A DNA stretch of 64,000 nucleotides. Source: Massalongia carnosa. Taxonomy: Eukaryota. The notes beneath the pieces are model-generated. The model was not told where the DNA came from, searched no databases, and saw only the letters and a list, made by a program, of their open reading frames with translations. Of this stretch, positions 1 to 64,000 are shown one piece after another (the first letter of the stretch is position 1; every line of letters begins with the position of its first letter). The DNA lies in the NCBI GenBank assembly GCA_965645245.1, contig OZ287081.1, forward strand, positions 1,054,001 through 1,118,000, read 5' to 3'. Both the position numbers and the translations under genes were made by a program.

Positions 1-128
1 TCAATTCGATCCTCGATAGCTGAATATGAATTGACCATTATGTTGTTGATTGTTGACGTGTCGAAGTTGAGGTGTAAAATGTTGAAAATGCGTCTTTGAG
101 CCGGTAGCGTCTTTGAGCCGGTAAGCAC
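1..128. mobile_element. Probable terminus of a pogo/Fot1-like DNA transposon (rest lies left of the window)
   Basis: Tandem 17-bp repeat GCGTCTTTGAGCCGGTA (90-106, 107-123), then AGCAC and TA (129-130); Fot1-type TIRs contain such direct repeats and duplicate TA. Partner TIR not in window. Confidence 0.45.
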
Positions 129-169
129 TAAGGGGTGCTCTCTGCATTCCGAAAGTGGTCTAGCACGAT

Positions 170-3100
170 TACAATCGATCGACTTTTAGTTAAATATCAA
201 CCTATATCAACTGATCAATTTGTCATATGTGGAGATTTCAATGCACATCATAGCTGGTAGAATTCGAAGATTCAAAATGCAATTCGATCAGAAAATCTAG
301 TCAAATGGTTAAAATTAAACAAATGTAGTTTGATAAATACGCCTGATCTATATACATTTTTTGCTCATTCAGGAAACTCTTCATCTATTATTGATTTAAC
401 ATTTGCAAATTCTAAAATCGAAAACGCAATTACAAATTGGTCAATCGATGAAAACGCAGTCACGGGTTCAGATCATGAAGTTATTCGATTTGAACTTATC
501 GCGTCTTTCAAGAACTTGACGTCACATGTAACCGCATTATCGAATAAATACAACTGCAATAAAGCCGATTGGGATAAATTCGCGAAGTTTCTAGACGAAA
601 ATGCAGTAAAATACGAGTCCCAAATACAAAGTCTATTGAACAATTATCAATTTGATGAATCAGCGTTATATTTGCAAAACGTTATCAAAAACGCGGCTGA
701 AATGTTTATTCCGAAGACAAAAATATGCGCAAAATCGAAAAATTGGTGGTCTCAAGATTTATCCGGACTTCGAAAAATCATGTGTAGACATCGTCGAGAA
801 TGGAAGAATAATCCGTCCTATTTTAGTCATCAAACATTTAGACATAGTCGAATCGAGTACTTTCATGCAATTCGAAAAGCGAAACAGCAAACTTGGTTAG
901 CTTTCCTCGAAAACGCAGCGAATAAAGACGTATTTACAGCTTATAAATACACTAAACCGCGCATGTTCGAAAAAATACCACCTATTCAATATGAAAATAA
1001 CTTAAATGTTCAATTCGATCACAAATGCGATGCGTTTGTGTCAGCAATGTACACAAAAAACCCGTTCACGGATGATAATATTGAAGATTTAACGAATCAA
1101 GACAGCGAAAATGACAACAATTGGCCGAATTTAACCGAAAATGAATTGCAAAATGCGATTAGTTTGTTTAATCCAAAGAAATCATGTGGATCTGATGCAA
1201 TCAATTTCACAATAATTCAAAAATCGTTTCAACCATTGAAAAACGTGTTTTTTACTATTTATTCTAAGTTTATACAAATCGGTTATCACCCGTTATGTTG
1301 GCGAACAGGACTCGGTGCTGTTTTAAAAAAAGCTAATAAACCAGACTACTCGCTGCCAAAATCATATCGAATTATTACCTTACTGAATTGTCTTGGTAAA
1401 ATTGCGGAGAAAATAGTTGCTAATCGACTAGCCTACCTCGGCGAAAATTCGAGCTTGTTAGATACCGAACAAATGGGCGGACGGAAAAATCATTCTGCAA
1501 TCGATGCGGTAATGAACGTCGTTCATGATATCGAAATCGCAAACCGAAACAAAAACGTTTTATCATGTCTATTACTCGATGTCAAAGGAGCATTTGACTT
1601 TGTTTCGATTAATCAATTGCTAAATGTTATGAAAAAGCTGCATTTATCTCGCATAGTTATTCAATGGGTCAAGCATTTTATGACAAAACGATCGATCAAT
1701 TTGATATTCGATGAACACAAAAGCAAAACGTACTATATCGAATCTGGAATTCCACAAGGTTCACCTATTTCGCCAATTCTATTTCTGATTTATATTCGTT
1801 ACTTATTTCCGAAAATACGAATGAAATTCAATGCTCATTCACCTAGCTTTATAGACGATGTTGCAATATATGTTGAAAATAAAACTGCCACACAGAATTG
1901 CAAAGAAATCGAAATTATCGTCAAAACAGCTTTTGATTGGGCCGCAACGAATAATGTCAAATTTGATGACGACAAATCTGAGTTGATTCACTTCGAAAAG
2001 TCAAGAAATGCATCAAAAGACAAAGTGCAATTACCAAACGGGACAATACTAGAACCGAAAAATTCTGTCAAATGGTTAGGAGTCTGGTTAGACCGAAAAC
2101 TAAATTACAAAATACACGTCGAAACGCGAATTGCTTCTGCAAATCGATCGTTTTTCGCAATTCAAAATTTGATGAAGTCTGAATGGGGACTAAAGCCAAC
2201 TGCATGCAGACAGCTCTATCTGTCATGTATTATTCCTATTTCGGACTATGGCTCAGAAATCTGGTATAACGGTCAAAAGAAATATGAAAAGCTATTTCAG
2301 AATCTGCAAAATCGAATGATTCGAAAGATTTTAGGCACATTCAAAACCACGCCTGTTCAGGCGATGGAAATTGAATCGCATATTTTCCCAGCCAAGCTAC
2401 GATTGTTGATGAAAAATCAAAAATACGCAATTCGATTATTGAAGATTGCCGAAAATAATCCTATTTGTCAAAGAATTCCCAGTACCTATTCTGTGAAATT
2501 CGAAAACATCGGTTTTGACACTAGTTTATGGAACAACAGATATGCTGAATGGAACGAAGACGAGAAAAAATCGAGTAAACCTCATCCTAGTCAGCTTATC
2601 CGTATTCTTCATTCCGTTTCGGATATAGTTCATAAAACTGATGAATTCGAATCAGTAAATAATTTCATCAAACCATGGAAGCCGTCTTGTAAAATCAAGT
2701 TCCAAATCGAAAGATCCAAAGAAACAGCAAAGTCAAGTTATTATTCGACTTTATTAAAAATCCAATCAATAAACGCCGATAAATCGCGAATTTTACTCTA
2801 TACCGATGGATCAAAAACCGAGTTTTCAACTTCCGCTGTCACATTTGCACCAATTATGCGAAATTGGAACAATTTCACCGATAACTTCAATCGTTTTATC
2901 GAAAAAGATTGTCTCCTCAAACATCATACGATTTCGAAAAGCTGGAAATTAAACAAAAAGTCAAGCGTTAAAAACGCTGAACTCTATGCGATACTACAAG
3001 CAATAAAATGGGCATACAAATTGACAATTGCGAATATTCTCTTCAATTTGGAAAAAACGATTTGGATTTTTTCCGATAGCATAAACGCGATAAACGAAAT

Positions 3101-4020
3101 TCAGAACTTGACAAATCATACTTACGCAAAACAAATTCGAAAATTCTCGAAATGCTTATTCGGAAACAATTATCAGGTGGTTCTACAATGGATTCCTAGT
3201 CATTCGAAAATCGTCGAAAATGAAATTGCAGATAAAGCAGCAAAAGCGGGACATAGTCGAATCCTAGTCGAGTCTTCGATAATAACATTTGATTATGTAA
3301 AGGGTCAAATAAATCGAAATATGTTAGCCACATGGGCGAATCAATGGCAACAATGCAAGTCAAAAGGCAAATACTATGAGAAATTCGAAATGCAGCCGGG
3401 CAAATCGAGTTTTTATTATCTGTCGAATAATTGTTCGAAATTAATATTTGCGACTATTATGCAAATGAAATTCGGACACGGTTATTTTCGATCATATCTG
3501 CACCGATTGAAAGACTATAATTCGTCAAAATGCACAGGGCGCTGCAACGAACGCAAACGCCAGAACACTTATTGATGAATTGCATACATTATTCAAATGA
3601 AATCCTAAACATGAAACAAAATATCGATACCACAATTACTTTAAAAATGTTGTTTAATACTAGGATCGGAAATAATATTTTGATTAAATTTATTGTAGAT
3701 AACAAAATCGTGACTAGAAAATGGATGCTAGGTCAGCTCGATGACGAAAATATCGAAACGGGAGGTTGGGGAGAGATCGAATAGTAAAATTAGAAATGAT
3801 TTATGCTGGAATATTTACGAGCTTTACAAAAACAAATTGTAAAATCGATATTTCGATTACTAAAGGTTGTTACTAACACGGAGTAAAAACGAGGCAATAT
3901 TGACGATAGATAGTTGGGTTATAAAGGGTTGATTTATTTGTAAAATAAAACCATATCTTAAAATAGTTTAGTGTCATAACCTTAGGTTGAATACACTTAA
4001 TGAATAAATAAATAAAAAAA
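170..4020 (+). mobile_element. LINE family A (Tad1/I-group), 5'-truncated inside the endonuclease
   Basis: Colinear with the full-length copy at 44419-51148; ends in GAATAAATAAATAAAAAAA tail. No TSD found. Confidence 0.95.
330..3784 (+). pseudogene. LINE-A ORF2 remnant (APE C-terminus, RT, RNase H, C-terminal Cys/His motif)
   Basis: GSDH, YRIITLLN, LDVKGAFD, GIPQGSPISP, FIDD, WLGV, YTDGS, AELYAI, FSDS, WIPSH...NEIAD; 1-nt frameshift near 3553. Confidence 0.93.
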
Positions 4021-4172
4021 GAAGACGTTGAGATTGGATACGGATTGTAGGAGATTGATAGAGCGGTGAGGGCGGCAGAAGAACGCCTGAGCACGATAGA
4101 TTACAGCAATGGGCCCTGTTAAATACTTACCCGATCAGGAAAAGAGGGAGGGTGCAGAGCGATTCCGTGACA
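4021..4172. mobile_element. LTR terminus fragment (ends ...CCGTGACA)
   Basis: Non-LINE, GC-richer sequence ending in TGACA exactly where LINE-A sequence resumes; reverse complement starts TGTCAC. Confidence 0.5.
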
Positions 4173-4744
4173 GCGACTATTATGCAAATGAAATTCGGAC
4201 ACGGTTATTTTCGATCATATCTGCACCGATTGAAAGATTATAATTCGTCAAAATGCACAGGGCGCTGCAACGAACGTCAAACGCCAAAACACTTATTGAT
4301 GAATTGCATACATTATTCAAATGAAATTCTAAACATGAAACAAAATATCGATACCACAATTACTTTAAAAATGTTGTTTAATACTAGGATCGGAAATAAT
4401 ATTTTGATTAAATTTACTTTTGATAACAAAATCACGACTAGAAAATGGATGCTAGGTCAGCTCGATGACGAAAATATCGAAACGGGAAGTTGGGGAGAGA
4501 TCAAACAGTAAAATTAGAAATGATTTATGCTGCAATATTCAATAGCTTTACAAAAACAAATTGTAAAATCGATATTTCGATTACTAAAGGTTGTTACTAA
4601 CACGGAGTAAAAACGGGCCAATATTGACGAAACATAGTTGGGTTATAAATGGTTGATTTATTTGTAAAATAAAAACATATCTTAAAAGAGTTTAGTGTCA
4701 TAATCTTAGGTTGAATAACCTTAATGAATAAATAAAATGAAAAA
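4173..4744 (+). mobile_element. LINE-A 3' fragment
   Basis: ATIMQMKFGHGYF...WGEIKQ, 3'UTR and A-rich tail. Confidence 0.93.
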
Positions 4745-6783
4745 GCATGTGACGTAAAAGTTTTGAAAGATGCGATTAGTTCAAATCGGTTGACTTCATG
4801 ATCAGAACCTATGACTGCGTTTTCATCGATTGACTAATTTGTAATTACATTTTCGATTTTAGAATTTGCAAATCTTAAATCAATAACAGATGAAGAACTT
4901 CCAGAATGGGCGTAGTATTTAAATAAGTCAGGTGTGTTTATCAAACTACACCTGTTTAATTTCAACCATTTGACTAGATTTACAGATCGAATTGCTTGTT
5001 GAATTTTCGAATTTCACCAGTTATAATGTGAATTGAAATCTGCACATACTACGAATTGATCAGTTGATTTAGGGTATAATTGGATTAAAAGTCGATCGAT
5101 CGTGTATGTTTCTCGATCATTTTGACTTTTTTCGTTATAAATATTGAGAATCTATACATTTCGAACTTCATCTATTGTAATTTCAATAATTTGCATATCA
5201 AAATCGTCAATAAGATCCGTTCTAGGCGTGCATTGCAGTTTGGAATTGCCTTTTGTGAATAATATAGCTACTCTTAATCGATATGTCGCTATTTTTGGCA
5301 TAATACATGTAAATGACGGATGTGACATTGTTTTTTGATCTCGTGTCCATGCTTCCTGAAAGAAAACAATATCAATTTGATTTAATAAAGCATATTCCAA
5401 ACACGATATCATTGCATTCGTTGATTTTGCGCAATTATGTTGAATAAATTTAACATTTTGTGTAATTTCGATGTTTGTCAACGAATGCTGTACTGCCATT
5501 ACAAAGCGGCTAGTTCGTCAGTCGATTTTCAAACATTTAACGATATAACCATTTTACAATTCTCATCATTGGATTGATGATTTTTGTTGTAATTCGCGCA
5601 TTTGACGACAACGTGTGAATAAGCAATTTTTGATTTGCAAATTGTGCATTCATGATTGCGTGTTTCATGGTTTTGCGCACATATGCTGCATTTCGGTTGA
5701 CTTTTGCATTGATAATGCTGGTTTCCAAATTTTTGACAATTAATGCATTGTATGTTTAGACGAACGGAGGTAAATATTTCCGTTTCACAATATCGGCCCG
5801 CGATAGTGACTCCTTTTAATGCGTTCAAGGCCATATTTCAATCATTGAATGTCAAAACAACGGATGATTTTATCTTTTAAGACGATCACGTGCTAGCCAT
5901 CTGGGAACATCGCATAATTGCATGTTCAAATTGAACTTTTGAATTTCGTCTTGCAAATATTACATGTTTTCATCTAATGTGGCAATATTTACACCGTGTG
6001 CGACGACTTTGAACCACGATTCGCCCTTTCGAACTGTTGGTGGGTCGATTAAATGCTCCCATATTGATTTATTGTTCAATAAATCTTCAGCAGTGTTATC
6101 CGGACTAGTAGTCAGAACGATGTTTTGACCCGTTTTGGACTTTTCGACCGTGTTAACAACGATAGTCAATTTCGCGACTTTAAAAAAGCGAATCGATTTT
6201 GTTTCGAAGCAACAGTAAATCGATATCTCCGGTTTGAGCTTTCGGTGTGATTATCAACCGACGAAATTTGATCACCTTGAATTCGTCAGTATTATCGAAT
6301 TTGTTCGCATTCGAATTATTGTTGTTGTTCTTGTTACTTTTTTTGGATCGAGGAACGGTAATCCAATTTTCGGAATTGACAGTCGCTTTTCCGAGCATTT
6401 GGCTCCATGTTCTAGCTGTATCGTTGACCTGCGGCCCTGGGACTCCGGCGGTTTCGCTCCATATTGCTGGGTTGACTCTTTTAGTCAAATTCGAATTTCC
6501 ATTTGAATTTCCCATTTGATTTTGTCTATACAGGATGCACCGATTTTCTCTTTGTTTCTGGAATTTGGCTAGTTTGTTCTAACTCCCTATTCAATTTCCA
6601 ATCAATCATTTCTAACGTTGCTTTAGGCTTGATCGATTTCTTTACCAGTAGCGAATTGACGTGATCGATGACCATAGCCGTTTCGGGGTTTAGATCTATT
6701 ACGAATGACTCCAATAATGCTTTTTTGCCGTATTCAATAGTTGAATCGATTTTGATCGATTGATGACTTCTTGACTATCAATC
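4745..6783 (-). mobile_element. LINE subfamily C fragment (degenerate ORF1 plus endonuclease)
   Basis: Minus-strand ORFs homologous to but diverged from LINE-A ORF1 (CINCQKFG) and APE (FIQHNCAKS); several stops and frameshifts. Confidence 0.88.
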
Positions 6784-9229
6784 TTTTTTTTATTCATTTA
6801 TTCATTAAGTGTATTCAACCTAAGGTTATGACACTAAACTATTTTAAGATATGGTTTTATTTTACAAATAAATCAACCCTTTATAACCCAACTATCTATC
6901 GTCAATATTGCCCCGTTTTTACTCCTTGTTAGTAACAACCTTTAGTAATCGAAATATAGATTTTACAATTTGTTTTTGTAAAGCTCGTGAATATTCCAGC
7001 ATAAATCATTTCTAATTTTATTGTTCGATCTCTCCCCAACCTCCCGTTTCGATATTTTCGTCATCGAGCTGACCTAGCATCCATTTTCTAGTCGCGATTT
7101 TGTTATCAACAATAAATTTAATCAAAATATTATTTCCGATCCTAGTATTAAACAACATTTTTAAAGTAATTATGTTATCGATATTTTGTTTCATGTTTAG
7201 GATTTCATTTGAATAATGTATGCAATTCATCAATAAGTGTTCTGGCGTTTGACGTTCGTTGCAGCGCCCTGAGCATTTTGACGAATTATAATCTTTCAAT
7301 CGGTGCAGATATGATCGAAAATAACCGTGTCCGAATTTCATTTGCATAATAGTCGCAAATATTAATTTCGAACAATTATTTGACAGATAATAAAAATTCA
7401 ATTTGCCAGGCTGCATTTCGAATTTCTCATAGTATTTGCCTTTTGACTTGCATTGTTGCCATTGATTCGCCCATGTGGCTAACATATTTCGATTTATTTG
7501 ACCCTTTACATACTCAAATGTTATTATCGAAGACTCGACTAGGATTCGACTATGTCCCGCTTTTGCTGCTTTATCTGCAATTTCATTTTTGACGATTTTC
7601 GAATGACTAGGAATCCACTGTAGAACTACCTGATAATTGTTTCCGAATAAGCATTTCGAGAATTTTCGAATTTGTTTTGCGTAAGTATGATTTGTCAAGT
7701 TCTGAATTTCGTTTATCGCGTTTATGCTATCGGAAAAAATCAAAATCTTTTTTTCCAAATTGAAGAGAATATTCGCAATTGTCAATTCGTATGCCCATTT
7801 TATTGCTTGTAGTATTGCATAAAGTTCAGCCTTTTAAATGCTTGACTGTTTGTTTAATTTCCAGCTTTTCGAAATCGTATGATGTTTGAGGAGACAATCT
7901 TTTTCGATAAAATGATTGAAGTTATCGGTGAAATTGTTCCAATTTCGCGTAATTGGTGCAAATGTGACAGCGGAAGTTGAAAATTTGGTTTTTGATCCAT
8001 CGGTATAGAGTAACATTCGCGATTTATCGGCGTTTATTGATTGAATTTTGATAATGTCGAATAATAACTTGACTTTGCTGTTTCTTGTGATCTTTCGATT
8101 TGGAACTTGATTTTACAAGACGGCTTCTATCCATGGTTTGATGAAATTATTTACTGATTCGAATTCATCAGTTTTGTGAACTATATCCGAAACGGAATGA
8201 AGAATACGGATAAGCTGACTAGGATGAGGTTTACTCGATTTTTTCTCGTCTTCGTTCCATTCAGCATATCTGTTGTTCCATAAACTAGTGTCAAAACCGA
8301 TGTTTTCGAATTTCACCGAATAGGTACTGGGAATTCTTTGACAAATAGGATTATTTTCGGCAATCTTCAATAATCGAATTGCGTATTTTTGATTTTTCAT
8401 CAACAATCGTAGCTTGGCTGGTAAAATATGCGATTCAATTTCCATCGCCCGAACAGGCGTGGTTTTGAATGTGCCTAAAATCTTTCGAATCATTCGATTT
8501 TGCAGATTCTGAAATAGCTTTTCAAATTTCTTTTGACCGTTATACCAGATTTCTGAGCCATAGTCCGAAATAGGAATAATGCATGACAAATAGAGCTGTC
8601 TGCAGGCAGTTGGCTTTAGTCCCCATTCAGACTTCATCAAATTTTGAATTGCGAAAAACGATCGATTTGCAGAAGCAATTCGCGTTTCGACGTGTTTTTT
8701 GTAATTTAGTTTTCGGTCTAACCAGACTCCTAACCATTTGACAGAATTTTTCGGTTCTAGTATTGTCTCGTTTGGTAATTGCGCTTTGTCTTTTGATGCA
8801 TTTCTTGACTTTTCGAAGTGAATCAACTCAGATATGTCGTTATCAAATTTGACATTATTCGTTGCGGCCCAATCAAAAGCTGTTTTGACGATAATTTCGA
8901 TTTCTTTGCAATTCTGTGTGGCAGTTTTATTTTCGACATATATTGCAACATCGTCTCTAAAGCTAGGTGAATGAGCATTGAATTTCATTCGTATTTTCGG
9001 AAATAAGTAACGAATATAAATCAGAAATAGAATTGGCGAAATAGGTGAACCTTGTGGAATTCCAGATTCGATATAGTACGTTTTGATTTTGTGTTCATCG
9101 AATATCAAATTGATCGATCGTTTTGTCATAAAATGCTTGATCCATTGAATAACTATACGAGATACATGCAGCTTTTTCATGATATTTAGTAATTGATTAA
9201 TCGAAACAAAGTCAAATGCTCCTTTGACA
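6784..9229 (-). mobile_element. LINE-A minus copy, 3' part (continues at 16141-16898)
   Basis: Poly-T at 6784; RT/RNase H ORFs 7018-7785 and 8113-9229; breaks at GCTCCTTTGACA (9218-9229), which recurs at 16141-16152. Confidence 0.95.
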
Positions 9230-9453
9230 CATGAAGTGACCATCGGTCCTCCTCTTTCTACACCATCGGTCCTCACCACGGAGACGCCAAAGGCCTCACC
9301 GTGGGGCGACCGTCAAACATATAGATTTGCTCCTATTTCTTCGCATCAAAACAATGCTAATTTAACGCGTTCACACGCGTCGCAGACGTACGTACGGAAG
9401 AGGATACGAATGCTAACCGCCGAGGGGTAGAATGCGCGCGTCCCTGCACCATG

Positions 9454-10189
9454 CTTCTAAGGGTTCAAGTCCCTTCATGCAGTCATCAGCTGGAAGAAGA
9501 TGTGGACCAAAGGAGCCGCATCATCCCCCACCCGGGTAGAGTCGACACGCGTTCTAGCTCCTGAGAGTTCAAGTCTCCCCATGCAGTCATCAGCTGGGAT
9601 CAACAGAACGCGTAAAGGCACCGGGGCGAATGTTGTCACCTCACGAAAACTCTATCTCGTAGCAGAATAACAATATCCCATTTAATAGGCCCGGCCTGTT
9701 AAATAAAATCGTGGAAAATACAGAGTCACAAAACACATAGTCATCAATCACACGTTGTATAAAGCACACAGTTATAAAGCACACAGTCACAAACATACAG
9801 TCACAAATACACAGTCAAAAACACACAGTCAACAAACACATAGTCACAAAAAACACAGTCACAAATCAATAACACGTCCCTGTAAAGGGGGTTCTGCGGG
9901 GGCTCGTTAAGACAGATCTGCACCCCGTTAATATCGGAGAACATATTTTTAGAGGTTCAAGTCCTTTCTAGCAGTCATCAGCTGAAAATAATGTATTTGG
10001 ACACGGGCATGGTGTGGATTTGACATGAGTAGACCTCGATGGATCACAAAACGAATAAAAAGAGTTCAGCGGAACTTCGTTAATATTGTTCTCGAAGACC
10101 TCGTTAATAAGATTTTCATAGACCTCGTTAACAACGTTCGGTCATACTCTTAAAGGTTCAAGTCCTTTTATGCAGTCATCGGCTAAGAG
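9454..10189 (+). ncRNA. Four copies of a ~45-nt structured RNA motif (closing stem, T-loop hairpin, GCAGTCATCRGCT)
   Basis: Copies at 9454-9496, 9559-9599, 9944-9990 and 10147-10189 with compensatory stem changes. Confidence 0.65.
9719..9866 (+). repeat. Degenerate ~14-nt C/A-rich tandem repeat (ACACAGTCACAAA-like)
   Basis: About ten units visible directly. Confidence 0.85.
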
Positions 10190-11008
10190 CTAAAGACGTA
10201 CGACACGGGTCAGCTATGTCTATCACACGGGTCTCCTTCGTCTACAATACGGAGCCCTCCGGCTGAAAGAAATAAAACATATAGATACATAGTGTAGGGT
10301 CACACCCTACACGATACAAGGGATTTGGGTTATGCAAACCATCCGATTGATGGCTACCGTGAGCAACACGGCCCGAGCCGGAGTCGTACCGGGGATGGTA
10401 GAGGCACCCTCGTAATCAAATAGGAAACCCTTGGGACAAGAAGAGGGAAATATACGAGGAACCCGTTAATTGATAAAAGTCTAGGCCCTGAGCTAATAGA
10501 CGAATTTCAAACGAGCTCACCTCCGAGTTGTCCTCGACTCGTTTTGGTTAGTAGGGACGGAAGATCGATACTATACTGCCTGGTCAGGAGCATAGTGCTC
10601 GAAATCCCTGCGAGACATAGTCGGTTCATAAATGGGAGACCTTTATGAATAACGCGAAGTGGGCGTAAAAAACCCGTGAGGCGTGGTATACAATGGCGGC
10701 CACCGTACGGAGACCGTCTGCATAGCCCGAGAGGACAGTATGCGCATGTCGGTGTATATAGAACAGGGAATGTCTATCTCGCTCGTAACGAGACCCCGTC
10801 GGTTCGCCGGCGCATAGGCTACGGCTAGACTCGCCCTTGAAATATGCTTAAGGAGTAAACTGGGTTTGACCTGTGCGAAAGGGACGTCGTTCACCCAAAT
10901 CGTAGAATTCATCAATAGTCTTGGGCCGTAAAACGCACCAGTGAGATAAACGAAAACTGGGATAGAGACTTCACGAAGGAGATGTCAACTCTATTTTATC
11001 ATTCTTAG

Positions 11009-14000
11009 CCGGTACATGTAGTCAAATGATTGGTAAAGCAACCGAAAACTCCGAAAATTGGATTACAATTCAAAGGAAAAGTTCGAATCATAATTCGAAC
11101 AAAGTCAATCGATTTGATGCACTCAAGGCCAGACGACTCGTGATTTCACCGAAAAATCCTGACACTCAAATCGACTCTATGAAGTTGCGTGATCAAATTA
11201 ACACGCTATTAAAAAACGCAAATTTAAACATCATCGTCAATACTGTTGAAAAGTCCAAAACCGGTCAGAATATCGTTCTCACCAATAGCCCTGACAACAA
11301 TGCCGAAGAATTGTTGAAAAATAAATTTTCATGGGAACACATTTTCGAATCACAAAGAATTCGAAAAGACGAATCCTGGTTTGAAGTCATAGCACATGGA
11401 GTAAATATCTCGTTATTCGATAATAACATGCAATATTTGCAAACCGAAATCGAAAAATACAATTCGAATATGTAACTATGCGATTTACCAAGATGGCTTG
11501 CTCGGGATCGTCAAAACAAAGTCAAGTCGTCGGTAGTTTTGACTTTCAATAATCAAAATCAAGCGTCAAACGCGTTAAGAGGCGTGAATATCGCTGGTAG
11601 ATATTGTGACACGGAAATATTTGCTTCCGTTCGTCCAAACACGCAATGTATTAATTGTCAGAAATTTGGAAATTAGCATTATCAATGCAAAAGTCCGGCA
11701 AAATGCAATAAATGCGCACAAAGTCATGAAACGCATAATCATGAATGCACAACATGCAAGTCTAAAATCGCATGCGCACATGCAATTCTGAAATGCGTCA
11801 ATTGCAACAAAAATCATCAATCGAACGATATAGGTTGCGAAATGTTTATCTCGCTAAATCCTAGAAAATCGAATGATGAATTAATGCTTGGTTAATGGCG
11901 GGACAACATTCGTTGACAAATATCGAAAATACACAAAATGTCAAATTTATTCAACATAATTGTGCAAAGTCAACGAATGCAATGATTTCGAGTCTGGAAT
12001 ATGCAGTATTAAATCGTGTTGAAATTGTTTTATTTAAGGAACAATGAACTCGAGAACAAAAAACAATTTCCCATCCGTCATTCACATGTATTATGCCGAA
12101 AATAGCGACTTATCGGCCGAGAGTAGCTATATGCGTTACAAAATGCAATCCAAAATTACAATGCACGCCTAGAACGGATCTTATAAACGATACTGATCTG
12201 CAAATTATCGAAATTACAATTGATGAAGTTCGAAAATGCAGATCTTTAATCTTTACAATGAAAAAAGTCTAAACGATCGAGAAACATATACAATCGATCG
12301 ACATTTAGTTAAATATCAACCCATATCAACTGATCAATTTGTCATATGTGGAGATTTCAATGCACATCATCGCTGGTAGAATTCGAAGATTCAAAATGCA
12401 GTTCGATCAGAAAATCTAGTCAAATGGTTAAAATTAAACAAATGTAGTTTGATAAATACGCCTGATCTATATACATTTTTTGCTCATTAAGGAAACTCTT
12501 CATCTATTATTGATTTAACATTTGCAATTTCTAAAATCGAAAACGCAATTACAAATTGGTCAATCGATGAAAACGCTGTCACGGGTTCAGATCATGAAGT
12601 TATTTGATTTGAATTTATCGCGTCTTTCAAGAACTTGACGTCACACGCAACCGCATTATCGAATAAATACAACTGCACTAAAGCAGATTGGGATAAATTC
12701 GCGAAGTTTCTAGACGAAAATGCAATAAACCACGAGTCCCAAATTAAAAGTCTATTGAACAATTATCAATTTGATGAATCAGCGTTATATTTGCAAAACG
12801 TTATCAAAAACGCGGCTGAAATGTTTATTCCGAAGACAAAAATATGCAAAAAATCGAAAAATTAGTGGTCGCAAGATTTAACCGGACTTCGAAAAATCAT
12901 GTGTAGAAATCGTCGAGAATGGAAGAATAATCCGTCCTATTTTAGTCATCAAATATTTAGACATAGTCGAATCGAGTACTTTCATGCAATTCGAAAAGCG
13001 AAACAGCAAACTTGGTTGGCTTTCCTCGAAAACGCAGCGAATAAAGACGTATTTACAGCTTATAAATACACTAAACCGCGCATGTTCGAAAAAATACCAC
13101 CTATTCAATACGAAAATAAGTTAAATGTTCAATTCGATCACAAATGCGATGCGTTTGTGTCAGCAATGTACACAAAAAACCCGTTCACGGATGATAATAT
13201 TGAAGATTTAACGAATCAAGACAGCGAAAATGACAACAATTGGCCGAATTTAACCGAAAATGAATTGCAAAATGCGATTAGTTTGTTTAATCCAAAGAAA
13301 GCTTGTGGACCTGATGCAATCAATTTCACAATAATTCAAAAATCGTTTCAACCATTGAAAAACGTGTTTTTTACAATTTATTCTAAATTTATACAAATCG
13401 GTTATCACCCGTTATGTTGGTGAACAGGACTCGGTGCTGTTTTAAAAAAACCTAATAAACCAGACTACTCGCTGCCAAAATCATATCGAATTATTACCTT
13501 ACTGAATTGTCTTGGTAAAATTGCGGAGAAAATAGTTGCTAATCGACTAGCCTACCTCGGCGAAAATTCGAGCTTGTTAGATACCGAACAAATGGGCGGA
13601 CGCAAAAATCATTCTATTATCGATGCGGTAATGGACGTCGTTCATGATATCGAAATCGGAAACCGAAACAAAAACGTTTTATCATGTCTATTACTCGATT
13701 TCAAAGGAGCATTTGACTTTGTTTCGATTAATCAATTGCTAAATATCATGAAAAAGCTGCATTTATCTCGCATAGTTATTCAATGGGTCAAGCATTTTAT
13801 AACAAAACGATCGATCAATTTGATATTCGATGAACACAAAAGCAAAACGTACTATATCGAATCTGGAATTCCAAAAGGTTCACCAATTTCGCCAATTCTA
13901 TTTCTGATTTATATTCGTTACTTATTTCCGAAAATACGAATGAAATTCAATGCTCATTCACCTAGCTTTATAGACGATGTTGCAATATATGTCGAAAATA

Positions 14001-16140
14001 AAACTGCCACACAGAATTGCAAAGAAATCGAAATTATCGTCAAAACAGCTTTTGATTGGGCCGCAACGAACAATGTTAAATTTGATGACGACAAATCTGA
14101 CTTGATTCACTTCGAAAAGTCAAGAAATGCATCAAAAGACAAAGTGCAATTACCAAACGAGAAAATACTAGAACCGAAAAATTCTGTCAAATGGTTAGGA
14201 GTCTGCTTAGACCGAAAACTAAATTACAAAAAACACGTCGAAACGCGAATTGCTTCTGCAAATCGATCGTTTTTCGCAATTCAAAATTTGATGAAGTCTG
14301 AATGGGGACTAAAGCCAACTGCATGCAGACAGCTCTATTTGTCATTCATTATTCCTATTTCGGACTATGGCTCAGAAATCTGGTATAACGGTCAAAAGAA
14401 ATATGAAAAGCTATTTCAGAATCTGCAAAATCGAATGATTCGAAAGATTTTAGGCACATTCAAAACCACGCCTGTTCGGGCGATGGAAATTGAATCGCAT
14501 ATTTTACCAGCCAAGCTACGATTGTTGATGAAAAATCAAAAATACGCAATTCGATTATTGAAGATTGCCGAAAATAATCCTATTTGTCCAAGAATTCCAA
14601 GTACCTATTCGGTGAAATTTGAAAACATCGGTTTTGACACTAGTTTATGGAACAACAGATATGCTGAATGGAACGAAGACGAGAAAAAATCGAGTAAACC
14701 TCATCCTAGTCAGCTTATCCGTATTCTTCATTCCGTTTCGGATAGAGTTCACAAAACTGATGAATTCGAATCAGTAAATAATTTCATCAAACCATGGAAG
14801 CCGTCTTGTAAAATCAAGTTCCAAATCGAAAGATCAAAAGAAACAGCAAAGTCAAGTTATTATTCGACTTTTTATTAAAAATTCAATCAATAAACACCGA
14901 TAAATTGCAAATGTTACTCTATACCGATAGATCAAAAACCGAGTTTTTAACTTGCTGTCACATTTGCACCAATTACGCGAAATTGGAACAATTTGACCGA
15001 TAACTTCAATCGTTTTATCTAAAAAGATTGTCTCCTCAAATATCATACGATTTCGAAAAGCTGGAAATTAAACAAACAGTCAAGCGTTAAAAACGCTGAA
15101 CTGTTTGCGATACTACAAGCAATAAAATGGGCATACAAATTGACAATTGCGAATATTCTCTTCAATTTGGAAAAAATGATTTGGATTTTTTCCGATAGCA
15201 TAAACGCGATAAACGAAATTCAGAACTTGACAAATCATACTTACGCAAAACAAACTCGAAAATTCTCGAAATGCTTATTCGGAAACAATTATCAGTTGGT
15301 TCTACAATGGATTCTCAGTCATTCGAAAATCGTCCAAAATGAAATTGCAGATAAAGCAGCAAAAGCGGGACATAGTCGAATCCTAGTCGAGTCTTCGATA
15401 ATAACATTTGATTATGTAAAGGGTCAAATAAATCGAAATATGTTAGCCACATGGGCGAATCAATGGCAACAATGTAAGTCAAAAGGCAGATACTATGAGA
15501 AATTCGAAATGCAGCCGTGCAAATCGAGTTTTTATTATCTGTCGAATAATTGTTCGAAATTAATATTTGCGACTATTATGCAAATGAAATTCGGACACGG
15601 TTATTTTCGATCATATCTGCACCGATTGAAAGATTATAATTCTTCAAAATGCACAGGGCGCTGCAACGAACGTCAAACGCCAGAACACTTATTGATGAAT
15701 TGCATAAATTATTCAAATGAAATCCTAAACAAGAAACAAAATATCGATACCACAATTACTTTAAAAATGTTGTTTAATACTAGGATCGGAAATAATATTT
15801 TGATTAAATTTATTGTTGATAACAAAATCGCGACTAGAAAATGGATGCTAGGTCAGCTCGATGACGAAAATATCGAAGCGGGAGGTTGGGGAGAGATTGA
15901 ACAGTAAAATTAGAAATGATTTCTGCTGGAATATTCACGAGCTTTACAAAAACAAATTGTAAAATCGATATTTCGATTACTAAAGGTTGTTACTAACACG
16001 GAGTAAAAACGGGGCAATATTGACGATAGATAGTTGGGTTATAAATGGTTGATTTATTCATAAAATAAAACCATATCTTAAAATAGTTTATTGTCATAAC
16101 CTTAGGTTGAATACACTTAATGAATAAATAAATAAAAAAA
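11009..16140 (+). mobile_element. LINE-A, 5'-truncated within ORF1, degenerate; 3' part of the chimeric insert 9230-16140
   Basis: Match to ORF1 starts at CCGGTACATG (11009); ORF2 has several stops and frameshifts; A tail followed by TSD. Confidence 0.95.
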
Positions 16141-16898
16141 GCTCCTTTGACATCGAGTAATAGACATAATAAAACGTTTTTGTTTCGGTTTGCGATTTCG
16201 ATATCATGAACGACGTTTATTACCGCATCGATTGCAGAATGATTTTTGCGTCCGCCCATTTGTTCGGTATATAACAAGCTCAAATTTTCGCCGAGGTAGG
16301 CTAGTCGATTAGCAACAATTTTCTCCGCAATTTTACCAAGACAATTCAGTAAGGTAATAATTCGATATGATTTTGGCAGCGAGTAGTCTGGTTTATTAGG
16401 TTTTATTAAAACTGCACCGAGTCCTGTTCGCCAACATAACGGGTGATAACCGAATTGTATAAATTTAGAATAAATTGTAAAAAACACGTTTTTCAATGGT
16501 TAAAACGATTTTTGAATTATTGTGAAATTGAATGCATCAGGTCCACATGATTTCTTTGGATTAAACAAACTAATCGTATTTTGCAATTTCGTTTAAATTC
16601 GGCCGATTGTTGTCATTTTCGATGTCTTGATTCGTTAAATCTTCAATATTATCGTCCGTGAACGGGTTTTTTTTGTGTACATTGCTGACACAAACGCATC
16701 GCATTTGTGATCGAATTGAATATTTAACTTATTTTCATATTGAATAGGTGGTATTTTTTTCGAACATGCGAGGTTTAGTGTATTTATAAGCTGTAAATAC
16801 GTCTTTATTCGCTGCGTTTTCGAGGAAAGCCAACCAAGTTTTGCTGTTTCGCTTTTCGAATTGCATGAAAGTACTCGATTCGACTATGTCTAAATGTT
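16141..16898 (-). mobile_element. Continuation of the LINE-A minus copy (RT N-terminal region)
   Basis: Resumes exactly at the TSD; GYHPLCWR...LLDVKGA on the minus strand. Confidence 0.93.
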
Positions 16899-17725
16899 AA
16901 TCAGCAAAAAGCCAACCCCCAAAACATCGGTACCCTATATTTTGATATACTGAAACTTTCCCAACTTATTCTCCTCATTCTTCTCATTCATTTGAGCCTA
17001 CCAGAAGCTAAAACCTATCAGAATTGGGTACAGGAGAGCTCTCCCACTGCTCCTGCAGAGTTTTCCTCGCCGTCTGTCCGCCCCTTCACCAAAAAGCGCG
17101 TCCAAAAAATCTACAAAACACAAAAACACCAACAACAACATCAAAAATCGCTCGATTTTCGATAATTCTTCGGTTTAATTGTCGCATAAATCTCATCTAT
17201 TATCACAAAAATTATCTACAAAATATCATCACTGTCGCGTAACTGTACAACCTGTTCTCGAGACAACAAAACTTCTTGGTGTTCATTTGAAATTTAAGGT
17301 TACCGGTACCGTATACACCATTCCATTTTGGGTTTTTTCGATTTTCGTTGAACTGCCGACCAACAATCTGCTCAAACGAAGGGGAAAAACGTCTGAAATA
17401 GGGTTAAACCAAAGGCCCTGTTTCAGGCTAACCAGAATAGGAAGTCTCCTCTCTCTCATTGTACTTGATTTTTATTTCTGGATCAAAAACATTTTTAAAA
17501 AAAAAAAATTTTCTGTTCGATCGTAAAATTCTTATTATATTCCATATATCGTAGTGTCAAGGTAAACAGTTAAATAAGATCTATTGCCTAAGCGAGGAAC
17601 GGTCTATTTTAACTCGACTAGGATTTATTTGACTTGTTATTGTCAAATAAATAGGGTTTGGAAAGCAAGAGTCTTTAGACCAGTAAATCGGCGTAAAAAC
17701 ATCTCTATTCTGACTATTACGTCCA

Positions 17726-20700
17726 TGTAAGAACCACTATCCAGGGAAGACGAATAGTTTTTTATTTTTATTTATTCATTAAGTGTATTCAACCTAAGGT
17801 TATGACACTAAACTATTTTAGGATATGTTTCTATATTACAAATAAATCAACCCTTTATAACCCATCTATGTATTGTCAATTTTTCCCCATTTTTACTCCG
17901 TGTTAGTAACAACCTATAGTAATCGAAGAATATCGATTTTAAAATTTGTCTTTGTAAGTTCGTGAATGTATCAGCATAAATCGTTTCTGATTTTACTGTT
18001 CGATCTCTCCCCAACCTCCAGTTTCGAAAATCTCGTCATCAAGCTGACCTAGTATCCATTTTCTTGTCGCGATTTTGTTATTGACAATGAATTTAATCAA
18101 AATGTCATTTCCGATTTTTGTATTAAACAACATATTCAAGTTGATGGTAGTATCGATATTTTGTTTCATGATTTGAATTTCATCGAAATAGTGAATGCAA
18201 TTCAATAACAAGTGTTCTGGCGTTTGTCGTTGATTGCATCGATTTGTGCATTTTGACGAATTATAATCTTTCAATCGCTGTAAATAAGATCGAAAATAGC
18301 CGTGTCCGAATTTTAATTGCATAATAGTAGCAAATATCAATTTGGAACAGTTGTTTGATAAATAATAAAATCTCGATATGCCAGGTTTCATTTCGAATTT
18401 CTCGTAGTATTTGCCTTTTGATTTGCATTGTTGCCATTGATTCGTCCATGTGGTTAGCATATTTTGATTTATTTGATCTTTTACATAATCAAATGTTATC
18501 GCCGAGGACTCGACTAGGATTTGATTATGGCCCGTCTTTGCTATTTTGTCTGCAATTTCGTTTTCGGTAATATTTGAATGACTCGGAACCCATTGCAAAA
18601 TCACCTGAAAATTGCTTTCAAATAAGATTTTTGCGAGCTTTCGAATTTGTCTGGCGAAAATATGATTTGTCAAGTTCTGAATTTCGTTTATCGCGTTTAT
18701 ACTATCAGAAAAAATCCAAATCGTTTTTTCTAAGTTCGATAAAATATTAGTATTCGACAATTTATAGACCCATTTCATTGCTTGTAAAATCGCATGCAGT
18801 TCCGCATTTTTAATGCTTGACTTTTTGCTTAATTTCCAGCTTTTCGAAATCGTATGATACTTGATCAGACAATCTTTTTCGATAAATCGATTAAAATTAT
18901 TGATAATATTACTCCAATTCCTTATAATTGGCGCAAATGTGACTGCAGACGTTGCAAATTCGATTTTCGATCCATCTGTATAAAGTAAAACTCGGGATTT
19001 ATCGGAGTTCATTGATTTAATTTTGGATAAGGTCGAATAATAACTTGATTTAGCAGATTCCTTTGTATTTTCGATTTGAAATTTGATTTTGCAAGGCGAT
19101 TTCCAAGGTTTAATAAAATGATTTGATTGTTCAAATTCATCAGTTTTGTGAACTATATCGGAAACGGAATGAAGAACGCGAATAAGCTGACTAGGATGTC
19201 GTTTATTTGTTTGTTTTTCGTCTTCGTTCCATTCGGCATATTTGTTGTTCCATAAACTTGTGTCAAAACCGATATTTTCGAATTTTATCGAATATGTGTT
19301 TGGAATTCTTTGACAAATAGGGTTATTTTCGGCAATCTTCAATAATCGAATTGCGTATTTTTGATTTTTCATTAATAATCGAAGTTTAACTGGTAAAACA
19401 TGTGATTCAATTTCCATCGCCTGAACAGGTGTAGTTTTGAAAGTTCCTAAAATCTTTCGAATCATTCGATTTTGTAGGTTCTGAAATAGTTTTTCATATT
19501 TCTTTTGACCATTATACCAAATTTCTGAGCCGTAGTCCGAAATAGGAATAATGCATGACATATAGAGCTGTCTGCATGCGGTCGGTTTCAGACCCCATTC
19601 GGATTTCATCAAATTCTGAATTGCAAAAAACGATCGATTCGCAGAAGAGATCCGCGTTTCGACGTGTTTTTTGAAATTTAGTTTTCGGTCTAACCAGACG
19701 CCCAACCATTTGACTACATTTTTCGGTTCTAGTACTGTCCCGTTTGGTAATTCCAATGTGTCTTTCGATACATTTCTTGTCTTTTCGAAGTGAATCAGCT
19801 CGGATTTATCGTCATCAAATTTGACATTATTCGATGCGGCCCAATCAAAGTCCGTTTTGACTATGATTTCGATTTCTTTGCAATTCTGTTTTGCAGTTAT
19901 ATTTTCGATATATATTGCAACATCGTCAATAAAACTGGGAGAATGTGCATTGAATTTCATTCGTATTTTCGGAAACAAGTGACGAATGTAAATCAGAAAT
20001 AGATTAGGCGAGATTGGTGAGCCTTGTGGAATTCCTGATTCGACATAATATGTTTTGCTTAAATTTTCATCAAATATCAAATTGATCGATCGCTTTGTCA
20101 TGAAATGCTTGACCCATTGAATTATTATGCGAGATAATTTCAGCTTTTTCATAACATTTAGCAGTTGATTAATCGAGACAAAGTCAAATGCGCCTTTGAC
20201 ATCGAGTAATAAACATGATAAGACGTTTTTATTTCTATTTGCAATTTCAATATCATGAACAACGTTCATTACTGCGTCAATTGCAGAATGATTTTTGCGT
20301 CCGCCCATCTGTTCGATATCGAGTAAATTCGAATTTTCGCCGGAAGACGAATAGTAGTCAGCTACCTAAGAGACTAAGCATGAAGAAGAGAAATCTATCT
20401 ACAAAGAAGAATATGAAATCTATATGCCCGTTTTCCCTTCTTCTCGAAGTTTCCATCCGGCTCTAGAAGCTTATCTCCGAAACTTCGGTCGGAAAGAGCC
20501 GTTGGATTTAGCGCTCCCTGTAATACGGATGGCGCTAGAGGGATACGTGATCGCCTATGGCGGTTGCGGGATTAACTAGCGTGGACCATGCCGTAGTACG
20601 AAGTCGCATAAGCCGTCGAGGCTGACACACTGCTATCTTACCCCGAAACTCCGGAGTTATTGTTATCACGTTCTTGACTACTTACAGATCAAACACCTGT

Positions 20701-21570
20701 CGAGGCCGTGGTGGTAGATTGCCATGGAGTGTAAGGCGGACTCCTGTGGAGACGCCAAGGAACTCTATATGGGATCTACTGGCCTACTCGGAGCTACTGG
20801 ATCTCTTGATGGTTCAAGAGAGGTAGCAGGAGGCACGGCTCGCTGGACGCAGCTTGAGCTAGGCTCCCTTGTGTAAAATTCAGCTTCAACCTTTATTACT
20901 ACGTTGGTAGTGATGTCGGCTGAATGAACCTACATGACCTCGTTGTCTAGACCTTGTGTCTAGAGGCAGGTCCGCGGTGTAGCGAGGTATTCAGTCGGAG
21001 GTAACCTTCCATCACTAGGTAGTGGTGACGGCGAAATGAAGCTACATAGCCTGAGGCATGTAGTGAGGGATCTAGCCGGGGGTAGAATTGTTCTACCTTG
21101 CAAGGGAAGATCTAGAAAGCTGCTCGAGGCTGACTAGATAATCCAGCGAACGCCGAGTTCGTGGATGGATCATGAGGGATGGTTGGATGTAATGCGATAA
21201 AGTCGGATGTGGATTGCAAGGCTGTAATGCTCGCAAGACTCCCAAGGCTTGCAAGGCTCCTAAGGCTCCAAGGCTCCCAAGGCTATAGGCTTAGGGTGAG
21301 TAGGATAAATATCAGAACGAATCTTGTAGTATTCGTTAGCAATTAGTCTTTATTCTATGAACAACCTACGTTTGGGTCTCGGACGAGATCTCTTGGTCTA
21401 AGCACTTCCACATCCATTAGTTCTTTGGATCACATATACTCTCGGAGACTAGCACGTAGTAGCTATCTTCCTCCACTCACGCTGAGCATTTCCCCTTTCG
21501 AGATCAGTGTCGCTCGTGATTAGCTTACTGGTCTCGTAGCCCATTACACTCCCACAACCGAGTCCTGACA
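17726..21570. mobile_element. Long (~1.25 kb net) solo-LTR-like insertion, itself split by LINE-B
   Basis: TGTAAG...CTGACA termini; degenerate 5-bp TSD GTCCA/TTCCG (GTCCG in the uninterrupted LINE); internal (CAAGGCTCC)n-like repeat ~21228-21290; no ORF. Confidence 0.7.
17759..20341 (-). mobile_element. LINE subfamily B, 5'-truncated, open 771-aa RT-RNase H frame (17993-20308)
   Basis: 14-bp TSD GGAAGACGAATAGT (17745-17758, 20342-20355); protein diverged from A. Confidence 0.95.
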
Positions 21571-21650
21571 TTCCGGGGAACGTCAGAATAAACTATTTGG
21601 GGGCGATAAAGGGGATATAGCAAAGGCAACATCGATTTATTTATAAAATC

Positions 21651-23066
21651 ATGTTTAACGCGGTAATGAACCGTCGGAATATACCAAGGACACCACCCCC
21701 AGCCGGTCCCGCCCCCCTATCTTCCCCCTACCCGGCCCCCCCCCGACACTCCCCCGGACCATCTCCGGTGGCGTTGATAGGGAGCTCTCCCCGTCATGAA
21801 CCTATGGATCAAACTCGCGAATATGCATCAGCCCCGTCAACACCGACAACAAAGGCAACGAAATTCCCATCGGGTCCATTTTCCACTATCTTGCCGATGC
21901 CTTCATTGAACTTAAACATTGGATCAAGCCCATCAATCAAACGAAATAAAAGACGCACATTTGACGAACATTCGAGAGATAGCCAAGAAGCGATCAATCG
22001 GGCAAATTCAATTGAGCTTCTAAAGTCGGCCAAAATAGCATTATTGCAATCATTTGTACTAGACCAAAATCCACAAACGGCTATCGTAATTGACAACGTT
22101 ATTTCGTTGATTTCGAAAAAATCAATCAATTTACAAATATCCTTAGATATGATTAACTATAAAATGGGCATAGTACTTGATCAAACTAGTCATCTTTCCT
22201 CAAAAACGTCACAACAACAAACGACTCCACTACAGAACGGTCCAAAAATCCAAAAACCTGTTGTTAAATTGATTGAAAATTCAATTATCGAAAATCAAAC
22301 CATTCGCAAAGGAGCCACCGGGGTCTCTGGTAACAATGTTAGCACAACCGGTACATGGAGTCAAATGCTTGGAAAAGCAACCGAAAACTCCGAAAATTGG
22401 ACGACTATTCAAAGGAAAAGTTCAGTCCAAAACGGTCAGAATATCGTTCTCACCACTAGCCCTGACAACAATGCCGAAGAATTGTTGAAAAATAAATCTT
22501 CATGGGAACACATTTTCGAATCACAAAGAATTCGAAAAGACGAATCCTGGTTTAAAGTCATAGCACACGGAGTAAATATCTCGTTATTCGATAATAACAT
22601 GCAATATTTGCAAACCGAAATCGAAAAATACAATTCGAATATGCAACTATGCGATTTACCAAGATGGCTTGCTCGGGATCGTCAAAACAAAGTCACGTCG
22701 TCGGTAGTTTTGACTTTCAATAATCAAAATCAAGCGTCAAACGCGTTAAGAGGCGTGAATATCGCGGGTAGACATTGTGACTCGGAAATATTTGCTTCCG
22801 TTCGTCCAAACACGCAATGTATTAATTGTCAGAAATTTGGAAATAAGCATTATCAACGCAAAAGTCCGGCAAAATGCAATATATGCGCACAAAGTCATGA
22901 AACGCATGATCATGAATGCACAATATGCAAGTCTAAAATTGCATGCGCACATGCAATTCTGAAATGCGTCAATTGCAACAAAAATCATCAATCGAACGAT
23001 ATAGGTTGCGAAATGTTTATCTCGCTAAATCCTAGAAAATCGAATGATGAATTAATGCTTGGTTAA
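21651..23066 (+). CDS. LINE-A ORF1 (gag-like zinc-knuckle protein) with in-frame 56-aa internal loss
   Basis: 471-aa ORF colinear with the 527-aa ORF1 at 45317-46900. Confidence 0.85.
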   Translation: MFNAVMNRRNIPRTPPPAGPAPLSSPYPAPPRHSPGPSPVALIGSSPRHEPMDQTREYASAPSTPTTKATKFPSGPFSTILPMPSLNLNIGSSPSIKRNKRRTFDEHSRDSQEAINRANSIELLKSAKIALLQSFVLDQNPQTAIVIDNVISLISKKSINLQISLDMINYKMGIVLDQTSHLSSKTSQQQTTPLQNGPKIQKPVVKLIENSIIENQTIRKGATGVSGNNVSTTGTWSQMLGKATENSENWTTIQRKSSVQNGQNIVLTTSPDNNAEELLKNKSSWEHIFESQRIRKDESWFKVIAHGVNISLFDNNMQYLQTEIEKYNSNMQLCDLPRWLARDRQNKVTSSVVLTFNNQNQASNALRGVNIAGRHCDSEIFASVRPNTQCINCQKFGNKHYQRKSPAKCNICAQSHETHDHECTICKSKIACAHAILKCVNCNKNHQSNDIGCEMFISLNPRKSNDELMLG

Positions 23067-26000
23067 TTGCGGGACAATATTCGTTGACAAATATCGAAAA
23101 TACACAAAATGTCAAATTTATTCAACATAATTGTGCAAAGTCAATGAATGCAATGATTTCGTGTCTGGAATATGCAGTATTAAATCGTGTTGATATTGTT
23201 TTATTTCAGGAACCATGGACACGAGATCAAAAAACAATTTCCCATCCGTCATTCACATGTATTATGCCGAAAATAGCGACTTATCGGCCGAGAGTAGCTA
23301 TATTCGTTACAAAATGCAATCCAAAATTACTATGCACGCCTAGAACGGATCTTATTAACGATACTGCTCTGCAAATTATCGAAATTACAATTGATGAAGT
23401 TCGAAAAGTGCAGATCTTTAACCTTTACAATGAAAAAAGTCTAAACGATCGAGAAACATATACAATTGATCGACATTTAGTTAAATATCAACCTATATCA
23501 ACTGATCAATTTGTCATATGTGGAGATTTCAATGCACATCATAGCTGGTGGAATTCGAAGATTCAAAATGCAATTCGATCAGAAAATCTAGTCAAATGGT
23601 TAAAATTAAACAAATGTAGTTTGATAAATACGCCTGATCTATATAGTTTTTTTGCTCATTCAGGAAACTCTTCATCTATTATTGATTTAACATTTGCAAA
23701 TTCTAAAATCGAAAACGCAATTACAAATTGGTCAATCGATGAAAACGCAGTCACGGGTTCAGATCATGAAGTTATTCGATTTGAACTTATCGCGTCTTTC
23801 AAGAACTTGACGTCACATGTAACCGCATTATCGAATAAATACAACTGCAATAAAGCCGATGGGGATAAATTCGCGAAGTTTCTAGACGAAAATGCAATAA
23901 ACTACGAGTCCCAAATACAAAGTCTATAGAACAATTATCAATTTGATGAATCAGCGTTATATTTGCAAAACGTTATCAAAAACGCGGCTGAAATCTTTAT
24001 TCCGAAGACAAAAATATGCGCAAAATCGAAAAATTGGTGGTCGCAAGATTTAACCGGACTTCGAAAATTCATGTGTAGACATCGTCGAGAATGGAAGAAT
24101 AATCCGTCCTATTTTAGTCATCAAAAATTTAGACATAGTCGAATCGAGTACTTTCATGAAATTCAAAAAGCGAAACAGCAAACTTAGTTTGCTTTCCTCG
24201 AAAACGCAGCGAATAAAGACGTATTTACAGCTTATAAATACACTAAACCGCGCATGTTCGAAAAAATACCACCTATTCAATACGAAAATAAGTTAAATGT
24301 TCAATTCGATCACAAATGCGATGCGTTTGTGTCAGCAATGTACACAAAAAACCCGTTCACGGATGATAATATTGAAGATTTAACGAATCAAGAGAGCAAA
24401 AATGACAACAATTGGCCGAATTAAACCGAAAATGAATTGCAAAATGCGATTAGTTTGTTTAATCCATAGAAATCATGTGGAACTGATGCAATCAATTTAA
24501 CAATAATTCAAAAATCGTTTCAACCATTGAAAAACGTGTTTTTTACCATTTATTCTAAATTTATACAAATCGGTTATCACCCGTTATGTTGGCGAACAGG
24601 ACTCGGTGCAGTTTTAAAAAAACCTAATAAACCAGACTACTCGCTGCCAAAATCATATCGAATTATTTCCTTACTGAATTGTCTTGGTAAAATTGCGGAG
24701 AAAATTGTTGCTAATCGACTAGCCTACCTCGGCGAAAATTCGAGCTTGTTAGATACCGAACAAATGGGCGGACGCAAAAATCATTCTGCAATCGATGTGG
24801 TAATAAACGTCGTTCATGATATCGAAATCGCAAACCGAAACAAAAACGTTTTATCATGTCTATTACTTGATGTCAAAGGAGCATTTGACTTTGTTTCGAT
24901 TAATCAATTGCTAAATGTCATGAAAAAGCTGCATTTATCTCGCATAGTTATTCAATGGGTCAAGCATTTTATGACAAAACGATCAATCAATTTGATATTC
25001 GATGAACACAAAAGCAAAATGTACTATATCGAATCTGGAATTCCACAAGGTTCACCAATTTCGCCAATTCTATTTCTGATTTATATTCGTTACTTATTTC
25101 CGAAAATACGAATGAAATTCAATGTTCATTCACCTAGCTTTATAGACGATGTTGCAATATATGTCGAAAATAAAACTGCCAAATAGAATTGCAAAGAAAT
25201 CGAAATTATCGTCAAAACAGCTTTTGATTGGGCCGCAACGAATAATGTCAAATTTGATAACGACAAATCTGACTTGATTCACTTCGAAAAGTCAAGAAAT
25301 GCATCAAAAGACAAAGTGCAATTACCAAACGGGACAATACAAGAACCGAAAAATTCTGTCAAATGGTTAGGAGTCTGGTAAGACCGAAAACTAAATTACA
25401 AAAAACACGTAGAAACGCGAATTTCTTCTGCAAATCGATTGTTTTTCGCAATTCAAAATTTGATGAAGTCTGAATGGGGACTAAAGCCAACTGCATGCAG
25501 ACAGCTCTATTTGTCATGCATTATTCCTATTTCGGACTATGGCTCAGAAATCTGGTATAACGGTCAAAAGAATTATGAAAAGCTATTTCAGAATCTGCAA
25601 AATCGAATGATTCGAAAGATTTTAGGCACATTCAAAACCACGCCTGTTCAGGCGATGGAAATTGAATCGCATATTTTACCAGCAAAGCTACGATTGTTGA
25701 TGAAAAATCAAAAATACGCAATTCGATTATTGAAGATTGCCGAAAATAATCCTATTTGTCAAAGAATTCCCAATACCTATTCGGTGAAATTCGAAAACAT
25801 CGGTTTTGGCACTAGTTTATGGAACAACAGATATGCTGAATGGAACGAAGACGAGAAAAAATGGAGTAAACCTCATCCTAGTCAGCTTATCCGTATTCTT
25901 CATTCCGTTTCGGATATAGTCCACAAAATTGATGAGTTCGAATCAATAAATAATTTCATCAAACCATGGAAGCCGTCTTGTAAAATCAAGTTCCAAATCG

Positions 26001-28251
26001 AAAGATCAAAAGAAACAGCAAAGTCAAGTTATTATTCGACTTTATCAAAAATTCAATCAATAAACGCCGATAAATCGCTAATTTTACTCTATACCGATAG
26101 ACCAAAAACCGAGTTTTCAACTTCCGCTGTCACATTTGCACCAATTACGCGAAATTGGAATAATTTCACCGATAACTTCAATCGTTTTATCGAAAAAGAT
26201 TGTCTCCTCAAACATCATACGATTTCGAAAAGCTGGAAATTAAACAAACAGTCAAGCGTTAAAAACGCTGAACTGTATGCGATACTACAAGCAATAAAAT
26301 AGGCATACAAATTGACAATTGCGAATATTCTCCAATTTGGAAAAAAACGATTTGCATTTTTTCCGATAGCATAAACGCGATAAACGAAATTCAGAACTTG
26401 ACAAATCATACTTACGCAAAACAAATTCGAAAATTCTCGAAATGCTTATTCGGAAACAATTATCAGGTAGTTCTACAATGGATTCCTAGTCATTCGAAAA
26501 TCGTCGAAAATGAAATTGCAGATAAAGCAGCAAAAGCGGGACATAGTCGAATCCTAGTCGAGTCTTCTATAATAACATTTGATTATGTAAAGGGTCAAAT
26601 AAATCGAAATATGTTAGCCACATGGGCGAATCAATGGCAACAATGCAAGTCTAAAGGCAAATACTATGAGAAATTCGAAATGCAGCCGGGCAAATCGAGT
26701 TTTTATTATCTGTCGAATAATTGTTCGAAATTAATGTTTGCGACTATTATGCAAATGAAATTCGGACACGGTTATTTTCGATCATATCTGCACCGATTGA
26801 AAGATTATAATTCGTCAAAATGCACAGGGCGCTGCAACGAACGTCAAACGCCAGAACACTTGTTGATGAATTGCATAAATTATTCAAATGAAATCCTAAA
26901 CATGAAACAAAATATCGATACCACAATTACTTTAAAAATGTTGTTTAATACTAGGATCGGAAATAATATTTTTATTAAGTTTATTGTTGATAACGAAATC
27001 GCGACTAAAAAATGGATGCTAGGTCAGCTCGATGACGAAAATATCGAAACCGGAGGTTGGGGAGAGATCGAACAGTAAAATTAGAAATGATTTATGCTGG
27101 AATATTCACGAGCTTTACAAAAACAAATTGTAAAATCGATATTTCGATTACTAAAGGTTGTCACTAACACGGAGTAAAAACGGGGCAATATTGACCATAC
27201 ATAGTTGGGTTATAAAGGGTTGATTTATTTGTAAAATAAAATCATATATTAAATAGTTTAGTGTCATAACCTTAGGTTGAATACACTTAATGAATAAATA
27301 AATAAATAAAAAACTTCATCAATTGTAATTTCAATAATTTGCATATCGGAATCGTCAATAAAATCCGTTCTAGGCGTGCATTGCAGTTTGAGATTACATT
27401 TTGTGACAAATATAGCTACTCTCGAGCGATAAGTCGCTATTTTCGGCATAATGCATGTAAATGACGGATTTGATATTGTTTTTTATCTCGCTTCCATGGT
27501 TCCTGAAACAAAACAATATCAATTTGATCTGATAAAGCATATTCCAAACACGAAGTCATTGCATTCGTTGTCCTTCCACAGTTGTGTTGAATAAATTTGA
27601 CATTGTGAGTATTTTCTATATTTGCCAACGAATGCTTTCCTGCCATTATAAGGCGGATAATTAATCAGCCGATTTTCGTGGATTTAATGCAGTAAACATT
27701 TGACAATGTTCATCATTTGATTGATGATTTTTATTGCAGTTTGCACATTTCACAACAACGTGTGAACACGCAGTTTTCGATTTGCATGTTATGCATTCAT
27801 GATTACGTGTTTCATGATTTTGTGCACAAATATTGCATTTTGATTTGTTTCGACACTGATTATGCTTGTGTCCGAATTTTTGACAATTAATACATTCTGT
27901 ATTCGGACGAACGGAAGTAAATATTTCCGTGTCACAGTGTTTTCCCGCGATATTTACGCCTTTTAACGCGTTTAAGGCCTGATTTCGATCGTTAAAAGTC
28001 AAAACGACCGAAGAATTGACTTTATTTTCGCGGTCTCGCGCTAGCCATCTGGGTAAATCGCATAATTCCATGTTAAGGTTGAATTTCTGGATTTCATTTT
28101 GCAAATATTGCATATTTTGATCAAACGTTGCAATATTTACTCCATGTACGATCACTTTAAACCAGGATTCGTCTTTTCGAATTCTTTGTGCATCGAACAT
28201 ATGTTCCCATACAGATTTGTTTTCCAACAATTCTGCAGCAGTGTTTTTCGA

Positions 28252-29340
28252 AAACAAACAGTCAAGCGTTAAAAACGCTGAACTGTATGCGATACTACAA
28301 GCAATAAAATGGGCATACAAATTGACAATTGCGAATATTCTCTTCAATTTGGAAAAAACGATTTGGATTTTTTCCGATAGCATAAACGCGATAAACGAAA
28401 TTAAGAACTTGACAAATCATACTTACGCAAAACAAATTCGAAAATTCTCGAAATGCTTATTCGGAAACAATTATCAGGTAGTTCTACAATGGATTCCTAG
28501 TCATTCGAAAATCGTCGAAAATGAAATTGCAGATAAAGCAGCAAAAGCGGGACATAGTCGAATCCTAGTCGAGTCTTCGATAATAAAACTTGATTATGTA
28601 AAGGGTTAAATAAATCGAAATATGTTAGCCAAATGGGCGAATCAATGGCAACAATGCAAGTCAAAAGGCAAATATTATGAGAAATTCGAAATGCAGCCGG
28701 GCAAATCGAGTTTTTATTATCTGTCGAATAATTGTTCGAAATTAATATTTGCGACTATTATGCAAATGAAATTCGGACACGGTTATTTTCGATCATATCT
28801 GCACCGATTGAAAGATTATAATTCGTCAAAATGCACAGGGCGCTGCAACGAACGTCAAACGCCAGAACACTTATTGATGAATTGCATACATTATTCAAAT
28901 GAAATCCTAAACATGAAACAAAATATCGATACCACAATTACTTTAAAAATGTTGTTTAATACTAGGATCGGAAATAATATTTTGATTAAATTTATTGTTG
29001 ATAACAATATCGCGACTAGAAAATGGATGCTAGGTCAGCTCGATGACGAAAATATCGAAACGGGAGGTTGGGGAGAGATCGAACAGTAAAATTAGAAATG
29101 ATTTATGCTGGAATATTTACGAGCTTTACAAAAACAAATTGTAAAATCGATATTTCGATTACTAAAGGTTGTTACTAACACGGAGTAAAAACGGGGCAAT
29201 ATTGACGATAGATAGTTGGGTTATAAAGGGTTGATTTATTTGTAAAATAAAACCATATCTTAAAATAGTTTAGTGTCATAACCTTAGGTTGAATACACTT
29301 AATGAATAAATAAAAAAAAGAATAAATAAAAAAAAAAAGA
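28252..29340 (+). mobile_element. LINE-A 3' fragment with duplicated tail
   Basis: RNase H C-terminus to 3'UTR; tail GAATAAATAAAAAAAA repeated; no TSD. Confidence 0.93.
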
Positions 29341-30170
29341 ACTAGTAGTGAGAACGATATTCTGACCGGTTTTCGATTTTTCGACCTTGTTGATTACGAT
29401 ATCTAACTTCGCGTTGCTGAATTGCGCGTTGATTTGATCTCGAAGTTTCAATGAGTCGATATCGCCGATTTGAATTTTTGGTGTAATTATCAGTCGGCTG
29501 AGTTTGATTGCATTTAATTCGTCGGTTTTGTCGAATTTGTTCGAGGTTTGACTCTAATTTTTCGATCTGGAAACAGTGGTCCATATTTCGGAATTTGCAG
29601 TTGCTTTTCCAAGCATTTGACTCCAGGATGGAGGCGTGTTATTGACCTTGTACTCGTAACCCGGCGGTTTCCTTTCGTGCGTTCGTGATGACGACTTTAT
29701 TTGGATTTTCAGTCGTATTGACTTGTTGAACCCGAGTCGATTTTCGCGTTGTTTCTAAGGTTCGATTACTACTAGTCTGATCAATTACCTTGTCTAATTT
29801 CCAATTCATCATGTCTAGTGTTGTTTTTATATTAATTGATTTTTTTGTCAATAAGTAATTGATATTATCAACGACTATTGCTGTTTCTGGATTTTGATCT
29901 AAGACAAATGACTTCAATAACGCGGTTTTAGCCGTTTTGAGTAATCCAATCGATTGTGCTCGATTGATTGCTTCTTGACTTTCCTCTACTCGTTCGTCGA
30001 ATGTTTTTCGTTTGTTACGTTTGATAGGCGGGCTTAATTCTATATTAGAATTTAACGATGGCATGGGTAGATTGGTAGTAAATTGTCCAGATGGGAATTT
30101 GGTTGCTTTTGGGGTCGGCGTAGTCGGGGCGGACGAATATTCATGTGATTGATCCATAGGCTCGTCAAGT

Positions 30171-30666
30171 TGTAATAGCGCGGCAATACAGGACTGCGCT
30201 AGCTCCTGGGATGACTCACCCAAGAAGACCGGGTGACTGATAATCCGGATGCTTGGTCATGATAAGGCGGATAGCAATACTAAGCCATCAGCAATCAGCC
30301 TTACCAGTTTATTAGGCAGCAACTGAAGCTATTCAGATAAGCCTCGATCTCATGGTAGGCCTGGGACGCCTAGGAGACCTCAGCTGAAGGCAACAAGGCT
30401 ATCTGCTAGAACTCAGCTGAAGGCAACAAGGTTATCTGCTAGACCTCAGCTGAAGGCAGCAAGGCTATCTATTAGACCTCAGCTGAAGGCAACAAGGCAG
30501 ACAGGTAACCAGACAAGTAGTTAGTAAATAGGACCCCAAGGGGTATATAGAAAGCTCGATTCCCATCTTCAGGGAATCATCTTTGAGCTTTAGCACCTAC
30601 CAATCTATTAGCAGTCACACTGAGCATTATAACCCATAAGGACTAGTGTCTACTGTCCCTCTCATA
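30171..30666 (+). repeat. 5' LTR (33-bp tandem repeat 30375-~30497; TATA-like box ~30544)
   Basis: Near-identical to 36174-36669. Confidence 0.95.
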
Positions 30667-30766
30667 ATTCTAAAAGCTCCATATCTTAGGATAGCTTGGT
30701 CCGACTGTTGATAGTTCAATCCTATCACACCTACCGTCCAAAAAATTCAAACTATTTATCGTCAAC

Positions 30767-31921
30767 ATGAACACACGAGGACGAAGCGGCCAGAATTCGG
30801 CCAATCCCACGTCCAATCAGGGTGATGACCTACTGGACTACGATACGCTGGAACAAACACCACCAAACCAGCTAATCGACGAGATTAGAGCCATGCAGGC
30901 CCATTTGACCGAACAGACAGCAGCCATGCAGGCCCAGGCCACCTTGTTGACTCAGCAAAGTACCCGTCTCGCTGCCAATGAAAGGGAATTAGAACGACTG
31001 CACGAGGAAAGAGAGTCTCGTCGTCCTCGCTCCATGGAACGATCTGTCAGGTATAACCTCAAAGCTAAGTCGCCCGACCCGTATTATGGCAAGGACCATA
31101 AGACCTTGTTCGAATTCACCAGACAATGCGAGGCTGTCTTTAACACTAGTGGCATGCCTGAAACGGAACAAGATCGTCGTATAGCCTATGCAGGCAGCTA
31201 CCTTCGAGACACCCCTAGCGACAATTGGCATGAGATACTATCACGAGGGGGTCATCTGAATCTTACCTGGAAGGAGTTCAAAAAGAACCTCATGAATCAA
31301 CTAGGCTCTACAGAAGTTTTCAAAGATCGAACCTGGATGCAGTACCATCATGCACAACAACGTCCCAATGATACTATTCAATCCTTTGCGGCCTACTTAC
31401 AACGCCTACGAACAATATTAGCCGATGCAGATCCGGAACATCCTATTACCGAAGAACAGATGGTCCAGAAGCTTCGTACGGGAGTCATACCAATAATTCG
31501 GAATTCCTTAGCACTAGGTCATCGACATCCCGCTACCATAGCGGAATTCATCAGTGATGCACAACTAGCTAAGGGAGCGGCTGTTTTGCCATCATCAACA
31601 GGTAGAGGCTACTCCAAGCGGGAGCAAGGTGCCCCGGCTTCTAACGATCAGGGCCGCCGAGAACCATATCCAACTAATCATCGCGGAGGTCGAGGCGGAA
31701 GAGGTCATCGAGGTAGTCACCACGGAAGAGGCAATAGAGGCGGAAGAGGCCGAGGCGGCAGGAATGCGGCTCCGGCTGTTACTAGCGCGCCGTCGACCAA
31801 TAGCAATGCCATTCCGCTAGGCACTGTGACCGAGATACAAGACAATAACAAAAATAGCTGCTATAATTGTGGATCCCTCGAACATTGGGTAAAAGACTGT
31901 CCCCATCCAAAAAAAGCATAG
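30767..31921 (+). CDS. gag: Gag with RGG region and CCHC knuckle
   Basis: 384-aa open frame; PDPYYG...; CYNCGSLEHWVKDC. Confidence 0.92.
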   Translation: MNTRGRSGQNSANPTSNQGDDLLDYDTLEQTPPNQLIDEIRAMQAHLTEQTAAMQAQATLLTQQSTRLAANERELERLHEERESRRPRSMERSVRYNLKAKSPDPYYGKDHKTLFEFTRQCEAVFNTSGMPETEQDRRIAYAGSYLRDTPSDNWHEILSRGGHLNLTWKEFKKNLMNQLGSTEVFKDRTWMQYHHAQQRPNDTIQSFAAYLQRLRTILADADPEHPITEEQMVQKLRTGVIPIIRNSLALGHRHPATIAEFISDAQLAKGAAVLPSSTGRGYSKREQGAPASNDQGRREPYPTNHRGGRGGRGHRGSHHGRGNRGGRGRGGRNAAPAVTSAPSTNSNAIPLGTVTEIQDNNKNSCYNCGSLEHWVKDCPHPKKA

Positions 31922-34900
31922 TCGCCGCTGCTGCCTCCCTACCGGCGACTACTATCAAAGAGGCATCGGCAAGTCCTAAGACATTGGAAGTCGCACCCTG
32001 CATAGAGTACGAAATAACACACGCTAAAGAAACAGCAAAAGCACTAATTGACAGCGGAAGTGAAGTTAACCTTATTTCTAGAGCTTACGCAAATATATGC
32101 GCTCTGACAGTGTTACACTCCAGCGTCAGTTTGGAAGCTATTAATCACCAGCAAGTCATGACACATGGCATGGGTCTGTTGGTGTTCGGGGTAACTGATC
32201 AATTAGGTCAGCAACGTTTCTTTGAGGAAACCTTCCTAATAGCAGATATACCTCATAATATCGTTTTGGGCATGCCATTCCTGCAGCTAGCCAATCCCGA
32301 TATCGATTGGTCAGCAAGGACCCTGAATTGGCGAGAACTAAGCGTTCAATCGGCCCTGATGACTACTCATCGGATAGAGATTATAGAACCAGAAGTCTTC
32401 ATAGAAGAGGCGTTATCAGAAGATACACCGACCTACGTGGTCCATGCTAAGGCGCTAGGTGTAGATAACATCCATTCGAGCCGTCGAGCTAGAATAGCCT
32501 CAGTGAAGGTACAAGAAATCAAGGTCCCTGAGGCTTATAAGGATTTCGCAGATGTCTTTTCGGAAGATAGTGCAGCCGAGCTACCAGAGCACGGGCTACA
32601 TGATCATGCGATCGACCTCGTGGATGGAAAGCAGCCTCCATATGGACCTATTTATAGCCTATCAGAAACAGAGCTCACAGTGCTAAGGGCCTACCTCGAT
32701 GCTCACCTGGCTAATGGGTTTATCCGGCCATCTACCTCACCAGCTGGAGCTCCTATTCTCTTCGTGCCTAAGGCAAATGGTACCCTGAGGCTCTGCGTGG
32801 ATTATAGGGGTCTGAACAATCTGAGAGTTAAAAATCGCTACCCGCTACCATTAGTAGGCGAGTCTTTAGATCGACTAGGACGGGCCAAACAGTACACCCA
32901 ATTGGATTTGACTGCAGCCTATAATCGCATCAGAATTAAGAAAGGCGACGAATAGAAGACAGCCTTTCGCACCCGATATGGCCATTTCGAATACTGCGTC
33001 ATGCCGTTCGGATTATCCAATGCTCCGGCCTCCTTCCAAGCCTATATCAATAAAGCGTTGGCACTAAAACTGGATGTCTTCTGCATCGTTTATTTGGATG
33101 ATATACTGATCTATACCGAACAGAAGGGTAAGGCCCATGAAGATGCTGTGCGATGGGTGTTAGAACAACTCCGCAAGCATGGCTTATTTTGTAACTTACA
33201 AAAATGCCGATTCAGCACCGACGAAGTCGAATTCCTAGGCTATGTCATCAATCCTAAGGGTGTTTATATGCGAAAAGATCGCATCCAAGCAGTGCAAAAT
33301 TGGCCACGGCCCACATGCGTACGCGATGTACAGGTGTTCATAGGCTTCGCGAATTTCTATAGACGATTCATTCGTGGGTTCAGTAAAATAGCAGGGCCAC
33401 TTACCGCTATGCTTAAAACAAAGCCCGCTAATCATAGACAGAAAGCACCTAAGGGTGTCGAAAGCGAGTTCCTTACGGAGGAAGCTCTATAGGCTTTTGA
33501 GAAGCTGAAAAAGTCGTTCATAGAGGCCCCGGTACTAAGGCATTACGATGCTAGTAAACCAGTACGCGTGGAAACCGATGCGTCAGGTTATGCTATTGGC
33601 GGCATATTGGCTCAGCAAGATGACGAGGGACAATGGTACCCTGTTGCCTATTACTCACGCAAGATGCTACCGGCTGAGCGTAATTACGAGACCTATGATG
33701 CTGAACTATTAGCGATAGTCGAGGCCTTCAAAATTTGGAGACATTACCTTGAGGGGTCGTCTCACGAAATTCTCGTGTTGACTGATCACAATAACCTTAC
33801 GAGGTTTATAGATACCAAGCGCCTAAGCGGCAGGCAAGTAAGGTAGGCTCAAGAGCTTTCCAGGTATAATTTCCGCATCGATTATCGTCAGGGTAAGAGG
33901 AACCCAGCCGATGGGCTGTCAAGACCTCCTACCGCTGGCGATGATGATGGCGAAGTGCTGGTTGAAAACCGCAAAACGCTCCACCTTTTGCAGACATCCC
34001 TAGCGGATAAGAACGCACGCGTTTGTCTAATGAGGGCAATGTCAGGGGAGTCGTTAGATGATGCTTCTGGCCCGACGGGGTCTCACCACGGTGAAATATG
34101 GAAGATCATAACATGCGGAACATTGGTTGTTCCGAAGGTGAAGGCATACTGGAGTTCATTGCGAAACTCTCTCGCACAGCGCGAGTCACCTTATACTCAA
34201 CCCGCTTCTAGGGGAGTATTAGAGCGTCTTCCTGAGTTGCAACAGGTTGACGAGGTCGCTATCACTGTTCGGAAAAGGTTAGCTACCTTGAAAGACAGTG
34301 ACGTGTCGGGGACACAGGAGGTGGCGCCCTCGAGCGAGCCATGGTCGGACTCGGACCACTGTCTATTCCATGAAGGAAAGGCCTACATCCCAGCCTCCTT
34401 ACGAGGAGAAATTCTTGAGTTAAATCATGATGATCCGCTGGCAGGGCACTTCGGGAAAGACAAGACGATTGAGCTAGTGAGTAAAAAGTACTACTGGCCA
34501 TCGATGAAGTCAGACATAGCACGCTATGTAGAGGGTTGCGACGTCTGCATGAGTAGCAAAGCTACGAGGCATAAGCCATATGGAAACTTGCAGTCGTTGC
34601 CTATACCAACTCATAAGTGGAAGGACATTACGATAGACTTCGTCACTGGCTTACCTAAGAGTAAGGACTGGAGGGGAGTTGATTATGACTCCATCCTAGT
34701 CGTCGTTGATAGGCTCACCAAGATGGTGCACTATAAGGCAGTGAAGAAAACGCTGACTGCTGAACAGTTAGCTGAAGTGCTAAGGCACTGCGTGTTCAAG
34801 TATCACGGCCTACCTGACTCCATAGTCACCGATCGGGGCTCGCTATTTACATCAAACTTCTGGTTATCCCTATGCTATTACATGAAGATAAAGCGTAGGC

Positions 34901-35796
34901 TAAGCACAGCCTTCCATCCACAAACAGACGGTCAGACAGAACGTCAAAATAGTACCATGGAAGCTTACCTTAGGTCTTACTGCCGTTTCGAGCAAGATGA
35001 CTGGGTGCAATGGCTCCCTACCGCTGAATTTGCATACAATAACACCCGTCATTCAAGCACTAAGCTCACCCCGTTCGAGGTTAATATAGGCTACCACCCA
35101 AGGATGAGTTATGAAGATAACCAAGACCCTCGATCGAAGTCGAAGACAGCTGAGGAACAGGCTAAAAATCTACACGATTTGTTAGCAGAGTTGAAAAATA
35201 ACCTGCACTTAGCCCAAGACAATCAAGCCAAATATCACAATAGAACGGTGAAAGAACGTTGCTACGCTCCCGATGATATGGTTTGGCTAAACAGCAAATA
35301 TATTAAGACGAAAAGGAACAAGAAGCTTGAGCATAAGTTCTTGGGTCCCTTTAAGGTGTTGAGGCCTGTAGGCCCTCAAGCTTACGAGCTAGAACTTCCG
35401 AAAAGTTGGAAAATACACCCAGTCTTTCATGTGTCTCTGCTGGAAAGAGACAAAACTAGAAGTGAGGTAGTAGACGAACAAATGGCTGAACAGCTTGAAT
35501 TCGAAGAGGATGACATGCAAGAGTATGAAGTAGAGTGCATACGAGATAGTGCAGTCTATGCAAAAGAAGCAGAAGACGGACGACCGGCTGGATTATATTA
35601 TCTAGTGCATTGGAAAGGTTATCCCGACGCGGAAGACACATGGGAGCCCGTCGCCGGCGTCAAACATCTACGAAAGCTATTGAGGGAATTTCATGAGAAA
35701 AATCCTACCAAGCCAACAGCAAAGTCCACCCCTCAGGCCACTAGGACTCCCTCATTAGCGAAAGAAACAGGACGACGCACAAAGAGGACTAAATAA
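31867..35796 (+). pseudogene. pol: Pol (protease, RT, RNase H, integrase, chromodomain) in -1 frame, three premature TAG stops
   Basis: LIDSGS, LCVDYRGLN, YLDDILI, ETDAS, HHCC, DFVTGLP, TDRGS, HPQTDGQTE, GPF, YLVHWKGY...TWEP; stops at 32953, 33490 and 33844. Confidence 0.95.
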
Positions 35797-36173
35797 GGCC
35801 AGCACTCTTTTCCTACCACCTGCCCACGAAAAAAGGTTGGAGGTTTTTAATGAGGCTGCGCTAGGAGCTCAGCAATGTGTTGCAGTAACGTCATGCTCGA
35901 TTCCATCCAGGCCAGTAGCTCTTTTCCTAGCACCTTCCCTAGAAGGGAGGTGGGAGGTTTTTAATGAGGCTGAGCCAGAGCATCAAGTTATGTTATCCTA
36001 ATATCTTCCAAGCTCTTACAAATCCCAACTCTTGCTAGCCTGCATTCAAGCGGCCATCGACGTTAAAGCCATCGGCACGATTAACCGCTTGCAATTACCA
36101 CGCGATGATGGGCTGAACGCACGAACTACCAGGGATGACTTTCGCAGGAGCTCATTACTAGAAGGGAGGTAAT

Positions 36174-36669
36174 TGTAATAGCGCGGCAATACAGGACTGC
36201 GCTAGCTCCTGGGATGACTCACCCAAGAAGACCGGGTGACTGATAATCCGGATGCTTAGTCATGATAAGGCGGATAGCAATACTAAGCCATCAGCAATCA
36301 GCCTTACCAGTTTATTAGGCAGCAACTGAAGCTATTCAGATAAGCCTCGATCTCATGGGAGGCCTGGGACGCCTAGGAGACCTCAGCTAAAGGCAACAAG
36401 GCTATCTGCTAGACCTCAGCTGAAGGCAATAAGGTTATCTGCTAGACCTCAGCTGAAGGCAGCAAGGCTATCTACTAGACCTCAGCTGAAGGCAACAAGG
36501 CAGACAGGTAACCAGACAAGTAGTTAGTAAATAGGACCCCAAGGGGTATATAGAAAGCTCGATTCCCATCTTCAGGGAATCAGCTTTTAGCTTTAGCACC
36601 TACCAATCTATTAGCAGTCACACTGAGCATTATAACCCATAAGGACTAGTGTCTACTGTCCCTCTCATA
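36174..36669 (+). repeat. 3' LTR
   Basis: Follows the PPT; followed by TSD CAAGT. Confidence 0.95.
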
Positions 36670-37287
36670 CAAGTACAGGCGATTTTTCTATAAGTCCTAC
36701 TGACGAGAGCCCCGGAGATTCCATTTGGGGAGGGTTTTGAGGAGTGCTCAGGGGTGTTCCCGGGGAGGCTCTCGATATAATTCGTCGAGTCCTAGGGAGT
36801 ACCGGATTGAACATGATTTAATAAATAAATCGATATGCCTTTTCAATATCCCTTTTATCACCACCAAATAATTTATTCTGATGTTCCCCGGACGTACTAA
36901 TCAGAATAGAAATTTTCACCAATTTACAGGTCTAACGACTCTTGCTTTCCTATCCCTATTTATATGACAATAACTCGTCAAATAAATCCTATTCGGGTTA
37001 AAATAGACCGTTCCTCGCTTAGGCAGTAAATCTTATTTAACCCTTTACCAGACACTACAATAGTTGAAAATAATGAAAGTTTTTTTTTGCTTTTTTGCGA
37101 TAAAAATAAATCTAAGGCAAGGTAAGATAATAAGAGACATCCTATTCTGATTAATCTGAAATAGGATCTTTGGTATAATCCTATTCCAGACGTTTTTCCC
37201 CTTCTTTTCAGTGATCTGTTGACCGGCCGTTCAATGGAGATCGATAAAGCCTGAAATGGTATATGCAGAAATTATACGTGAAATATA

Positions 37288-38622
37288 CTGTCACGCGGGG
37301 GACAAAAAAAAAACTACACCAAAATTTAACCGGGTTCAACCCCCCACCAAAACACAAGCAATTTCCATACAATTTTGATGGGATAATCACCATTTCAACA
37401 ACCAGTCATCCAATTCATTCAATCTATTCAATAACCAGTCATTTTACCCTCACCATCCAAAACAGCTCTCAATCTATCTGGCATAGTAGACACCCGTTCA
37501 TTGATAAATGCCTGGGAAACGTTCGCCCACCCCTCATAAATTAGCCCCTTGGTCGTATCATCATCCAATGAGGATATTTTTTTAAATATTGCTTCGGGGC
37601 CTGCCAGCAATTTTCTATGGGGGCCAAATCAGGTGAACATGGACAGTTGAAATAGTGCTTCAGATCGTTGTTCTGCTTCCAAGTGCGTACAATGTTTGAT
37701 TTGCCTGGTCCATGTCCAGAATCACCGTCTTCTTCTAAGACGAAATCGTGTTTTGCTTCAATCCAGGGCTTCATAATAGGCTCCAATATAGAGTCGATAT
37801 AGACTCGTTGACTCATCTTTCCATTGGAGTTTCCAGGAACTCTGTAAAAGTAGATATCTGACTTGAAGTCATGACCTGCAGCAGCCCAACAGTGATGTCT
37901 CTTCTTGACGGCCTCGTCTGGTTCATCTGCTTCTTGAATACAATCATGACAATAACGTTCACCTAATCTTCGTATGATGCGTAATTTGCCCTGAGGTCCC
38001 CATCCAAAGTGCACTTCGTCACTAAATCGAACTTGTTTCCAGTCTTCTGCATTTGGATATCTAGAAAGCATAGCATCTGACCACTTCATACGAAGCTTTC
38101 TTGTCTTCTCGTTCACCCATCCCTTTCTGCACGCAATGCATTTGTGATAATCCATGGTGCCCATGATTCGTTGAATGGTTTTGCCACTGCAGTCTAGGCC
38201 TACTTCGAAGCCCAATTGCTCCCATGTAAGAGCGCGCGCCTCCATATCTTCTTCTTCCAATAGCCGTTCCATTTCTCTAATCAATTTAGGCGTAACAATT
38301 TTGTGACGCCCACGAGCTTCAGAAACATCGGAATTATTATGATGACGGCGTGATGAGGCTCCTTCACGCAGGTATGCATAGCCCCTCGTACGTTCCACAT
38401 CAAATGTGCGAAAAACATCCTCTTTGTGATAAGAAATGCCTTGCTTTTCGCAAAATTCAACGGCTCCCTGAATTTTAGCTTTGGTAGGAGTCTCGATATG
38501 TTTAGAATTCATAATAATGATAATTATCCCATCAAAATCGTATTTAAATTGCTTGTGTTTTGGTGGGGAGTTGAGCCCGGTTAAATTTTGGTGTAGTTTT
38601 TTTTTTGTCCGCCGCGTGACTG
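37288..38622 (-). mobile_element. Tc1/mariner DNA transposon with ~105-bp TIRs
   Basis: TA on both flanks; TIR C(A/T)GTCACGCGG..ACAAAAAAAAAACTACACC... Confidence 0.95.
37428..38512 (-). pseudogene. Tc1-type DDE transposase, one frameshift near 37567
   Basis: MNSKHIETP...; FSDE, EDGD, SPDLAPIEN; C-terminus ...GKMTGY in another frame. Confidence 0.9.
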
Positions 38623-38766
38623 TAAAAATTTGTGCTTGCGGAAGTTCCCGTAACCTTAAATGAGAAATGAACTTCAAAAAAGTTGGTCGTCGCGACAGTT
38701 GTTGTACAGTACCGCGACAGTAGATATTTTTAGTAGATAATTCTTGTAGTAATAATTGAGGGTAAT

Positions 38767-39304
38767 TGTCAGGGCATAGAAGGAATAAAGGCTCAGCTAA
38801 CTAAGCGGGGCTTAGTTCTACGGCTAGGCTTAGTCATATGGAAAGCAGTTGGTCTGCGTTACGCGGCTGGTATCTACTGCCGAGAGTATAGTACGAGCGA
38901 TCGAGATATACGAGGATGCTCGTACGATTAGTGAGCGGATGGTACGATACAGTCAGCACAGTATCCACGATACAGTCAGCACAGTGTCTACGATACAGTC
39001 AGCACAGTGTCTACGATACAGTCAGCACAGTGTCCACGATGCAGTCAGCAGAGTGTTTAGCCGGCTTATCCGGTAGGAGTAATGGGCGGTCAAGATAGTT
39101 ACAGTATCAAGGGCCCAGAGGGTCAAGGGCTTCGGTCCGGGTATATAAGGAGGCTGCTCGAGGGAGATGCAATCTTCAACGATTAGTCTTCCGCTTTACC
39201 TACATACTTCTTTTAGTATATTAGTATAGCAAATCATTAGTGTCTTCACATTGTCACATATCCCTAGGCCTGGTGTCTGCTAATCGCCAGGTCTGACTCT
39301 TACA
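38767..39304 (+). mobile_element. Solo LTR (538 bp)
   Basis: TGTCAG...CTTACA; perfect TSD GTAAT (38762-66, 39305-09); 23-bp tandem repeat x5 (38945-~39059); TATATAA at ~39142. Confidence 0.93.
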
Positions 39305-39593
39305 GTAATGCGACAACAGAACAGAAAAAAGTGAGAAAAAGAGCGATTTTTGGTGATATTGTTGGTATTTGTTGTTTTTATAACTTCTTGAGCGCGCTTT
39401 ATCACGTCTGTCGCGTGCGACCAGCAGAAAATCTCTGCTGGAGCTTTGCTAGAGCTCTCCTACACTCAATCTGAGTCCGTTTTTGCTCTGGAGGAGCTCA
39501 AATGACTGAGAAAAAGATATTCAATTGACTGTGAAAGTTATAGAGTATCAAAAGTTGCGGTACTTGTGTTTCGATAGGTGGTCTTTGGTGCTT

Positions 39594-40532
39594 CCTGCGT
39601 TTTCATCGATTGACAAATTTGTAAATGCATTTTCGATTTTAGATTTTGCAAATGTTAAATCAATAACTGATAAAGAACTTCCAGAATAGGCGTAGTATGT
39701 TCATAAATCAGGTTTGTTTATCAAACTACACCTGTTTAATTTCAACCATTTGACAAGATTTTCTGATCTAATTTCTTGTTGGATTTTCGAATTCTACCAT
39801 TTATGATGTGCATTGAAATCTCCACATATGATAAATTGATAAGTTGATGTAGGTTGATACTTGATTAAAAGTCGATCGATCGTGTATGTTTCTCGATCAC
39901 TTTGGCTTTTTCGTTATAGATATTGAAAATCTGCACTTTTCGAACGTCATCAATTGTAATTTCAATAATTTGCATATCGGAATCGTCAATAAGGTCAGTT
40001 CTAGGCGTACATCGCAGTTTGTGATTGCATTTTATGACAAATATAGCTACACTCGAGCGATAAGTCGCTAATTTTGGCATAATACATGTAAATAACGGAT
40101 GTGATATTGTTTTCTGATCTCGTGTCCATGGTTCCTGAAACAAAACAATATCAATTTGATTTGATAAAGCATATTCCAAACACAAAATCATGGCATTCGT
40201 TGACTTTGCACAATTATATTAAATAAAGTTAACATTTTAATTATTATCGATGTTTGTCAACGAATGTTATCCTGTTATTACAAAGCGGCTAGTTCGTCAG
40301 TCGATTTTCAAATATTTAACGATATAACCATTTCACAATTTTCATTATTGGATTGATGATTCTTGTTGCGATTCGCGCATTTGACGACGACTTGTGTACA
40401 CGCAATTTTCGATTTGCATGTTGTGCATTCATGATTGCGTGTTTCATGATTTTGCGCACATATGCTGCATTACGCTTGACTTTTGCATTGATAATGCTTG
40501 TTTCCTAATTTTTGACAATTAATGCATTGTGT
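39594..40532 (-). mobile_element. LINE subfamily C fragment (ORF1 C-terminus plus APE); continues at 61957-62055
   Basis: LFQEPW APE motif; breaks at TAATGCATTGTGT (40520-32), which recurs at 61957-69. Confidence 0.88.
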
Positions 40533-41121
40533 TATTCTTTTTTTTATTCATTAAATGTATTCAACCTAAGTTTATGACAATAAACTATTTTAGATATATT
40601 TCTATAATACAAATAAATCAACCCTTTATAACCCATCTATGTATCGTCAATTTTTCCCTGTTTTACTCCGTTTTAGTAACAACCTATAGTAATCGAAAAA
40701 TTATACTATTTGTCTTTATAAGTTCGTAAATATTTCAGCCTAAATCATTTCTGATTTTACTGTTCGATCTCTCCCCAAACTCCAGTTTCGACAATTTCGT
40801 CATCAAGCTGTCCTAGTATCCATTTTCTAGTCGCGATTTTGTTATTGACAATTAATTTAATCAAAATGTCATTTCCGATTTTTGTGTTAAACAACATTTT
40901 CAAGTTGATCTTAGTATCGGCAGTTTGTTTCATGTGTTGAATTTCATCGAAATAGTGAATGCAATTCAAAAACAAGTGTTCTGGCGTTTGTCGTTGATTA
41001 TTGCATCGATTTATGCATTTTGACGAATTATAATCTTTCAATCGATGTAAATATGATCGAAAATAGTCATGTCCGAATTTTAATTGCATAATAGTAGCAA
41101 ATATAAATTTGGAATACTTGT
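40533..41121 (-). mobile_element. B/C-type LINE 3' fragment (3' end of a TSD-bounded chimeric insert)
   Basis: MQLKFGHDYF...WGEIEQ, 3'UTR, poly-T next to the TSD. Confidence 0.9.
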
Positions 41122-41220
41122 CATTGTGTTATTGGCAAGAGTACCAACCGGGCTCATCTTCCAAAAAAGACCTGTCTCATCCATATTGAAAATATCGCGA
41201 TTATCATATTCTTTGACAAA
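41122..41220 (-). pseudogene. Fragment of a pogo/Tigger/CENP-B-type DDE_1 transposase coding sequence
   Basis: Minus strand translates FVKEYDNRDIFNMDETGLFWKMSPVGTLA. Confidence 0.8.
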
Positions 41221-41948
41221 TCACGAACATCACATCTAAAATATGAATATATAACTGGGAACAGATATGGCTTAACGATCGAGATACCATAGAATTCAAT
41301 CTACAACCACAACTAGGCTACTATTATTGATTGGTCTCTCACATCTATCTATTCTCTTAATACGTCTTCTCTTGTAACGCGTACCGACGTTATGTCGACG
41401 CCAAGTAGGCGGCGTGGCGACATCGCTGCGCGGGCGCTACAAGAGAAGAAAAGCAGCGCAAACCTTACAAGTCGAGCAGTACGCGCAATAGCTGACATTG
41501 AAAAACAGCTACGCGACAAATCTAGAGAGATAATTAAGGGATCAGAGATCTTGACACTGCTACAAGAAGCAAATAAGTTGATTCACTTTCTCGTGCTTCC
41601 GGAGAGCGAGTTACGCAATGATGTGCAGCTGATTCAACAGCAATTAACGCGCATAGAAGCGAACACGACCAAGACGACGGCAGCAGTCAAGAGCTACGCC
41701 GCGGTAGCGTCCACGGGAAGTAGCCGAAACGACAGCAACATGACGGCGACGCGCAACTCCGTAATGGAGCAGCAACGACAGCTGGAGGAGATAAAGAGAA
41801 GAAAGTCCGCTCTGATCAAGTTCAGGAACGACGCAGAGAAAGTCGGAATCAAAGCCTTGTCGAACAAGGCACTTATGGACAGAATCAAGACTATCGAGGA
41901 GAAGATCGGCGATGTACTGGCGATGCGACGTCTCTCAAGCGGCGACTT

Positions 41949-43454
41949 TTTTTTTATTTATTCATTTTTTTATTTATTCATTAAGTGTATTCAACCTAAG
42001 GTTATGACAATAAACTATTTTAAGATATGGTTTTATTTTACAAATAAATCAACCCTTTATAACCCAACTATCTATCGTCAATATTGCCCCGTTTTTACTC
42101 CGTGTTAGTAACAACCTTTAGTAATCGAAATATCGATTTTAAAATTTGTTTTTGTAAAGCTCGTAAATATTCCAGCATAAATCATTTCTAATTTTACTGT
42201 TCGATCTCTCCCCAACCTCCCGTTTCGATATTTTCGTCATCGAGCTGACCTAGCATCCATTTTCTAGTCGCGATTTTGTTATCAACAATAAATTTAATCA
42301 AAATATTATTTCCGATCCTAGTATTAAACAACATTTTTAAAGTAATTGTGGTATCGATATTTTGTTTCATGTTTAGGATTTCATTTGAATAATGTATGCA
42401 ATTCATCAATAAGTTTTCTGGCGTTTGACGTTCGTTGCAGCGCCCTGTGCATTTTGACGAATTATAATCTTTCAATCGGTGCAGGTATGATCGAAAATAA
42501 CCGTGTCCGAATTTCATTTGCATAATAGTTGCAAATATTAATTTCGAACAATTATTCGACAGATAATAAAAACTCGATTTGCCCGGCTGCATTTCGAATT
42601 TCTCATAGTATTTGCCTTTTGACTTGCATTGTTGCCATTGATTCGCCCATGTGGCTAACATATTTCGATTTATTTGACCCTTCACATAATCAAATGTTAT
42701 TATCGAAGACTCGACTAGGATTCGACTATGTCCCGCTTTTGCTGCTTTATCTGCAATTTCATTTTCGACGATTTTCGAATGACTAGGAATCCATTGTAGA
42801 ACCACCTGATAATTGTTTCCGAATAAGCATTTCGAGAATTTTCGAATTTGTTTTGCGTAAGTATGATTTGTCAAGTTCTGAATTTCGTTTATCGCGTTTA
42901 TGCTATCGGAAAAAATCCAAATCGTTTTTTCTAAATTGAAGAGAATATTCGCAATTGTCAATTTGTATGCCCATTTTATTGCTTGTAGTATCGCATACAG
43001 TTCAGCGTTTTTAACGCTTGACTGTTTGTTTAATTTCCAGCTTCTCGAAATCGTATGATGTTTGAGGAGACAATCTTTTTCGATAAAACGATTGAAGTTA
43101 TCGGTGAAATTGTTCCAATTTCCCGTAATTGGTGCATATGTGACAGCGGAAGATGAAAACTCGGTTTTTGATCCATCGGTATAGAGTAAAATTTGCGATT
43201 TATCGGCGTTTATTGATTGAATATTTGATAAAGTCGAATAATAACTTGACTTTGCTGTTTCTTTTGATCTTTCGATTTGGAACTTGATTTTACAAGACGG
43301 CTTCCATGGTTTGATGAAATTATTTACTGATTCGAATTCATCAGTTTTGTGAACTATATCCGAAACGGAATGAAGAATACGGATAAGCTGACTAGGATGA
43401 GGTTTACTCGATTTTTTCTCGTCTTCGTTCCATTCAGCATATCTGTTGTTCCAT
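41949..43454 (-). mobile_element. LINE-A 5'-truncated copy
   Basis: 14-bp TSD TCAAGCGGCGACTT (41935-48, 43455-68). Confidence 0.96.
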
Positions 43455-45316
43455 TCAAGCGGCGACTTGGAGCGGCTGGCGTGCACGATAGAAGCTAAGT
43501 CTAGAATAGAGATAGATCAACAGCTACATAAAGGGTTTGCGGACTCAGCGGATGTAGTACGACGCACATTCGCTGTGTAAGCGCATGGGGTGCGCGTAGA
43601 CAGCGTCGACACAGTTAAGGCACAAGCTACCATCAAGAGTCTAGAGAAACAGAATGAGCAGCTTCATCCGGGACTGCAGATCTGCCGCATTGCATGGACC
43701 AAAAGGGCAGTTTCAGAAGCCAAGATTCACTCCTCGCTAATAGTTGAAGTAGCCACCGCAGAGACGGCAAACAGACTGATTAAAGAGGGTCTTCTACAGG
43801 ATTACTCGCATAGAATATGTGAGTACTTCGATAAGAACTGTCGTATAAAACAGTGCTTTTACTGCCAGAAGTACGGACATACGGGCACCGCATGCAAGAA
43901 CGCCCTTCGATGCGCAGGCTGCGCTTAAGGACATCGCTCGCAAGCATGCAAAGCGCCTGCGGATCGACGCAAGTGCGCCGTGTGCGGCGGGAATCATCGG
44001 GCGTGGTCTCACCTCTGCCTCGTCCGAAAAGAGGAGAAGGAGCGCCTGAATGGCACCTGGAAGAACCGACCAACGTGGCATGTCGAGACGGAGGCGGTTG
44101 TCCTTCCTCGACAAAGTCAGACAGTAGAACGACGCAATAACGCCGGCGACACGTACACCTGCGCCAACACGTCATTAGGCAGTGCGTGAGCGAAGCCGCT
44201 CGCTAACCCCCGAGGCCGAGGAGCTGAACGAGTTCACTCAGGATGGCTCCACGATTATGAGCCTCGACATTAATACAGTCACCAACAGCTTTCCGGCTCT
44301 CTACTCAACATACGGCAAGAGGGCACACTCGCAGGGACCTGGAGAAGGCTCCTCGCTATCTCCTACTAGGCGCAGAGCTAGCTTGTCGGTTGTACCTGAC
44401 TCACAGCCGGCCTCGTCTAAGCCAACCCCCAAAATATCGGTACCCTATATTTTGATATACTGAAACTTTCCCAACTTATTCTCCTCATTCTTCTCATTCA
44501 TTTGAGCCTACCAGAAGCTTAAACCCATCAGAATTGGGTACAGGAGAGCTCTTCCACTGCTCCTGCAGAGTTTTCCTCGCGGTCTGTCCGCCCCTTAACC
44601 AAAAAGCGCGTCCAAAAAATCTACAAAACACAAAAACACCAACAACAACGTCAAAAATCGCTCGATTTTCGATATTTCTTCGGTTTAATTGTCGCATAGA
44701 TCTCATCTATTATCACAAAAATTATCTACAAAATATCATCACTGTCGCGTAACTGTACAACCTGTTCTCGAGAAAACAAAACTTCTTGGTGTTCATTTGA
44801 AATTTAAGGTTACCGGTACCGTATACACTATTCCATTTTGGGTTTTTTCGATTTTCGTTGAACTGCCGACCAACAATCTGCTGAAACGAAGGGGAAAAAC
44901 GTCTGAAATAGGGTTAAACCAAAGGCCCTGTTTCAGGCTAACCAGAATAGGAAGTCTCCTCTCTCTCATTGTACTTGATTTTTATTTCTGGATCAAAAAC
45001 ATTTTTAAAAAAAAAAAAAAAAAATTTTTCTGTTCGATCGTAAAATTCTTATTATATTCCATATATCGTAGTGTCAAGGTAAAGAGTTAAATAAGATCTA
45101 TTGCCTAAGCGAGGAACGGTCTATTTTAACTCGACTAGGATTTATTTGACTTGTTATTGTCAAATAAATAGGGTTTGGAAAGCAAGAGTCTTTAGACCAG
45201 TAAATCGGTGTAAAAACTCTCTATTCTGACTATTACGTCCGGGGAACGTCAGAATAAATTATTTGGTGGCGATAAAGGGGATATAGCAAAGGCAACATCG
45301 ATTTATTTATAAATCC

Positions 45317-46900
45317 ATGTTTAACGCGGTAATGAACCGCCGGAATATACCAAGGACACCACCCCCAGCCGGTCCCGCCCCCCTATCGACCCCTTACCCG
45401 GCCCCCCCCCGACACTCCCCGGGACCATCTCCGGTGGCGTTGATAGGGAGCTCTCCCCGTCTTGAACCTATGGATCAAACTCGCGAATATGCATCAGCCC
45501 CGTCAACACCGACACCAAAGGCAACGAAATTCCCATCGGGTCCATTTTCCACTATCTTGCCGATGCCTTCATTGAACTTAAACATTGGATCAAGCCCACC
45601 AATCAAACGAAATAAAAGACGCACATTTGACGAACATTCGAGAGATAGCCAAGAAGCGATCAATCGGGCAAATTCAATTGAGCTTCTAAAGTCGGCCAAA
45701 AAAGCATTATTGCAATCATTTGTACTGGACCAAAATCCACAAACGGCTATCGTAATTGACAACGTTAATTCGTTGATTTCGAAAAAATCAATCAATTTAC
45801 AAACATCCTTAGATATGATTAACTATAAAATGGGCATAGTACTTGATCAAACTAGTCATCTTTCCTCAAAAACGTCACAACAACAAACGACTCCACTACA
45901 GAATGGTCCAAAAATCCAAAAACCGGTTGTTAAATTGAACGAAAATTCAATTATCGAAAATCAGACCATTCGCAAAGGAGCTACCGGGGTCTCTGGTAAC
46001 AATGTTAGCACAACCGGTACATGGAGTCAAATGCTTGGAAAAGCAACCGAAAACTCCGAAAATTGGACTACTATTAAAAGGAAAAGTTCGAATCATAATT
46101 CGAACAAAGTCGATCGATTTGATGCAATCAAGGCCAGACGACTCGTGATTTCACCGAAAAATCCTGACGCTCAAATCGACTCTATGAAGTTGCGTGATGA
46201 AATTAACGCGCTATTAAAAAACGCAAATTTAAACATCATCGTCAATACTGTTGAAAAGTCCAAAACCGGTCAGAATATCGTTCTCACCACTAGCCCTGAC
46301 AACAATGCCGAAGAATTGTTGAAAAATAAATCTTCATGGGAACACATTTTCGAATCACAAAGAATTCGAAAAGACGAATCCTGGTTTAAAGTCATAGCAC
46401 ACGGAGTAAATATCTCGTTATTCGATAATAACATGCAATATTTGCAAACCGAAATCGAAAAATACAATTCGAATATGCAACTATGCGATTTACCAAGATG
46501 GCTTGCTCGGGATCGTCAAAACAAAGTCACGTCGTCGGTAGTTTTGACTTTCAATAATCAAAATCAAGCGTCAAACGCGTTAAGAGGCGTGAATATCGCG
46601 GGTAGACATTGTGACACGGAAATATTTGCTTCCGTTCGTCTAAACACGCAATGTATTAATTGTCAGAAATTTGGACATAAGCATTATCAATGCAAAAGTC
46701 CGGCAAAATGCAATATATGCGCACAAAGTCATGAAACGCATAATCATGAATGCACAACATGCAAGTCTAAAATCGCATGCGCACATGCAATTCTGAAATG
46801 CGTCAATTGCAACAAAAATCATCAATCGAACGATATAGGTTGCGAAATGTTTATCTCGCTAAATCCTAGAAAATCGAATGATGAATTAATGCTTGGTTAA
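45317..46900 (+). CDS. LINE-A ORF1, intact 527 aa
   Basis: Pro-rich N-terminus; CINCQKFGHKHYQC, CNICAQSH, CVNCNKNH knuckles; stop overlaps the ORF2 ATG (TAATG). Confidence 0.92.
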   Translation: MFNAVMNRRNIPRTPPPAGPAPLSTPYPAPPRHSPGPSPVALIGSSPRLEPMDQTREYASAPSTPTPKATKFPSGPFSTILPMPSLNLNIGSSPPIKRNKRRTFDEHSRDSQEAINRANSIELLKSAKKALLQSFVLDQNPQTAIVIDNVNSLISKKSINLQTSLDMINYKMGIVLDQTSHLSSKTSQQQTTPLQNGPKIQKPVVKLNENSIIENQTIRKGATGVSGNNVSTTGTWSQMLGKATENSENWTTIKRKSSNHNSNKVDRFDAIKARRLVISPKNPDAQIDSMKLRDEINALLKNANLNIIVNTVEKSKTGQNIVLTTSPDNNAEELLKNKSSWEHIFESQRIRKDESWFKVIAHGVNISLFDNNMQYLQTEIEKYNSNMQLCDLPRWLARDRQNKVTSSVVLTFNNQNQASNALRGVNIAGRHCDTEIFASVRLNTQCINCQKFGHKHYQCKSPAKCNICAQSHETHNHECTTCKSKIACAHAILKCVNCNKNHQSNDIGCEMFISLNPRKSNDELMLG

Positions 46901-49900
46901 TGGCGGGACAACATTCGTTGACAAATATCGAAAATACACAAAATGTCAAATTTATTCAACATAATTGTGCAAAGTCAACGAATGCAATGATTTCGTGTCT
47001 GGAATATGCAGTATTAAATCGTGTTGATATTGTTTTATTTCAGGAACCATGGACGCGAGATCAAAAAACAATTTCCCATCCGTCATTCACATGTATTATG
47101 CCGAAAATAGCGACTTATCGGCCGAGAGTAGCTATATTCGTTACAAAATGCAATCCAAAATTACAATGCACGCCTAGAACGGATCTTATAAACGATACTG
47201 ATCTGCAAATTATCGAAATTACAATTGATGAAGTTCGAAAAGTGCAGATCTTTAACCTTTACAATGAAAAAAGTCTAAACGATCGAGAAACATATACAAT
47301 CGATCGACTTTTAGTTAAATATCATCCTATATCAACTGATCAATTTGTCATATGTGGAGATTTCAATGCACATCATAGCTGGTGGAATTCGAAGATTCAA
47401 AATGCAATTCGATCAGAAAATCTAGTCAAATGGTTAAAATTAAACAAATGTAGTTTGATAAATACGCCTGATCTATATACATTTTTTGCTCATTCAGGAA
47501 ACTCTTCATCTATTATTGATTTAACATTTGCAAATTCTAAAATCGAAAACGCAATTACAAATTGGTCAATCGATGAAAACGCAGTCACGGGTTCAGATCA
47601 TGAAGTTATTCGATTTGAACTTATCGCGTCTTTCAAGAACTTGACGTCACACGCAACCGCATTATCGAATAAATACAACTGCAATAAAGCCGATTGGGAT
47701 AAATTCGCGAAGTTTCTAGACGAAAATGCAGTAAACTACGAGTCCCAAATACAAAGTCTATTGAACAATTATCAATTTGATGAATCAGCGTTATATTTGC
47801 AAAACGTTATCAAAAACGCGGCTGAAATGTTTATTCCGAAGACAAAAATATGCGCAAAATCGAAAAATTGGTGGTCGCAAGATTTATCCGGACTTCGAAA
47901 AATCATGTGTAGACATCGTCGAGAATGGAAGAATAATCCGTCCTATTTTAGTCATCAAACATTTAGACATAGTCGAATCGAGTACTTTCATGCAATTCGA
48001 AAAGCGAAACAGCAAACTTGGTTGGCTTTCCTCGAAAACGCAGCGAATAAAGACGTATTTACAGCTTATAAATACACTAAACCGTGCATGTTCGAAAAAA
48101 TACCACCTATTCAATATGAAAATAAGTTAAATGTTCAATTCGATCACAAATGCGATGCGTTTGTGTCAGCAATGTACACAAAAAACCCGTTCACGGATGA
48201 TAATATTGAAGATTTAACGAATCAAGACAGCGAAAATGACAACAATTGGCCGAATTTAACCGAAAATGAATTGCAAAATGCGATTAGTTTGTTTAATCCA
48301 AAGAAATCATGTGGACCTGATGCAATCAATTTCACAATAATTCAAAAATCGTTTCAACCATTGAAAAACGTGTTTTTTACTATTTATTCTAAGTTTATAC
48401 AAATCGGTTTTCACCCGTTATGTTGGCGAACAGGACTCGGTGCTGTTTTAAAAAAAACCTAATAAACCAGACTACTCGCTGCCAAAATCATATCGAATTA
48501 TTACCTTACTGAATTTTCTTGGTAAAATTGCGGAGAAAATAGTTGCTAATCGACTAGCCTACCTCGGCGAAAATTCGAGCTTGTTAGATACCGAACAAAT
48601 GGGCGGACGGAAAAATCATTCTGCAACCGATGCGGTAATGAACGTCGTTCATGATATCGAAATCGCTAACCGAAACAAAAACGTTTTATCATGTCTATTA
48701 CTCGATGTCAAAGGAGCATTTGACTTTGTTTCGATTAATCAATTGCTTAATGTCATGAAAAAGCTGCATTTATCTCGCATAGTTATTCAATGGGTCAAGC
48801 ATTTTATGACAAAACGATCGATCAATTTGATATTCGATGAACACAAAAGCAAAACGTACTATATCGAATCTGGAATTCCACAAGGTTCACCAATTTCGCC
48901 AATTCTATTTCTGATTTATATTCGTTACTTATTTCCGAAAATACGAATGAAATTCAATGCTCATTCACCTAGCTTTATAGACGATGTTGCAATATATTTC
49001 GAAAATAAAACTGCCACACAGAATTGCAAAGAAATCGAAATTATCGTCAAAACAGCTTTTGATTGGGCCGCAACGAATAATGTCAAATTTGATGACGACA
49101 AATCTGAGTTGATTCACTTCGAAAAGTCAAGAAATGCATCAAAAGACAAAGTGCAATTACCAAACGGGACAATACTAGAACCGAAAAATTCTGTCAAATG
49201 GTTAGGAGTCTGGTTAGACCGAAAACTAAATTACAAAAAACACGTCGAAACGCGAATTGCTTCTGCAAATCGATCGTTTTTCGCAATTCAAAATTTGATG
49301 AAGTCTGAATGGGGACTAAAGCCAACTGCATGCAGACAGCTCTATCTGTCATGTATTATTCCTATTTCGGACTATGGCTCAGAAATCTGGTATAACGGTC
49401 AAAAGAAATATGAAAAGCTATTTCAGAATCTGCAAAATCGAATGATTCGAAAGATTTTAGGCACATTCAAAACCACGCCTGTTCAGGCGATGGAAATTGA
49501 ATCGCATATTTTACCAGCCAAGCTACGATTGTTGATGAAAAATCAAAAATACGCAATTCGATTATTGAAGATTGCCGAAAATAATCCTATTTGTCAAAGA
49601 ATTCCCAGTACCTATTCTGTGAAATTCGAAAACATCGGTTTTGACACTAGTTTATGGAACAACAGATATGCTGAATGGAACGAAGACGAGAAAAAATCGA
49701 GTAAACCTCATCCTAGTCAGCTTATCCGTATTCTTCATTCCGTTTCGGATATAGTTCACAAAACTGATGAATTCGAATCAGTAAATAATTTCATCAAACC
49801 ATGGAAGCCGTCTTGTAAAATCAAGTTCCAAATCGAAAGATCCAAAGAAACAGCAAAGTCAAGTTATTAATCGACTTTATCAAAAATCCAATCAATAAAC

Positions 49901-50914
49901 GCAGGTAAATCGCGAATTTTACTCTATACCGATGGATCAAAAACCGAGTTTTCAACTTCCGCTGTCACATTTGCACCAATTATGCGAAATTGGAACAATT
50001 TCACCGATAACTTCAATCGTTTTATCGAAAAAGATTGTCTCCTCAAACATCATACGATTTCGAAAAGCTGGAAATTAAACAAACAGTCAAGCGTTAAAAA
50101 CGCTGAACTCTATGCGATACTACAAGCAATAAAATGGGCATACAAATTGACAATTGCGAATATTCTCTTCAATTTGGAAAAAACGATTTGGATTTTTTCC
50201 GATAGCATAAACGCGATAAACGAAATTCAGAACTTGACAAATCATACTTACGCAAAACAAATTCGAAAATTCTCGAAATGCTTATTCGGAAACAATTATC
50301 AGGTGGTTCTACAATGGATTCCTAGTCATTCGAAAATCGTCGAAAATGAAATTGCAGATAAAGCAGCAAAAGCGGGACATAGTCGAATCCTAGTCGAGTC
50401 TTCGATAATAACATTTGATTATGTAAAGGGTCAAATAAATCGAAATATGTTAGCCACATGGGAGAATCAATGGCAACAATGCAAGTCAAAAGGCAAATAC
50501 TATGAGAAATTCGAAATGCAGCCGGGCAAATCGAGTTTTTATTATCTGTCGAATAATTGTTCGAAATTAATATTTGCGACTATTATGCAAATGAAATTCG
50601 GACACGGTTATTTTCGATCATATCTGCACCGATTGAAAGATTATAATTCGTCAAAATGCACAGGGCGCTGCAACGAACGTCAAACGCCAGAACACTTATT
50701 GATGAATTGCATACATTATTCAAATGAAATCCTAAACATGAAACAAAATATCGATACCACAATTACTTTAAAAATGTTGTTTAATACTAGGATCGGAAAT
50801 AATATTTTGATTAAATTTATTGTTGATAACAAAATCGCGACTAGAAAATGGATGCTAGGTCAGCTCGATGACGAAAATATCGAAACGGGAGGTTGGGGAG
50901 AGATCGAACAGTAA
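46900..50914 (+). pseudogene. LINE-A ORF2 (APE-RT-RNase H) with two lesions
   Basis: +1 A in the run at 48450-57 (possibly a sequencing homopolymer error) and TAT>TAA at 49868-70. Confidence 0.93.
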
Positions 50915-52769
50915 AATTAGAAATGATTTATGCTGGAATATTTACGAGCTTTACAAAAACAAATTGTAAAATCGATATTTCGATTACTAAAGGTTGTTAC
51001 TAACACGGAGTTAAAACGGGGCAATATTGACGATAGATAGTTGGGTTATAAAGGGTTGATTTATTTGTAAAATAAAACCATATCTTAAAATAGTTTAGTG
51101 TCATAACCTTAGGTTGAATACACTTAATGAATAAATAAAAATAAAAAAAGCCGGCCTCGTCTTCTCATAGGTCTTACCGCGCCCTTGCACTCCTTCGTTA
51201 CCCCATGCCTCCTCCGGCGCTGAAGGCGCATTCGCAGACGCAGCCGCAGCCCAAGCCGAAGCGCGGCCGCCCGCCGCTTCACAAAATCAGCGGCAAAGTC
51301 TCCCGAAATACCCAGTAATGGCGGGACAAACATCTATTTCAATATTACAGTATAACAACAGAAAGAGCAAGAACCGGGTCATGACCCCTCTACTGGCGGA
51401 CAAGAGAATAGAGGAGTATGACGTCTTAGCTATTCAGGAACCATGACGCAACCCCAGCGTTTGCACGTCGCACAATCCGTTCAATTCCGGCATTTATCTT
51501 CCGTTTATGTCGAATGAGAATATAGGTGCGTGTTTCTATAATAATAAAAGATTAGATGTGAATTCTTGGGCTGTGGACATCCTCACGCCGGACGTGTGCA
51601 CAATAAGACTAAGAATATATGCGAGTAATGAGCCACGATACATCAATATACATAACGTCTACTGTCAATTACCCGTCGTGCATTCTTCTCGCCAGCTACT
51701 CGAAAGCGTAAAGGCGGTGAGACGAAAGATTCATGAGCGGGATAAAGAGGAATACGTCTTGCTGGGAGACTTTAATCTGCATCACCCTCTGTGGAGTGGC
51801 CCCTCCAGGCCTACACAACATCAAGCGGCGGACCAGCTTCTCGACGTCGTTCGTGCGGCATCTATGCAGCTCACTCTACCTAGTGGCTCTATCACTTGGG
51901 AGGCACGCAGATCCACGAGCATGATAGACCTAGTATTCATGACCGACTCCCTGAGACACAGTCTGCTGCACTGTTATACTCGTCAGGAGATGAACCAATC
52001 GTCCAATCACATACCCGTCTCTACCAAGCTGACGCTAGAGGTGGAGCTGAGCGTGAAACGTCGCAAGAGAGCATGGAAGCGAGCCGACGAAGAAAATCTG
52101 GCGAAAAGTCTTCGTCTACCCGTAGTCACGGAGTGGCCGCGTACCCCGCAAGCCATAGAAGACTAAGCGAATCGACTACAGTCCGCTATTATTGACGCAA
52201 TAAATGAGACCTTTCCCTAGAAGGCTCCCTGCCCCGTCTCTAAACCCTTCTGGAACGAGCGTTGCGCTGTCGCTGTGGCGGAGACTCGACGTCGAAGACG
52301 CGAGTGGACGAGGTGGAAGACAGAGGCAACGTGGCGCAGATATCTCAAATCGGCGGATAAAAAGAAGAAGATCATCATCAAGTTCGCCGCCGAATGGGTT
52401 GGGTTATTAAAATGAGAGCCCAACCCAATAGGTTTTGGGTTGGGTTGGGTTATCGTTGGGTTACCCAACAGAAAAGGGTACTGATATATGGACACCCTAT
52501 CCGCTACCTAGACACACCCTCTCCGGCTACCTAGACACACCCCTTCCGGATTTTCAATCATTATAGATTTATTTTAATGACTATCACAAAGTAAAATGTG
52601 GATTATAGATAAAACATTTATTTCGTTGACGTCGAACTACCATAAAGACTATCACAAATTCGTATGCTTTCTTCTATCGAATATCGAAGTATGTCGCCCA
52701 TTTATCGCTTCCTATTCAAAACTCGTAAAGAAAGTCTCTCGCCATCTCTTCCTTTACTCTCCACTTTCT

Positions 52770-52935
52770 TGTCACCCCCACCCTCTCCACCCCCCTCCTC
52801 TACCTCATCCTCTACCACACCCTCCTCCTCCTCCTCCTCTACCTCATCCACTTCACCCTCTTCCTCCTCCTCCTCCTCCTCCTCCACCTTATCCACCACA
52901 CCTTCCTCTATCACACCCTTCTTTACCTCCTCGCT
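52770..52935. repeat. (CCT)n-rich low-complexity tract within the hAT
   Basis: Directly visible; reads poly-Glu on the minus strand. Confidence 0.85.
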
Positions 52936-53406
52936 TGATGGAAGCCTACCCCTTCTTGTGCGCGTTCCAATCCTCTTATTCCTATCGCGATACTCGGAAA
53001 TGGAGTTTCTGTTATTGTAAGTTCGTTTCTTATTTTTCTGTAGAATAATTAGCTCAAGAAGACACGAAAGTAAGTGACTCGATGCTTACATCTCGCGCTG
53101 AGACCTGCTCAACCTGCGATGACCCGATATGCGTTAACTAGTCCTCGTCATTATTATCGTCTTCTTTATCACTAATGTAGACCTTCTGAAAAACCTGTGT
53201 TAGGTCTTCATGTCGCCTTTGCATCTCATTAGTCAAATCCTCAAGACTCATGCTTTCTTCTTCTTCCAAATCTACGTGTAAACTTGCATCTGCATTCTCC
53301 TTCTGATCGTAGAAACGAACCATCATCATCGCGGAGAATGTATCCGGATAGAAATTCTTGCGATAATCGTAAAGGGCTCCCGCAACGCTAAAAACGCGCC
53401 CACATT

Positions 53407-53744
53407 AGAGAAAGGTAGTCGTGCGTGCTAATGGAAGGTGGTGGTACGTGATAATAGATGGCGAACTGAGTAGTGAATACACACACACATACACACAAAC
53501 GTCTGAATGGACCTACGACTGCATAGACATGAAAAGAACTCAACGACTAAACGACTGAACGACTAATTTATGCACGAAATGAACGTGTGTCGATGACTAC
53601 GTGACACGACGATAATGATGATGGCGTAGGTGATAGAAGATGATGTCTAGAGATGATAAAGAAAACGCCAGCAAAAAACCCGTTTCACCCCCACACAGGC
53701 CTGCCATGTCACCTGACCATAGATGATACATGTCGCCCACCACA
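53407..53744 (-). mobile_element. Solo LTR (~338 bp), same family as 62109-62437
   Basis: Reverse-complement match to 62109-62437; interrupts the hAT dimerisation domain; TSD ACATT/ACATC. Confidence 0.88.
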
Positions 53745-54310
53745 ACATCCAACGTCAGCGGCTGGTACAGCAAGGATTACCCTGGCAACCATACTCATTT
53801 GTGGAAATTCCGGCTCGAGATCTTTCCACTGTTGTAGAATAGGACCCGAACGATCATGCATCGCGGTGTATTGTAAATAAGTTGAACACAATGAGAAAAG
53901 ACCTGATTTATTGTATCAGTTAATGAACTCGTCATCTAGAGCGAGCGGAGTAGCATTATTTGTACTCAGAAGAAGATCCAGATTATTCAAGTCTCGAATG
54001 ATCGCGATATTACGCCCTCGTACTTGTGAGGGTTAAGAATTCTCGTAGATATCGAATTCCGCTTCCAGAGATTGCCAATATTGATCTTCCCATCGACTTT
54101 CCCCATAGGGCGCATCACAATTGGGACCCTCGAAAAATAGGTCCTTCTTATTGGGAGATAGCAATACCGCCTTTCTATATAGATAACCTAATGACCCCTG
54201 AGTTTTAGAATAGTATTGACGTAATTTCGTTGCAGCCGCCTCGATGCCATTCAATAGCGCACGTTTCCACGATACTCGCTTACTAGATAATCTTGCGCGA
54301 GCTTGATCTA

Positions 54311-56479
54311 GAAGATTTCCCGAGGAAATGCCGCACCCGACGAAATGCCGCATCTTCTCACTTTCCAACCATTACTTTCAGACATGAATAAATCCACCCT
54401 CAACGCTCGTATCGAGCTCGCAATTGCTGATCTGAATCAGCAAGATCAGCCTAACCTCAGGGGGACAGCTAAAAGGTTTAGCCTAGTCGAAAGTATCCTC
54501 CGGAGGCGCTGGAAAGGCCAAACGGTGTCCCAAAAGGCAGCCGCGTCAAAATACAAGCAACGACTTACCTTGGCCCAGGAAGAGGCCTTAATTCAGCAAA
54601 TCAATCGCCTTGTCGATCGTGGACTGCCCCCAACCGCCAGAATTGTACGAAACCTAGCGGAGGAGGTGATAGGAGGGCCTGTAGGGAAGAACTGGACAGG
54701 GGATTTTGTCCGCCGATACAAGGATAGGCTTAAAAGTCTTTATCTTCGAAATATGGATAGCCAGCGTATAAAATCTGAGTATCCGCCTTTATTTAAGCAA
54801 TTCTACGATTTGGTAGCGTGTTAACTACCCATTCCTATTTGTTGAATATTAATTATGATCGAAAATAACTAATGTTTCTATTAGCTAATCGCCGGTGTCG
54901 AAAAATACAATATCACGAGGGAAAACCTTTACAATTGGGACGAAAAGGGCTTTGTGATTGGCCAAGCAAGCGCCACGCAACTTATCATGTCGCTAGAGGC
55001 CCTTGAATCAGGGCGGATCACACATGCAAGCCAGGACGGGAATAGGGAGTTTATCAGCCTCCTTGCTTGTATCGGGGCCGACGGAACCGCTTTACCTCCT
55101 GCCTTGATCTATAAAGGCGACTCTGGCATACTCCAGGATACATGGGTTGAGGATGTAAATCCTAATGACGAGGCGTTCTTTGCAGTATCGGCGAAAGGAT
55201 GGAGTTGTGATATCCTTGGCCTAAATTGGCTAGAGCAGGTTTTTCAGCGTTATACGAAGCAAAAGGCTAGAAATAGAAGACGTTTACTGATAGTAGACGG
55301 TCATTCTAGCCACGTGAATCTTAAGTTTATCGATAAATGCGATAACTTACGTATTCTTCTCCTGATTCTACCTTCGCACTCTACGCATCGTTTACAGCCT
55401 CTGGACGTTTCTCTATTCGCGCCGTTAGCAACGTTCTATACCAATGGGCTGAATAGACTAATGTTCGAGAGTCTAGGCATGATAAACATGTCAAAAAGAG
55501 CCTTTTGGAGCGTTTTCTTCCCTGCATGGCAGCAGGCATTTTCGGAGGAAAAAATTACTTCTGCCTTCGAAAAAACCGGTATTTGGCCTTACAATCCGAG
55601 CCTTATACTAAATGTTATCACACCACAGATAATCGAGGCTCCTTCTCAGTCGCCAAAAACACCAATGACAAGCCGTGCTATTCGCCGTACGCAGCGAGCG
55701 TACGATATTGCGCCTACAAATTTATTACTAGCAAAGATCTTCCGGGCTAACGAACGCCTTGCTGCCCAGGACTCTATCAACAAATACGTGATCAAAGGGC
55801 TCTGCAATACCCTTCAGGACGAAAAGAAGAGGAGGAAGAGAGGTAAACGGCTTAATTTAGTTGGGGAAGAGGACTCAGGCCCTCAATTCTTTAGTCCTAG
55901 GCGAGTACAGGCTGCCAGGGAATTTCAAGCAGCAAAAGAGGAAGAAGAAGCACAACGCCAGCTAGATATTAGCGAGAAGCGACGACAAGCTACTGCTAAA
56001 AGGTTACAGAAAGAAGAGGAGAAGCTAGAAAAGGTAGCAATCGCTCTAGAGAAGCGGCGATTGACTGCAGAAGCAAAGGTAGCAAAGGCCGCTGAGAAGC
56101 AGGCTCAGAAGGAGTTACGTAAAACAGCAAACAGATATCCTAAGGGAATGCTCGGGCAGCAGAAGCAGTATACAGGGTCTAATAAAGTTCAAAAGACTCG
56201 AAAGAAGAAGGTAAAGCCGCCTACTCGTGTTATTATCGCTAAAGAGGTAGAGGAGGTGGTTTTAACTACCTCGACTGGAAGAAGGGTCCAGCGCCCAGGG
56301 CGTTTTGCTATGTAAGGTTTTTAAGGTCGGATATCGTGTATATACTTTCTATTTATACTATATTTAATACACATTCCATTAATCGTTGTAGTTGTTGATC
56401 AACGACGAAAACAATATTCTAATGCCGAATTGTAAAGTGCGGTATTTCGCCGGGCGCGGCATTTCCTCGGGAAATCTTC
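54311..56479 (+). mobile_element. pogo/Fot1-family DNA transposon, apparently intact
   Basis: TA TSD; ~42-bp TIRs GAAGATTTCCCGAGGAAATGCCGC... Confidence 0.96.
54384..56315 (+). CDS. Fot1-type DDE_1 transposase, two exons (54384-54812, 54885-56315), ~619 aa
   Basis: HTH/CENP-B region; 72-nt GT...CTAAT...TAG intron restores the frame to YNWDEKGF; VDGHSSH; THRLQPLDV. Confidence 0.9.
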
Positions 56480-58153
56480 TAGATGATCGAACAGCTTATT
56501 GTAGATCTCGAACACCTGATGAATTGTCGGTTACTTTGATTAACCAATCATCTTTGTGAAGACGCAGAATAGCTTCGTTAAATCGTTAAGATATTCTAGC
56601 TGTGACTATTCTACTTCGAGCAATCTCAAATACTCGGCTTCATGTTTATCATGATATCTATTCAGCGCTAGTCGCAACTTGAGCGCTCGAATTAACATGT
56701 GAAATGTGGACTCCCATCGAGTCTTTACATCTTGAAAAAGCTTAAGTACTGTACCGCTGACCGAGTTTCCAGTGCGTCTCTCTTCGTCATTCAATGCTCG
56801 TTGAACAGCGTAGAAGTTCTCCTTACGTAAATTGCTACTGTTAATGTAAACAGCTAATGGTCGAACATAATCGAAATTTAGAACGACTACAACAACGACT
56901 ACCACAAAATAAATCTTGCCTTAGCTAGCGTAAGGGGAACTCCATGTGTTCGGGTTTTCGAAATCACGTCTATCTTGCTTATCATACCAGCTAGTTTTGA
57001 AATCGGCATTTTTGGGATTAATGTGAATACACCCAAGTAGCTGTTTCACGGCAAGTTGAATTACATGCGATAAACAAGGCACTCGCTGTATCTCATTAGC
57101 ATCAGTGTATATAAGTGCCAAGGCTCGATTGCTTCGTATTATTTGTCGCAACTCATCTACTATCGTTGTGTTATTAGATGCACTGTCCGTGGTTAATGCC
57201 AAAACACGATCTTTAATAGAATATCTAATTAAAACGCTATTAAATACTTCAGCAAGTTTTATTCCCGTGTGTGAGCCTTCAACATATTCGAAGGCAAGAA
57301 GCACTTCGTGTGAATTCCATTTATCGTCAATGAAGTAAGCATTGATGGCCAGATAACCTTGACGATTAAATGACGACCAAAAATCCAAAGCCAGAGAGAC
57401 CTTTGAACTACCCCTAGGTAGCCTCTCGAGCAAAAGCGGAATAATCTCTTGACTTCGGGTCATCAAGCGATTCTTGATTGTCGATAGTGAAGGAAACTAT
57501 ACATTATCGAGAAGACAGTTGAACGCTCTTTGCAATTCGACATTGGCGACACTTCGTAACGGTAGCCCAAGAGCAACAATCATACGAAGCAATTGAGGCG
57601 TGAAACCATCCTTTTTTAGTCTATACCCGTTGAGAGTTAAGGTCTCTTGTCTTTTTGCTTCAATCTAATATTGATTAGCAAAGCACGTAATGTGGTAGTC
57701 ATTGTGGTAGTCATACTTCGGCACGATATCCAACCTTTTAGGAAAGTTGCTTCATTCCTTTCAATATCGACGTCTTTTTACAGGACTCGGAATTTAACTG
57801 ATTAGTCATGCAGTTATTTCCGGAGCCCAGTGAGGGATGAGTCAAGACCAGGGAGCATCGCGAGCAGATTATTTTGGGATTACCATCGCCCACAGAGGCG
57901 CCTTCCTGAAACTCTTTCCATTCCGCCGCCTTCCTTTTTGGTCGATCCCCAATCGATCTTCTTCATCGCCTTTCTACTCTTCTCTTCATTAGCAAAACGC
58001 CATCTCGTACTTTACCACCATTCCATAAACTCCTCGCTCTTCTCGGCCACATATGCGTAGCATCTGGTGGGTTTGCCCACAACTTGAAGATCGTATATCT
58101 CCGAATCTATCATCTAAGAGCTGCTCATTCTTGCGAATGACGAGGATTTTATA

Positions 58154-59490
58154 CAGTACTAGGCCAAAAGTCTGCGGCCCCGCACCCCACTAACATTTCA
58201 ATCATTCTATTCAATCAAAAATCAACCACGTCACGATTGCTGAAATGCCTTGAACCTTTACATAATGATTATATATATATTAAACAAGAATTCCCCCAAA
58301 AATTGATTTCTAATATTTAGTATACTATCCTTCCGACGCTATTCACGCTTTTATCCTCCTATTCATGCTCTCTATTAACCTCCCCATCATTTTCACATCT
58401 ATCAACGTCCAGGCTTCTTCTAACGCTTTCCATAGTACCTCACGAACAGTTTCATCACTGCCGATCACGAAATCTATGTTCGGGTTGACTTGATAGACGA
58501 GCTTTTTGAGCATATACCAAACGTCCTCGATAGGATTTAAATCAGGTGAAAAGGGGGGCCAATCGATGACCTCTATGCCGTTCTCTTTGAACCATTCCAT
58601 AACTTTTTTAGCCTTATGTATAGATGCGTTATCCTTCATGAAAATGAGACCCGGTTGCCAAATTCCAAGCAGATTATCGTTTAATAATTCCATATATGAA
58701 TTTGCCGAGTACCCTATCTTCTTCGCAGCAAAATCACGAGCCAATTTGTAAAGATCTGACCTGTTATCTTCCCAAAAAGCTGCCCAGACCATGACACTGA
58801 CTCCTTTGCCTTTGGGGACAGGTTGTATCATCTCTTTATTCCATTTTTCTTTCGGCAATCTGAATACCCACAGACGCTGTTTTCCTGACCCCTTTTCCAC
58901 CAAGCACTCATCTGACCATATAACTCTTGACCACTGCTCAAAAGTCCACTCACGCCGCAGCAAGAACCAATCCAATCGTTTCTTGGCCATCTCAGGCGTC
59001 AATAAAGGTCGTTTTTTGGCTACCAAGTTGGTTAAACCATACAGTTTGAGTGCCCGATAAATAGTCGTACGACTGCAGCCGAGCCCTACTTCTAGTTTGA
59101 TTTATGCATAAGTGATTCGTGGATTGATTCGTGCATGCTTGATGATATAACGTCGATCGCGTTCTGACAGCACTTCAGGCCGTCCAGAACGTGATTTAGA
59201 CACGCCGTCGTTACGAATTGAGTGCTTCCGAATGGTGCTCTGAACGGTCGATTTAGTGAAATTAAGAGTCTTCCCAATCTCGGTCGGTGTGTGCCCCAAC
59301 GCCTGGGCCCAAACAATCATACCACGTTGATATGGCGTCAATTCAGTGTTACGAGGCCGATTACCACTTATGGGGGTCAAAGAAGCACGAAGCATTGTGA
59401 AATGATGAGGTGGAAGATAGGGGTTGATGAGTTGAAAAAGCGAAATCACGAAAATTACGGGTTGGGCCGCAGACTTTTGGCACGGGACTG
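58154..59490 (-). mobile_element. Tc1/mariner element with degenerate transposase (ATG ~59395)
   Basis: TA TSD; 27-bp imperfect TIR CAGT....GCCAAAAGTCTGCGGCCC; WSDE, DNASIH, SPDLNPIE; in-frame stops at 59102 and 58343. Confidence 0.93.
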
Positions 59491-59541
59491 TATATAGGAA
59501 TGTATATATAGGATATAGCAGTAGGAATGTAGCTGTAGGAA

Positions 59542-59922
59542 TGTAACTTCATTAACTAGATTATGCTGCGATAAAGCATTAATAACTACGTTTACGTTCT
59601 AAACACTCAGTCAAATCCAACGTATGCATGCATATTCCATCTAAACTAGCCAACCTAACCTAGTCATACTGAACCTATCAAAAGCACATAGGTGAACGAA
59701 GCATAGGTAGTAGATTGCTTGATTCTCTAGCTAGGTATGCGAAGCCTTCTATATACAGTTGAGGTGCCCTAATCTTCTAAGCTAGTGATTTAGATCCCGC
59801 AGCTTACTCGGAGCTAGCCTATTAGGCTCCTTCACTAGCCCTGCATTTACATAGGGTCACGTGATCGAGTGCAGGTAGTGCTACCAGCCAATTGACTAAT
59901 CGGCTTTCGATAGAACCTAACA
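59542..59922. other. Possible degenerate solo LTR within the hAT 5' region
   Basis: TGTAAC...CTAACA, TATATA at ~59750, CTAG-rich; no matching TSD found. Confidence 0.3.
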
Positions 59923-61956
59923 ATACCCAACATAACCTACTTGCCACGCGCGACCACTGATAACCTGTCTGCTTGTCTGTTTGATTTTACATATGGCACC
60001 GAAGACTCCGCGCAAGCGTACGCGCTAACCTGCGTGAATTCCAAACCGAACACTCGACAGAATACCCGGACCAGGTGCCAGAACTGGTGTGATAAGAAAA
60101 CCAACTACCAGGAAGAGTATGCCTGGTGGTAAGTAGATGGTATAGTGGAGAATACTTAAGATACTAACGCCGATCGCCACGTTAATAAGTCAAGGTTATT
60201 GATTACCATTACTAATCATGTGATTTGGGTAACCCAATGAAAACAGAACCCGAACCCAACCCAACCCAACAATAACCCAACCCGAACCCAACCCAACCCA
60301 ACCTATTCCGCGGCGTATCATCAAGGAGAAGAAGTTCGACTTCAGAAGAACCTTAGCAGAGATGACGTCTGCGTCCGAAGACATATGGCGTCTTGCTCGA
60401 TAGGCTCGTACGCGCAGTCACTTACCGCGAGAAATTCCCAAGGTGCCCGATCTGACTCACACGCTTATGGAAGGCACAGCAGTCACTGCGTTCACATTCG
60501 ACGAAAAGACCTCTCTTCTCTCTGACATATTCTTCCCCAATGCAACCGCGGCAGACCTCAGCGACCCTACGACGTATCGCTACCCTCCCGCTGTCGCAGA
60601 AACGAGTCTGTTATCACAGGCGAAGAGATAGAGGCAGCAATCAAGCGTTGTAAGCCAGACTCTGCTCCGGGCCCCGACGGAATACCGAATAGAATACTCA
60701 AGCTTCTGATCAAGTCGATACTGCCCACGTTGGTCCTTCTGTTTCGCGCCTGCGCAGAGCAGGGGTATCACCCACTCTGCTTTCGCGAGGCTCACACTAT
60801 TGCAATCAAGAAGCCGAACAAGCCGAACTACACTCTCGCTAAAACCTATAGACCTATCGCGCTTCTGAATACGCTTGGGAAGGTCTTGGAATCGATCATA
60901 GCTAAACGCATCGCCGCTATTGCGGAGACCCACAATCTGCTTCCTGAGTCTAGGATGGGAGGACGACGACAAAGATCCTGTGAAACGGCGCTTGAACTCC
61001 TCAACGAACAGATACATACAGTGTAGAACACGGGGTCAGACAAAGTGCCACGCTGTTGAGCATTGATGTAGCCGGTGCCTTTAATCACGTCTCGGCGGAG
61101 AGAATGCTGCACAATCTGCGCAAGAGAGAAATTCCTGAATGGATCGTAGCATGGATGGTAGCTTTTTACAGCATAGAAGGTCCACACTGACAATCGGCGG
61201 TCAGACGTCTTCGATGCGCCTTGCTCATGCCGGTATACCGCAGGGGTCGGCAGTGTCGCTCATTCTCTACATTTTTTACAACGCAGACCTGGTGCGCGTA
61301 TCAAGCAGTTCATCAGCGTCATCCCTGCGATGCGCTTACTAAGGATCTTTCGATAAAGAGACTGGGATTACATAAGAACTTCAGCAAATCCGAAAACAGC
61401 CTCATCATTCAAATGCGTACTGAGCGTACTGGCTTGGCGGATTATCTCTTCTCTCGTCAAGTTCCCACGTTTGCTTCGCCGGCGTTTAGATGTGGATTGG
61501 CACGCCAGCCGCTCTAGCATGTGCTACTCAGCTGCCCCAGGTTTATTAAAGGCCGAAGCAACATATGCAGAGACGCCGGAACGACGGATTATCGCCGCCT
61601 TCTGACCACCGAAAAGGGCTTACGAGCCTCCGCTCGCTGGCTTATGCGGACTAATCTACTGAGACACATTTCGCTAGCTGTAGAGTGTCTTTCTTCCTCC
61701 CCCTGAATTTCGCGTAGTGATAGTCACAAACTCTAGTTATAATAGAGGCAGAAGGTAGTACCTTGATACGCATGTATGTCGTAGACGTGGCGCTGGCGAA
61801 ACGTAGCATTCGCGAAGTGAGGTCGAGCGATCATGTGTAGGAATACAGATGAAGGTTATTTTCCCCTCGATAAGGGTTTTCCTTCTTTAAAACTTTGATA
61901 GCTTTTCTCGCATTGGTGGGCTGTAGCCGATGTCACAACAAGTATGAATTCGATAA

Positions 61957-62055
61957 TAATGCATTGTGTGTTTAGACGAACGGAGGTAAATATTTCCGTG
62001 TCACAATGTCGGCCCGCGATATTGACTACTTTTAACGCGTTCAAGGCTATATTTC
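61957..62055 (-). mobile_element. Continuation of LINE-C ORF1
   Basis: ALNALKVVNIAGRHCDTEIFTSVRLNTQCI; starts at the TSD copy. Confidence 0.88.
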
Positions 62056-62108
62056 TGTAACGGTTCGACCAAGCGTGGTGCGGACGGCAGGACCTACAGC
62101 GAATATAG
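62056..62108. mobile_element. Start of another LTR (TGTAACGG...), interrupted
   Basis: LINE-C sequence stops abruptly at TGTAAC. Confidence 0.45.
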
Positions 62109-64000
62109 TATGGTGGGCGACATGTGTCATCTATGGTCAGATGACATGGCAGGCCTGTGTGGGTATAAAACGGTTTTTTTGCTGGCGTTTTCTTCATCAT
62201 CTCCAGACATGATCTTCTATCACCTACGCTGTTATCATCATCGTCGTGTCACGTAGTCATCGATACACGTTTATTTCGTGCATCAACTAGTCGTTCAGTC
62301 GTTCAGTCGTCGAGTTGTTTTCATGTCTATGCAGTCGTAGGTCTATTCAGACGTTTGTGTGTGTGTTCACTGCTCAATTCGCTATCTATCATCACGTACC
62401 ACCACCTTCCATTAGCACGCACGACTACCCTTCCACATTGGTGACCATGGTGCGATATATAATTGTACTGGTGCAATTGAGCGGTTGAACTGAGCATCAA
62501 ACGTCGAAAAACCTCCTTATTTTGCACCTCTAATCACTCTGACTACTCCACCTCCGACCGTGCGCGATCGAGTCCTCCCACATCAAATCAAGCATTATGG
62601 CCCCCATCAGCTTTTTCACCTTTTCGACCTCGGCTTCCGCTACCGTTACCGTTTCACCGACTGCATGCGTTCCAGACGTCCATTTTTAGGAATGGCTAGT
62701 TGTTCTATTTACTGCACTGATGGCCATGTCCTCGTGTTTTACCGTCTGCATTTGGGCCAATGCGACCGTGTCCGAGAGTACTAGACCGACCTCACGTTCT
62801 CCACTACCATAAAAACGAGCACGTCAACGACAGCGAAACCATAATCGAGCGAGACGTGGTAGGCCTACCAAAAGAGCATCCGTTTCTGCCTCCGAGTCGT
62901 TCGAGTCATTCGAGTCGTCCACTTCCACGTCCACCACTAGTGTACCAACCTCTAGCACTAGTACACCTCCATCTAAATCTTTATCTTTATTTGCTTCTTC
63001 TTCACCCAGCGCACCTATGAGCAAGCGATAGCGACATCATCTGCCAAGACAGTGCTGGTCCATCTCCGTGTCGAGGGCATGGTCTATCAGTTCATCAGCA
63101 CCGTCAGTATCGTTATCAACTGCCTCGGTTGCATTAACATGGTCATACATGAGCATGGAGGAATTGTTCGCGAAATATGGGGCACAAAAGGCCTATGTGG
63201 CCCATAAAAACTGTCCAGAATCGCTGCCTATTTGTCTAGCAGTCGCCGTGTCACCACCGGTCACTATTTCTGCACCGTCTGCACCGTCTGCACCGTTCAT
63301 GTCTGCACCGTCCACCGCACCACCGTCACCCGTCACCGCTTTTCGTTCTGCCGTGTCTTCGACACCTGTCATCACCGCTATCGAGTCAGCTGACACTGAG
63401 TCAGGAATTGAGTCATCTACACGTGGGCCGGAAGGGCCAAAATCAGCAATTTTACGTTCAGCACCTGGTTCTAGCACTGAGCTAGCGCGGGCCGGGGAAA
63501 GGCCGACCACTGAGTCCGCTGCGTCTACTGTCACTGCGTCTGCTGACACTAAGTCAGTCATTGAGTCATCAAAAAAGGGGCCGGAAAGGCTAAAATCAAC
63601 TTCATTTCATTCAGCCTGTGAGGTTAATGTGGAGCTAGCTATGGCCGGACGTCTTCCGGACGTCAGCTACGTCGAAATTGACGACTATTTAGCACCTTCT
63701 CGTTCAAAATTACCGTCCCGTTCAGCGTCATCTTTTCGTTCAGCACGTTCATCACATTCAGCGTTATCATTCGTTCAAACAGTGACCTTCGTTTCGTCAA
63801 ATGTCGATGAATATCTGTCTACTTTGCCGCTCATTCAGTCATCTATCTCTCGTCGAGCACTAGGGTTTTTTTATTTGCAGGCCTCCACCTGGATAGTTCC
63901 TATGTGTCGACTGTCTAGCCTTCTGCTTTCGGAAGCCCTAAATCAACTAGCAGGTGCTGATAACACGAAAATATTGCTGCACACTGTCGTGGGTCGAGAG
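62109..64000 (+). mobile_element. 5' part of an LTR retrotransposon: LTR 62109-62437, tRNA PBS 62439-62456, degenerate low-complexity internal region
   Basis: LTR matches the solo copy and ends CCACA; PBS TGGTGACCATGGTGCGAT; no recognisable domain before the window ends. Confidence 0.78.

Follow-up and report, generated by a model that had tools for sequence, protein, structure and literature searches.

How does a long non-coding sequence come to stand directly before the severed 3' part of a LINE? The question is raised by an insertion of 6911 bp into a minus-strand copy of a LINE, here termed LINE-A, in the 64-kb window (the whole stretch of DNA that was analysed; Table 1). The insertion lies between two perfect 12-bp copies of the same sequence. 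The host LINE is unbroken across it with an overlap of 12-14 nt, its segments 9227-6785 and 16898-16137 corresponding respectively to 13701-16140 and 12952-13714 within the insert (BLASTN). Hence, the flanking 12-mers are a genuine target-site duplication (TSD). This 12-mer has five exact and two one-mismatch matches in the window, against a chance expectation of 0.25, and the remaining matches fall at the equivalent position of other LINE-A copies. A single TSD thus encloses the whole unit, with the LINE 3' end last (...AATAAATAAATAAAAAAA). With this perfect TSD and A-rich tail, the non-coding segment, which we call the module, and the LINE behind it are the product of one integration event carried out by the LINE-A machinery.

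The 3' partner, 11009-16140, matches positions 46014-51149 of a full-length LINE-A copy at 97.3% identity over 5138 nt (BLASTN). As position 46014 falls 697 nt inside the 527-codon ORF1 of that reference, the LINE of the insert is cut in the middle of ORF1. The ORF at 261-3575, belonging to another LINE-A copy, specifies in order an endonuclease, a reverse transcriptase (RT) and an RNase H domain (Pfam: Exo_endo_phos_2, 2.1e-07; RVT_1, 1.9e-35; RNase_H, 3.8e-09). An apurinic-type endonuclease combined with these two domains is the ORF2 pattern of Tad1-like LINEs of the I superfamily, the clade to which we take the partner to belong. A Pfam search of ORF1 recovered no family, and its C-terminus, as read from the translation, is Cys-rich. 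The closest named relatives of the LINE come from Lasallia. Other elements in the window have also received LINE-A insertions, for example the GC-rich LINE interrupted at 44419.

No ORF in the module reaches 100 aa, and the GC content of the segment in 500-nt windows is 41-50%, as against 31-37% in the LINE part. BLASTN of 9230-11008 against the rest of the window returned only a 41-nt internal repeat, and a search with the module profile found no second copy in the 64 kb. No terminal inverted repeat was detected in the segment, its sole inverted pair being internal, and inspection of the letters at its ends revealed no duplication of its own. The initial annotation had described the same 12-mer on either side, a LINE truncated mid-ORF1 with an A tail, and 1779 bp of foreign sequence with neither kin in the window nor terminal inverted repeats or a TSD of its own; all of these observations were reproduced. 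The direct repeats at the 5' terminus appear to mark the 5' end region of a family, since other copies either add repeat units there or meet unrelated flanks; contigs from public runs have joints at 9274>9241/9242 and loose ends at 9239, 9242 and 9274. In each 46-nt motif, a 5-bp stem closes the loop TTCAAGT, which is invariant, and GCAGTCATCAGCTG comes next; the stem co-varies, with at least five pairs kept in 60 of 75 instances from the window and metagenome loci.

Table 1. Coordinates of the composite insertion, its host LINE and the full-length LINE-A reference within the window.
Feature	Position	Strand	Remark
Host LINE-A, 3' part, interrupted by the chimera	6785-9229	-	window BLASTN
Left TSD copy, 12 bp, GCTCCTTTGACA	9218-9229	.	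within host LINE
Complete non-coding module, 1779 nt	9230-11008	+	5' partner of the chimera
Direct repeats, ~23 nt (ACCATCGGTCCTC...)	9239-9284	+	5' terminus of module
46-nt motif, four copies	9450-9495, 9554-9599, 9942-9987, 10143-10188	+	region 9450-10188
Tandem repeats, 14-15 nt	9716-9865	+	
Structured RNA domain, 25 predicted helices	10250-11008	+	nhmmer E 9e-162
Junction dinucleotide CC	11009-11010	+	
5'-truncated LINE-A	11009-16140	+	ORF1 from codon ~233, ORF2, 3' UTR, A-rich tail; frames broken
Right TSD copy, 12 bp	16141-16152	.	exact second occurrence of GCTCCTTTGACA
Host LINE-A, resumption beyond the chimera	16141-16898	-	window BLASTN
Full-length LINE-A, reference copy	44419-51149	+	own 13-bp TSD
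TSD of reference LINE-A, GCCGGCCTCGTCT	44406-44418 and 51150-51162		
5' UTR of reference LINE-A	44419-45316		unlike module
ORF1 of reference LINE-A	45317-46900		527 codons
ORF2 of reference LINE-A	from 46900		

The 5' segment, which had been described as a structured RNA, does share a conserved predicted fold with its relatives. The module profile matches the window segment through its last position (nhmmer), and the last ~760 nt, which run to a 3' terminus (...CATTCTTAG) that is invariant in the family, contain 134 predicted pairs in the consensus structure, 117 of which are retained in the window copy. Compensatory changes occur at 73 pairs, compared with 38±3.6 in shuffled alignments (a value reached by 0 of 500 shuffles) and 12-21 in slid controls, while 94.5% of cells can pair as against 86.0% in shuffles. 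In this predicted fold, the covariation is a signature of selection on the RNA structure of the module. Rfam searches over 9000-11300 gave just two sub-threshold chance matches and those over sets of 8 and 11 metagenome loci gave none, so that no known ribozyme was found in the module or those loci; ARAGORN predicted 0 tRNA genes.

Several lines of evidence bear on whether such a module was captured once or repeatedly mobilized. From run X1, 6015 contigs align to 8730-11500 at 85-99% identity, and individual module positions show a letter that departs from the window's in 14-45 different contigs. The module is also present in runs labelled with three other organisms, and one run containing the segment is labelled a lichen metagenome. 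Homologues with a conserved block order were recovered at 39 metagenome loci, and in a related metagenome family the module measures 1780 nt with both ends sharp in 10 loci. Judged by its sequence, 9230-11008 is a complete copy of a multi-copy DNA family rather than a one-off RNA capture. Twenty-three unique loci reach profile positions 769-773 and, like the window, diverge directly after ...CTTGG/CTTAG. Where sequence is present behind the module end (22 loci), it is LINE-derived and on the same strand in 18, and the LINE is in each case 5'-truncated. The four loci with no identified partner comprise two in which no LINE domain was detected downstream of the module by Pfam (L030, L008) and two with less than 500 nt behind it (L004, L017). 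There are 15 different module-LINE junctions in the metagenome loci, involving at least three LINE lineages, and the truncation point varies between module copies. The composite at L022 shows a TSD of ~14 bp against the empty paralogous site in L015; thus, composites at other loci are mobilized as units as well. The module family most likely lives only as a passenger before LINE 3' parts.

Such an arrangement has a precedent in the MINE elements of the rice blast fungus, originally described by Fudal et al. 2005 (via PMC2104539), which consist of a full-length 1.1-kb WEIRD RNA joined to a 5'-truncated MGL LINE at 28 junction sites (Gogvadze et al. 2007, PMC2104539). As related modules stand ahead of a variety of truncated LINEs in other contigs of fungus-like character, the module looks like a hitch-hiking RNA of this type, previously described in the rice blast fungus alone. 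The initial annotation had proposed that numerous copies joined to LINEs at differing positions would point to a WEIRD-like passenger, and the 15 junctions with one fixed module 3' nucleotide bear this out.

The window junction lies at the module end common to the 23 loci and to contigs of runs X4, X5 and X7. The dinucleotide CC that follows may represent either microhomology or the last letters of the module, since it is found in LINE-A at this site and also behind the module end in the X4, X5 and X7 contigs. In the X5 and X7 contigs, the module precedes LINE-A in the same orientation with 557 and 200 extra letters, respectively, and their junctions hence differ from that of the window. Among the contig pieces listed, none bridges the exact window junction 11008/11009. 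We consider it fairly probable that the insertion is a MINE-type composite retroelement, whose module RNA was joined via a template jump during LINE-A retrotransposition. Existing composites would first supply module transcripts that all end alike (...CUUGG/CUUAG, with C or CC perhaps appended), presumably made from a promoter within the module, their 3' ends being set by the module itself through cleavage or through trimming down to the structured domain. While the LINE-A RNA was undergoing target-primed reverse transcription, the RT would then leave it near codon 233 of ORF1 and continue on the 3' end of the module RNA, with an overlap of 0-2 nt, copying it to its 5' end. The joined copy was inserted as one unit by the LINE-A machinery. 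Integrated composites might in turn be re-transcribed from the module and mobilized in trans via their LINE tail, which would allow the module to swap partner LINEs.

The two RNAs could instead have been joined before reverse transcription, either by splicing, in trans or in cis within a read-through transcript, from the last G of the module to cryptic acceptors in the LINE or by ligation of cleaved module RNA to a LINE fragment, with the LINE machinery copying the chimeric RNA. This accounts for the junction data about as well as template switching does: the module side of the joint never varies, its last letter is G after G or A, a pattern common at exon ends, and the LINE letters preceding the junction are AG in all six junctions that could be checked (in one metagenome family, with a longer partner-LINE copy at hand), which is acceptor-like rather than expected of a random jump. 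We know of no spliced-leader-type trans-splicing in fungi, however, and splicing also sits poorly with the AA at the window's LINE-A site, with the non-AG sites that are roughly predicted for X5 and X7, and with the finding that a GT-type intron start follows the module in no copy. The MINE junctions read GCC before A or T, not AG (PMC2104539). According to a recent preprint, RNA ligation is a known route to LINE-1 chimeras, with trans-splicing nominated as well (Law & Burns, bioRxiv 10.1101/2025.02.02.635956). On balance, we regard joining before reverse transcription as unlikely.

It is quite improbable that the module is the native 5' UTR of some LINE lineage and its copies internally deleted or recombinant LINEs. 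LINE 5' UTRs often contain repeated monomers, as the module does, its identified partners are always LINEs with the module 5' and on the same strand, and in L014 it is followed by ~4.4 kb of LINE including part of ORF1, the endonuclease and the RT. Yet even the LINEs of L014, L007 and L029 apparently start inside or after ORF1, and full-length LINE-A copies carry a different, unrelated 5' UTR. Moreover, one identical module breakpoint would be needed across the 15 different junctions, and modules 92-96% identical are joined to LINEs merely 67-79% alike or unalignable. A shade less probable still is read-through, in which a truncated LINE-A landed behind the module in a source element and a module-driven transcript extending to the LINE poly(A) site was retrotransposed. 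The outcome would look alike, with one TSD and the module at the 5' end, and LINE-A does insert into other elements of the window, such as the GC-rich LINE; but a chance insertion could fall anywhere, whereas this junction coincides to the nucleotide with the point at which the module is left in 23 loci and the X4, X5 and X7 contigs, and the LINE-A TSDs of the window (GCTCCTTTGACA, GCCGGCCTCGTCT and GGAAGACGAATAG) show no preference resembling the module end.

The capture of an extrachromosomal RNA (mycoviral, satellite or viroid-like) or of a unique host ncRNA, which the initial annotation had listed among its candidates, would suit a non-coding, structured segment that is GC-richer than its surroundings, but is very improbable and largely refuted by the many diverged DNA copies, by its conservation in 39 loci as a DNA element linked to LINEs, by the absence of any viral-collection contig matching the two conserved module motifs scanned, and by the lack of Rfam matches to a ribozyme or known ncRNA family; nor was anything found that points to a mitochondrial DNA origin. 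What stands of the earlier interpretation is the bipartite MINE-like retrocopy within a single TSD, with a repeated structured passenger, and what is not borne out is the mycovirus, the satellite or viroid and the once-archived RNA.

To our knowledge, MINE and WEIRD have for about twenty years been known from one fungus, rice blast, with no known function for WEIRD. The MINE architecture is now seen in a different, probably lichen-forming fungus, and the 5' RNA there is part of a family that is widespread, has several LINE partners, always ends at the same 3' position and possesses a large structure backed by covariation. The question of what WEIRD is thereby becomes testable: whether a discrete module RNA exists, how its end is formed, whether it binds LINE proteins and whether WEIRD is a member. 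The composites also offer a natural system for the gain or swapping of 5' promoter regions by LINEs and for the acquisition of LINE tails by non-autonomous elements. More speculatively, and with the odds against it, the module might be a new class of retro-parasite, a kind of "5' SINE": a ribozyme-like or RNP-forming RNA of ~0.8-1.8 kb that carries its own promoter and determines where it ends (through self-cleavage or by serving as a splice donor), and which actively joins itself to LINE RNA 3' parts, thereby refreshing its LINE tails and outliving the turnover of LINE families across fungi, with WEIRD as one member.

Among known systems, the chimeric U6 snRNA/LINE-1 retrocopies of mammals likewise combine a complete RNA with a fixed 3' end and a variably truncated LINE in one TSD. 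However, the module is neither an snRNA nor a member of any Rfam family, is 17 times longer, has no known solo gene, and forms composites that seem to propagate further. A chimera with a known snRNA or snoRNA as 5' partner was rejected, there being no real Rfam match over 9000-11300 or in the loci searched. SINEs with LINE-derived tails are comparable as non-autonomous elements mobilized in trans by a LINE 3' end, and we take the hairpin loop TTCAAGT to resemble a tRNA T-loop or box B. In contrast to SINEs, no tRNA, 5S or 7SL head was found in the module by Rfam and ARAGORN, its 1.8 kb is long for polymerase III, and its LINE tail is newly acquired at many positions rather than fixed. The T-loop-like hairpin being the sole such feature, a tRNA-derived SINE was rejected.

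Larson et al. are said to have described spliced LINE-1 copies (SpIREs) in 2018, and promoter capture by 5'-defective LINE-1 is treated by Law & Burns (bioRxiv 10.1101/2025.02.02.635956). Like 5' transduction, these involve foreign or rearranged 5' sequence that is retrotransposed with a LINE body and may bring a promoter, but here a single structured and conserved module, always with the same end, is reused across LINE lineages, rather than a locus-specific flank. Simple 5' transduction of a source flank with an arbitrary joint was rejected, as the window junction falls on the canonical last module nucleotide, which 23 loci share.

The closest counterpart is MINE of Magnaporthe grisea/oryzae, which shares a full-length non-coding 5' RNA of ~1-2 kb, its direct fusion to a fungal LINE truncated at many positions, and a TSD of 10-20 bp around the unit. 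MINE is reported with no solo WEIRD (PMC2104539); here, 18 of 22 modules precede a LINE, with four lacking an identified partner. The likeness is one of architecture, and the covariation-supported structure is seen in the module. The host lineage and the LINE are different, the module is 1.78 kb as against 1.1 kb for WEIRD, and the GCC before A or T of MINE contrasts with the AG of one metagenome family and with the CC that comes behind the module in the lineage of the window. Finally, while WEIRD was reported to stand alone without relatives elsewhere (PMC2104539), relatives of the module occur in many contigs and with several LINE lineages.

The chimera is real: a 1779-bp non-coding 5' part (9230-11008, hereafter the module) and a truncated copy of the LINE family LINE-A together interrupt a host LINE on the minus strand. 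The 12-mer GCTCCTTTGACA occurs at both 9218-9229 and 16141-16152. On one side of the break the host LINE aligns from 9227 to 6785 with positions 13701-16140 of the inserted LINE copy, and on the other from 16898 to 16137 with positions 12952-13714, the two stretches overlapping by 12-14 nt. Since both flanks align to adjoining parts of the inserted copy, the host LINE is continuous across the insertion; the 12-mer repeat is genuine, and the initial annotation was right to place a single TSD around the entire insertion of 6911 bp. The LINE part (11009-16140) is 97.3% identical to 46014-51149 over 5138 nt and finishes in the A-rich tail that had been described at the 3' end of the chimera. Position 11009 falls at codon ~233 of ORF1; the truncation thus truly lies in the middle of this ORF, again as proposed. 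The claims that the 5' 1779 bp are unrelated to the rest of the window and have no ends of their own also hold, as this part has no match elsewhere there and carries neither terminal repeats nor a separate duplication. Its GC content is 41-50% in 500-nt windows versus 31-37% in the LINE part, and it contains no ORF of 100 codons. The chimera is the product of a single integration event by the LINE machinery.

The other elements of the window are collected in the table below. Endonuclease, RT and RNase H domains were detected on the ORF of another LINE-A copy than the full-length one. Two further GC-rich stretches were considered as chimeras and rejected. The one preceding the full-length LINE-A (43455-44418) belongs to another LINE, rich in GC, which was the target of the LINE-A insertion and of its separate TSD; this second LINE contains a piece of ORF1 with a zinc knuckle and, at 51447-52166, an endonuclease domain. 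The other, at 20343-21571 beside a truncated minus-strand LINE, is no chimera because the TSD encloses just the minus-strand LINE. In translated comparisons with the LINEs found behind the module in three metagenome loci (L007, L014 and L029), the GC-rich LINE is 30-45% identical and LINE-A 22-31%, i.e. the former is the closer of the two. The further transposons include a Gypsy-type LTR retrotransposon (gag, protease, RT, integrase and chromodomain), two Tc1/mariner-type DDE_3 transposase remnants and one pogo-type DDE_1 transposase, and an ordinary host gene appears to be absent from the window.

Transposable elements of the window and the hairpin repeats within the module
Feature	Position	Strand	Remarks
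Full-length LINE-A	44419-51149		own TSD GCCGGCCTCGTCT
LINE-A ORF1	45317-46900		527 codons; preceded by 5' UTR of ~900 nt, followed by ORF2
Second, GC-rich LINE	43455-44418 + 51163-53050		split by full-length LINE-A (TSD GCCGGCCTCGTCT)
Another LINE-A copy	16909-17724 + 21572-27313		nested insertion 17725-21571 in its 5' UTR
GC-rich ~1.25-kb element	17725-17758 + 20343-21571		split by minus-strand LINE
LINE 85% like LINE-A	17759-20342	-	TSD GGAAGACGAATAG
Further transposons	30000-36900; 37541-38800; 54885-56315; 58343-59101		
TTCAAGT hairpin repeats	9450-10188		co-varying 5-bp stem

Between 26% and 56% of the words sampled from the module are present in seven public sequencing runs from five studies, the labels of which comprise four coded organisms and "lichen metagenome". 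The runs listed with the module include none of RNA, which has no bearing on whether it is expressed. The fungus carrying the window is probably a lichen-forming ascomycete. Contigs of four runs were aligned to 8730-11500. In one of these, X1, 6015 contigs fall on this interval with identities of 85-99%, and a letter differing from that of the window is seen at single module positions in 14-45 different contigs; the run X4 likewise provides several contigs per position. These many variant contigs per position indicate that the module is a multi-copy, diverged DNA family, which disposes of the earlier suggestion of a one-off capture of an RNA. Read depth was not equated with copy number, and depth figures were left unused. 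Copies vary in how many ~23-nt repeats they carry at the 5' end (joints 9274>9241/2), and given that eight X1 contigs pass into unrelated flanks at 9242, the window copy begins in the 5' end region of the family.

Searches of the module against Rfam returned only two matches, both at chance level (E 0.23 and 0.9) and far under the gathering scores, those with 8 and with 11 of the related loci described below recovered no family, and ARAGORN found no tRNA in the module. A group-I-like or other ribozyme, weighed on account of the constant final G, gains no support from the Rfam searches on the loci. The virus and viroid-like RNA candidates of the initial annotation are likewise rejected, as neither of two conserved motifs of the module occurs in the viral contig collection and no Rfam family was found. 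One conserved motif is also absent from prokaryote genomes, and a protein search whose query was a spurious ORF on the reverse strand of the module (P0121) gave 2 matches only.

Scanning metagenome contigs with the core of a 46-nt motif, GTTCAAGTC-N7-GCAGTCATCAGCTG, returned 39 loci; the module itself contains four copies of this motif. The region 9450-11008 is collinear with the loci at 72-78% identity by BLASTN and profile search, in the shared order of motif copies, matches to 10289-10438, 10543-10755 and 10839-10923, and then the end. In one locus group the module measures 1780 nt, close to the 1779 nt in the window; its 5' start is sharp in 10 loci, and its 3' end is sharp as well. The 1780-nt module additionally bears near its 5' end a second partial, diverged copy of the structured domain (L022 9336-9784; profile positions ~125-505, E 1e-16 to 1e-19), which lies at the same place in L001, L002, L014, L015, L024, L027, L032 and L033.

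The last ~780 nt of the module from the window and 12 loci were aligned with MAFFT by sequence alone, i.e. without fitting to a structure. The consensus structure of this alignment has 134 pairs in 25 helices, with compensatory changes in 73 pairs. Standard pairs occupy 94.5% of the cells versus 86.0±0.4% in shuffles, and the 73 pairs changed on both sides compare with 38±3.6 in shuffles, none of 500 reaching 73, and with 12-21 when the partners are slid by 1-3 columns. Selection acts on the RNA structure of the module family. Of the 134 predicted pairs, 117 are kept by the window copy and 133-134 by the best loci, so that the former is slightly decayed. Upstream, the 46-nt motif corresponds to a hairpin with the invariant loop TTCAAGT, followed by GCAGTCATCAGCTG; at least five pairs close this loop in 60 of 75 instances from the window and the loci, with many different stems, and in one locus family the hairpin recurs with a 183-nt period. 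It resembles a tRNA T-arm or box B, and could serve as a promoter monomer or a protein-binding site.

In the alignment of 3' regions, all loci track the module up to ...ATCCTTGG and diverge at the next letters, with CTTAG, GTTGG and TCTAG as variants of the module-end letters; 23 unique loci extend to profile positions 769-773 of 773. The window diverges after ...CATTCTTAG, with CC as the following letters, and thus presents a complete module joined at the family-wide last nucleotide to a truncated LINE-A. Six 20-kb loci (L001, L011, L016, L024, L027 and L033) are extremely AT-rich, with 24-28% GC; the module end of the AT-rich loci is CTTAG in place of CTTGG, as expected from C-to-T/G-to-A repeat mutation (RIP-like).

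Same-strand LINE-derived sequence follows the module in 18 of the 22 loci having sequence there; the other four (L004, L030, L008 and L017) have no LINE assignment, and in L030 and L008 Pfam recognizes no LINE domain in the ORFs that follow the module. The LINE behind the module spans part of ORF1, endonuclease and RT in L014, and endonuclease and RT in L007, while the junction in L029 lies in the ORF1 zinc-knuckle region. It starts at about residues 198, 340, 473 and 530 of the LINE-A ORF2 query in L010, L015, L037 and L025, at about 559, 561 and 610 in L039, L009 and L016, and further 3' in L022, L001, L027, L033, L002, L032, L024 and L031. Modules of the 1780-nt group share 92-96% identity with that of L014, and their LINE partners come from at least three lineages, which are either too different to align or 67-79% alike; one module is used with several LINE lineages. 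The initial annotation had named copies fused at different LINE positions as the mark of a passenger like WEIRD, the RNA part of the Magnaporthe chimeric retroelement MINE (WEIRD RNA plus MGL LINE), and these 18 loci indeed hold 15 distinct junctions. In the public runs, a contig from X4 departs from the window sequence directly after 11010, one from X5 has the module, 557 other letters and then LINE-A from the letter matching 11009, and one from X7 has the module, 200 letters and then LINE-A ~2.5 kb further down in unchanged relative orientation. The loose-end letters of the X4 and X5 contigs have no match in the window. We infer that module and LINE-A have been joined elsewhere, in other copies or genomes, at further positions of LINE-A. 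Compared with an empty paralogous site in L015, the L022 composite, consisting of the module and ~700 nt of LINE tail, is an insertion flanked by a ~14-bp TSD; such composites, that of the window included, are therefore mobilized as single units.

As the mechanism, we favor a template jump: the reverse transcriptase would have switched from LINE RNA to the 3' end of a module RNA, which is also how MINE and U6/L1 are explained. The module would exist as a discrete RNA with a defined 3' end, which might be generated by cleavage, by use as a splice donor or by trimming as far as the structured domain, and it may supply a promoter, whereby the composites would be transcribed and mobilized again. 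Ranked below this is the joining of module and LINE RNAs by splicing or ligation prior to reverse transcription. AG is the LINE dinucleotide directly preceding the junction in all six cases that allow a check, namely those with a longer partner-LINE copy among the loci (L001, L002, L022, L024, L031 and L037), with an overlap of 0-3 nt with the module end. This AG could be acceptor-like or a property of the reverse transcriptase. A recent preprint on LINE-1 chimeras counts RNA ligation among the known mechanisms and proposes trans-splicing as a candidate (10.1101/2025.02.02.635956). At the window junction, the LINE letters are AA and the CC after the module end is common to LINE-A; the X4, X5 and X7 contigs align through the same CC. 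The LINE-A sites predicted from the spacings in X5 and X7, uncertain by indels, are not AG and are followed by CC. For MINE, the published junctions have GCC before the site and A/T after it (PMC2104539). Some sequence rule seems to operate at the junctions, with too few data to tell which.

The jump to the module end also fares better than a nested LINE-A insertion behind the module followed by read-through. The latter would place the junction anywhere in the upstream element, whereas it is observed at the nucleotide where all other copies end; a target preference of LINE-A for the module end is unlikely, as the target sequences of its insertions in the window are unrelated. That the module is merely the leader of LINE-A itself is rejected, given that full-length LINE-A copies carry a different 5' UTR and a search of the window with the module profile recovers this one module only.

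The main value of these chimeras is that they make the structure and mechanism of a WEIRD-type passenger RNA amenable to study. The analogy with MINE drawn at the outset is upheld, as the structural hallmarks described for MINE (PMC2104539) are all seen here: the 5' RNA is non-coding and full-length, the LINE behind it is truncated to a variable extent, and a single TSD encloses both. The likeness is one of architecture. WEIRD is reported to have no relatives (PMC2104539), whereas the module has many. Beyond the description of MINE, the module RNA has a large conserved structure and partners with several LINE lineages.

Follow-up and report, generated by a model that had tools for sequence, protein, structure and literature searches.

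A four-copy motif between positions 9454 and 10189 of the 64-kb window (the whole stretch of DNA analysed in this study) raises the question of whether such repeats represent folded RNA under selection and, if so, what kind of RNA carries them. A preliminary description, made from the sequence alone, had reported an RNA motif with a T-loop and covarying stems. The limits given for it and the outer stem of copy 2, ACGCGTTCT (9547) pairing with AGAACGCGT (9605), read true in the sequence, and the presence of four copies with the described geometry and stems is borne out by re-reading as well as by pattern and shuffle counts. The pattern GTTCAAGTCYNNNNNWRCAGTCATCRGCT has four matches in the window, all on the plus strand (starts 9463, 9567, 9955 and 10156), and is absent from 100 of 100 shuffles (chance expectation 0). 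GTTCAAGTC alone was observed four times, against a shuffle mean of 0.5, and GCAGTCATCRGCT four times, against 0.08 in shuffles.

Fold and conservation of the modules

Each of the four motifs forms the apical core of a structured RNA module (Table 1), a long irregular stem running up to a three-way junction, on which are found a T-loop hairpin (UUCAAGU) and the near-invariant segment GCAGUCAUCAGCU. The earlier description covered the tip; the full repeat unit is larger, being a rod of about 90–107 nt according to the covariance model. The 16-nt linker of the earlier description is also present, but most of it is able to pair as a small hairpin, CAGU-CAUCA-GCUG, in which case the tip is a three-way junction and not a bulged hairpin. 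The outermost pair of this small hairpin (P3) competes with the U-G/U-A closing pair proposed earlier. In an alignment of 23 rows not fitted to the model (A2), four rows have UA and one has CG at the latter pair, which makes it the better fit of the two.

All four window copies have a T-arm, i.e. a GG UUCAAGU CC-type hairpin with a 5-bp stem, a G53-C61 closing pair and the loop UUCRANY, and the T-loop is at least 90% conserved across 97 distinct model matches. The 3' side of the T-stem runs into YNYGCAGUCAUCAGCU, while it is the 5' side that continues into the closing stem. In module 3 the parts follow in the order P00, P0 (CCCGU/ACGGG), loop UAAUAUCGG, P1, T-loop hairpin and GCAGUCAUCAGCU. 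Module 2 is closed by a stem containing ACGCGT (9547–9555 / 9605–9613), which is kept on both arms in the module 2 relatives of loci L009 and L015, and module 4 has T at 10169 and A at 10185 where the family consensus has C and G, respectively. The covariance model (R1) matches all four window modules on the plus strand only.

The model covers 121 copies (97 distinct) from the window and 42 fungal-type metagenome loci, and in each of the 43 sources searched all matches lie on one strand. Support for the fold comes from covariation in these relatives and not from stability, since fold-energy z-scores in short windows are unexceptional for three of the four window copies (+0.45, +0.04 and +0.05), only module 2 (c2) reaching -3.09. 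When 14 units are aligned with MAFFT alone, the paired share of cells is 83.4%, versus 33–47% when the partners are slid, and two-sided changes occur in 19 of 36 pairs; none of 500 shuffles reaches the observed value. Among the 97 distinct model matches 88.1% of cells are paired, versus 41–50% in slid controls (which preserve the relatedness among sequences), with two-sided, compensatory changes in 32 of the 36 pairs, although this alignment was fitted to the model, many of its rows are close relatives, and the counts are of non-independent events. Most changes in P2 are transitions, a product also of RIP-like decay, and some two-sided changes are transversions (one pair, for example, is GC in 37 matches and CG in 28). 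Across about 11 divergent leader lineages the loops are constant and the stems differ, transversions included. The exact search pattern is absent from 47 of the 97 distinct matches, and TTCAAGT is kept in nearly all of the 42 with an aligned core.

G-U and U-G combinations outnumber A-C and C-A by 359 to 118 in the 97 distinct matches, an excess that points to plus-strand RNA and agrees with what had been argued from G-U pairs in the window. The covariation check on homologues likewise upholds the earlier claim of selection on an RNA fold, as pairing exceeds the slid controls in both alignments and is accompanied by two-sided changes. On this comparative evidence the repeats are confirmed as real, evolutionarily conserved modules of predicted folded RNA.

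Known RNA families were sought among the modules and their surroundings. Rfam 15 gave no match at gathering score across the 64-kb window; at E ≤10 the sequence that carries the modules (the leader described below) has one noise match, located elsewhere in it (E 0.19), and 15 of the related loci have none at E ≤0.5. Both the tRNA model RF00005 and the SRP families lack a match at E ≤10 in 9200–11100 and at E ≤0.5 in the 15 loci. ARAGORN detected no tRNA genes in the window or in 45 member loci, and a tRNA identity was rejected on the combined result of ARAGORN and RF00005. A C/D-box reading of the minus-strand CUGAUGA was also dismissed, as no D box was seen by eye and the G-U bias also speaks against it. 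All three linker words together occur in no paper among the matches listed by the literature search. The statement that the motif matches no recognised family therefore holds for Rfam 15, tRNAs and the literature searched. The region does belong to a repeat family, but no catalogue entry was found for the RNA module, and the module family matched no entry in the catalogue and literature searched.

A non-coding leader joined to a truncated LINE

The motif had been treated as free-standing; in fact it belongs to a non-coding leader of high copy number, which is fused to a 5'-truncated LINE (Table 1). The leader is single-copy within the window, and 3060 contigs of sequencing run X1 align to it. 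No stop-free frame exceeds 113 aa on either strand, the longest on the plus strand being 77 aa and entering from 9197. The 3' domain is likewise without coding signal, with tblastx matches spread evenly over the six frames. A protein-coding leader was rejected for want of a long ORF and because the 3' domain scores equally in six frames. Antisense ORFs over the module arrays were also discarded, as the frame changes between successive modules and they are without a Pfam match.

Table 1. Coordinates of the chimeric retrocopy, its parts and its target-site duplications in the window
Feature	Position	Strand	Remarks
Left target-site duplication, GCTCCTTTGACA	9218–9229	.	inside older minus-strand LINE
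Non-coding leader, 1.78 kb	9230–11009	+	5' part of chimeric retrocopy; holds four modules
5'-terminal short tandem repeat (ACCATCGGTCCTC...)	9240–9275	+	read in sequence
Module 1	9424–9529	+	R1 46.8 bits, E 1e-12; core of copy 1 as first described, 9454–9498
Module 2	9539–9625	+	R1 with filters off, 38.7 bits, E 3e-10; short
Tandem CACAGTCACAAA-type repeat	9716–9870	+	between modules 2 and 3; read in sequence
Module 3	9916–10020	+	R1 82.5 bits, E 2e-23; closest to family consensus
Module 4	10115–10221	+	R1 60.4 bits
Conserved non-coding 3' domain of leader	10284–11009	+	60–72% identity to most member loci
3'-terminal hairpin of leader	10962–10994	+	ATAGAG..CTCTAT around CTTC..GGAG
Single-stranded 3' tail	10995–11009	+	fixed terminus: window TCTTAGC, consensus YCTTGGC; 27 loci and window aligned
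5'-truncated LINE with A-rich tail	11010–16140	+	reference 46014–51151; Pfam domains
Right target-site duplication, GCTCCTTTGACA	16141–16152	.	same 12 bases as 9218–9229

At the 5' tandem repeat, contigs of sequencing run X1 have joints stepping back 33–34 bases and loose ends at 9239–9274. The length of the CACAGTCACAAA-type repeat is not constant among runs X1, X4 and X5, as seen from joints that skip 53 bases and from a 14-base deletion. Changes of the window leader from the family consensus are mostly T-for-C (17 of the 61 listed in X1) and A-for-G (13 of 61). Near the other end, the 3'-terminal hairpin has 10 pairs, 8 of them with two-sided changes (RNAalifold, 9 lineages), and TTTT occurs at 10994–10997, i.e. 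11–12 nt upstream of the leader-LINE junction. The leader itself would be a discrete, non-polyadenylated RNA, its expression, RNA ends and strand being deduced from DNA.

The chimeric LINE retrocopy is 6.9 kb in length and consists of the leader and the 5'-truncated LINE, joined at 11008–11010 and bounded by one 12-bp target-site duplication. It has split an older LINE, the two pieces of which (9229–6784 and 16898–16137) overlap at reference 48706–48721. Within the window, the whole 6.9-kb unit was inserted as one piece with a single 12-bp duplication; at the other loci the LINE 3' ends fall beyond the 1.5-kb flanks. The truncated LINE retains the C-terminal part of ORF1, endonuclease, RT and RNase H, a domain set (APE+RT+RNase H) that we take to indicate the Tad1/I-type clade, and is 97% identical to the copy at 44419–51150. 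The latter, canonical copy and the other LINE copies of the window are without a leader. An ordinary LINE 5' UTR was for this reason rejected as an identity of the leader, and none of the junctions observed falls at the start of ORF1.

Relatives of the leader and parallels in other systems

Related leaders occur in many fungal-type metagenome contigs, with 2–5 modules each at periods of 112–119, 139, 183, 255, 366 or 730. Common to them are a conserved 3' domain of 700 nt, a terminal hairpin that covaries, and ..YCUUGGC(C) as the end. In 27 loci and the window the leaders stop at the same YCTTGG(C)(C), and the sequence beyond diverges even between close relatives. LINE protein segments were found in 14 of 63 loci, always downstream and on the motif strand, and begin at no fewer than 12 different points (at least 12, including ORF1 aa398, APE 111, and RT 1, 6, 34, 75, 131, 161–163, 235, 270 and 284). 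A pattern with 22 specified bases had no exact match in the prokaryote genomes and viral contigs searched.

This architecture is that of the MINE/WEIRD chimeras of Magnaporthe, which are proposed to arise by reverse-transcriptase template switching. There, MINE consists of full-length 1.1-kb non-coding WEIRD, described as an RNA of unknown function in Magnaporthe grisea/oryzae, fused to 5'-truncated MGL; MINE is flanked by 10–20-bp repeats, WEIRD has no solo copies, and the chimerisation consensus is GCC*A/U (PMC2104539). According to the same paper, WEIRD is without a homologue in other genomes; an RNA structure is not described there (PMC2104539). The two systems are alike in having a non-coding 5' part of about 1–2 kb with a constant 3' end and a direct fusion to the LINE, in the same orientation of a truncated LINE with many start positions, in the one 10–20-bp target-site duplication around the whole (12 bp in the window), and in a leader that is fused to a LINE and not solo. 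They differ in length (1.1 kb for WEIRD versus 1.78 kb) and in that the present leader family has many lineages and covarying modules, unlike WEIRD as reported; the likeness described here is one of architecture. Measured against the GCC*A/U of MINE, as given there, the window junction ..AACC|GGTAC (in LINE) is a partial fit only, and the leader end ..GGC(C) appears compatible with GCC*.

Other systems offer more distant parallels. The U6 snRNA-L1 chimeras of mammals reportedly join the exact 3' end of a small stable nuclear RNA to a 5'-truncated LINE, a joint said to be explained by template switching of the LINE reverse transcriptase. U6, however, is a housekeeping RNA whose fold and gene are known, whereas the present leader is long, repetitive and multicopy. 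With the tRNA T-arm and the SINE head the modules share a G-C-closed 5-bp stem and a 7-nt loop, UUCAAGU, and with tRNA-derived SINE heads also a 5' position in a non-autonomous element dependent on a LINE. In contrast to tRNA, they are without a cloverleaf and have a conserved 13-nt element after the T-stem in place of an acceptor strand. In contrast to a SINE head, there are 2–5 modules with long closing stems of their own, and no clear A box is seen at the usual spacing. In type 2 Pol III promoters of SINEs the A box precedes the B box by about 30–60 nt, and the transcript is short and stops at a T run; in the leader, judged by eye against the consensus, only a partial A-box-like ACTGG can be made out, about 15 nt ahead of the B box, and modules 1 and 2 lack it. 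Both the 5' protein-binding RNA of R2 and the Alu domain bound by SRP9/14 tie RNA to LINE machinery. The role proposed below is alike by analogy only, in that a folded 5' domain would recruit an RNA to the complex that carries out retrotransposition. The Alu 5' domain, too, consists of a closing helix with two small hairpins, but neither RNA has a sequence or model match to the present modules.

Origin and role of the modules

What the modules do can be read in several ways. They may act at the level of DNA, as promoter or insulator monomers in which the invariant blocks are protein-binding sites of an internal promoter or a silencing barrier; the 5' UTR monomers of mouse L1 are a parallel for repeated promoter units. 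Of these sites, GGTTCAAGTCC would serve as a Pol III B box for TFIIIC and CAGCTG as an E-box, with ACGCGT close to module 2 as a third. The T-arm sequence agrees with the B-box consensus, the modules are tandem and variable in number (periods from 112–119 to 730), the abundance in run X1 needs transcribable copies, and ACGCGT occurs on both arms in module 2 and the L009 and L015 relatives. Protein-binding DNA sites would nevertheless leave the two-sided complementarity of the arms over about 36 pairs without a reason, and the G-U excess on one strand (3:1 relative to A-C) unexplained. An A box at a workable distance also appears to be absent (see above), a leader 1.8 kb long that contains T runs would make an improbable Pol III transcript, and loop positions 59–60, which are free in a B box, are more than 90% conserved. 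A DNA-level role is on balance unlikely as the main explanation, but it can coexist with one in RNA. Were the fold a signal for RNA stability or processing, its T-loop junction would be an Xrn1 roadblock, or a tRNA-elbow mimic for RNase P/Z or an exportin, and the modules would protect or trim the leader RNA. Flaviviruses carry tandem xrRNAs, which the compact tandem junctions with invariant loops resemble; the T-loop has the canonical form, with a G-C closing pair and the sequence UUCAAGU, and the fold is conserved as RNA. A roadblock is opposed by the failure to find a ring-closing pseudoknot partner, and by the finding in the sequencing runs of no contig or retrocopy ends piling up at the module 5' edges, contigs being poor evidence of ends. 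Protection also fits poorly with modules that start about 190 nt into the leader, leaving its extreme 5' end exposed. As for a tRNA elbow, the topology is not that of tRNA, the insert being on the 3' side of the T-stem, and neither ARAGORN (window and 45 loci) nor Rfam models recognise a tRNA. Such a signal seems decidedly unlikely.

Retroelements often carry ribozymes, such as the HDV-like ones in R2 and L1Tc and the hammerheads in Penelope-like elements and retrozymes, and a self-cleaving module was among the functions first suggested. It would be a minus-strand hammerhead-like CUGAUGA core (the linker minus strand is AGCUGAUGACUGC) or a new plus-strand class, and the junction core is indeed invariant. 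Yet none of the hammerhead, HDV, twister, pistol and hatchet models gives a match at E ≤10; by eye the minus strand is without helix II and G-C replaces A15.1-U16.1; and the G-U excess speaks against a minus-strand RNA. Efficient cleavage would, moreover, prevent four modules and the roughly 190 nt upstream of them from surviving in one cDNA, as they do in this retrocopy. Because of this survival and the lack of a ribozyme match, self-cleavage is extremely unlikely. Nor need the modules have any present function, if they descend from a decayed tRNA-derived SINE head that was duplicated in the leader, the apparent covariation then being a product of common ancestry and of transitions caused by RIP. 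In favour of this are a T-arm of tRNA-derived appearance, the many transitions among the changes, and the T-for-C and A-for-G differences that predominate between the window copy and the family consensus (17 + 13 of 61 listed in X1). Decay of this kind does not account for about 11 divergent lineages that keep their loops while stems change by transversions too, for 88% pairing against 41–50% in controls that preserve relatedness, or for the retention of loops in matches not chosen by the pattern. A functionless relic is thus very unlikely.

The best explanation of the whole combines structured modules, a leader-LINE chimera formed by a template jump, and modules that serve as binding units; it is put forward tentatively, at slightly less than an even chance. 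The modules would most likely serve the leader RNA as a unit of folding or of RNP binding. On stopping the copying of LINE RNA, the LINE reverse transcriptase would jump to the 3' end of the leader RNA, and a template jump has likewise been proposed for the WEIRD-MGL (MINE) chimeras (PMC2104539) and for the U6-L1 chimeras of mammals. The least certain steps concern the modules themselves, which as RNA might be repeated compact binding units that stabilise the leader RNA and, perhaps, keep it in or near the LINE ribonucleoprotein. Retention there would make the leader the preferred acceptor of the template jump, and every new chimera would gain a leader open to renewed transcription and recruitment.

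A broader and rather doubtful possibility is that throughout the filamentous ascomycetes Tad1-type LINEs have partner RNAs of one conserved class, to which both the leaders and WEIRD would belong, and that the T-loop modules of the leaders bind the LINE protein complex and steer the stalled RT to the ..GGCC 3' end. If true, this would be a dedicated, RNA-guided 5'-end rescue of otherwise dead 5'-truncated copies, which would be capped by a transcribable, recruitable module. In the literature search, fungal LINE chimeras with a non-coding leader were found in Magnaporthe only; the window and 45 related loci suggest a widespread leader family, conserved in sequence and structure, and the covariance model is applicable to any fungal genome. 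RNA biology gains a covariation-supported T-loop junction motif that is not in Rfam 15. For the elements themselves, the modules may offer a handle on how a LINE reverse transcriptase chooses the RNA to which it jumps, and on how 5'-truncated copies regain a transcribable 5' end.

A chimeric LINE and its leader

Transposons are abundant in the window, whose DNA is of fungal type: besides several non-LTR elements, which encode endonuclease, reverse transcriptase and RNase H domains, there are a gypsy element with a chromodomain and transposases of the Tc1 and pogo types. The non-coding segment that carries the four-copy motif, here called the leader, is unique in the window by self-comparison. 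At its right border it passes into a LINE beginning at position 46014 of the full-length reference copy (44419–51150), the joint being ..TCTTAGC/CGGTAC with 1–2 bases common to both partners. An older LINE on the minus strand is broken in two, its pieces overlapping in reference coordinates, and the 12 bases GCTCCTTTGACA are found at both edges, on the right directly after an A-rich LINE tail. Because of this split and duplication, the intervening DNA is a single insertion, composed of a 1.78-kb leader and a 5'-truncated LINE. The LINE insertions are thus nested, and a plus-strand LINE 5' UTR piece lies directly beyond the older element. The leader has no stop-free frame exceeding 113 aa on either strand (77 aa on the plus strand), and the first in-frame ATG of the remaining ORF1 (11026) lies past the joint. 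The preliminary description was right about the motif fold; the chimeric LINE setting was absent from it.

This type of element has a precedent. A Magnaporthe study (PMC2104539) describes MINE elements, in which a full-length, non-coding 1.1-kb sequence, WEIRD, is joined to MGL LINEs truncated at their 5' end, with 10–20-bp repeats on either side of the chimera. According to that study, solo WEIRD copies were not found, WEIRD had no relatives in other genomes and no known function, and template switch sites followed the consensus GCC*A/U (PMC2104539). The leader and truncated LINE of the window have the architecture described there, which places the chimera as a MINE/WEIRD-like retroelement. 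A leader end of ..GGC(C) would supply microhomology of the GCC*A/U type, although the donor site in the window, ..AACC/GG, agrees only in part with that consensus.

The leader family and its fixed end

A metagenome scan with GTTCAAGTC-N7-GCAGTCATC matched 63 loci, of which 45 are members, with the match followed by AGCT(G) and with shared flanks; the other 18 were rejected as unrelated chance matches. Member motifs are single or arrayed (periods 112–119, 139, 183, 255, 366 and 730), and neighbour genes, where present, are fungal, e.g. Fungal_trans_2. A longer pattern had no exact match in prokaryote genomes (one per species, 185,579 species) or in the viral contigs searched. Antisense open frames of 135–180 aa across module arrays (L014:299-754(-), L025:323-727(-), L018:846-1385(+)) were rejected as genes and taken as chance frames, since successive modules are read in different frames and there is no Pfam match.

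The leader is present in public sequencing runs, among them those of four coded organisms and one labelled lichen metagenome. Contigs of four runs (X1, X4, X5, X7) were aligned on the leader. In X1, 3060 contigs show 90–99% likeness across the whole 1.78 kb, so that the leader is a diverse, high-copy repeat there; in another run, one 8164-nt contig spans 9262–11008 with an upstream flank different from that of the window. Relative to the letters common to the four runs, the window copy mostly has T in place of C and A in place of G (17 and 13, respectively, among 61 listed changes against X1), which suggests RIP-like or deamination decay. A tandem CACAGTCACAAA-like repeat in the leader differs in length between runs, with joints that skip 53 bases in X1 and X4 and a 14-base deletion in X5. 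The leader 5' start has short ACCATCGGTCCTC-type repeats; X1 contigs show 33–34-base back-steps and loose ends there, and repeat number therefore varies at this end.

Downstream of the module arrays, the 3' domain is 60–72% identical to most member loci. Its tblastx matches are spread evenly across all six frames, and it is therefore conserved but not coding. A hairpin in the last 50 nt of the leader covaries (8 of 10 pairs, 9 lineages) and is followed by about 15 nt ending YCTTGG(C)(C), past which even near-identical leaders diverge from each other. In 14 of the 63 loci a LINE protein segment follows the leader end on the motif strand, starting at ORF1 aa398, endonuclease aa111, or RT aa1, 6, 34, 75, 131, 161–163, 235, 270 or 284; two further loci have a weak RNase H-like match below the Pfam cut-off. 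None of the leader-LINE junctions found is at the ORF1 start. A constant leader end is thus joined to variable LINE starts, with one target-site duplication around the whole in the window. This combination is the hallmark of reverse transcription that passes from LINE RNA onto the 3' end of another RNA.

A conserved plus-strand RNA module

The sequence of the region agrees with the four-copy motif as first described. A pattern of the T-loop hairpin plus conserved segment matches four times in the 64-kb window, always on the plus strand, and in none of 100 dinucleotide-preserving shuffles; each of the two conserved blocks occurs exactly four times in the 64 kb, in these copies. The motif is therefore more than chance. 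As short windows, three copies have fold z-scores of +0.45, +0.04 and +0.05, i.e. no unusual stability, so the case for a fold must rest on comparison with relatives. Copy 2, with an outer stem containing ACGCGT, is the sole exception (−3.09). This palindrome, present on both arms of the stem and kept in related modules of other lineages (L009, L015), may simply make the stem self-complementary, or it may be a DNA site of the MluI-box type.

In a MAFFT alignment of 14 units that was not fitted to any structure, tested against the minimum-energy fold of one member, 83.4% of cells are paired, compared with 33–47% when partners are slid by 1–3 columns. Two-sided changes occur in 19 of 36 pairs, and no shuffle reached the observed values. 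A search with a covariance model (R1) covered the window and 42 member loci of the 45; the 18 non-member loci were excluded, and so were L030, L032 and L059, which overlap L009, L022 and L058. The model gave 121 matches at E up to 1, on a single strand in every source. With filters off, it scored all four window copies on the plus strand and nothing else of note; a module 'shell' without the T-loop core (CCCGTTAAT .. stem .. AAACGAG) gave a weak match (7.1 bits, E 1). Among 97 distinct matches, 88.1% of cells are paired (41–50% slid) and two-sided changes, transversions included, are seen in 32 of the 36 pairs. These figures are counts and not independent events, given the fit of the alignment to the model and the relatedness of many rows. 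The exact search pattern is absent from 47 of the 97, and TTCAAGT is present in nearly all of the 42 of these that are core-aligned. G-U/U-G cells outnumber A-C/C-A cells (359 vs 118), which favours the plus strand, the sense strand of the LINE, as the RNA. Both the proposed strand and the proposed selection on an RNA fold are thus upheld, the latter by covariation in relatives.

The hairpin of the preliminary description is real, and the aligned units reveal it as only the tip of a larger module (see table). P3 loops vary (CAUCA, CACCG, CAUUA, UAUCA), and one lineage has the compensatory change GAGU..GCUC. The outer pair of P3 and the U-G pair described earlier as closing P1 compete with each other; the latter is UA in 4 and CG in 1 of 23 rows of an unfitted alignment (A2), which appears to agree better with the P1 pairing. 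Loci L006 and L016 (1338–1536) have three minimal cores of 43–47 nt without the outer rod, spaced 63–89 nt, whose P2 is AAUGG/CCAUU, including a U-A pair where other copies show R-Y pairs. In L002-type loci (L003, L019, L022, L033, L035, L046, L047, L060) the tandem units are 183 bp long, and a second CGTTAAGAC .. ACACGGGC layer and a ATAGGAGA/TCTCCTAT helix enclose the module. The CGUUAA / ACACGGG pairing is thus nested.

Features of the insertion in the window and elements of the module
Feature	Window coordinates	Size	Sequence or pairing
Older LINE, minus strand, two pieces	9229-6784; 16898-16137
12-base duplication	9218-9229; 16141-16152	12 bases	GCTCCTTTGACA
Chimeric insertion	9230-16140
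Leader	9230-11008	1.78 kb
Leader 5' start	9230-9280		ACCATCGGTCCTC-type repeats
Hairpin plus segment matches	9463; 9567; 9955; 10156
Module 2 palindrome, two arms	9547-9552; 9608-9613		ACGCGT
Tandem repeat	9716-9870		CACAGTCACAAA-like
3' domain	10284-11008
Module shell	10453-10528		CCCGTTAAT .. stem .. AAACGAG
LINE 5' UTR piece, plus strand (reference 44419-45240)	16909-17724
P00, outer helix (aligned units)		~8 bp
P0, helix			CYCGU with ACGGG
Internal loop after P0, 5' side			UAAUACUGG..
P1, helix		up to 11 bp	many G-U pairs
P2, T-loop hairpin in junction after P1		5 bp	UUCAAGU
Between P2 and CAGU-CAUCA-GCUG		four bases	YNYG
P3, possible hairpin		4 bp	CAGU-CAUCA-GCUG

Possible roles of the modules

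The earlier impression that the motif matches no recognised family was borne out: no Rfam family reached its gathering score in the 64-kb window, and no Rfam 15 family matched the leader (E up to 10) or 15 member loci (E up to 0.5). No tRNA was called in the window or the 45 member loci. The linker words are absent from the literature matches listed, which match the tRNA-like word only, and further literature searching surfaced only the Magnaporthe work as related. Neither Rfam 15 nor the literature surfaced by searching gave a match to the module, to the conserved leader family or to its fixed 3' end.

The invariant blocks might instead act at the DNA level, as B box and E-box sites conferring a promoter or barrier on the copies. 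This could hold in addition to an RNA role, but is rather unlikely as the explanation, as it accounts for neither the stems nor the G-U bias. A signal for RNA stability or processing is a little less probable still. That the modules are functionless relics of tRNA-SINEs is improbable, since slid controls pair far less and the loops are kept across ~11 lineages. Least probable is a ribozyme, since a single cDNA retains four modules together with the 5' region and there is no match to any ribozyme model.

The data show conserved plus-strand RNA modules in a non-coding leader whose one fixed end has repeatedly been fused to truncated LINEs. The leader is probably a discrete RNA without poly(A), because there is no A run at any joint, and would serve as the acceptor for template switching. 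SINE heads and the 5' RNA of R2 hold RNA near LINE machinery; by analogy, the modules may be repeated binding or folding units. As such they would stabilize the leader RNA and retain it near the LINE complex, which would explain its repeated capture out of all RNAs.

Follow-up and report, generated by a model that had tools for sequence, protein, structure and literature searches.

A conserved, AUG-free leader segment of a fungal LINE keeps paired hairpins that point to a working RNA element

Introduction

The 5′UTRs of LINEs are usually regarded as fast-evolving, replaceable promoters. A 64,000-nucleotide stretch of the Massalongia carnosa genome (contig OZ287081.1, positions 1,054,001 to 1,118,000 of the forward strand; hereafter the window, whose own numbering is used throughout) includes a LINE leader in which one block, 44901..45256, had been described in an earlier note as a conserved, structured RNA with compensatory changes between subfamilies. 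That note proposed an undescribed cis-acting RNA domain, by analogy with the 5′ ribozymes and IRES-like domains of R2 and L1Tc. Here we ask whether the block is likely to work as RNA, and in what way, or whether its hairpins are incidental to a role of the DNA or to no role at all.

Results and discussion

A young LINE with an 898-nt leader

Copy A of the element is full-length (44419..51149, + strand), as delimited by its target-site duplication (TSD), ORFs and Pfam matches, and comprises a leader, ORF1, ORF2, a 3′UTR and an A-rich tail. The TSD is a 13-mer at 44406..44418, repeated identically after the A-rich tail at 51150..51162. The leader, with its 5′ end defined by the TSD, spans 44419..45316 (+) and is 898 nt long, which bears out the assignment of the block to a LINE 5′UTR; the block occupies leader positions 483–838. 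The adjoining ORF1 (45317..46900, +) translates into a 527-aa protein whose C-terminus carries three CCHC-type cysteine/histidine motifs; a protein search returned 17 homologues of it and Pfam no match. In copy A the ORF1 stop codon overlaps the ATG of ORF2 (TAATG). ORF2 is broken into three frames in this copy, and its Pfam matches (PF14529, 6.9e-20; PF03372; PF00078, 1.5e-25; PF00075, 3.6e-08) define APE, RT and RNase H domains. The nearest named reverse transcriptase, at 43% identity, is from a Leotiomycete fungus. The hallmarks of a LINE are present: the element is without LTRs, and has an A-rich 3′ tail, a 13-bp TSD and many 5′-truncated copies with a common 3′ end. Further copies in the window are 96–99% identical to A. 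By these sequence features the element is a young autonomous LINE that combines an APE-RT-RNase H ORF2 with a CCHC ORF1 and is Tad/I-like in coding architecture; the host genome is ascomycete-like.

Two other copies in the window inform on the leader. Copy A′, of the same subfamily (16909..17724, +; 97% identical to A), is interrupted by an insertion within the loop of the last of the hairpins discussed below (H4) and continues at 21572. Its 5′ terminus at 16909 is the same as that of A, and its flank is different. Two independent insertions thus start at the same terminus, with the block lying downstream of it, so the copied RNA included the block. This indirectly answers the refuting condition set by the earlier note, namely transcripts that begin downstream of the block. 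Copy B represents a second subfamily. Its ORF1-proximal leader and ORF1 start lie at 36801..37263 on the minus strand (76.8% identity to A in blastn), with upstream leader pieces at 39515–39308 and 38760–38644, and its ORF1 resumes, past an inserted LTR element, at 30163–29342. An intact 524-aa protein of the subfamily, found elsewhere, matches this ORF1 piece at 95% identity, so the divergence between A and B arose mostly between lineages. Nine public sequencing runs were listed as containing the sequence, none of them recorded as RNA; of the four that were examined, X6–X9, one (X6) yielded a full-length contig, about 97.7% alike, and the other three yielded short pieces.

Lying within the leader of two insertions that share a 5′ terminus, the block is also placed as an internal Pol II promoter would be, and most characterised LINE 5′UTRs hold such a promoter according to PMC2881922. 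This brings in the main rival to an RNA function: the region would act as DNA, binding transcription factors and driving transcription from position 1, possibly with an antisense promoter as well, and the hairpins would be incidental or palindromic, their pairing in RNA having no role. Such a promoter is compatible with an RNA function, and evidence on it recurs in the sections below.

The leader is free of AUG codons

Copy A has no ATG in the 898 nt of its leader against 9.4 expected, a value that none of 5000 dinucleotide shuffles reached. The depletion runs through both halves (0 against 4.7 and 4.6 expected) and is confined to the sense strand, the antisense strand carrying 13 ATG against 12.9 expected. 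The leader is 63% A+T, and the + strand of the window has no ATG-free stretch longer than the one that includes it. A minus-strand ATG-free stretch near 56373 proved to be the antisense of an ORF rather than a leader. In B, 776 nt of leader contain a single ATG. As the depletion is found across both subfamilies, it shows that the leader is under selection.

With no earlier AUG in the leader, the ORF1 start codon is most likely found by ribosomes that scan from the cap. On this codon count, which is indirect evidence, cap-dependent scanning is preferred to internal initiation, and the suggested likeness to an IRES is not upheld. What speaks for an IRES or a ribozyme is that a structured region lies directly upstream of ORF1; in addition, the variable middle of the leader includes an internal A-tract (45007..45025, +), of 19 A in copy A and 12 in A′ and interrupted in B, to which poly(A)-binding protein might conceivably be recruited. 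However, the 482 nt upstream of the block, with no ATG against 4.7 expected, would be a needless economy for an IRES and are what scanning predicts. The R2 and L1Tc ribozymes are described as terminal (PMC3774820, PMC3185411), that of L1Tc occupying the first 77 nt, and they cleave co-transcripts, whereas the block is internal, starting 483 nt from the 5′ end that the TSD defines, so that the ribozyme analogy is disfavoured too. The hairpins, moreover, are of modest stability, and an Rfam cmscan of 44300–45500 with E up to 10 returned no ribozyme or IRES family, and so no sign of the nested double pseudoknot of HDV-like ribozymes, only three chance-level lncRNA/miRNA matches. We therefore regard an IRES-like or ribozyme domain as highly improbable.

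The part of the leader next to ORF1 evolves slowly

Between A and B, identity along the leader forms a mosaic of 69%, 84%, 68% and 88% in successive segments. In the first 300 nt there are conserved islands only. The segment around the first hairpin (44881–44943) is 84.1% identical, the following 44944–45060 only 68% with 36 gapped columns, and 45061–45316 is 88.0% identical (220 of 250 aligned columns). ORF1 is 68.3% identical over 45464–46293, and its first ~130 nt gave no blastn alignment, which confirms that the block is better conserved than the ORF1 N-terminus. The ORF1-proximal third of the leader is in fact the best-conserved alignable part of the element in this comparison. It differs at 30 of 250 sites (45061–45316), as against 60 of 140 four-fold degenerate sites (43%) in ORF1/ORF2 (Fisher P = 1.7e-11). 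These substitution counts show that four-fold degenerate sites evolve about 3.5 times faster than the surroundings of the first hairpin and the region between 45061 and the AUG. G residues, whose conservation would hint at binding by CCHC knuckles, are nominally better conserved (82% versus 74%), a difference that is not significant (P = 0.08). Relative to A, the X6 contig carries 12 substitutions in 44419–44900, 4 in 44901–45256, none in 45257–45316 and 9 in 45317–45700.

This pattern bears on the promoter alternative in two ways. Loops and spacers of the block are as well conserved as its stems, for which a promoter in the DNA would account equally well. On the other hand, the best-conserved part lies 640–900 nt from the start site and adjoins the ORF1 AUG, and it is the start-proximal 300 nt that retain mere islands.

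The mosaic also suggests a reading without any function, in which a recent exchange of 5′UTR modules, by template switching or recombination, has made the block younger than the ORFs, and the keeping of pairs is a by-product of transition bias. Replacement of promoters and 5′UTRs is frequent in LINEs according to PMC2881922. Against such an exchange, the conserved segments coincide with the hairpins and loops and do not make up a single uninterrupted stretch of recent origin, and the AUG depletion shared by both subfamilies shows selection on the leader.

More distant relatives were sought in several ways. Protein matches (P0003–P0009) reveal four or more subfamilies of ORF1. An exact 20-mer from the invariant loop of the second hairpin (H2) had no match in metagenome, viral or genome contigs. 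Among four metagenome loci of a distant ORF1 group none had leader similarity; three had at most 236 nt upstream, and the fourth resembles an inverted duplication of ORF1. The close ORF1 alignment, used as a query, retrieved no loci from genome or viral contigs. A covariance model of the second and third hairpins (98 positions), run with filters off against the window and the four loci, recovered only the three training copies, the next best match having E = 0.64.

Four hairpins are shared by the two subfamilies

The earlier note had placed the hairpins, the invariant loops and the second copy correctly, down to every motif that it quoted. H1 (44901..44938, +; in B 37191–37154, −), the longest hairpin by any criterion, has 15 bp, four of them G-U, and an 8-nt loop. 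Its seven A/B substitutions, one double change among them, break none of the 15 pairs (simulation P = 0.0033). The predicted energy is −21.5 kcal/mol in A and −18.8 in B on the sense strand, compared with −11.1 and −11.8 on the antisense strand. Owing to the G-U pairs, the sense strand is thus more stable by ~10 (A) or ~7 (B) kcal/mol, and the folding window that holds H1 has z = −3.5 in sense and +0.7 in antisense. This sits poorly with a DNA-level role, as H1 keeps 15/15 pairs in RNA by way of G-U and has mismatches at those places in DNA and on the antisense strand.

H2 (45084..45132, +; in B 37043–36995, −) consists of an 8-bp outer and a 5-bp inner stem with an invariant 22-nt loop segment, at −13.7 kcal/mol in both A and B. 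It differs between them by one double change (A-U to G-C) and one change from C-G to U-G (simulation P = 0.033). Its outermost pair is mismatched in A′, and its specificity for the sense strand is weak.

H3 (45140..45169, +; in B 36987–36958, −) has 11 perfect A/U-rich bp in A (−9.9 kcal/mol; −8.3 in B). A single mismatch in B leaves H3 without support from covariation. In the X6 contig C45161 is replaced by T, giving a G-U pair in H3.

H4 (45222..45256, +; in B 36908–36874, −) has 9 bp around an invariant 14-nt loop segment (−9.2 kcal/mol in A, −7.4 in B) and one double change, from C-G to U-A. Its 5′ arm can alternatively pair with 44944–44952 in a long-range helix of 9 bp in A and 16 bp in B, and the minimum-free-energy fold of B uses this helix, which competes with H4.

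H3 and H4 are perfect palindromes and hence strand-neutral. Beyond 45094, antisense folding is at least as good as sense folding, a feature that a DNA-level role would accommodate. Windows across 45094–45318 have z = −4.4 and −3.2 in antisense versus −2.1 and −1.6 in sense. A further hairpin in the fold of A, at 45186–45221, was discarded as not conserved, with a 4-nt deletion in B and an A-C mismatch in A′. Cyclisation between 5′ and 3′ ends found no sign either, the longest complementary run between block and 3′UTR being 11, below the shuffle mean of 12.1.

Substitutions in the stems tend to keep pairing

The stems were compared in copies A, A′ and B over 48 named pairs. These copies amount to two independent lineages, as A′, at 97% identity to A, adds little independent information, and the four named hairpins were chosen with both A and B in view. 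Three double changes remain paired, six one-sided changes are accommodated through G-U, and two cells are unpaired (H3 in B and H2 in A′); shuffles reached the observed value in 30 of 500 cases. Between A and B, 12 of the 13 substitutions in the four stems keep pairing. The single broken pair compares with 4.55 expected when substitutions are shuffled within stem columns (25/20000) and with 8.4 expected in a simulation that uses the substitution spectrum outside stems (P = 0.00015). Transitions outnumber transversions 12:1 in stems, as opposed to 26:28 outside (Fisher P = 0.004).

Less selective definitions gave mixed results. Hairpins of at least 8 contiguous bp defined from A alone (n = 7) carry 22 substitutions with 7 broken pairs against 12.5 expected (32/20000; 89/20000 for those of at least 9 bp). 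Hairpins defined from B and tested on A gave no signal (5632/20000). Hairpins of at least 8 bp are nothing unusual for this composition, with 7 seen against 3.9 expected and as many as 7 reached in 19 of 300 shuffles. With RNAfold, z is −5.07 in A (441 nt) and −3.07 in B, and in neither case did any of 100 shuffles fold as well. Whole-fold pairing tests on minimum-free-energy structures from single sequences gave 1640/20000 and 214/20000; span-limited folds from single sequences gave P = 0.07–0.19 in sense, and antisense was as good or better.

The compensatory changes described by the earlier note are confirmed: the three double changes and the pair-keeping substitutions are there, as is the mismatch of H3 in B, which the note did not mention.

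For module exchange, it may be said that where transitions prevail and G-U is tolerated, many stem changes look neutral. However, a by-product of transition bias should also be visible outside the stems, where transitions and transversions are balanced, and the simulation built on that balanced spectrum predicts far more broken pairs than are seen. We consider this explanation quite improbable.

The promoter alternative gains from the weakness of the unbiased covariation tests. It loses from the double changes and the excess of transitions, neither of which recognition of half-sites would predict. Since altering both half-sites would not be expected to restore the binding of a dimeric protein, the double changes favour pairing of nucleic acid. 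With the location of the best-conserved part and the behaviour of H1 also against it, we judge a purely DNA-level role to be rather unlikely, though it retains more weight than any other rival.

A candidate RNA domain that presents invariant loops

Taken together, the conserved hairpins point to a working RNA element, but a comparison of two subfamilies is too small for proof. Of the proposed cis-acting RNA domain, what holds is that the hairpins are conserved, preserve their pairs and match no Rfam family; covariation is unproven from two lineages. The explanation that we prefer, and to which we give about an even chance, is that the ORF1-proximal leader is a sense-strand RNA domain in which invariant loops are exposed for a protein to recognise, and is neither a 5′ ribozyme nor an IRES.

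According to this model, at least H1 and probably H2 and H4 would be kept as stem-loops on the sense RNA. Their modest predicted stabilities (−7 to −21 kcal/mol) should let scanning ribosomes pass, while the hairpins would present invariant, G-containing segments, single-stranded and in a set arrangement. The domain would then most likely be a recognition site for a protein that reads both sequence and shape. Candidate partners are the element's own ORF1p or ORF2p, in which case an RNP might assemble beside the site where ORF1p emerges; alternatively, a host factor could bind and tune translation or RNA stability. The same DNA may also form part of an internal promoter.

A more specific version would liken the domain to a packaging signal. 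Retroviral packaging signals are stem-loops near the start of the first ORF, with G-containing loops bound by the CCHC knuckles of nucleocapsid. The present element likewise encodes three CCHC-type motifs and has stem-loops with G-containing loops. By analogy, the invariant loops (the 22-nt H2 segment, the 14-nt H4 segment and the G-runs flanking H1) might form a platform bound by the three knuckles of ORF1p at the adjacent start codon and provide a basis for cis-preference, and the choice between H4 and the long-range helix could switch between translated and packaged conformations. LINEs assemble ribonucleoproteins by cis-preference and not by virion packaging. We regard this version as speculative and unlikely in its full form.

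Relation to known systems

Human LINE-1 offers the closest parallel in layout, with a leader of about 900 nt before ORF1 of an autonomous LINE and an internal promoter in the same region. Its leader is reportedly scanned in a cap-dependent manner, with no sign of an IRES or shunting as stated in PMC3141257 (citing its reference 21), which matches the AUG-free leader described here. The two leaders have no sequence relationship: that of LINE-1 is described as GC-rich (PMC2881922), whereas the present one is A/U-rich and wholly AUG-free. According to PMC2881922, human L1, the best-studied case, can retrotranspose without its 5′UTR if a different promoter is provided.

Structured RNA in the 5′ region of non-LTR elements has precedents in the HDV-like ribozyme of R2 and in Pr77/L1TcRz of L1Tc, and in L1Tc one sequence is described as doubling as promoter and RNA element (PMC3383444, PMC3185411, PMC3774820). 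In LINEs of the stringent type, a stem-loop in the 3′UTR is recognised by the element's own ORF2 protein, with binding shown experimentally (PMC4176376, PMC5135761). A stem with a sequence-specific loop serves there as a cis mark, the mode of action that we propose by analogy here; however, the 3′UTR signal lies where reverse transcription begins, at the 3′ end, while the present candidate site is on the 5′ side.

The Drosophila I factor and Neurospora Tad-type elements share the coding architecture of a CCHC ORF1 and an APE-RT-RNase H ORF2. The 5′UTR of the I factor is said to hold an internal promoter and regulatory sequences. In our literature search on the I factor and Tad-type elements, we found no description of a structured leader domain.

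Implications

A leader segment beside ORF1 that is, between the two subfamilies, the slowest-evolving alignable part of its element, keeps its pairs and has been purged of AUG would be a case of a LINE leader with a job at the level of RNA. If it is recognised by the element's own proteins, this would bear on the long-standing question of how LINE proteins come to prefer their own RNA. For the study of TE-rich fungal genomes, the AUG-free leader offers a simple sequence mark of full-length, recently active copies, and the conserved block a good anchor for sorting subfamilies.

The host LINE and its copies

The block at 44901–45256 lies on the plus strand within the leader of a full-length LINE (copy A), which we count among the solid facts of this analysis. 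A perfect target-site duplication of 13 bp borders copy A on both sides (44406–44418 and 51150–51162), and an A-rich tail closes the copy. A near-identical copy, A', starts at the same nucleotide within a different flank. The duplication and the shared start thus delimit the element as 44419–51149 and its leader as 898 nt, with the block at leader positions 483–838 and 61 nt between its end and the ORF1 AUG. ORF1 encodes 527 aa with three CCHC-type motifs at the C-terminus, and the pieces of the broken ORF2 match endonuclease, reverse transcriptase and RNase H families. The ORF1 stop codon overlaps the ORF2 ATG (TAATG, 46896–46902); this kind of overlap is tied to termination–reinitiation in SART1 of the silkworm (PMC2881922). 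Among named sequences, those closest to the reverse transcriptase come from ascomycetes, including one from a Leotiomycete at 43% identity; no named close relative was present among the ORF1 homologues found. In one metagenome contig with a distant ORF1 relative (L004, 1–2350), the sequence upstream of the ORF resembles the reverse complement of ORF1 itself, and may reflect inverted duplication or chimeric assembly.

A blastn search of the window returned exactly three copies of the region. A' (16909–17724, resuming at 21572) is 97% identical to A and is split inside the loop of hairpin H4 by an insertion of ~3.8 kb (17725–21571), containing the 3' portion of a member of a third LINE subfamily (17758–20342, minus strand, 86% identity to A). 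The third copy, B, is on the minus strand, shows 76.8% identity to A and belongs to a second subfamily. Nested insertions interrupt its leader (37264–38643 and 38761–39307) and its ORF1, which harbors a plus-strand LTR retrotransposon (approximately 30200–36700) encoding gag, protease, reverse transcriptase, integrase and a chromodomain-like C-terminus. The ORF1 fragment of B shares 95% identity with an intact 524-aa protein from elsewhere, compared with 66–68% for ORF1 of A; therefore, most of the A/B divergence arose between active lineages.

Conservation along the leader

An earlier note, made from the sequence alone, had described four hairpins in the block and in its minus-strand counterpart, and re-reading showed that the sequences were described correctly. 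Their arms were located by script: H1 at 44901–44938 (+) in A and 37191–37154 (−) in B, H2 at 45084–45132 and 37043–36995, H3 at 45140–45169 and 36987–36958, and H4 at 45222–45256 and 36908–36874, on the same respective strands. A covariance model of H2 and H3, run with filters off against the window and four metagenome loci, matched A, A' and B but no fourth sequence (next best E = 0.64).

The conservation and pairing tests compare two subfamilies, A versus B. Their identity along the leader forms a mosaic: 69% at 44829–44880, 84% around H1 (44881–44943), 68% in a variable stretch with 36 gapped columns (44944–45060) and 88% at 45061–45316. Within the coding region it is 68% at 45464–46293 (ORF1) and 81% at 46301–47235; among four-fold degenerate sites, 36 of 72 differ in the first of these stretches and 24 of 68 in the second. 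The ORF1-proximal leader differs at 30 of 250 sites, and the four-fold sites, taken as a neutral proxy, at 60 of 140 (Fisher P = 1.7e-11). We regard purifying selection on the segment adjoining the AUG and on the one around H1 as solid. A related contig from a public sequencing run (X6) shows the same tendency, although its changes are too few to count: the block has 4 substitutions, the preceding 482 nt have 12, and 384 nt of ORF1 have 9. Of the four in the block, one converts an H3 G-C pair to G-U and another is in the H1 loop.

Several smaller features of the leader also emerged. A' (17700) and the X6 contig share a T-to-C difference from A at 45209, which is therefore a shared subfamily variant and not private decay. 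In the fold of A, it disrupts one pair in an additional, non-conserved hairpin. The A-tract of the variable stretch comprises 19 A in copy A (45007–45025) and 12 in A' (17507–17518), while B has an interrupted A-run at that position. Within the first 300 nt, short islands are conserved between subfamilies amid diverged sequence (44419–44720 with 39290–39620 on the minus strand) and are candidates for a core internal promoter.

Tests of pairing

The domain folds far better than its shuffled versions (z = -5.07 for A, -3.07 for B). The four hairpins comprise 48 pairs; 13 stem positions differ between A and B, 12 by transition. The compensatory changes proposed earlier hold insofar as three pairs changed on both sides and a single substitution, in H3, breaks a pair; H3 itself receives no covariation support from the A/B comparison. 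Shuffling the 13 substitutions among stem columns broke 4.55 pairs on average, and one or none in 25 of 20,000 trials; with the non-stem substitution spectrum, 8.4 broken pairs are expected (P = 0.00015). The transition:transversion ratio is 12:1 in stems versus 26:28 outside (Fisher P = 0.004).

Whichever criterion is used, no hairpin is longer than H1, which has seven substitutions and no broken pair (P = 0.0033). Its reliance on G-U pairs makes it strand-specific in energy (sense -21.5 kcal/mol in A and -18.8 in B; antisense -11.1 and -11.8) and in sliding-window z (-3.5 sense, +0.7 antisense).

The main rival, a DNA-level internal promoter, is compatible with an RNA structure. It is the established role of LINE 5'UTRs (PMC2881922) and accounts equally well for the conservation of loops and spacers. 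Recent exchange of leader modules between subfamilies could likewise inflate A/B identity. Neither, however, explains how H1 changed through G-U while retaining its pairs, the pairs altered on both sides, or a transition excess seen in stems alone.

The four hairpins were selected with both sequences in view. When hairpins were defined from A alone, seven were obtained, carrying 22 substitutions and 7 broken pairs versus 12.5 expected (32/20,000; 89/20,000 and 602/20,000 at stricter thresholds of 9 and 10 bp). The converse test, with hairpins taken from B and scored on A, gave 5632/20,000, and in a control on the named pairs 30 of 500 shuffles did as well as the real data. The enrichment of hairpins of 8 bp or more is only mild (7 versus 3.9 expected; 19 of 300 shuffles reached seven). 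Single-sequence predictions were weak or strand-neutral: whole minimum-free-energy folds gave 1640/20,000 (fold A, test B) and 214/20,000 (fold B, test A) for the sense strand and 573 and 258 for the antisense, span-limited sense folds gave P = 0.07–0.19, and from 45094 on the antisense z-scores are better. H3 and H4 are perfect palindromes. Moreover, an alternative partner for the 5' arm of H4 directly follows H1, giving 9 bp in A (44944–44952 with 45220–45228) and 16 contiguous bp in B (37154–37139 with 36911–36896, minus strand). The minimum-free-energy fold of B uses this long-range helix, which A/B differences lengthen in B; it may be an alternative conformation or due to chance. Taken individually, H1 is well supported, H2 and H4 moderately so, and H3 is not supported.

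An AUG-free leader

The 898-nt leader contains no ATG, versus 9.4 expected; zero was reached in none of 5000 dinucleotide-preserving shuffles. Both halves lack it (4.7 and 4.6 expected), whereas the antisense strand has 13 (12.9 expected). The pieces of the B leader have one ATG in 776 nt, and the longest ATG-free stretch on the plus strand of the window contains the A leader. Such a leader is a classical mark of ribosome passage from the 5' end, and the whole leader was carried by two independent insertions. Together, these two observations indicate that the block was in the copied RNA; they answer, indirectly and in the negative, the question of whether transcripts start downstream of it. 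That the leader is copied and scanned is, in our view, equally solid. Its lack of AUG speaks against the suggested analogy with IRES-like domains and parallels reports on the human L1 leader of 900 nt (PMC3141257 and PMC2881922). The other suggested analogy, a terminal ribozyme of the R2/L1Tc kind, is excluded by the internal position of the block and because an Rfam search of the region up to E = 10 yielded no match (cf. PMC3774820, PMC3185411 and PMC3383444).

A possible role for the leader domain

At the level of titles and abstracts, the literature searched yielded no description of a structured leader for LINEs that are Tad-like or from powdery mildews. The accessible part of a powdery mildew study (PMC10648671) reports 80 LINE/Tad1 families and many antisense transposable element transcripts, and has nothing on LINE leaders.

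We propose that the block would act as a domain of the sense-strand leader RNA, its stems fixing invariant loop segments in position for a protein. At -7 to -21 kcal/mol, the hairpins are weak enough to be traversed during scanning. The R2 protein binds RNA from the R2 5' end. In the block, the excess conservation of G residues, a possible hint of ORF1p binding, was not significant (82% versus 74%, P = 0.08). The element's own CCHC-bearing ORF1p is nonetheless an attractive candidate for the protein that would bind the leader domain.
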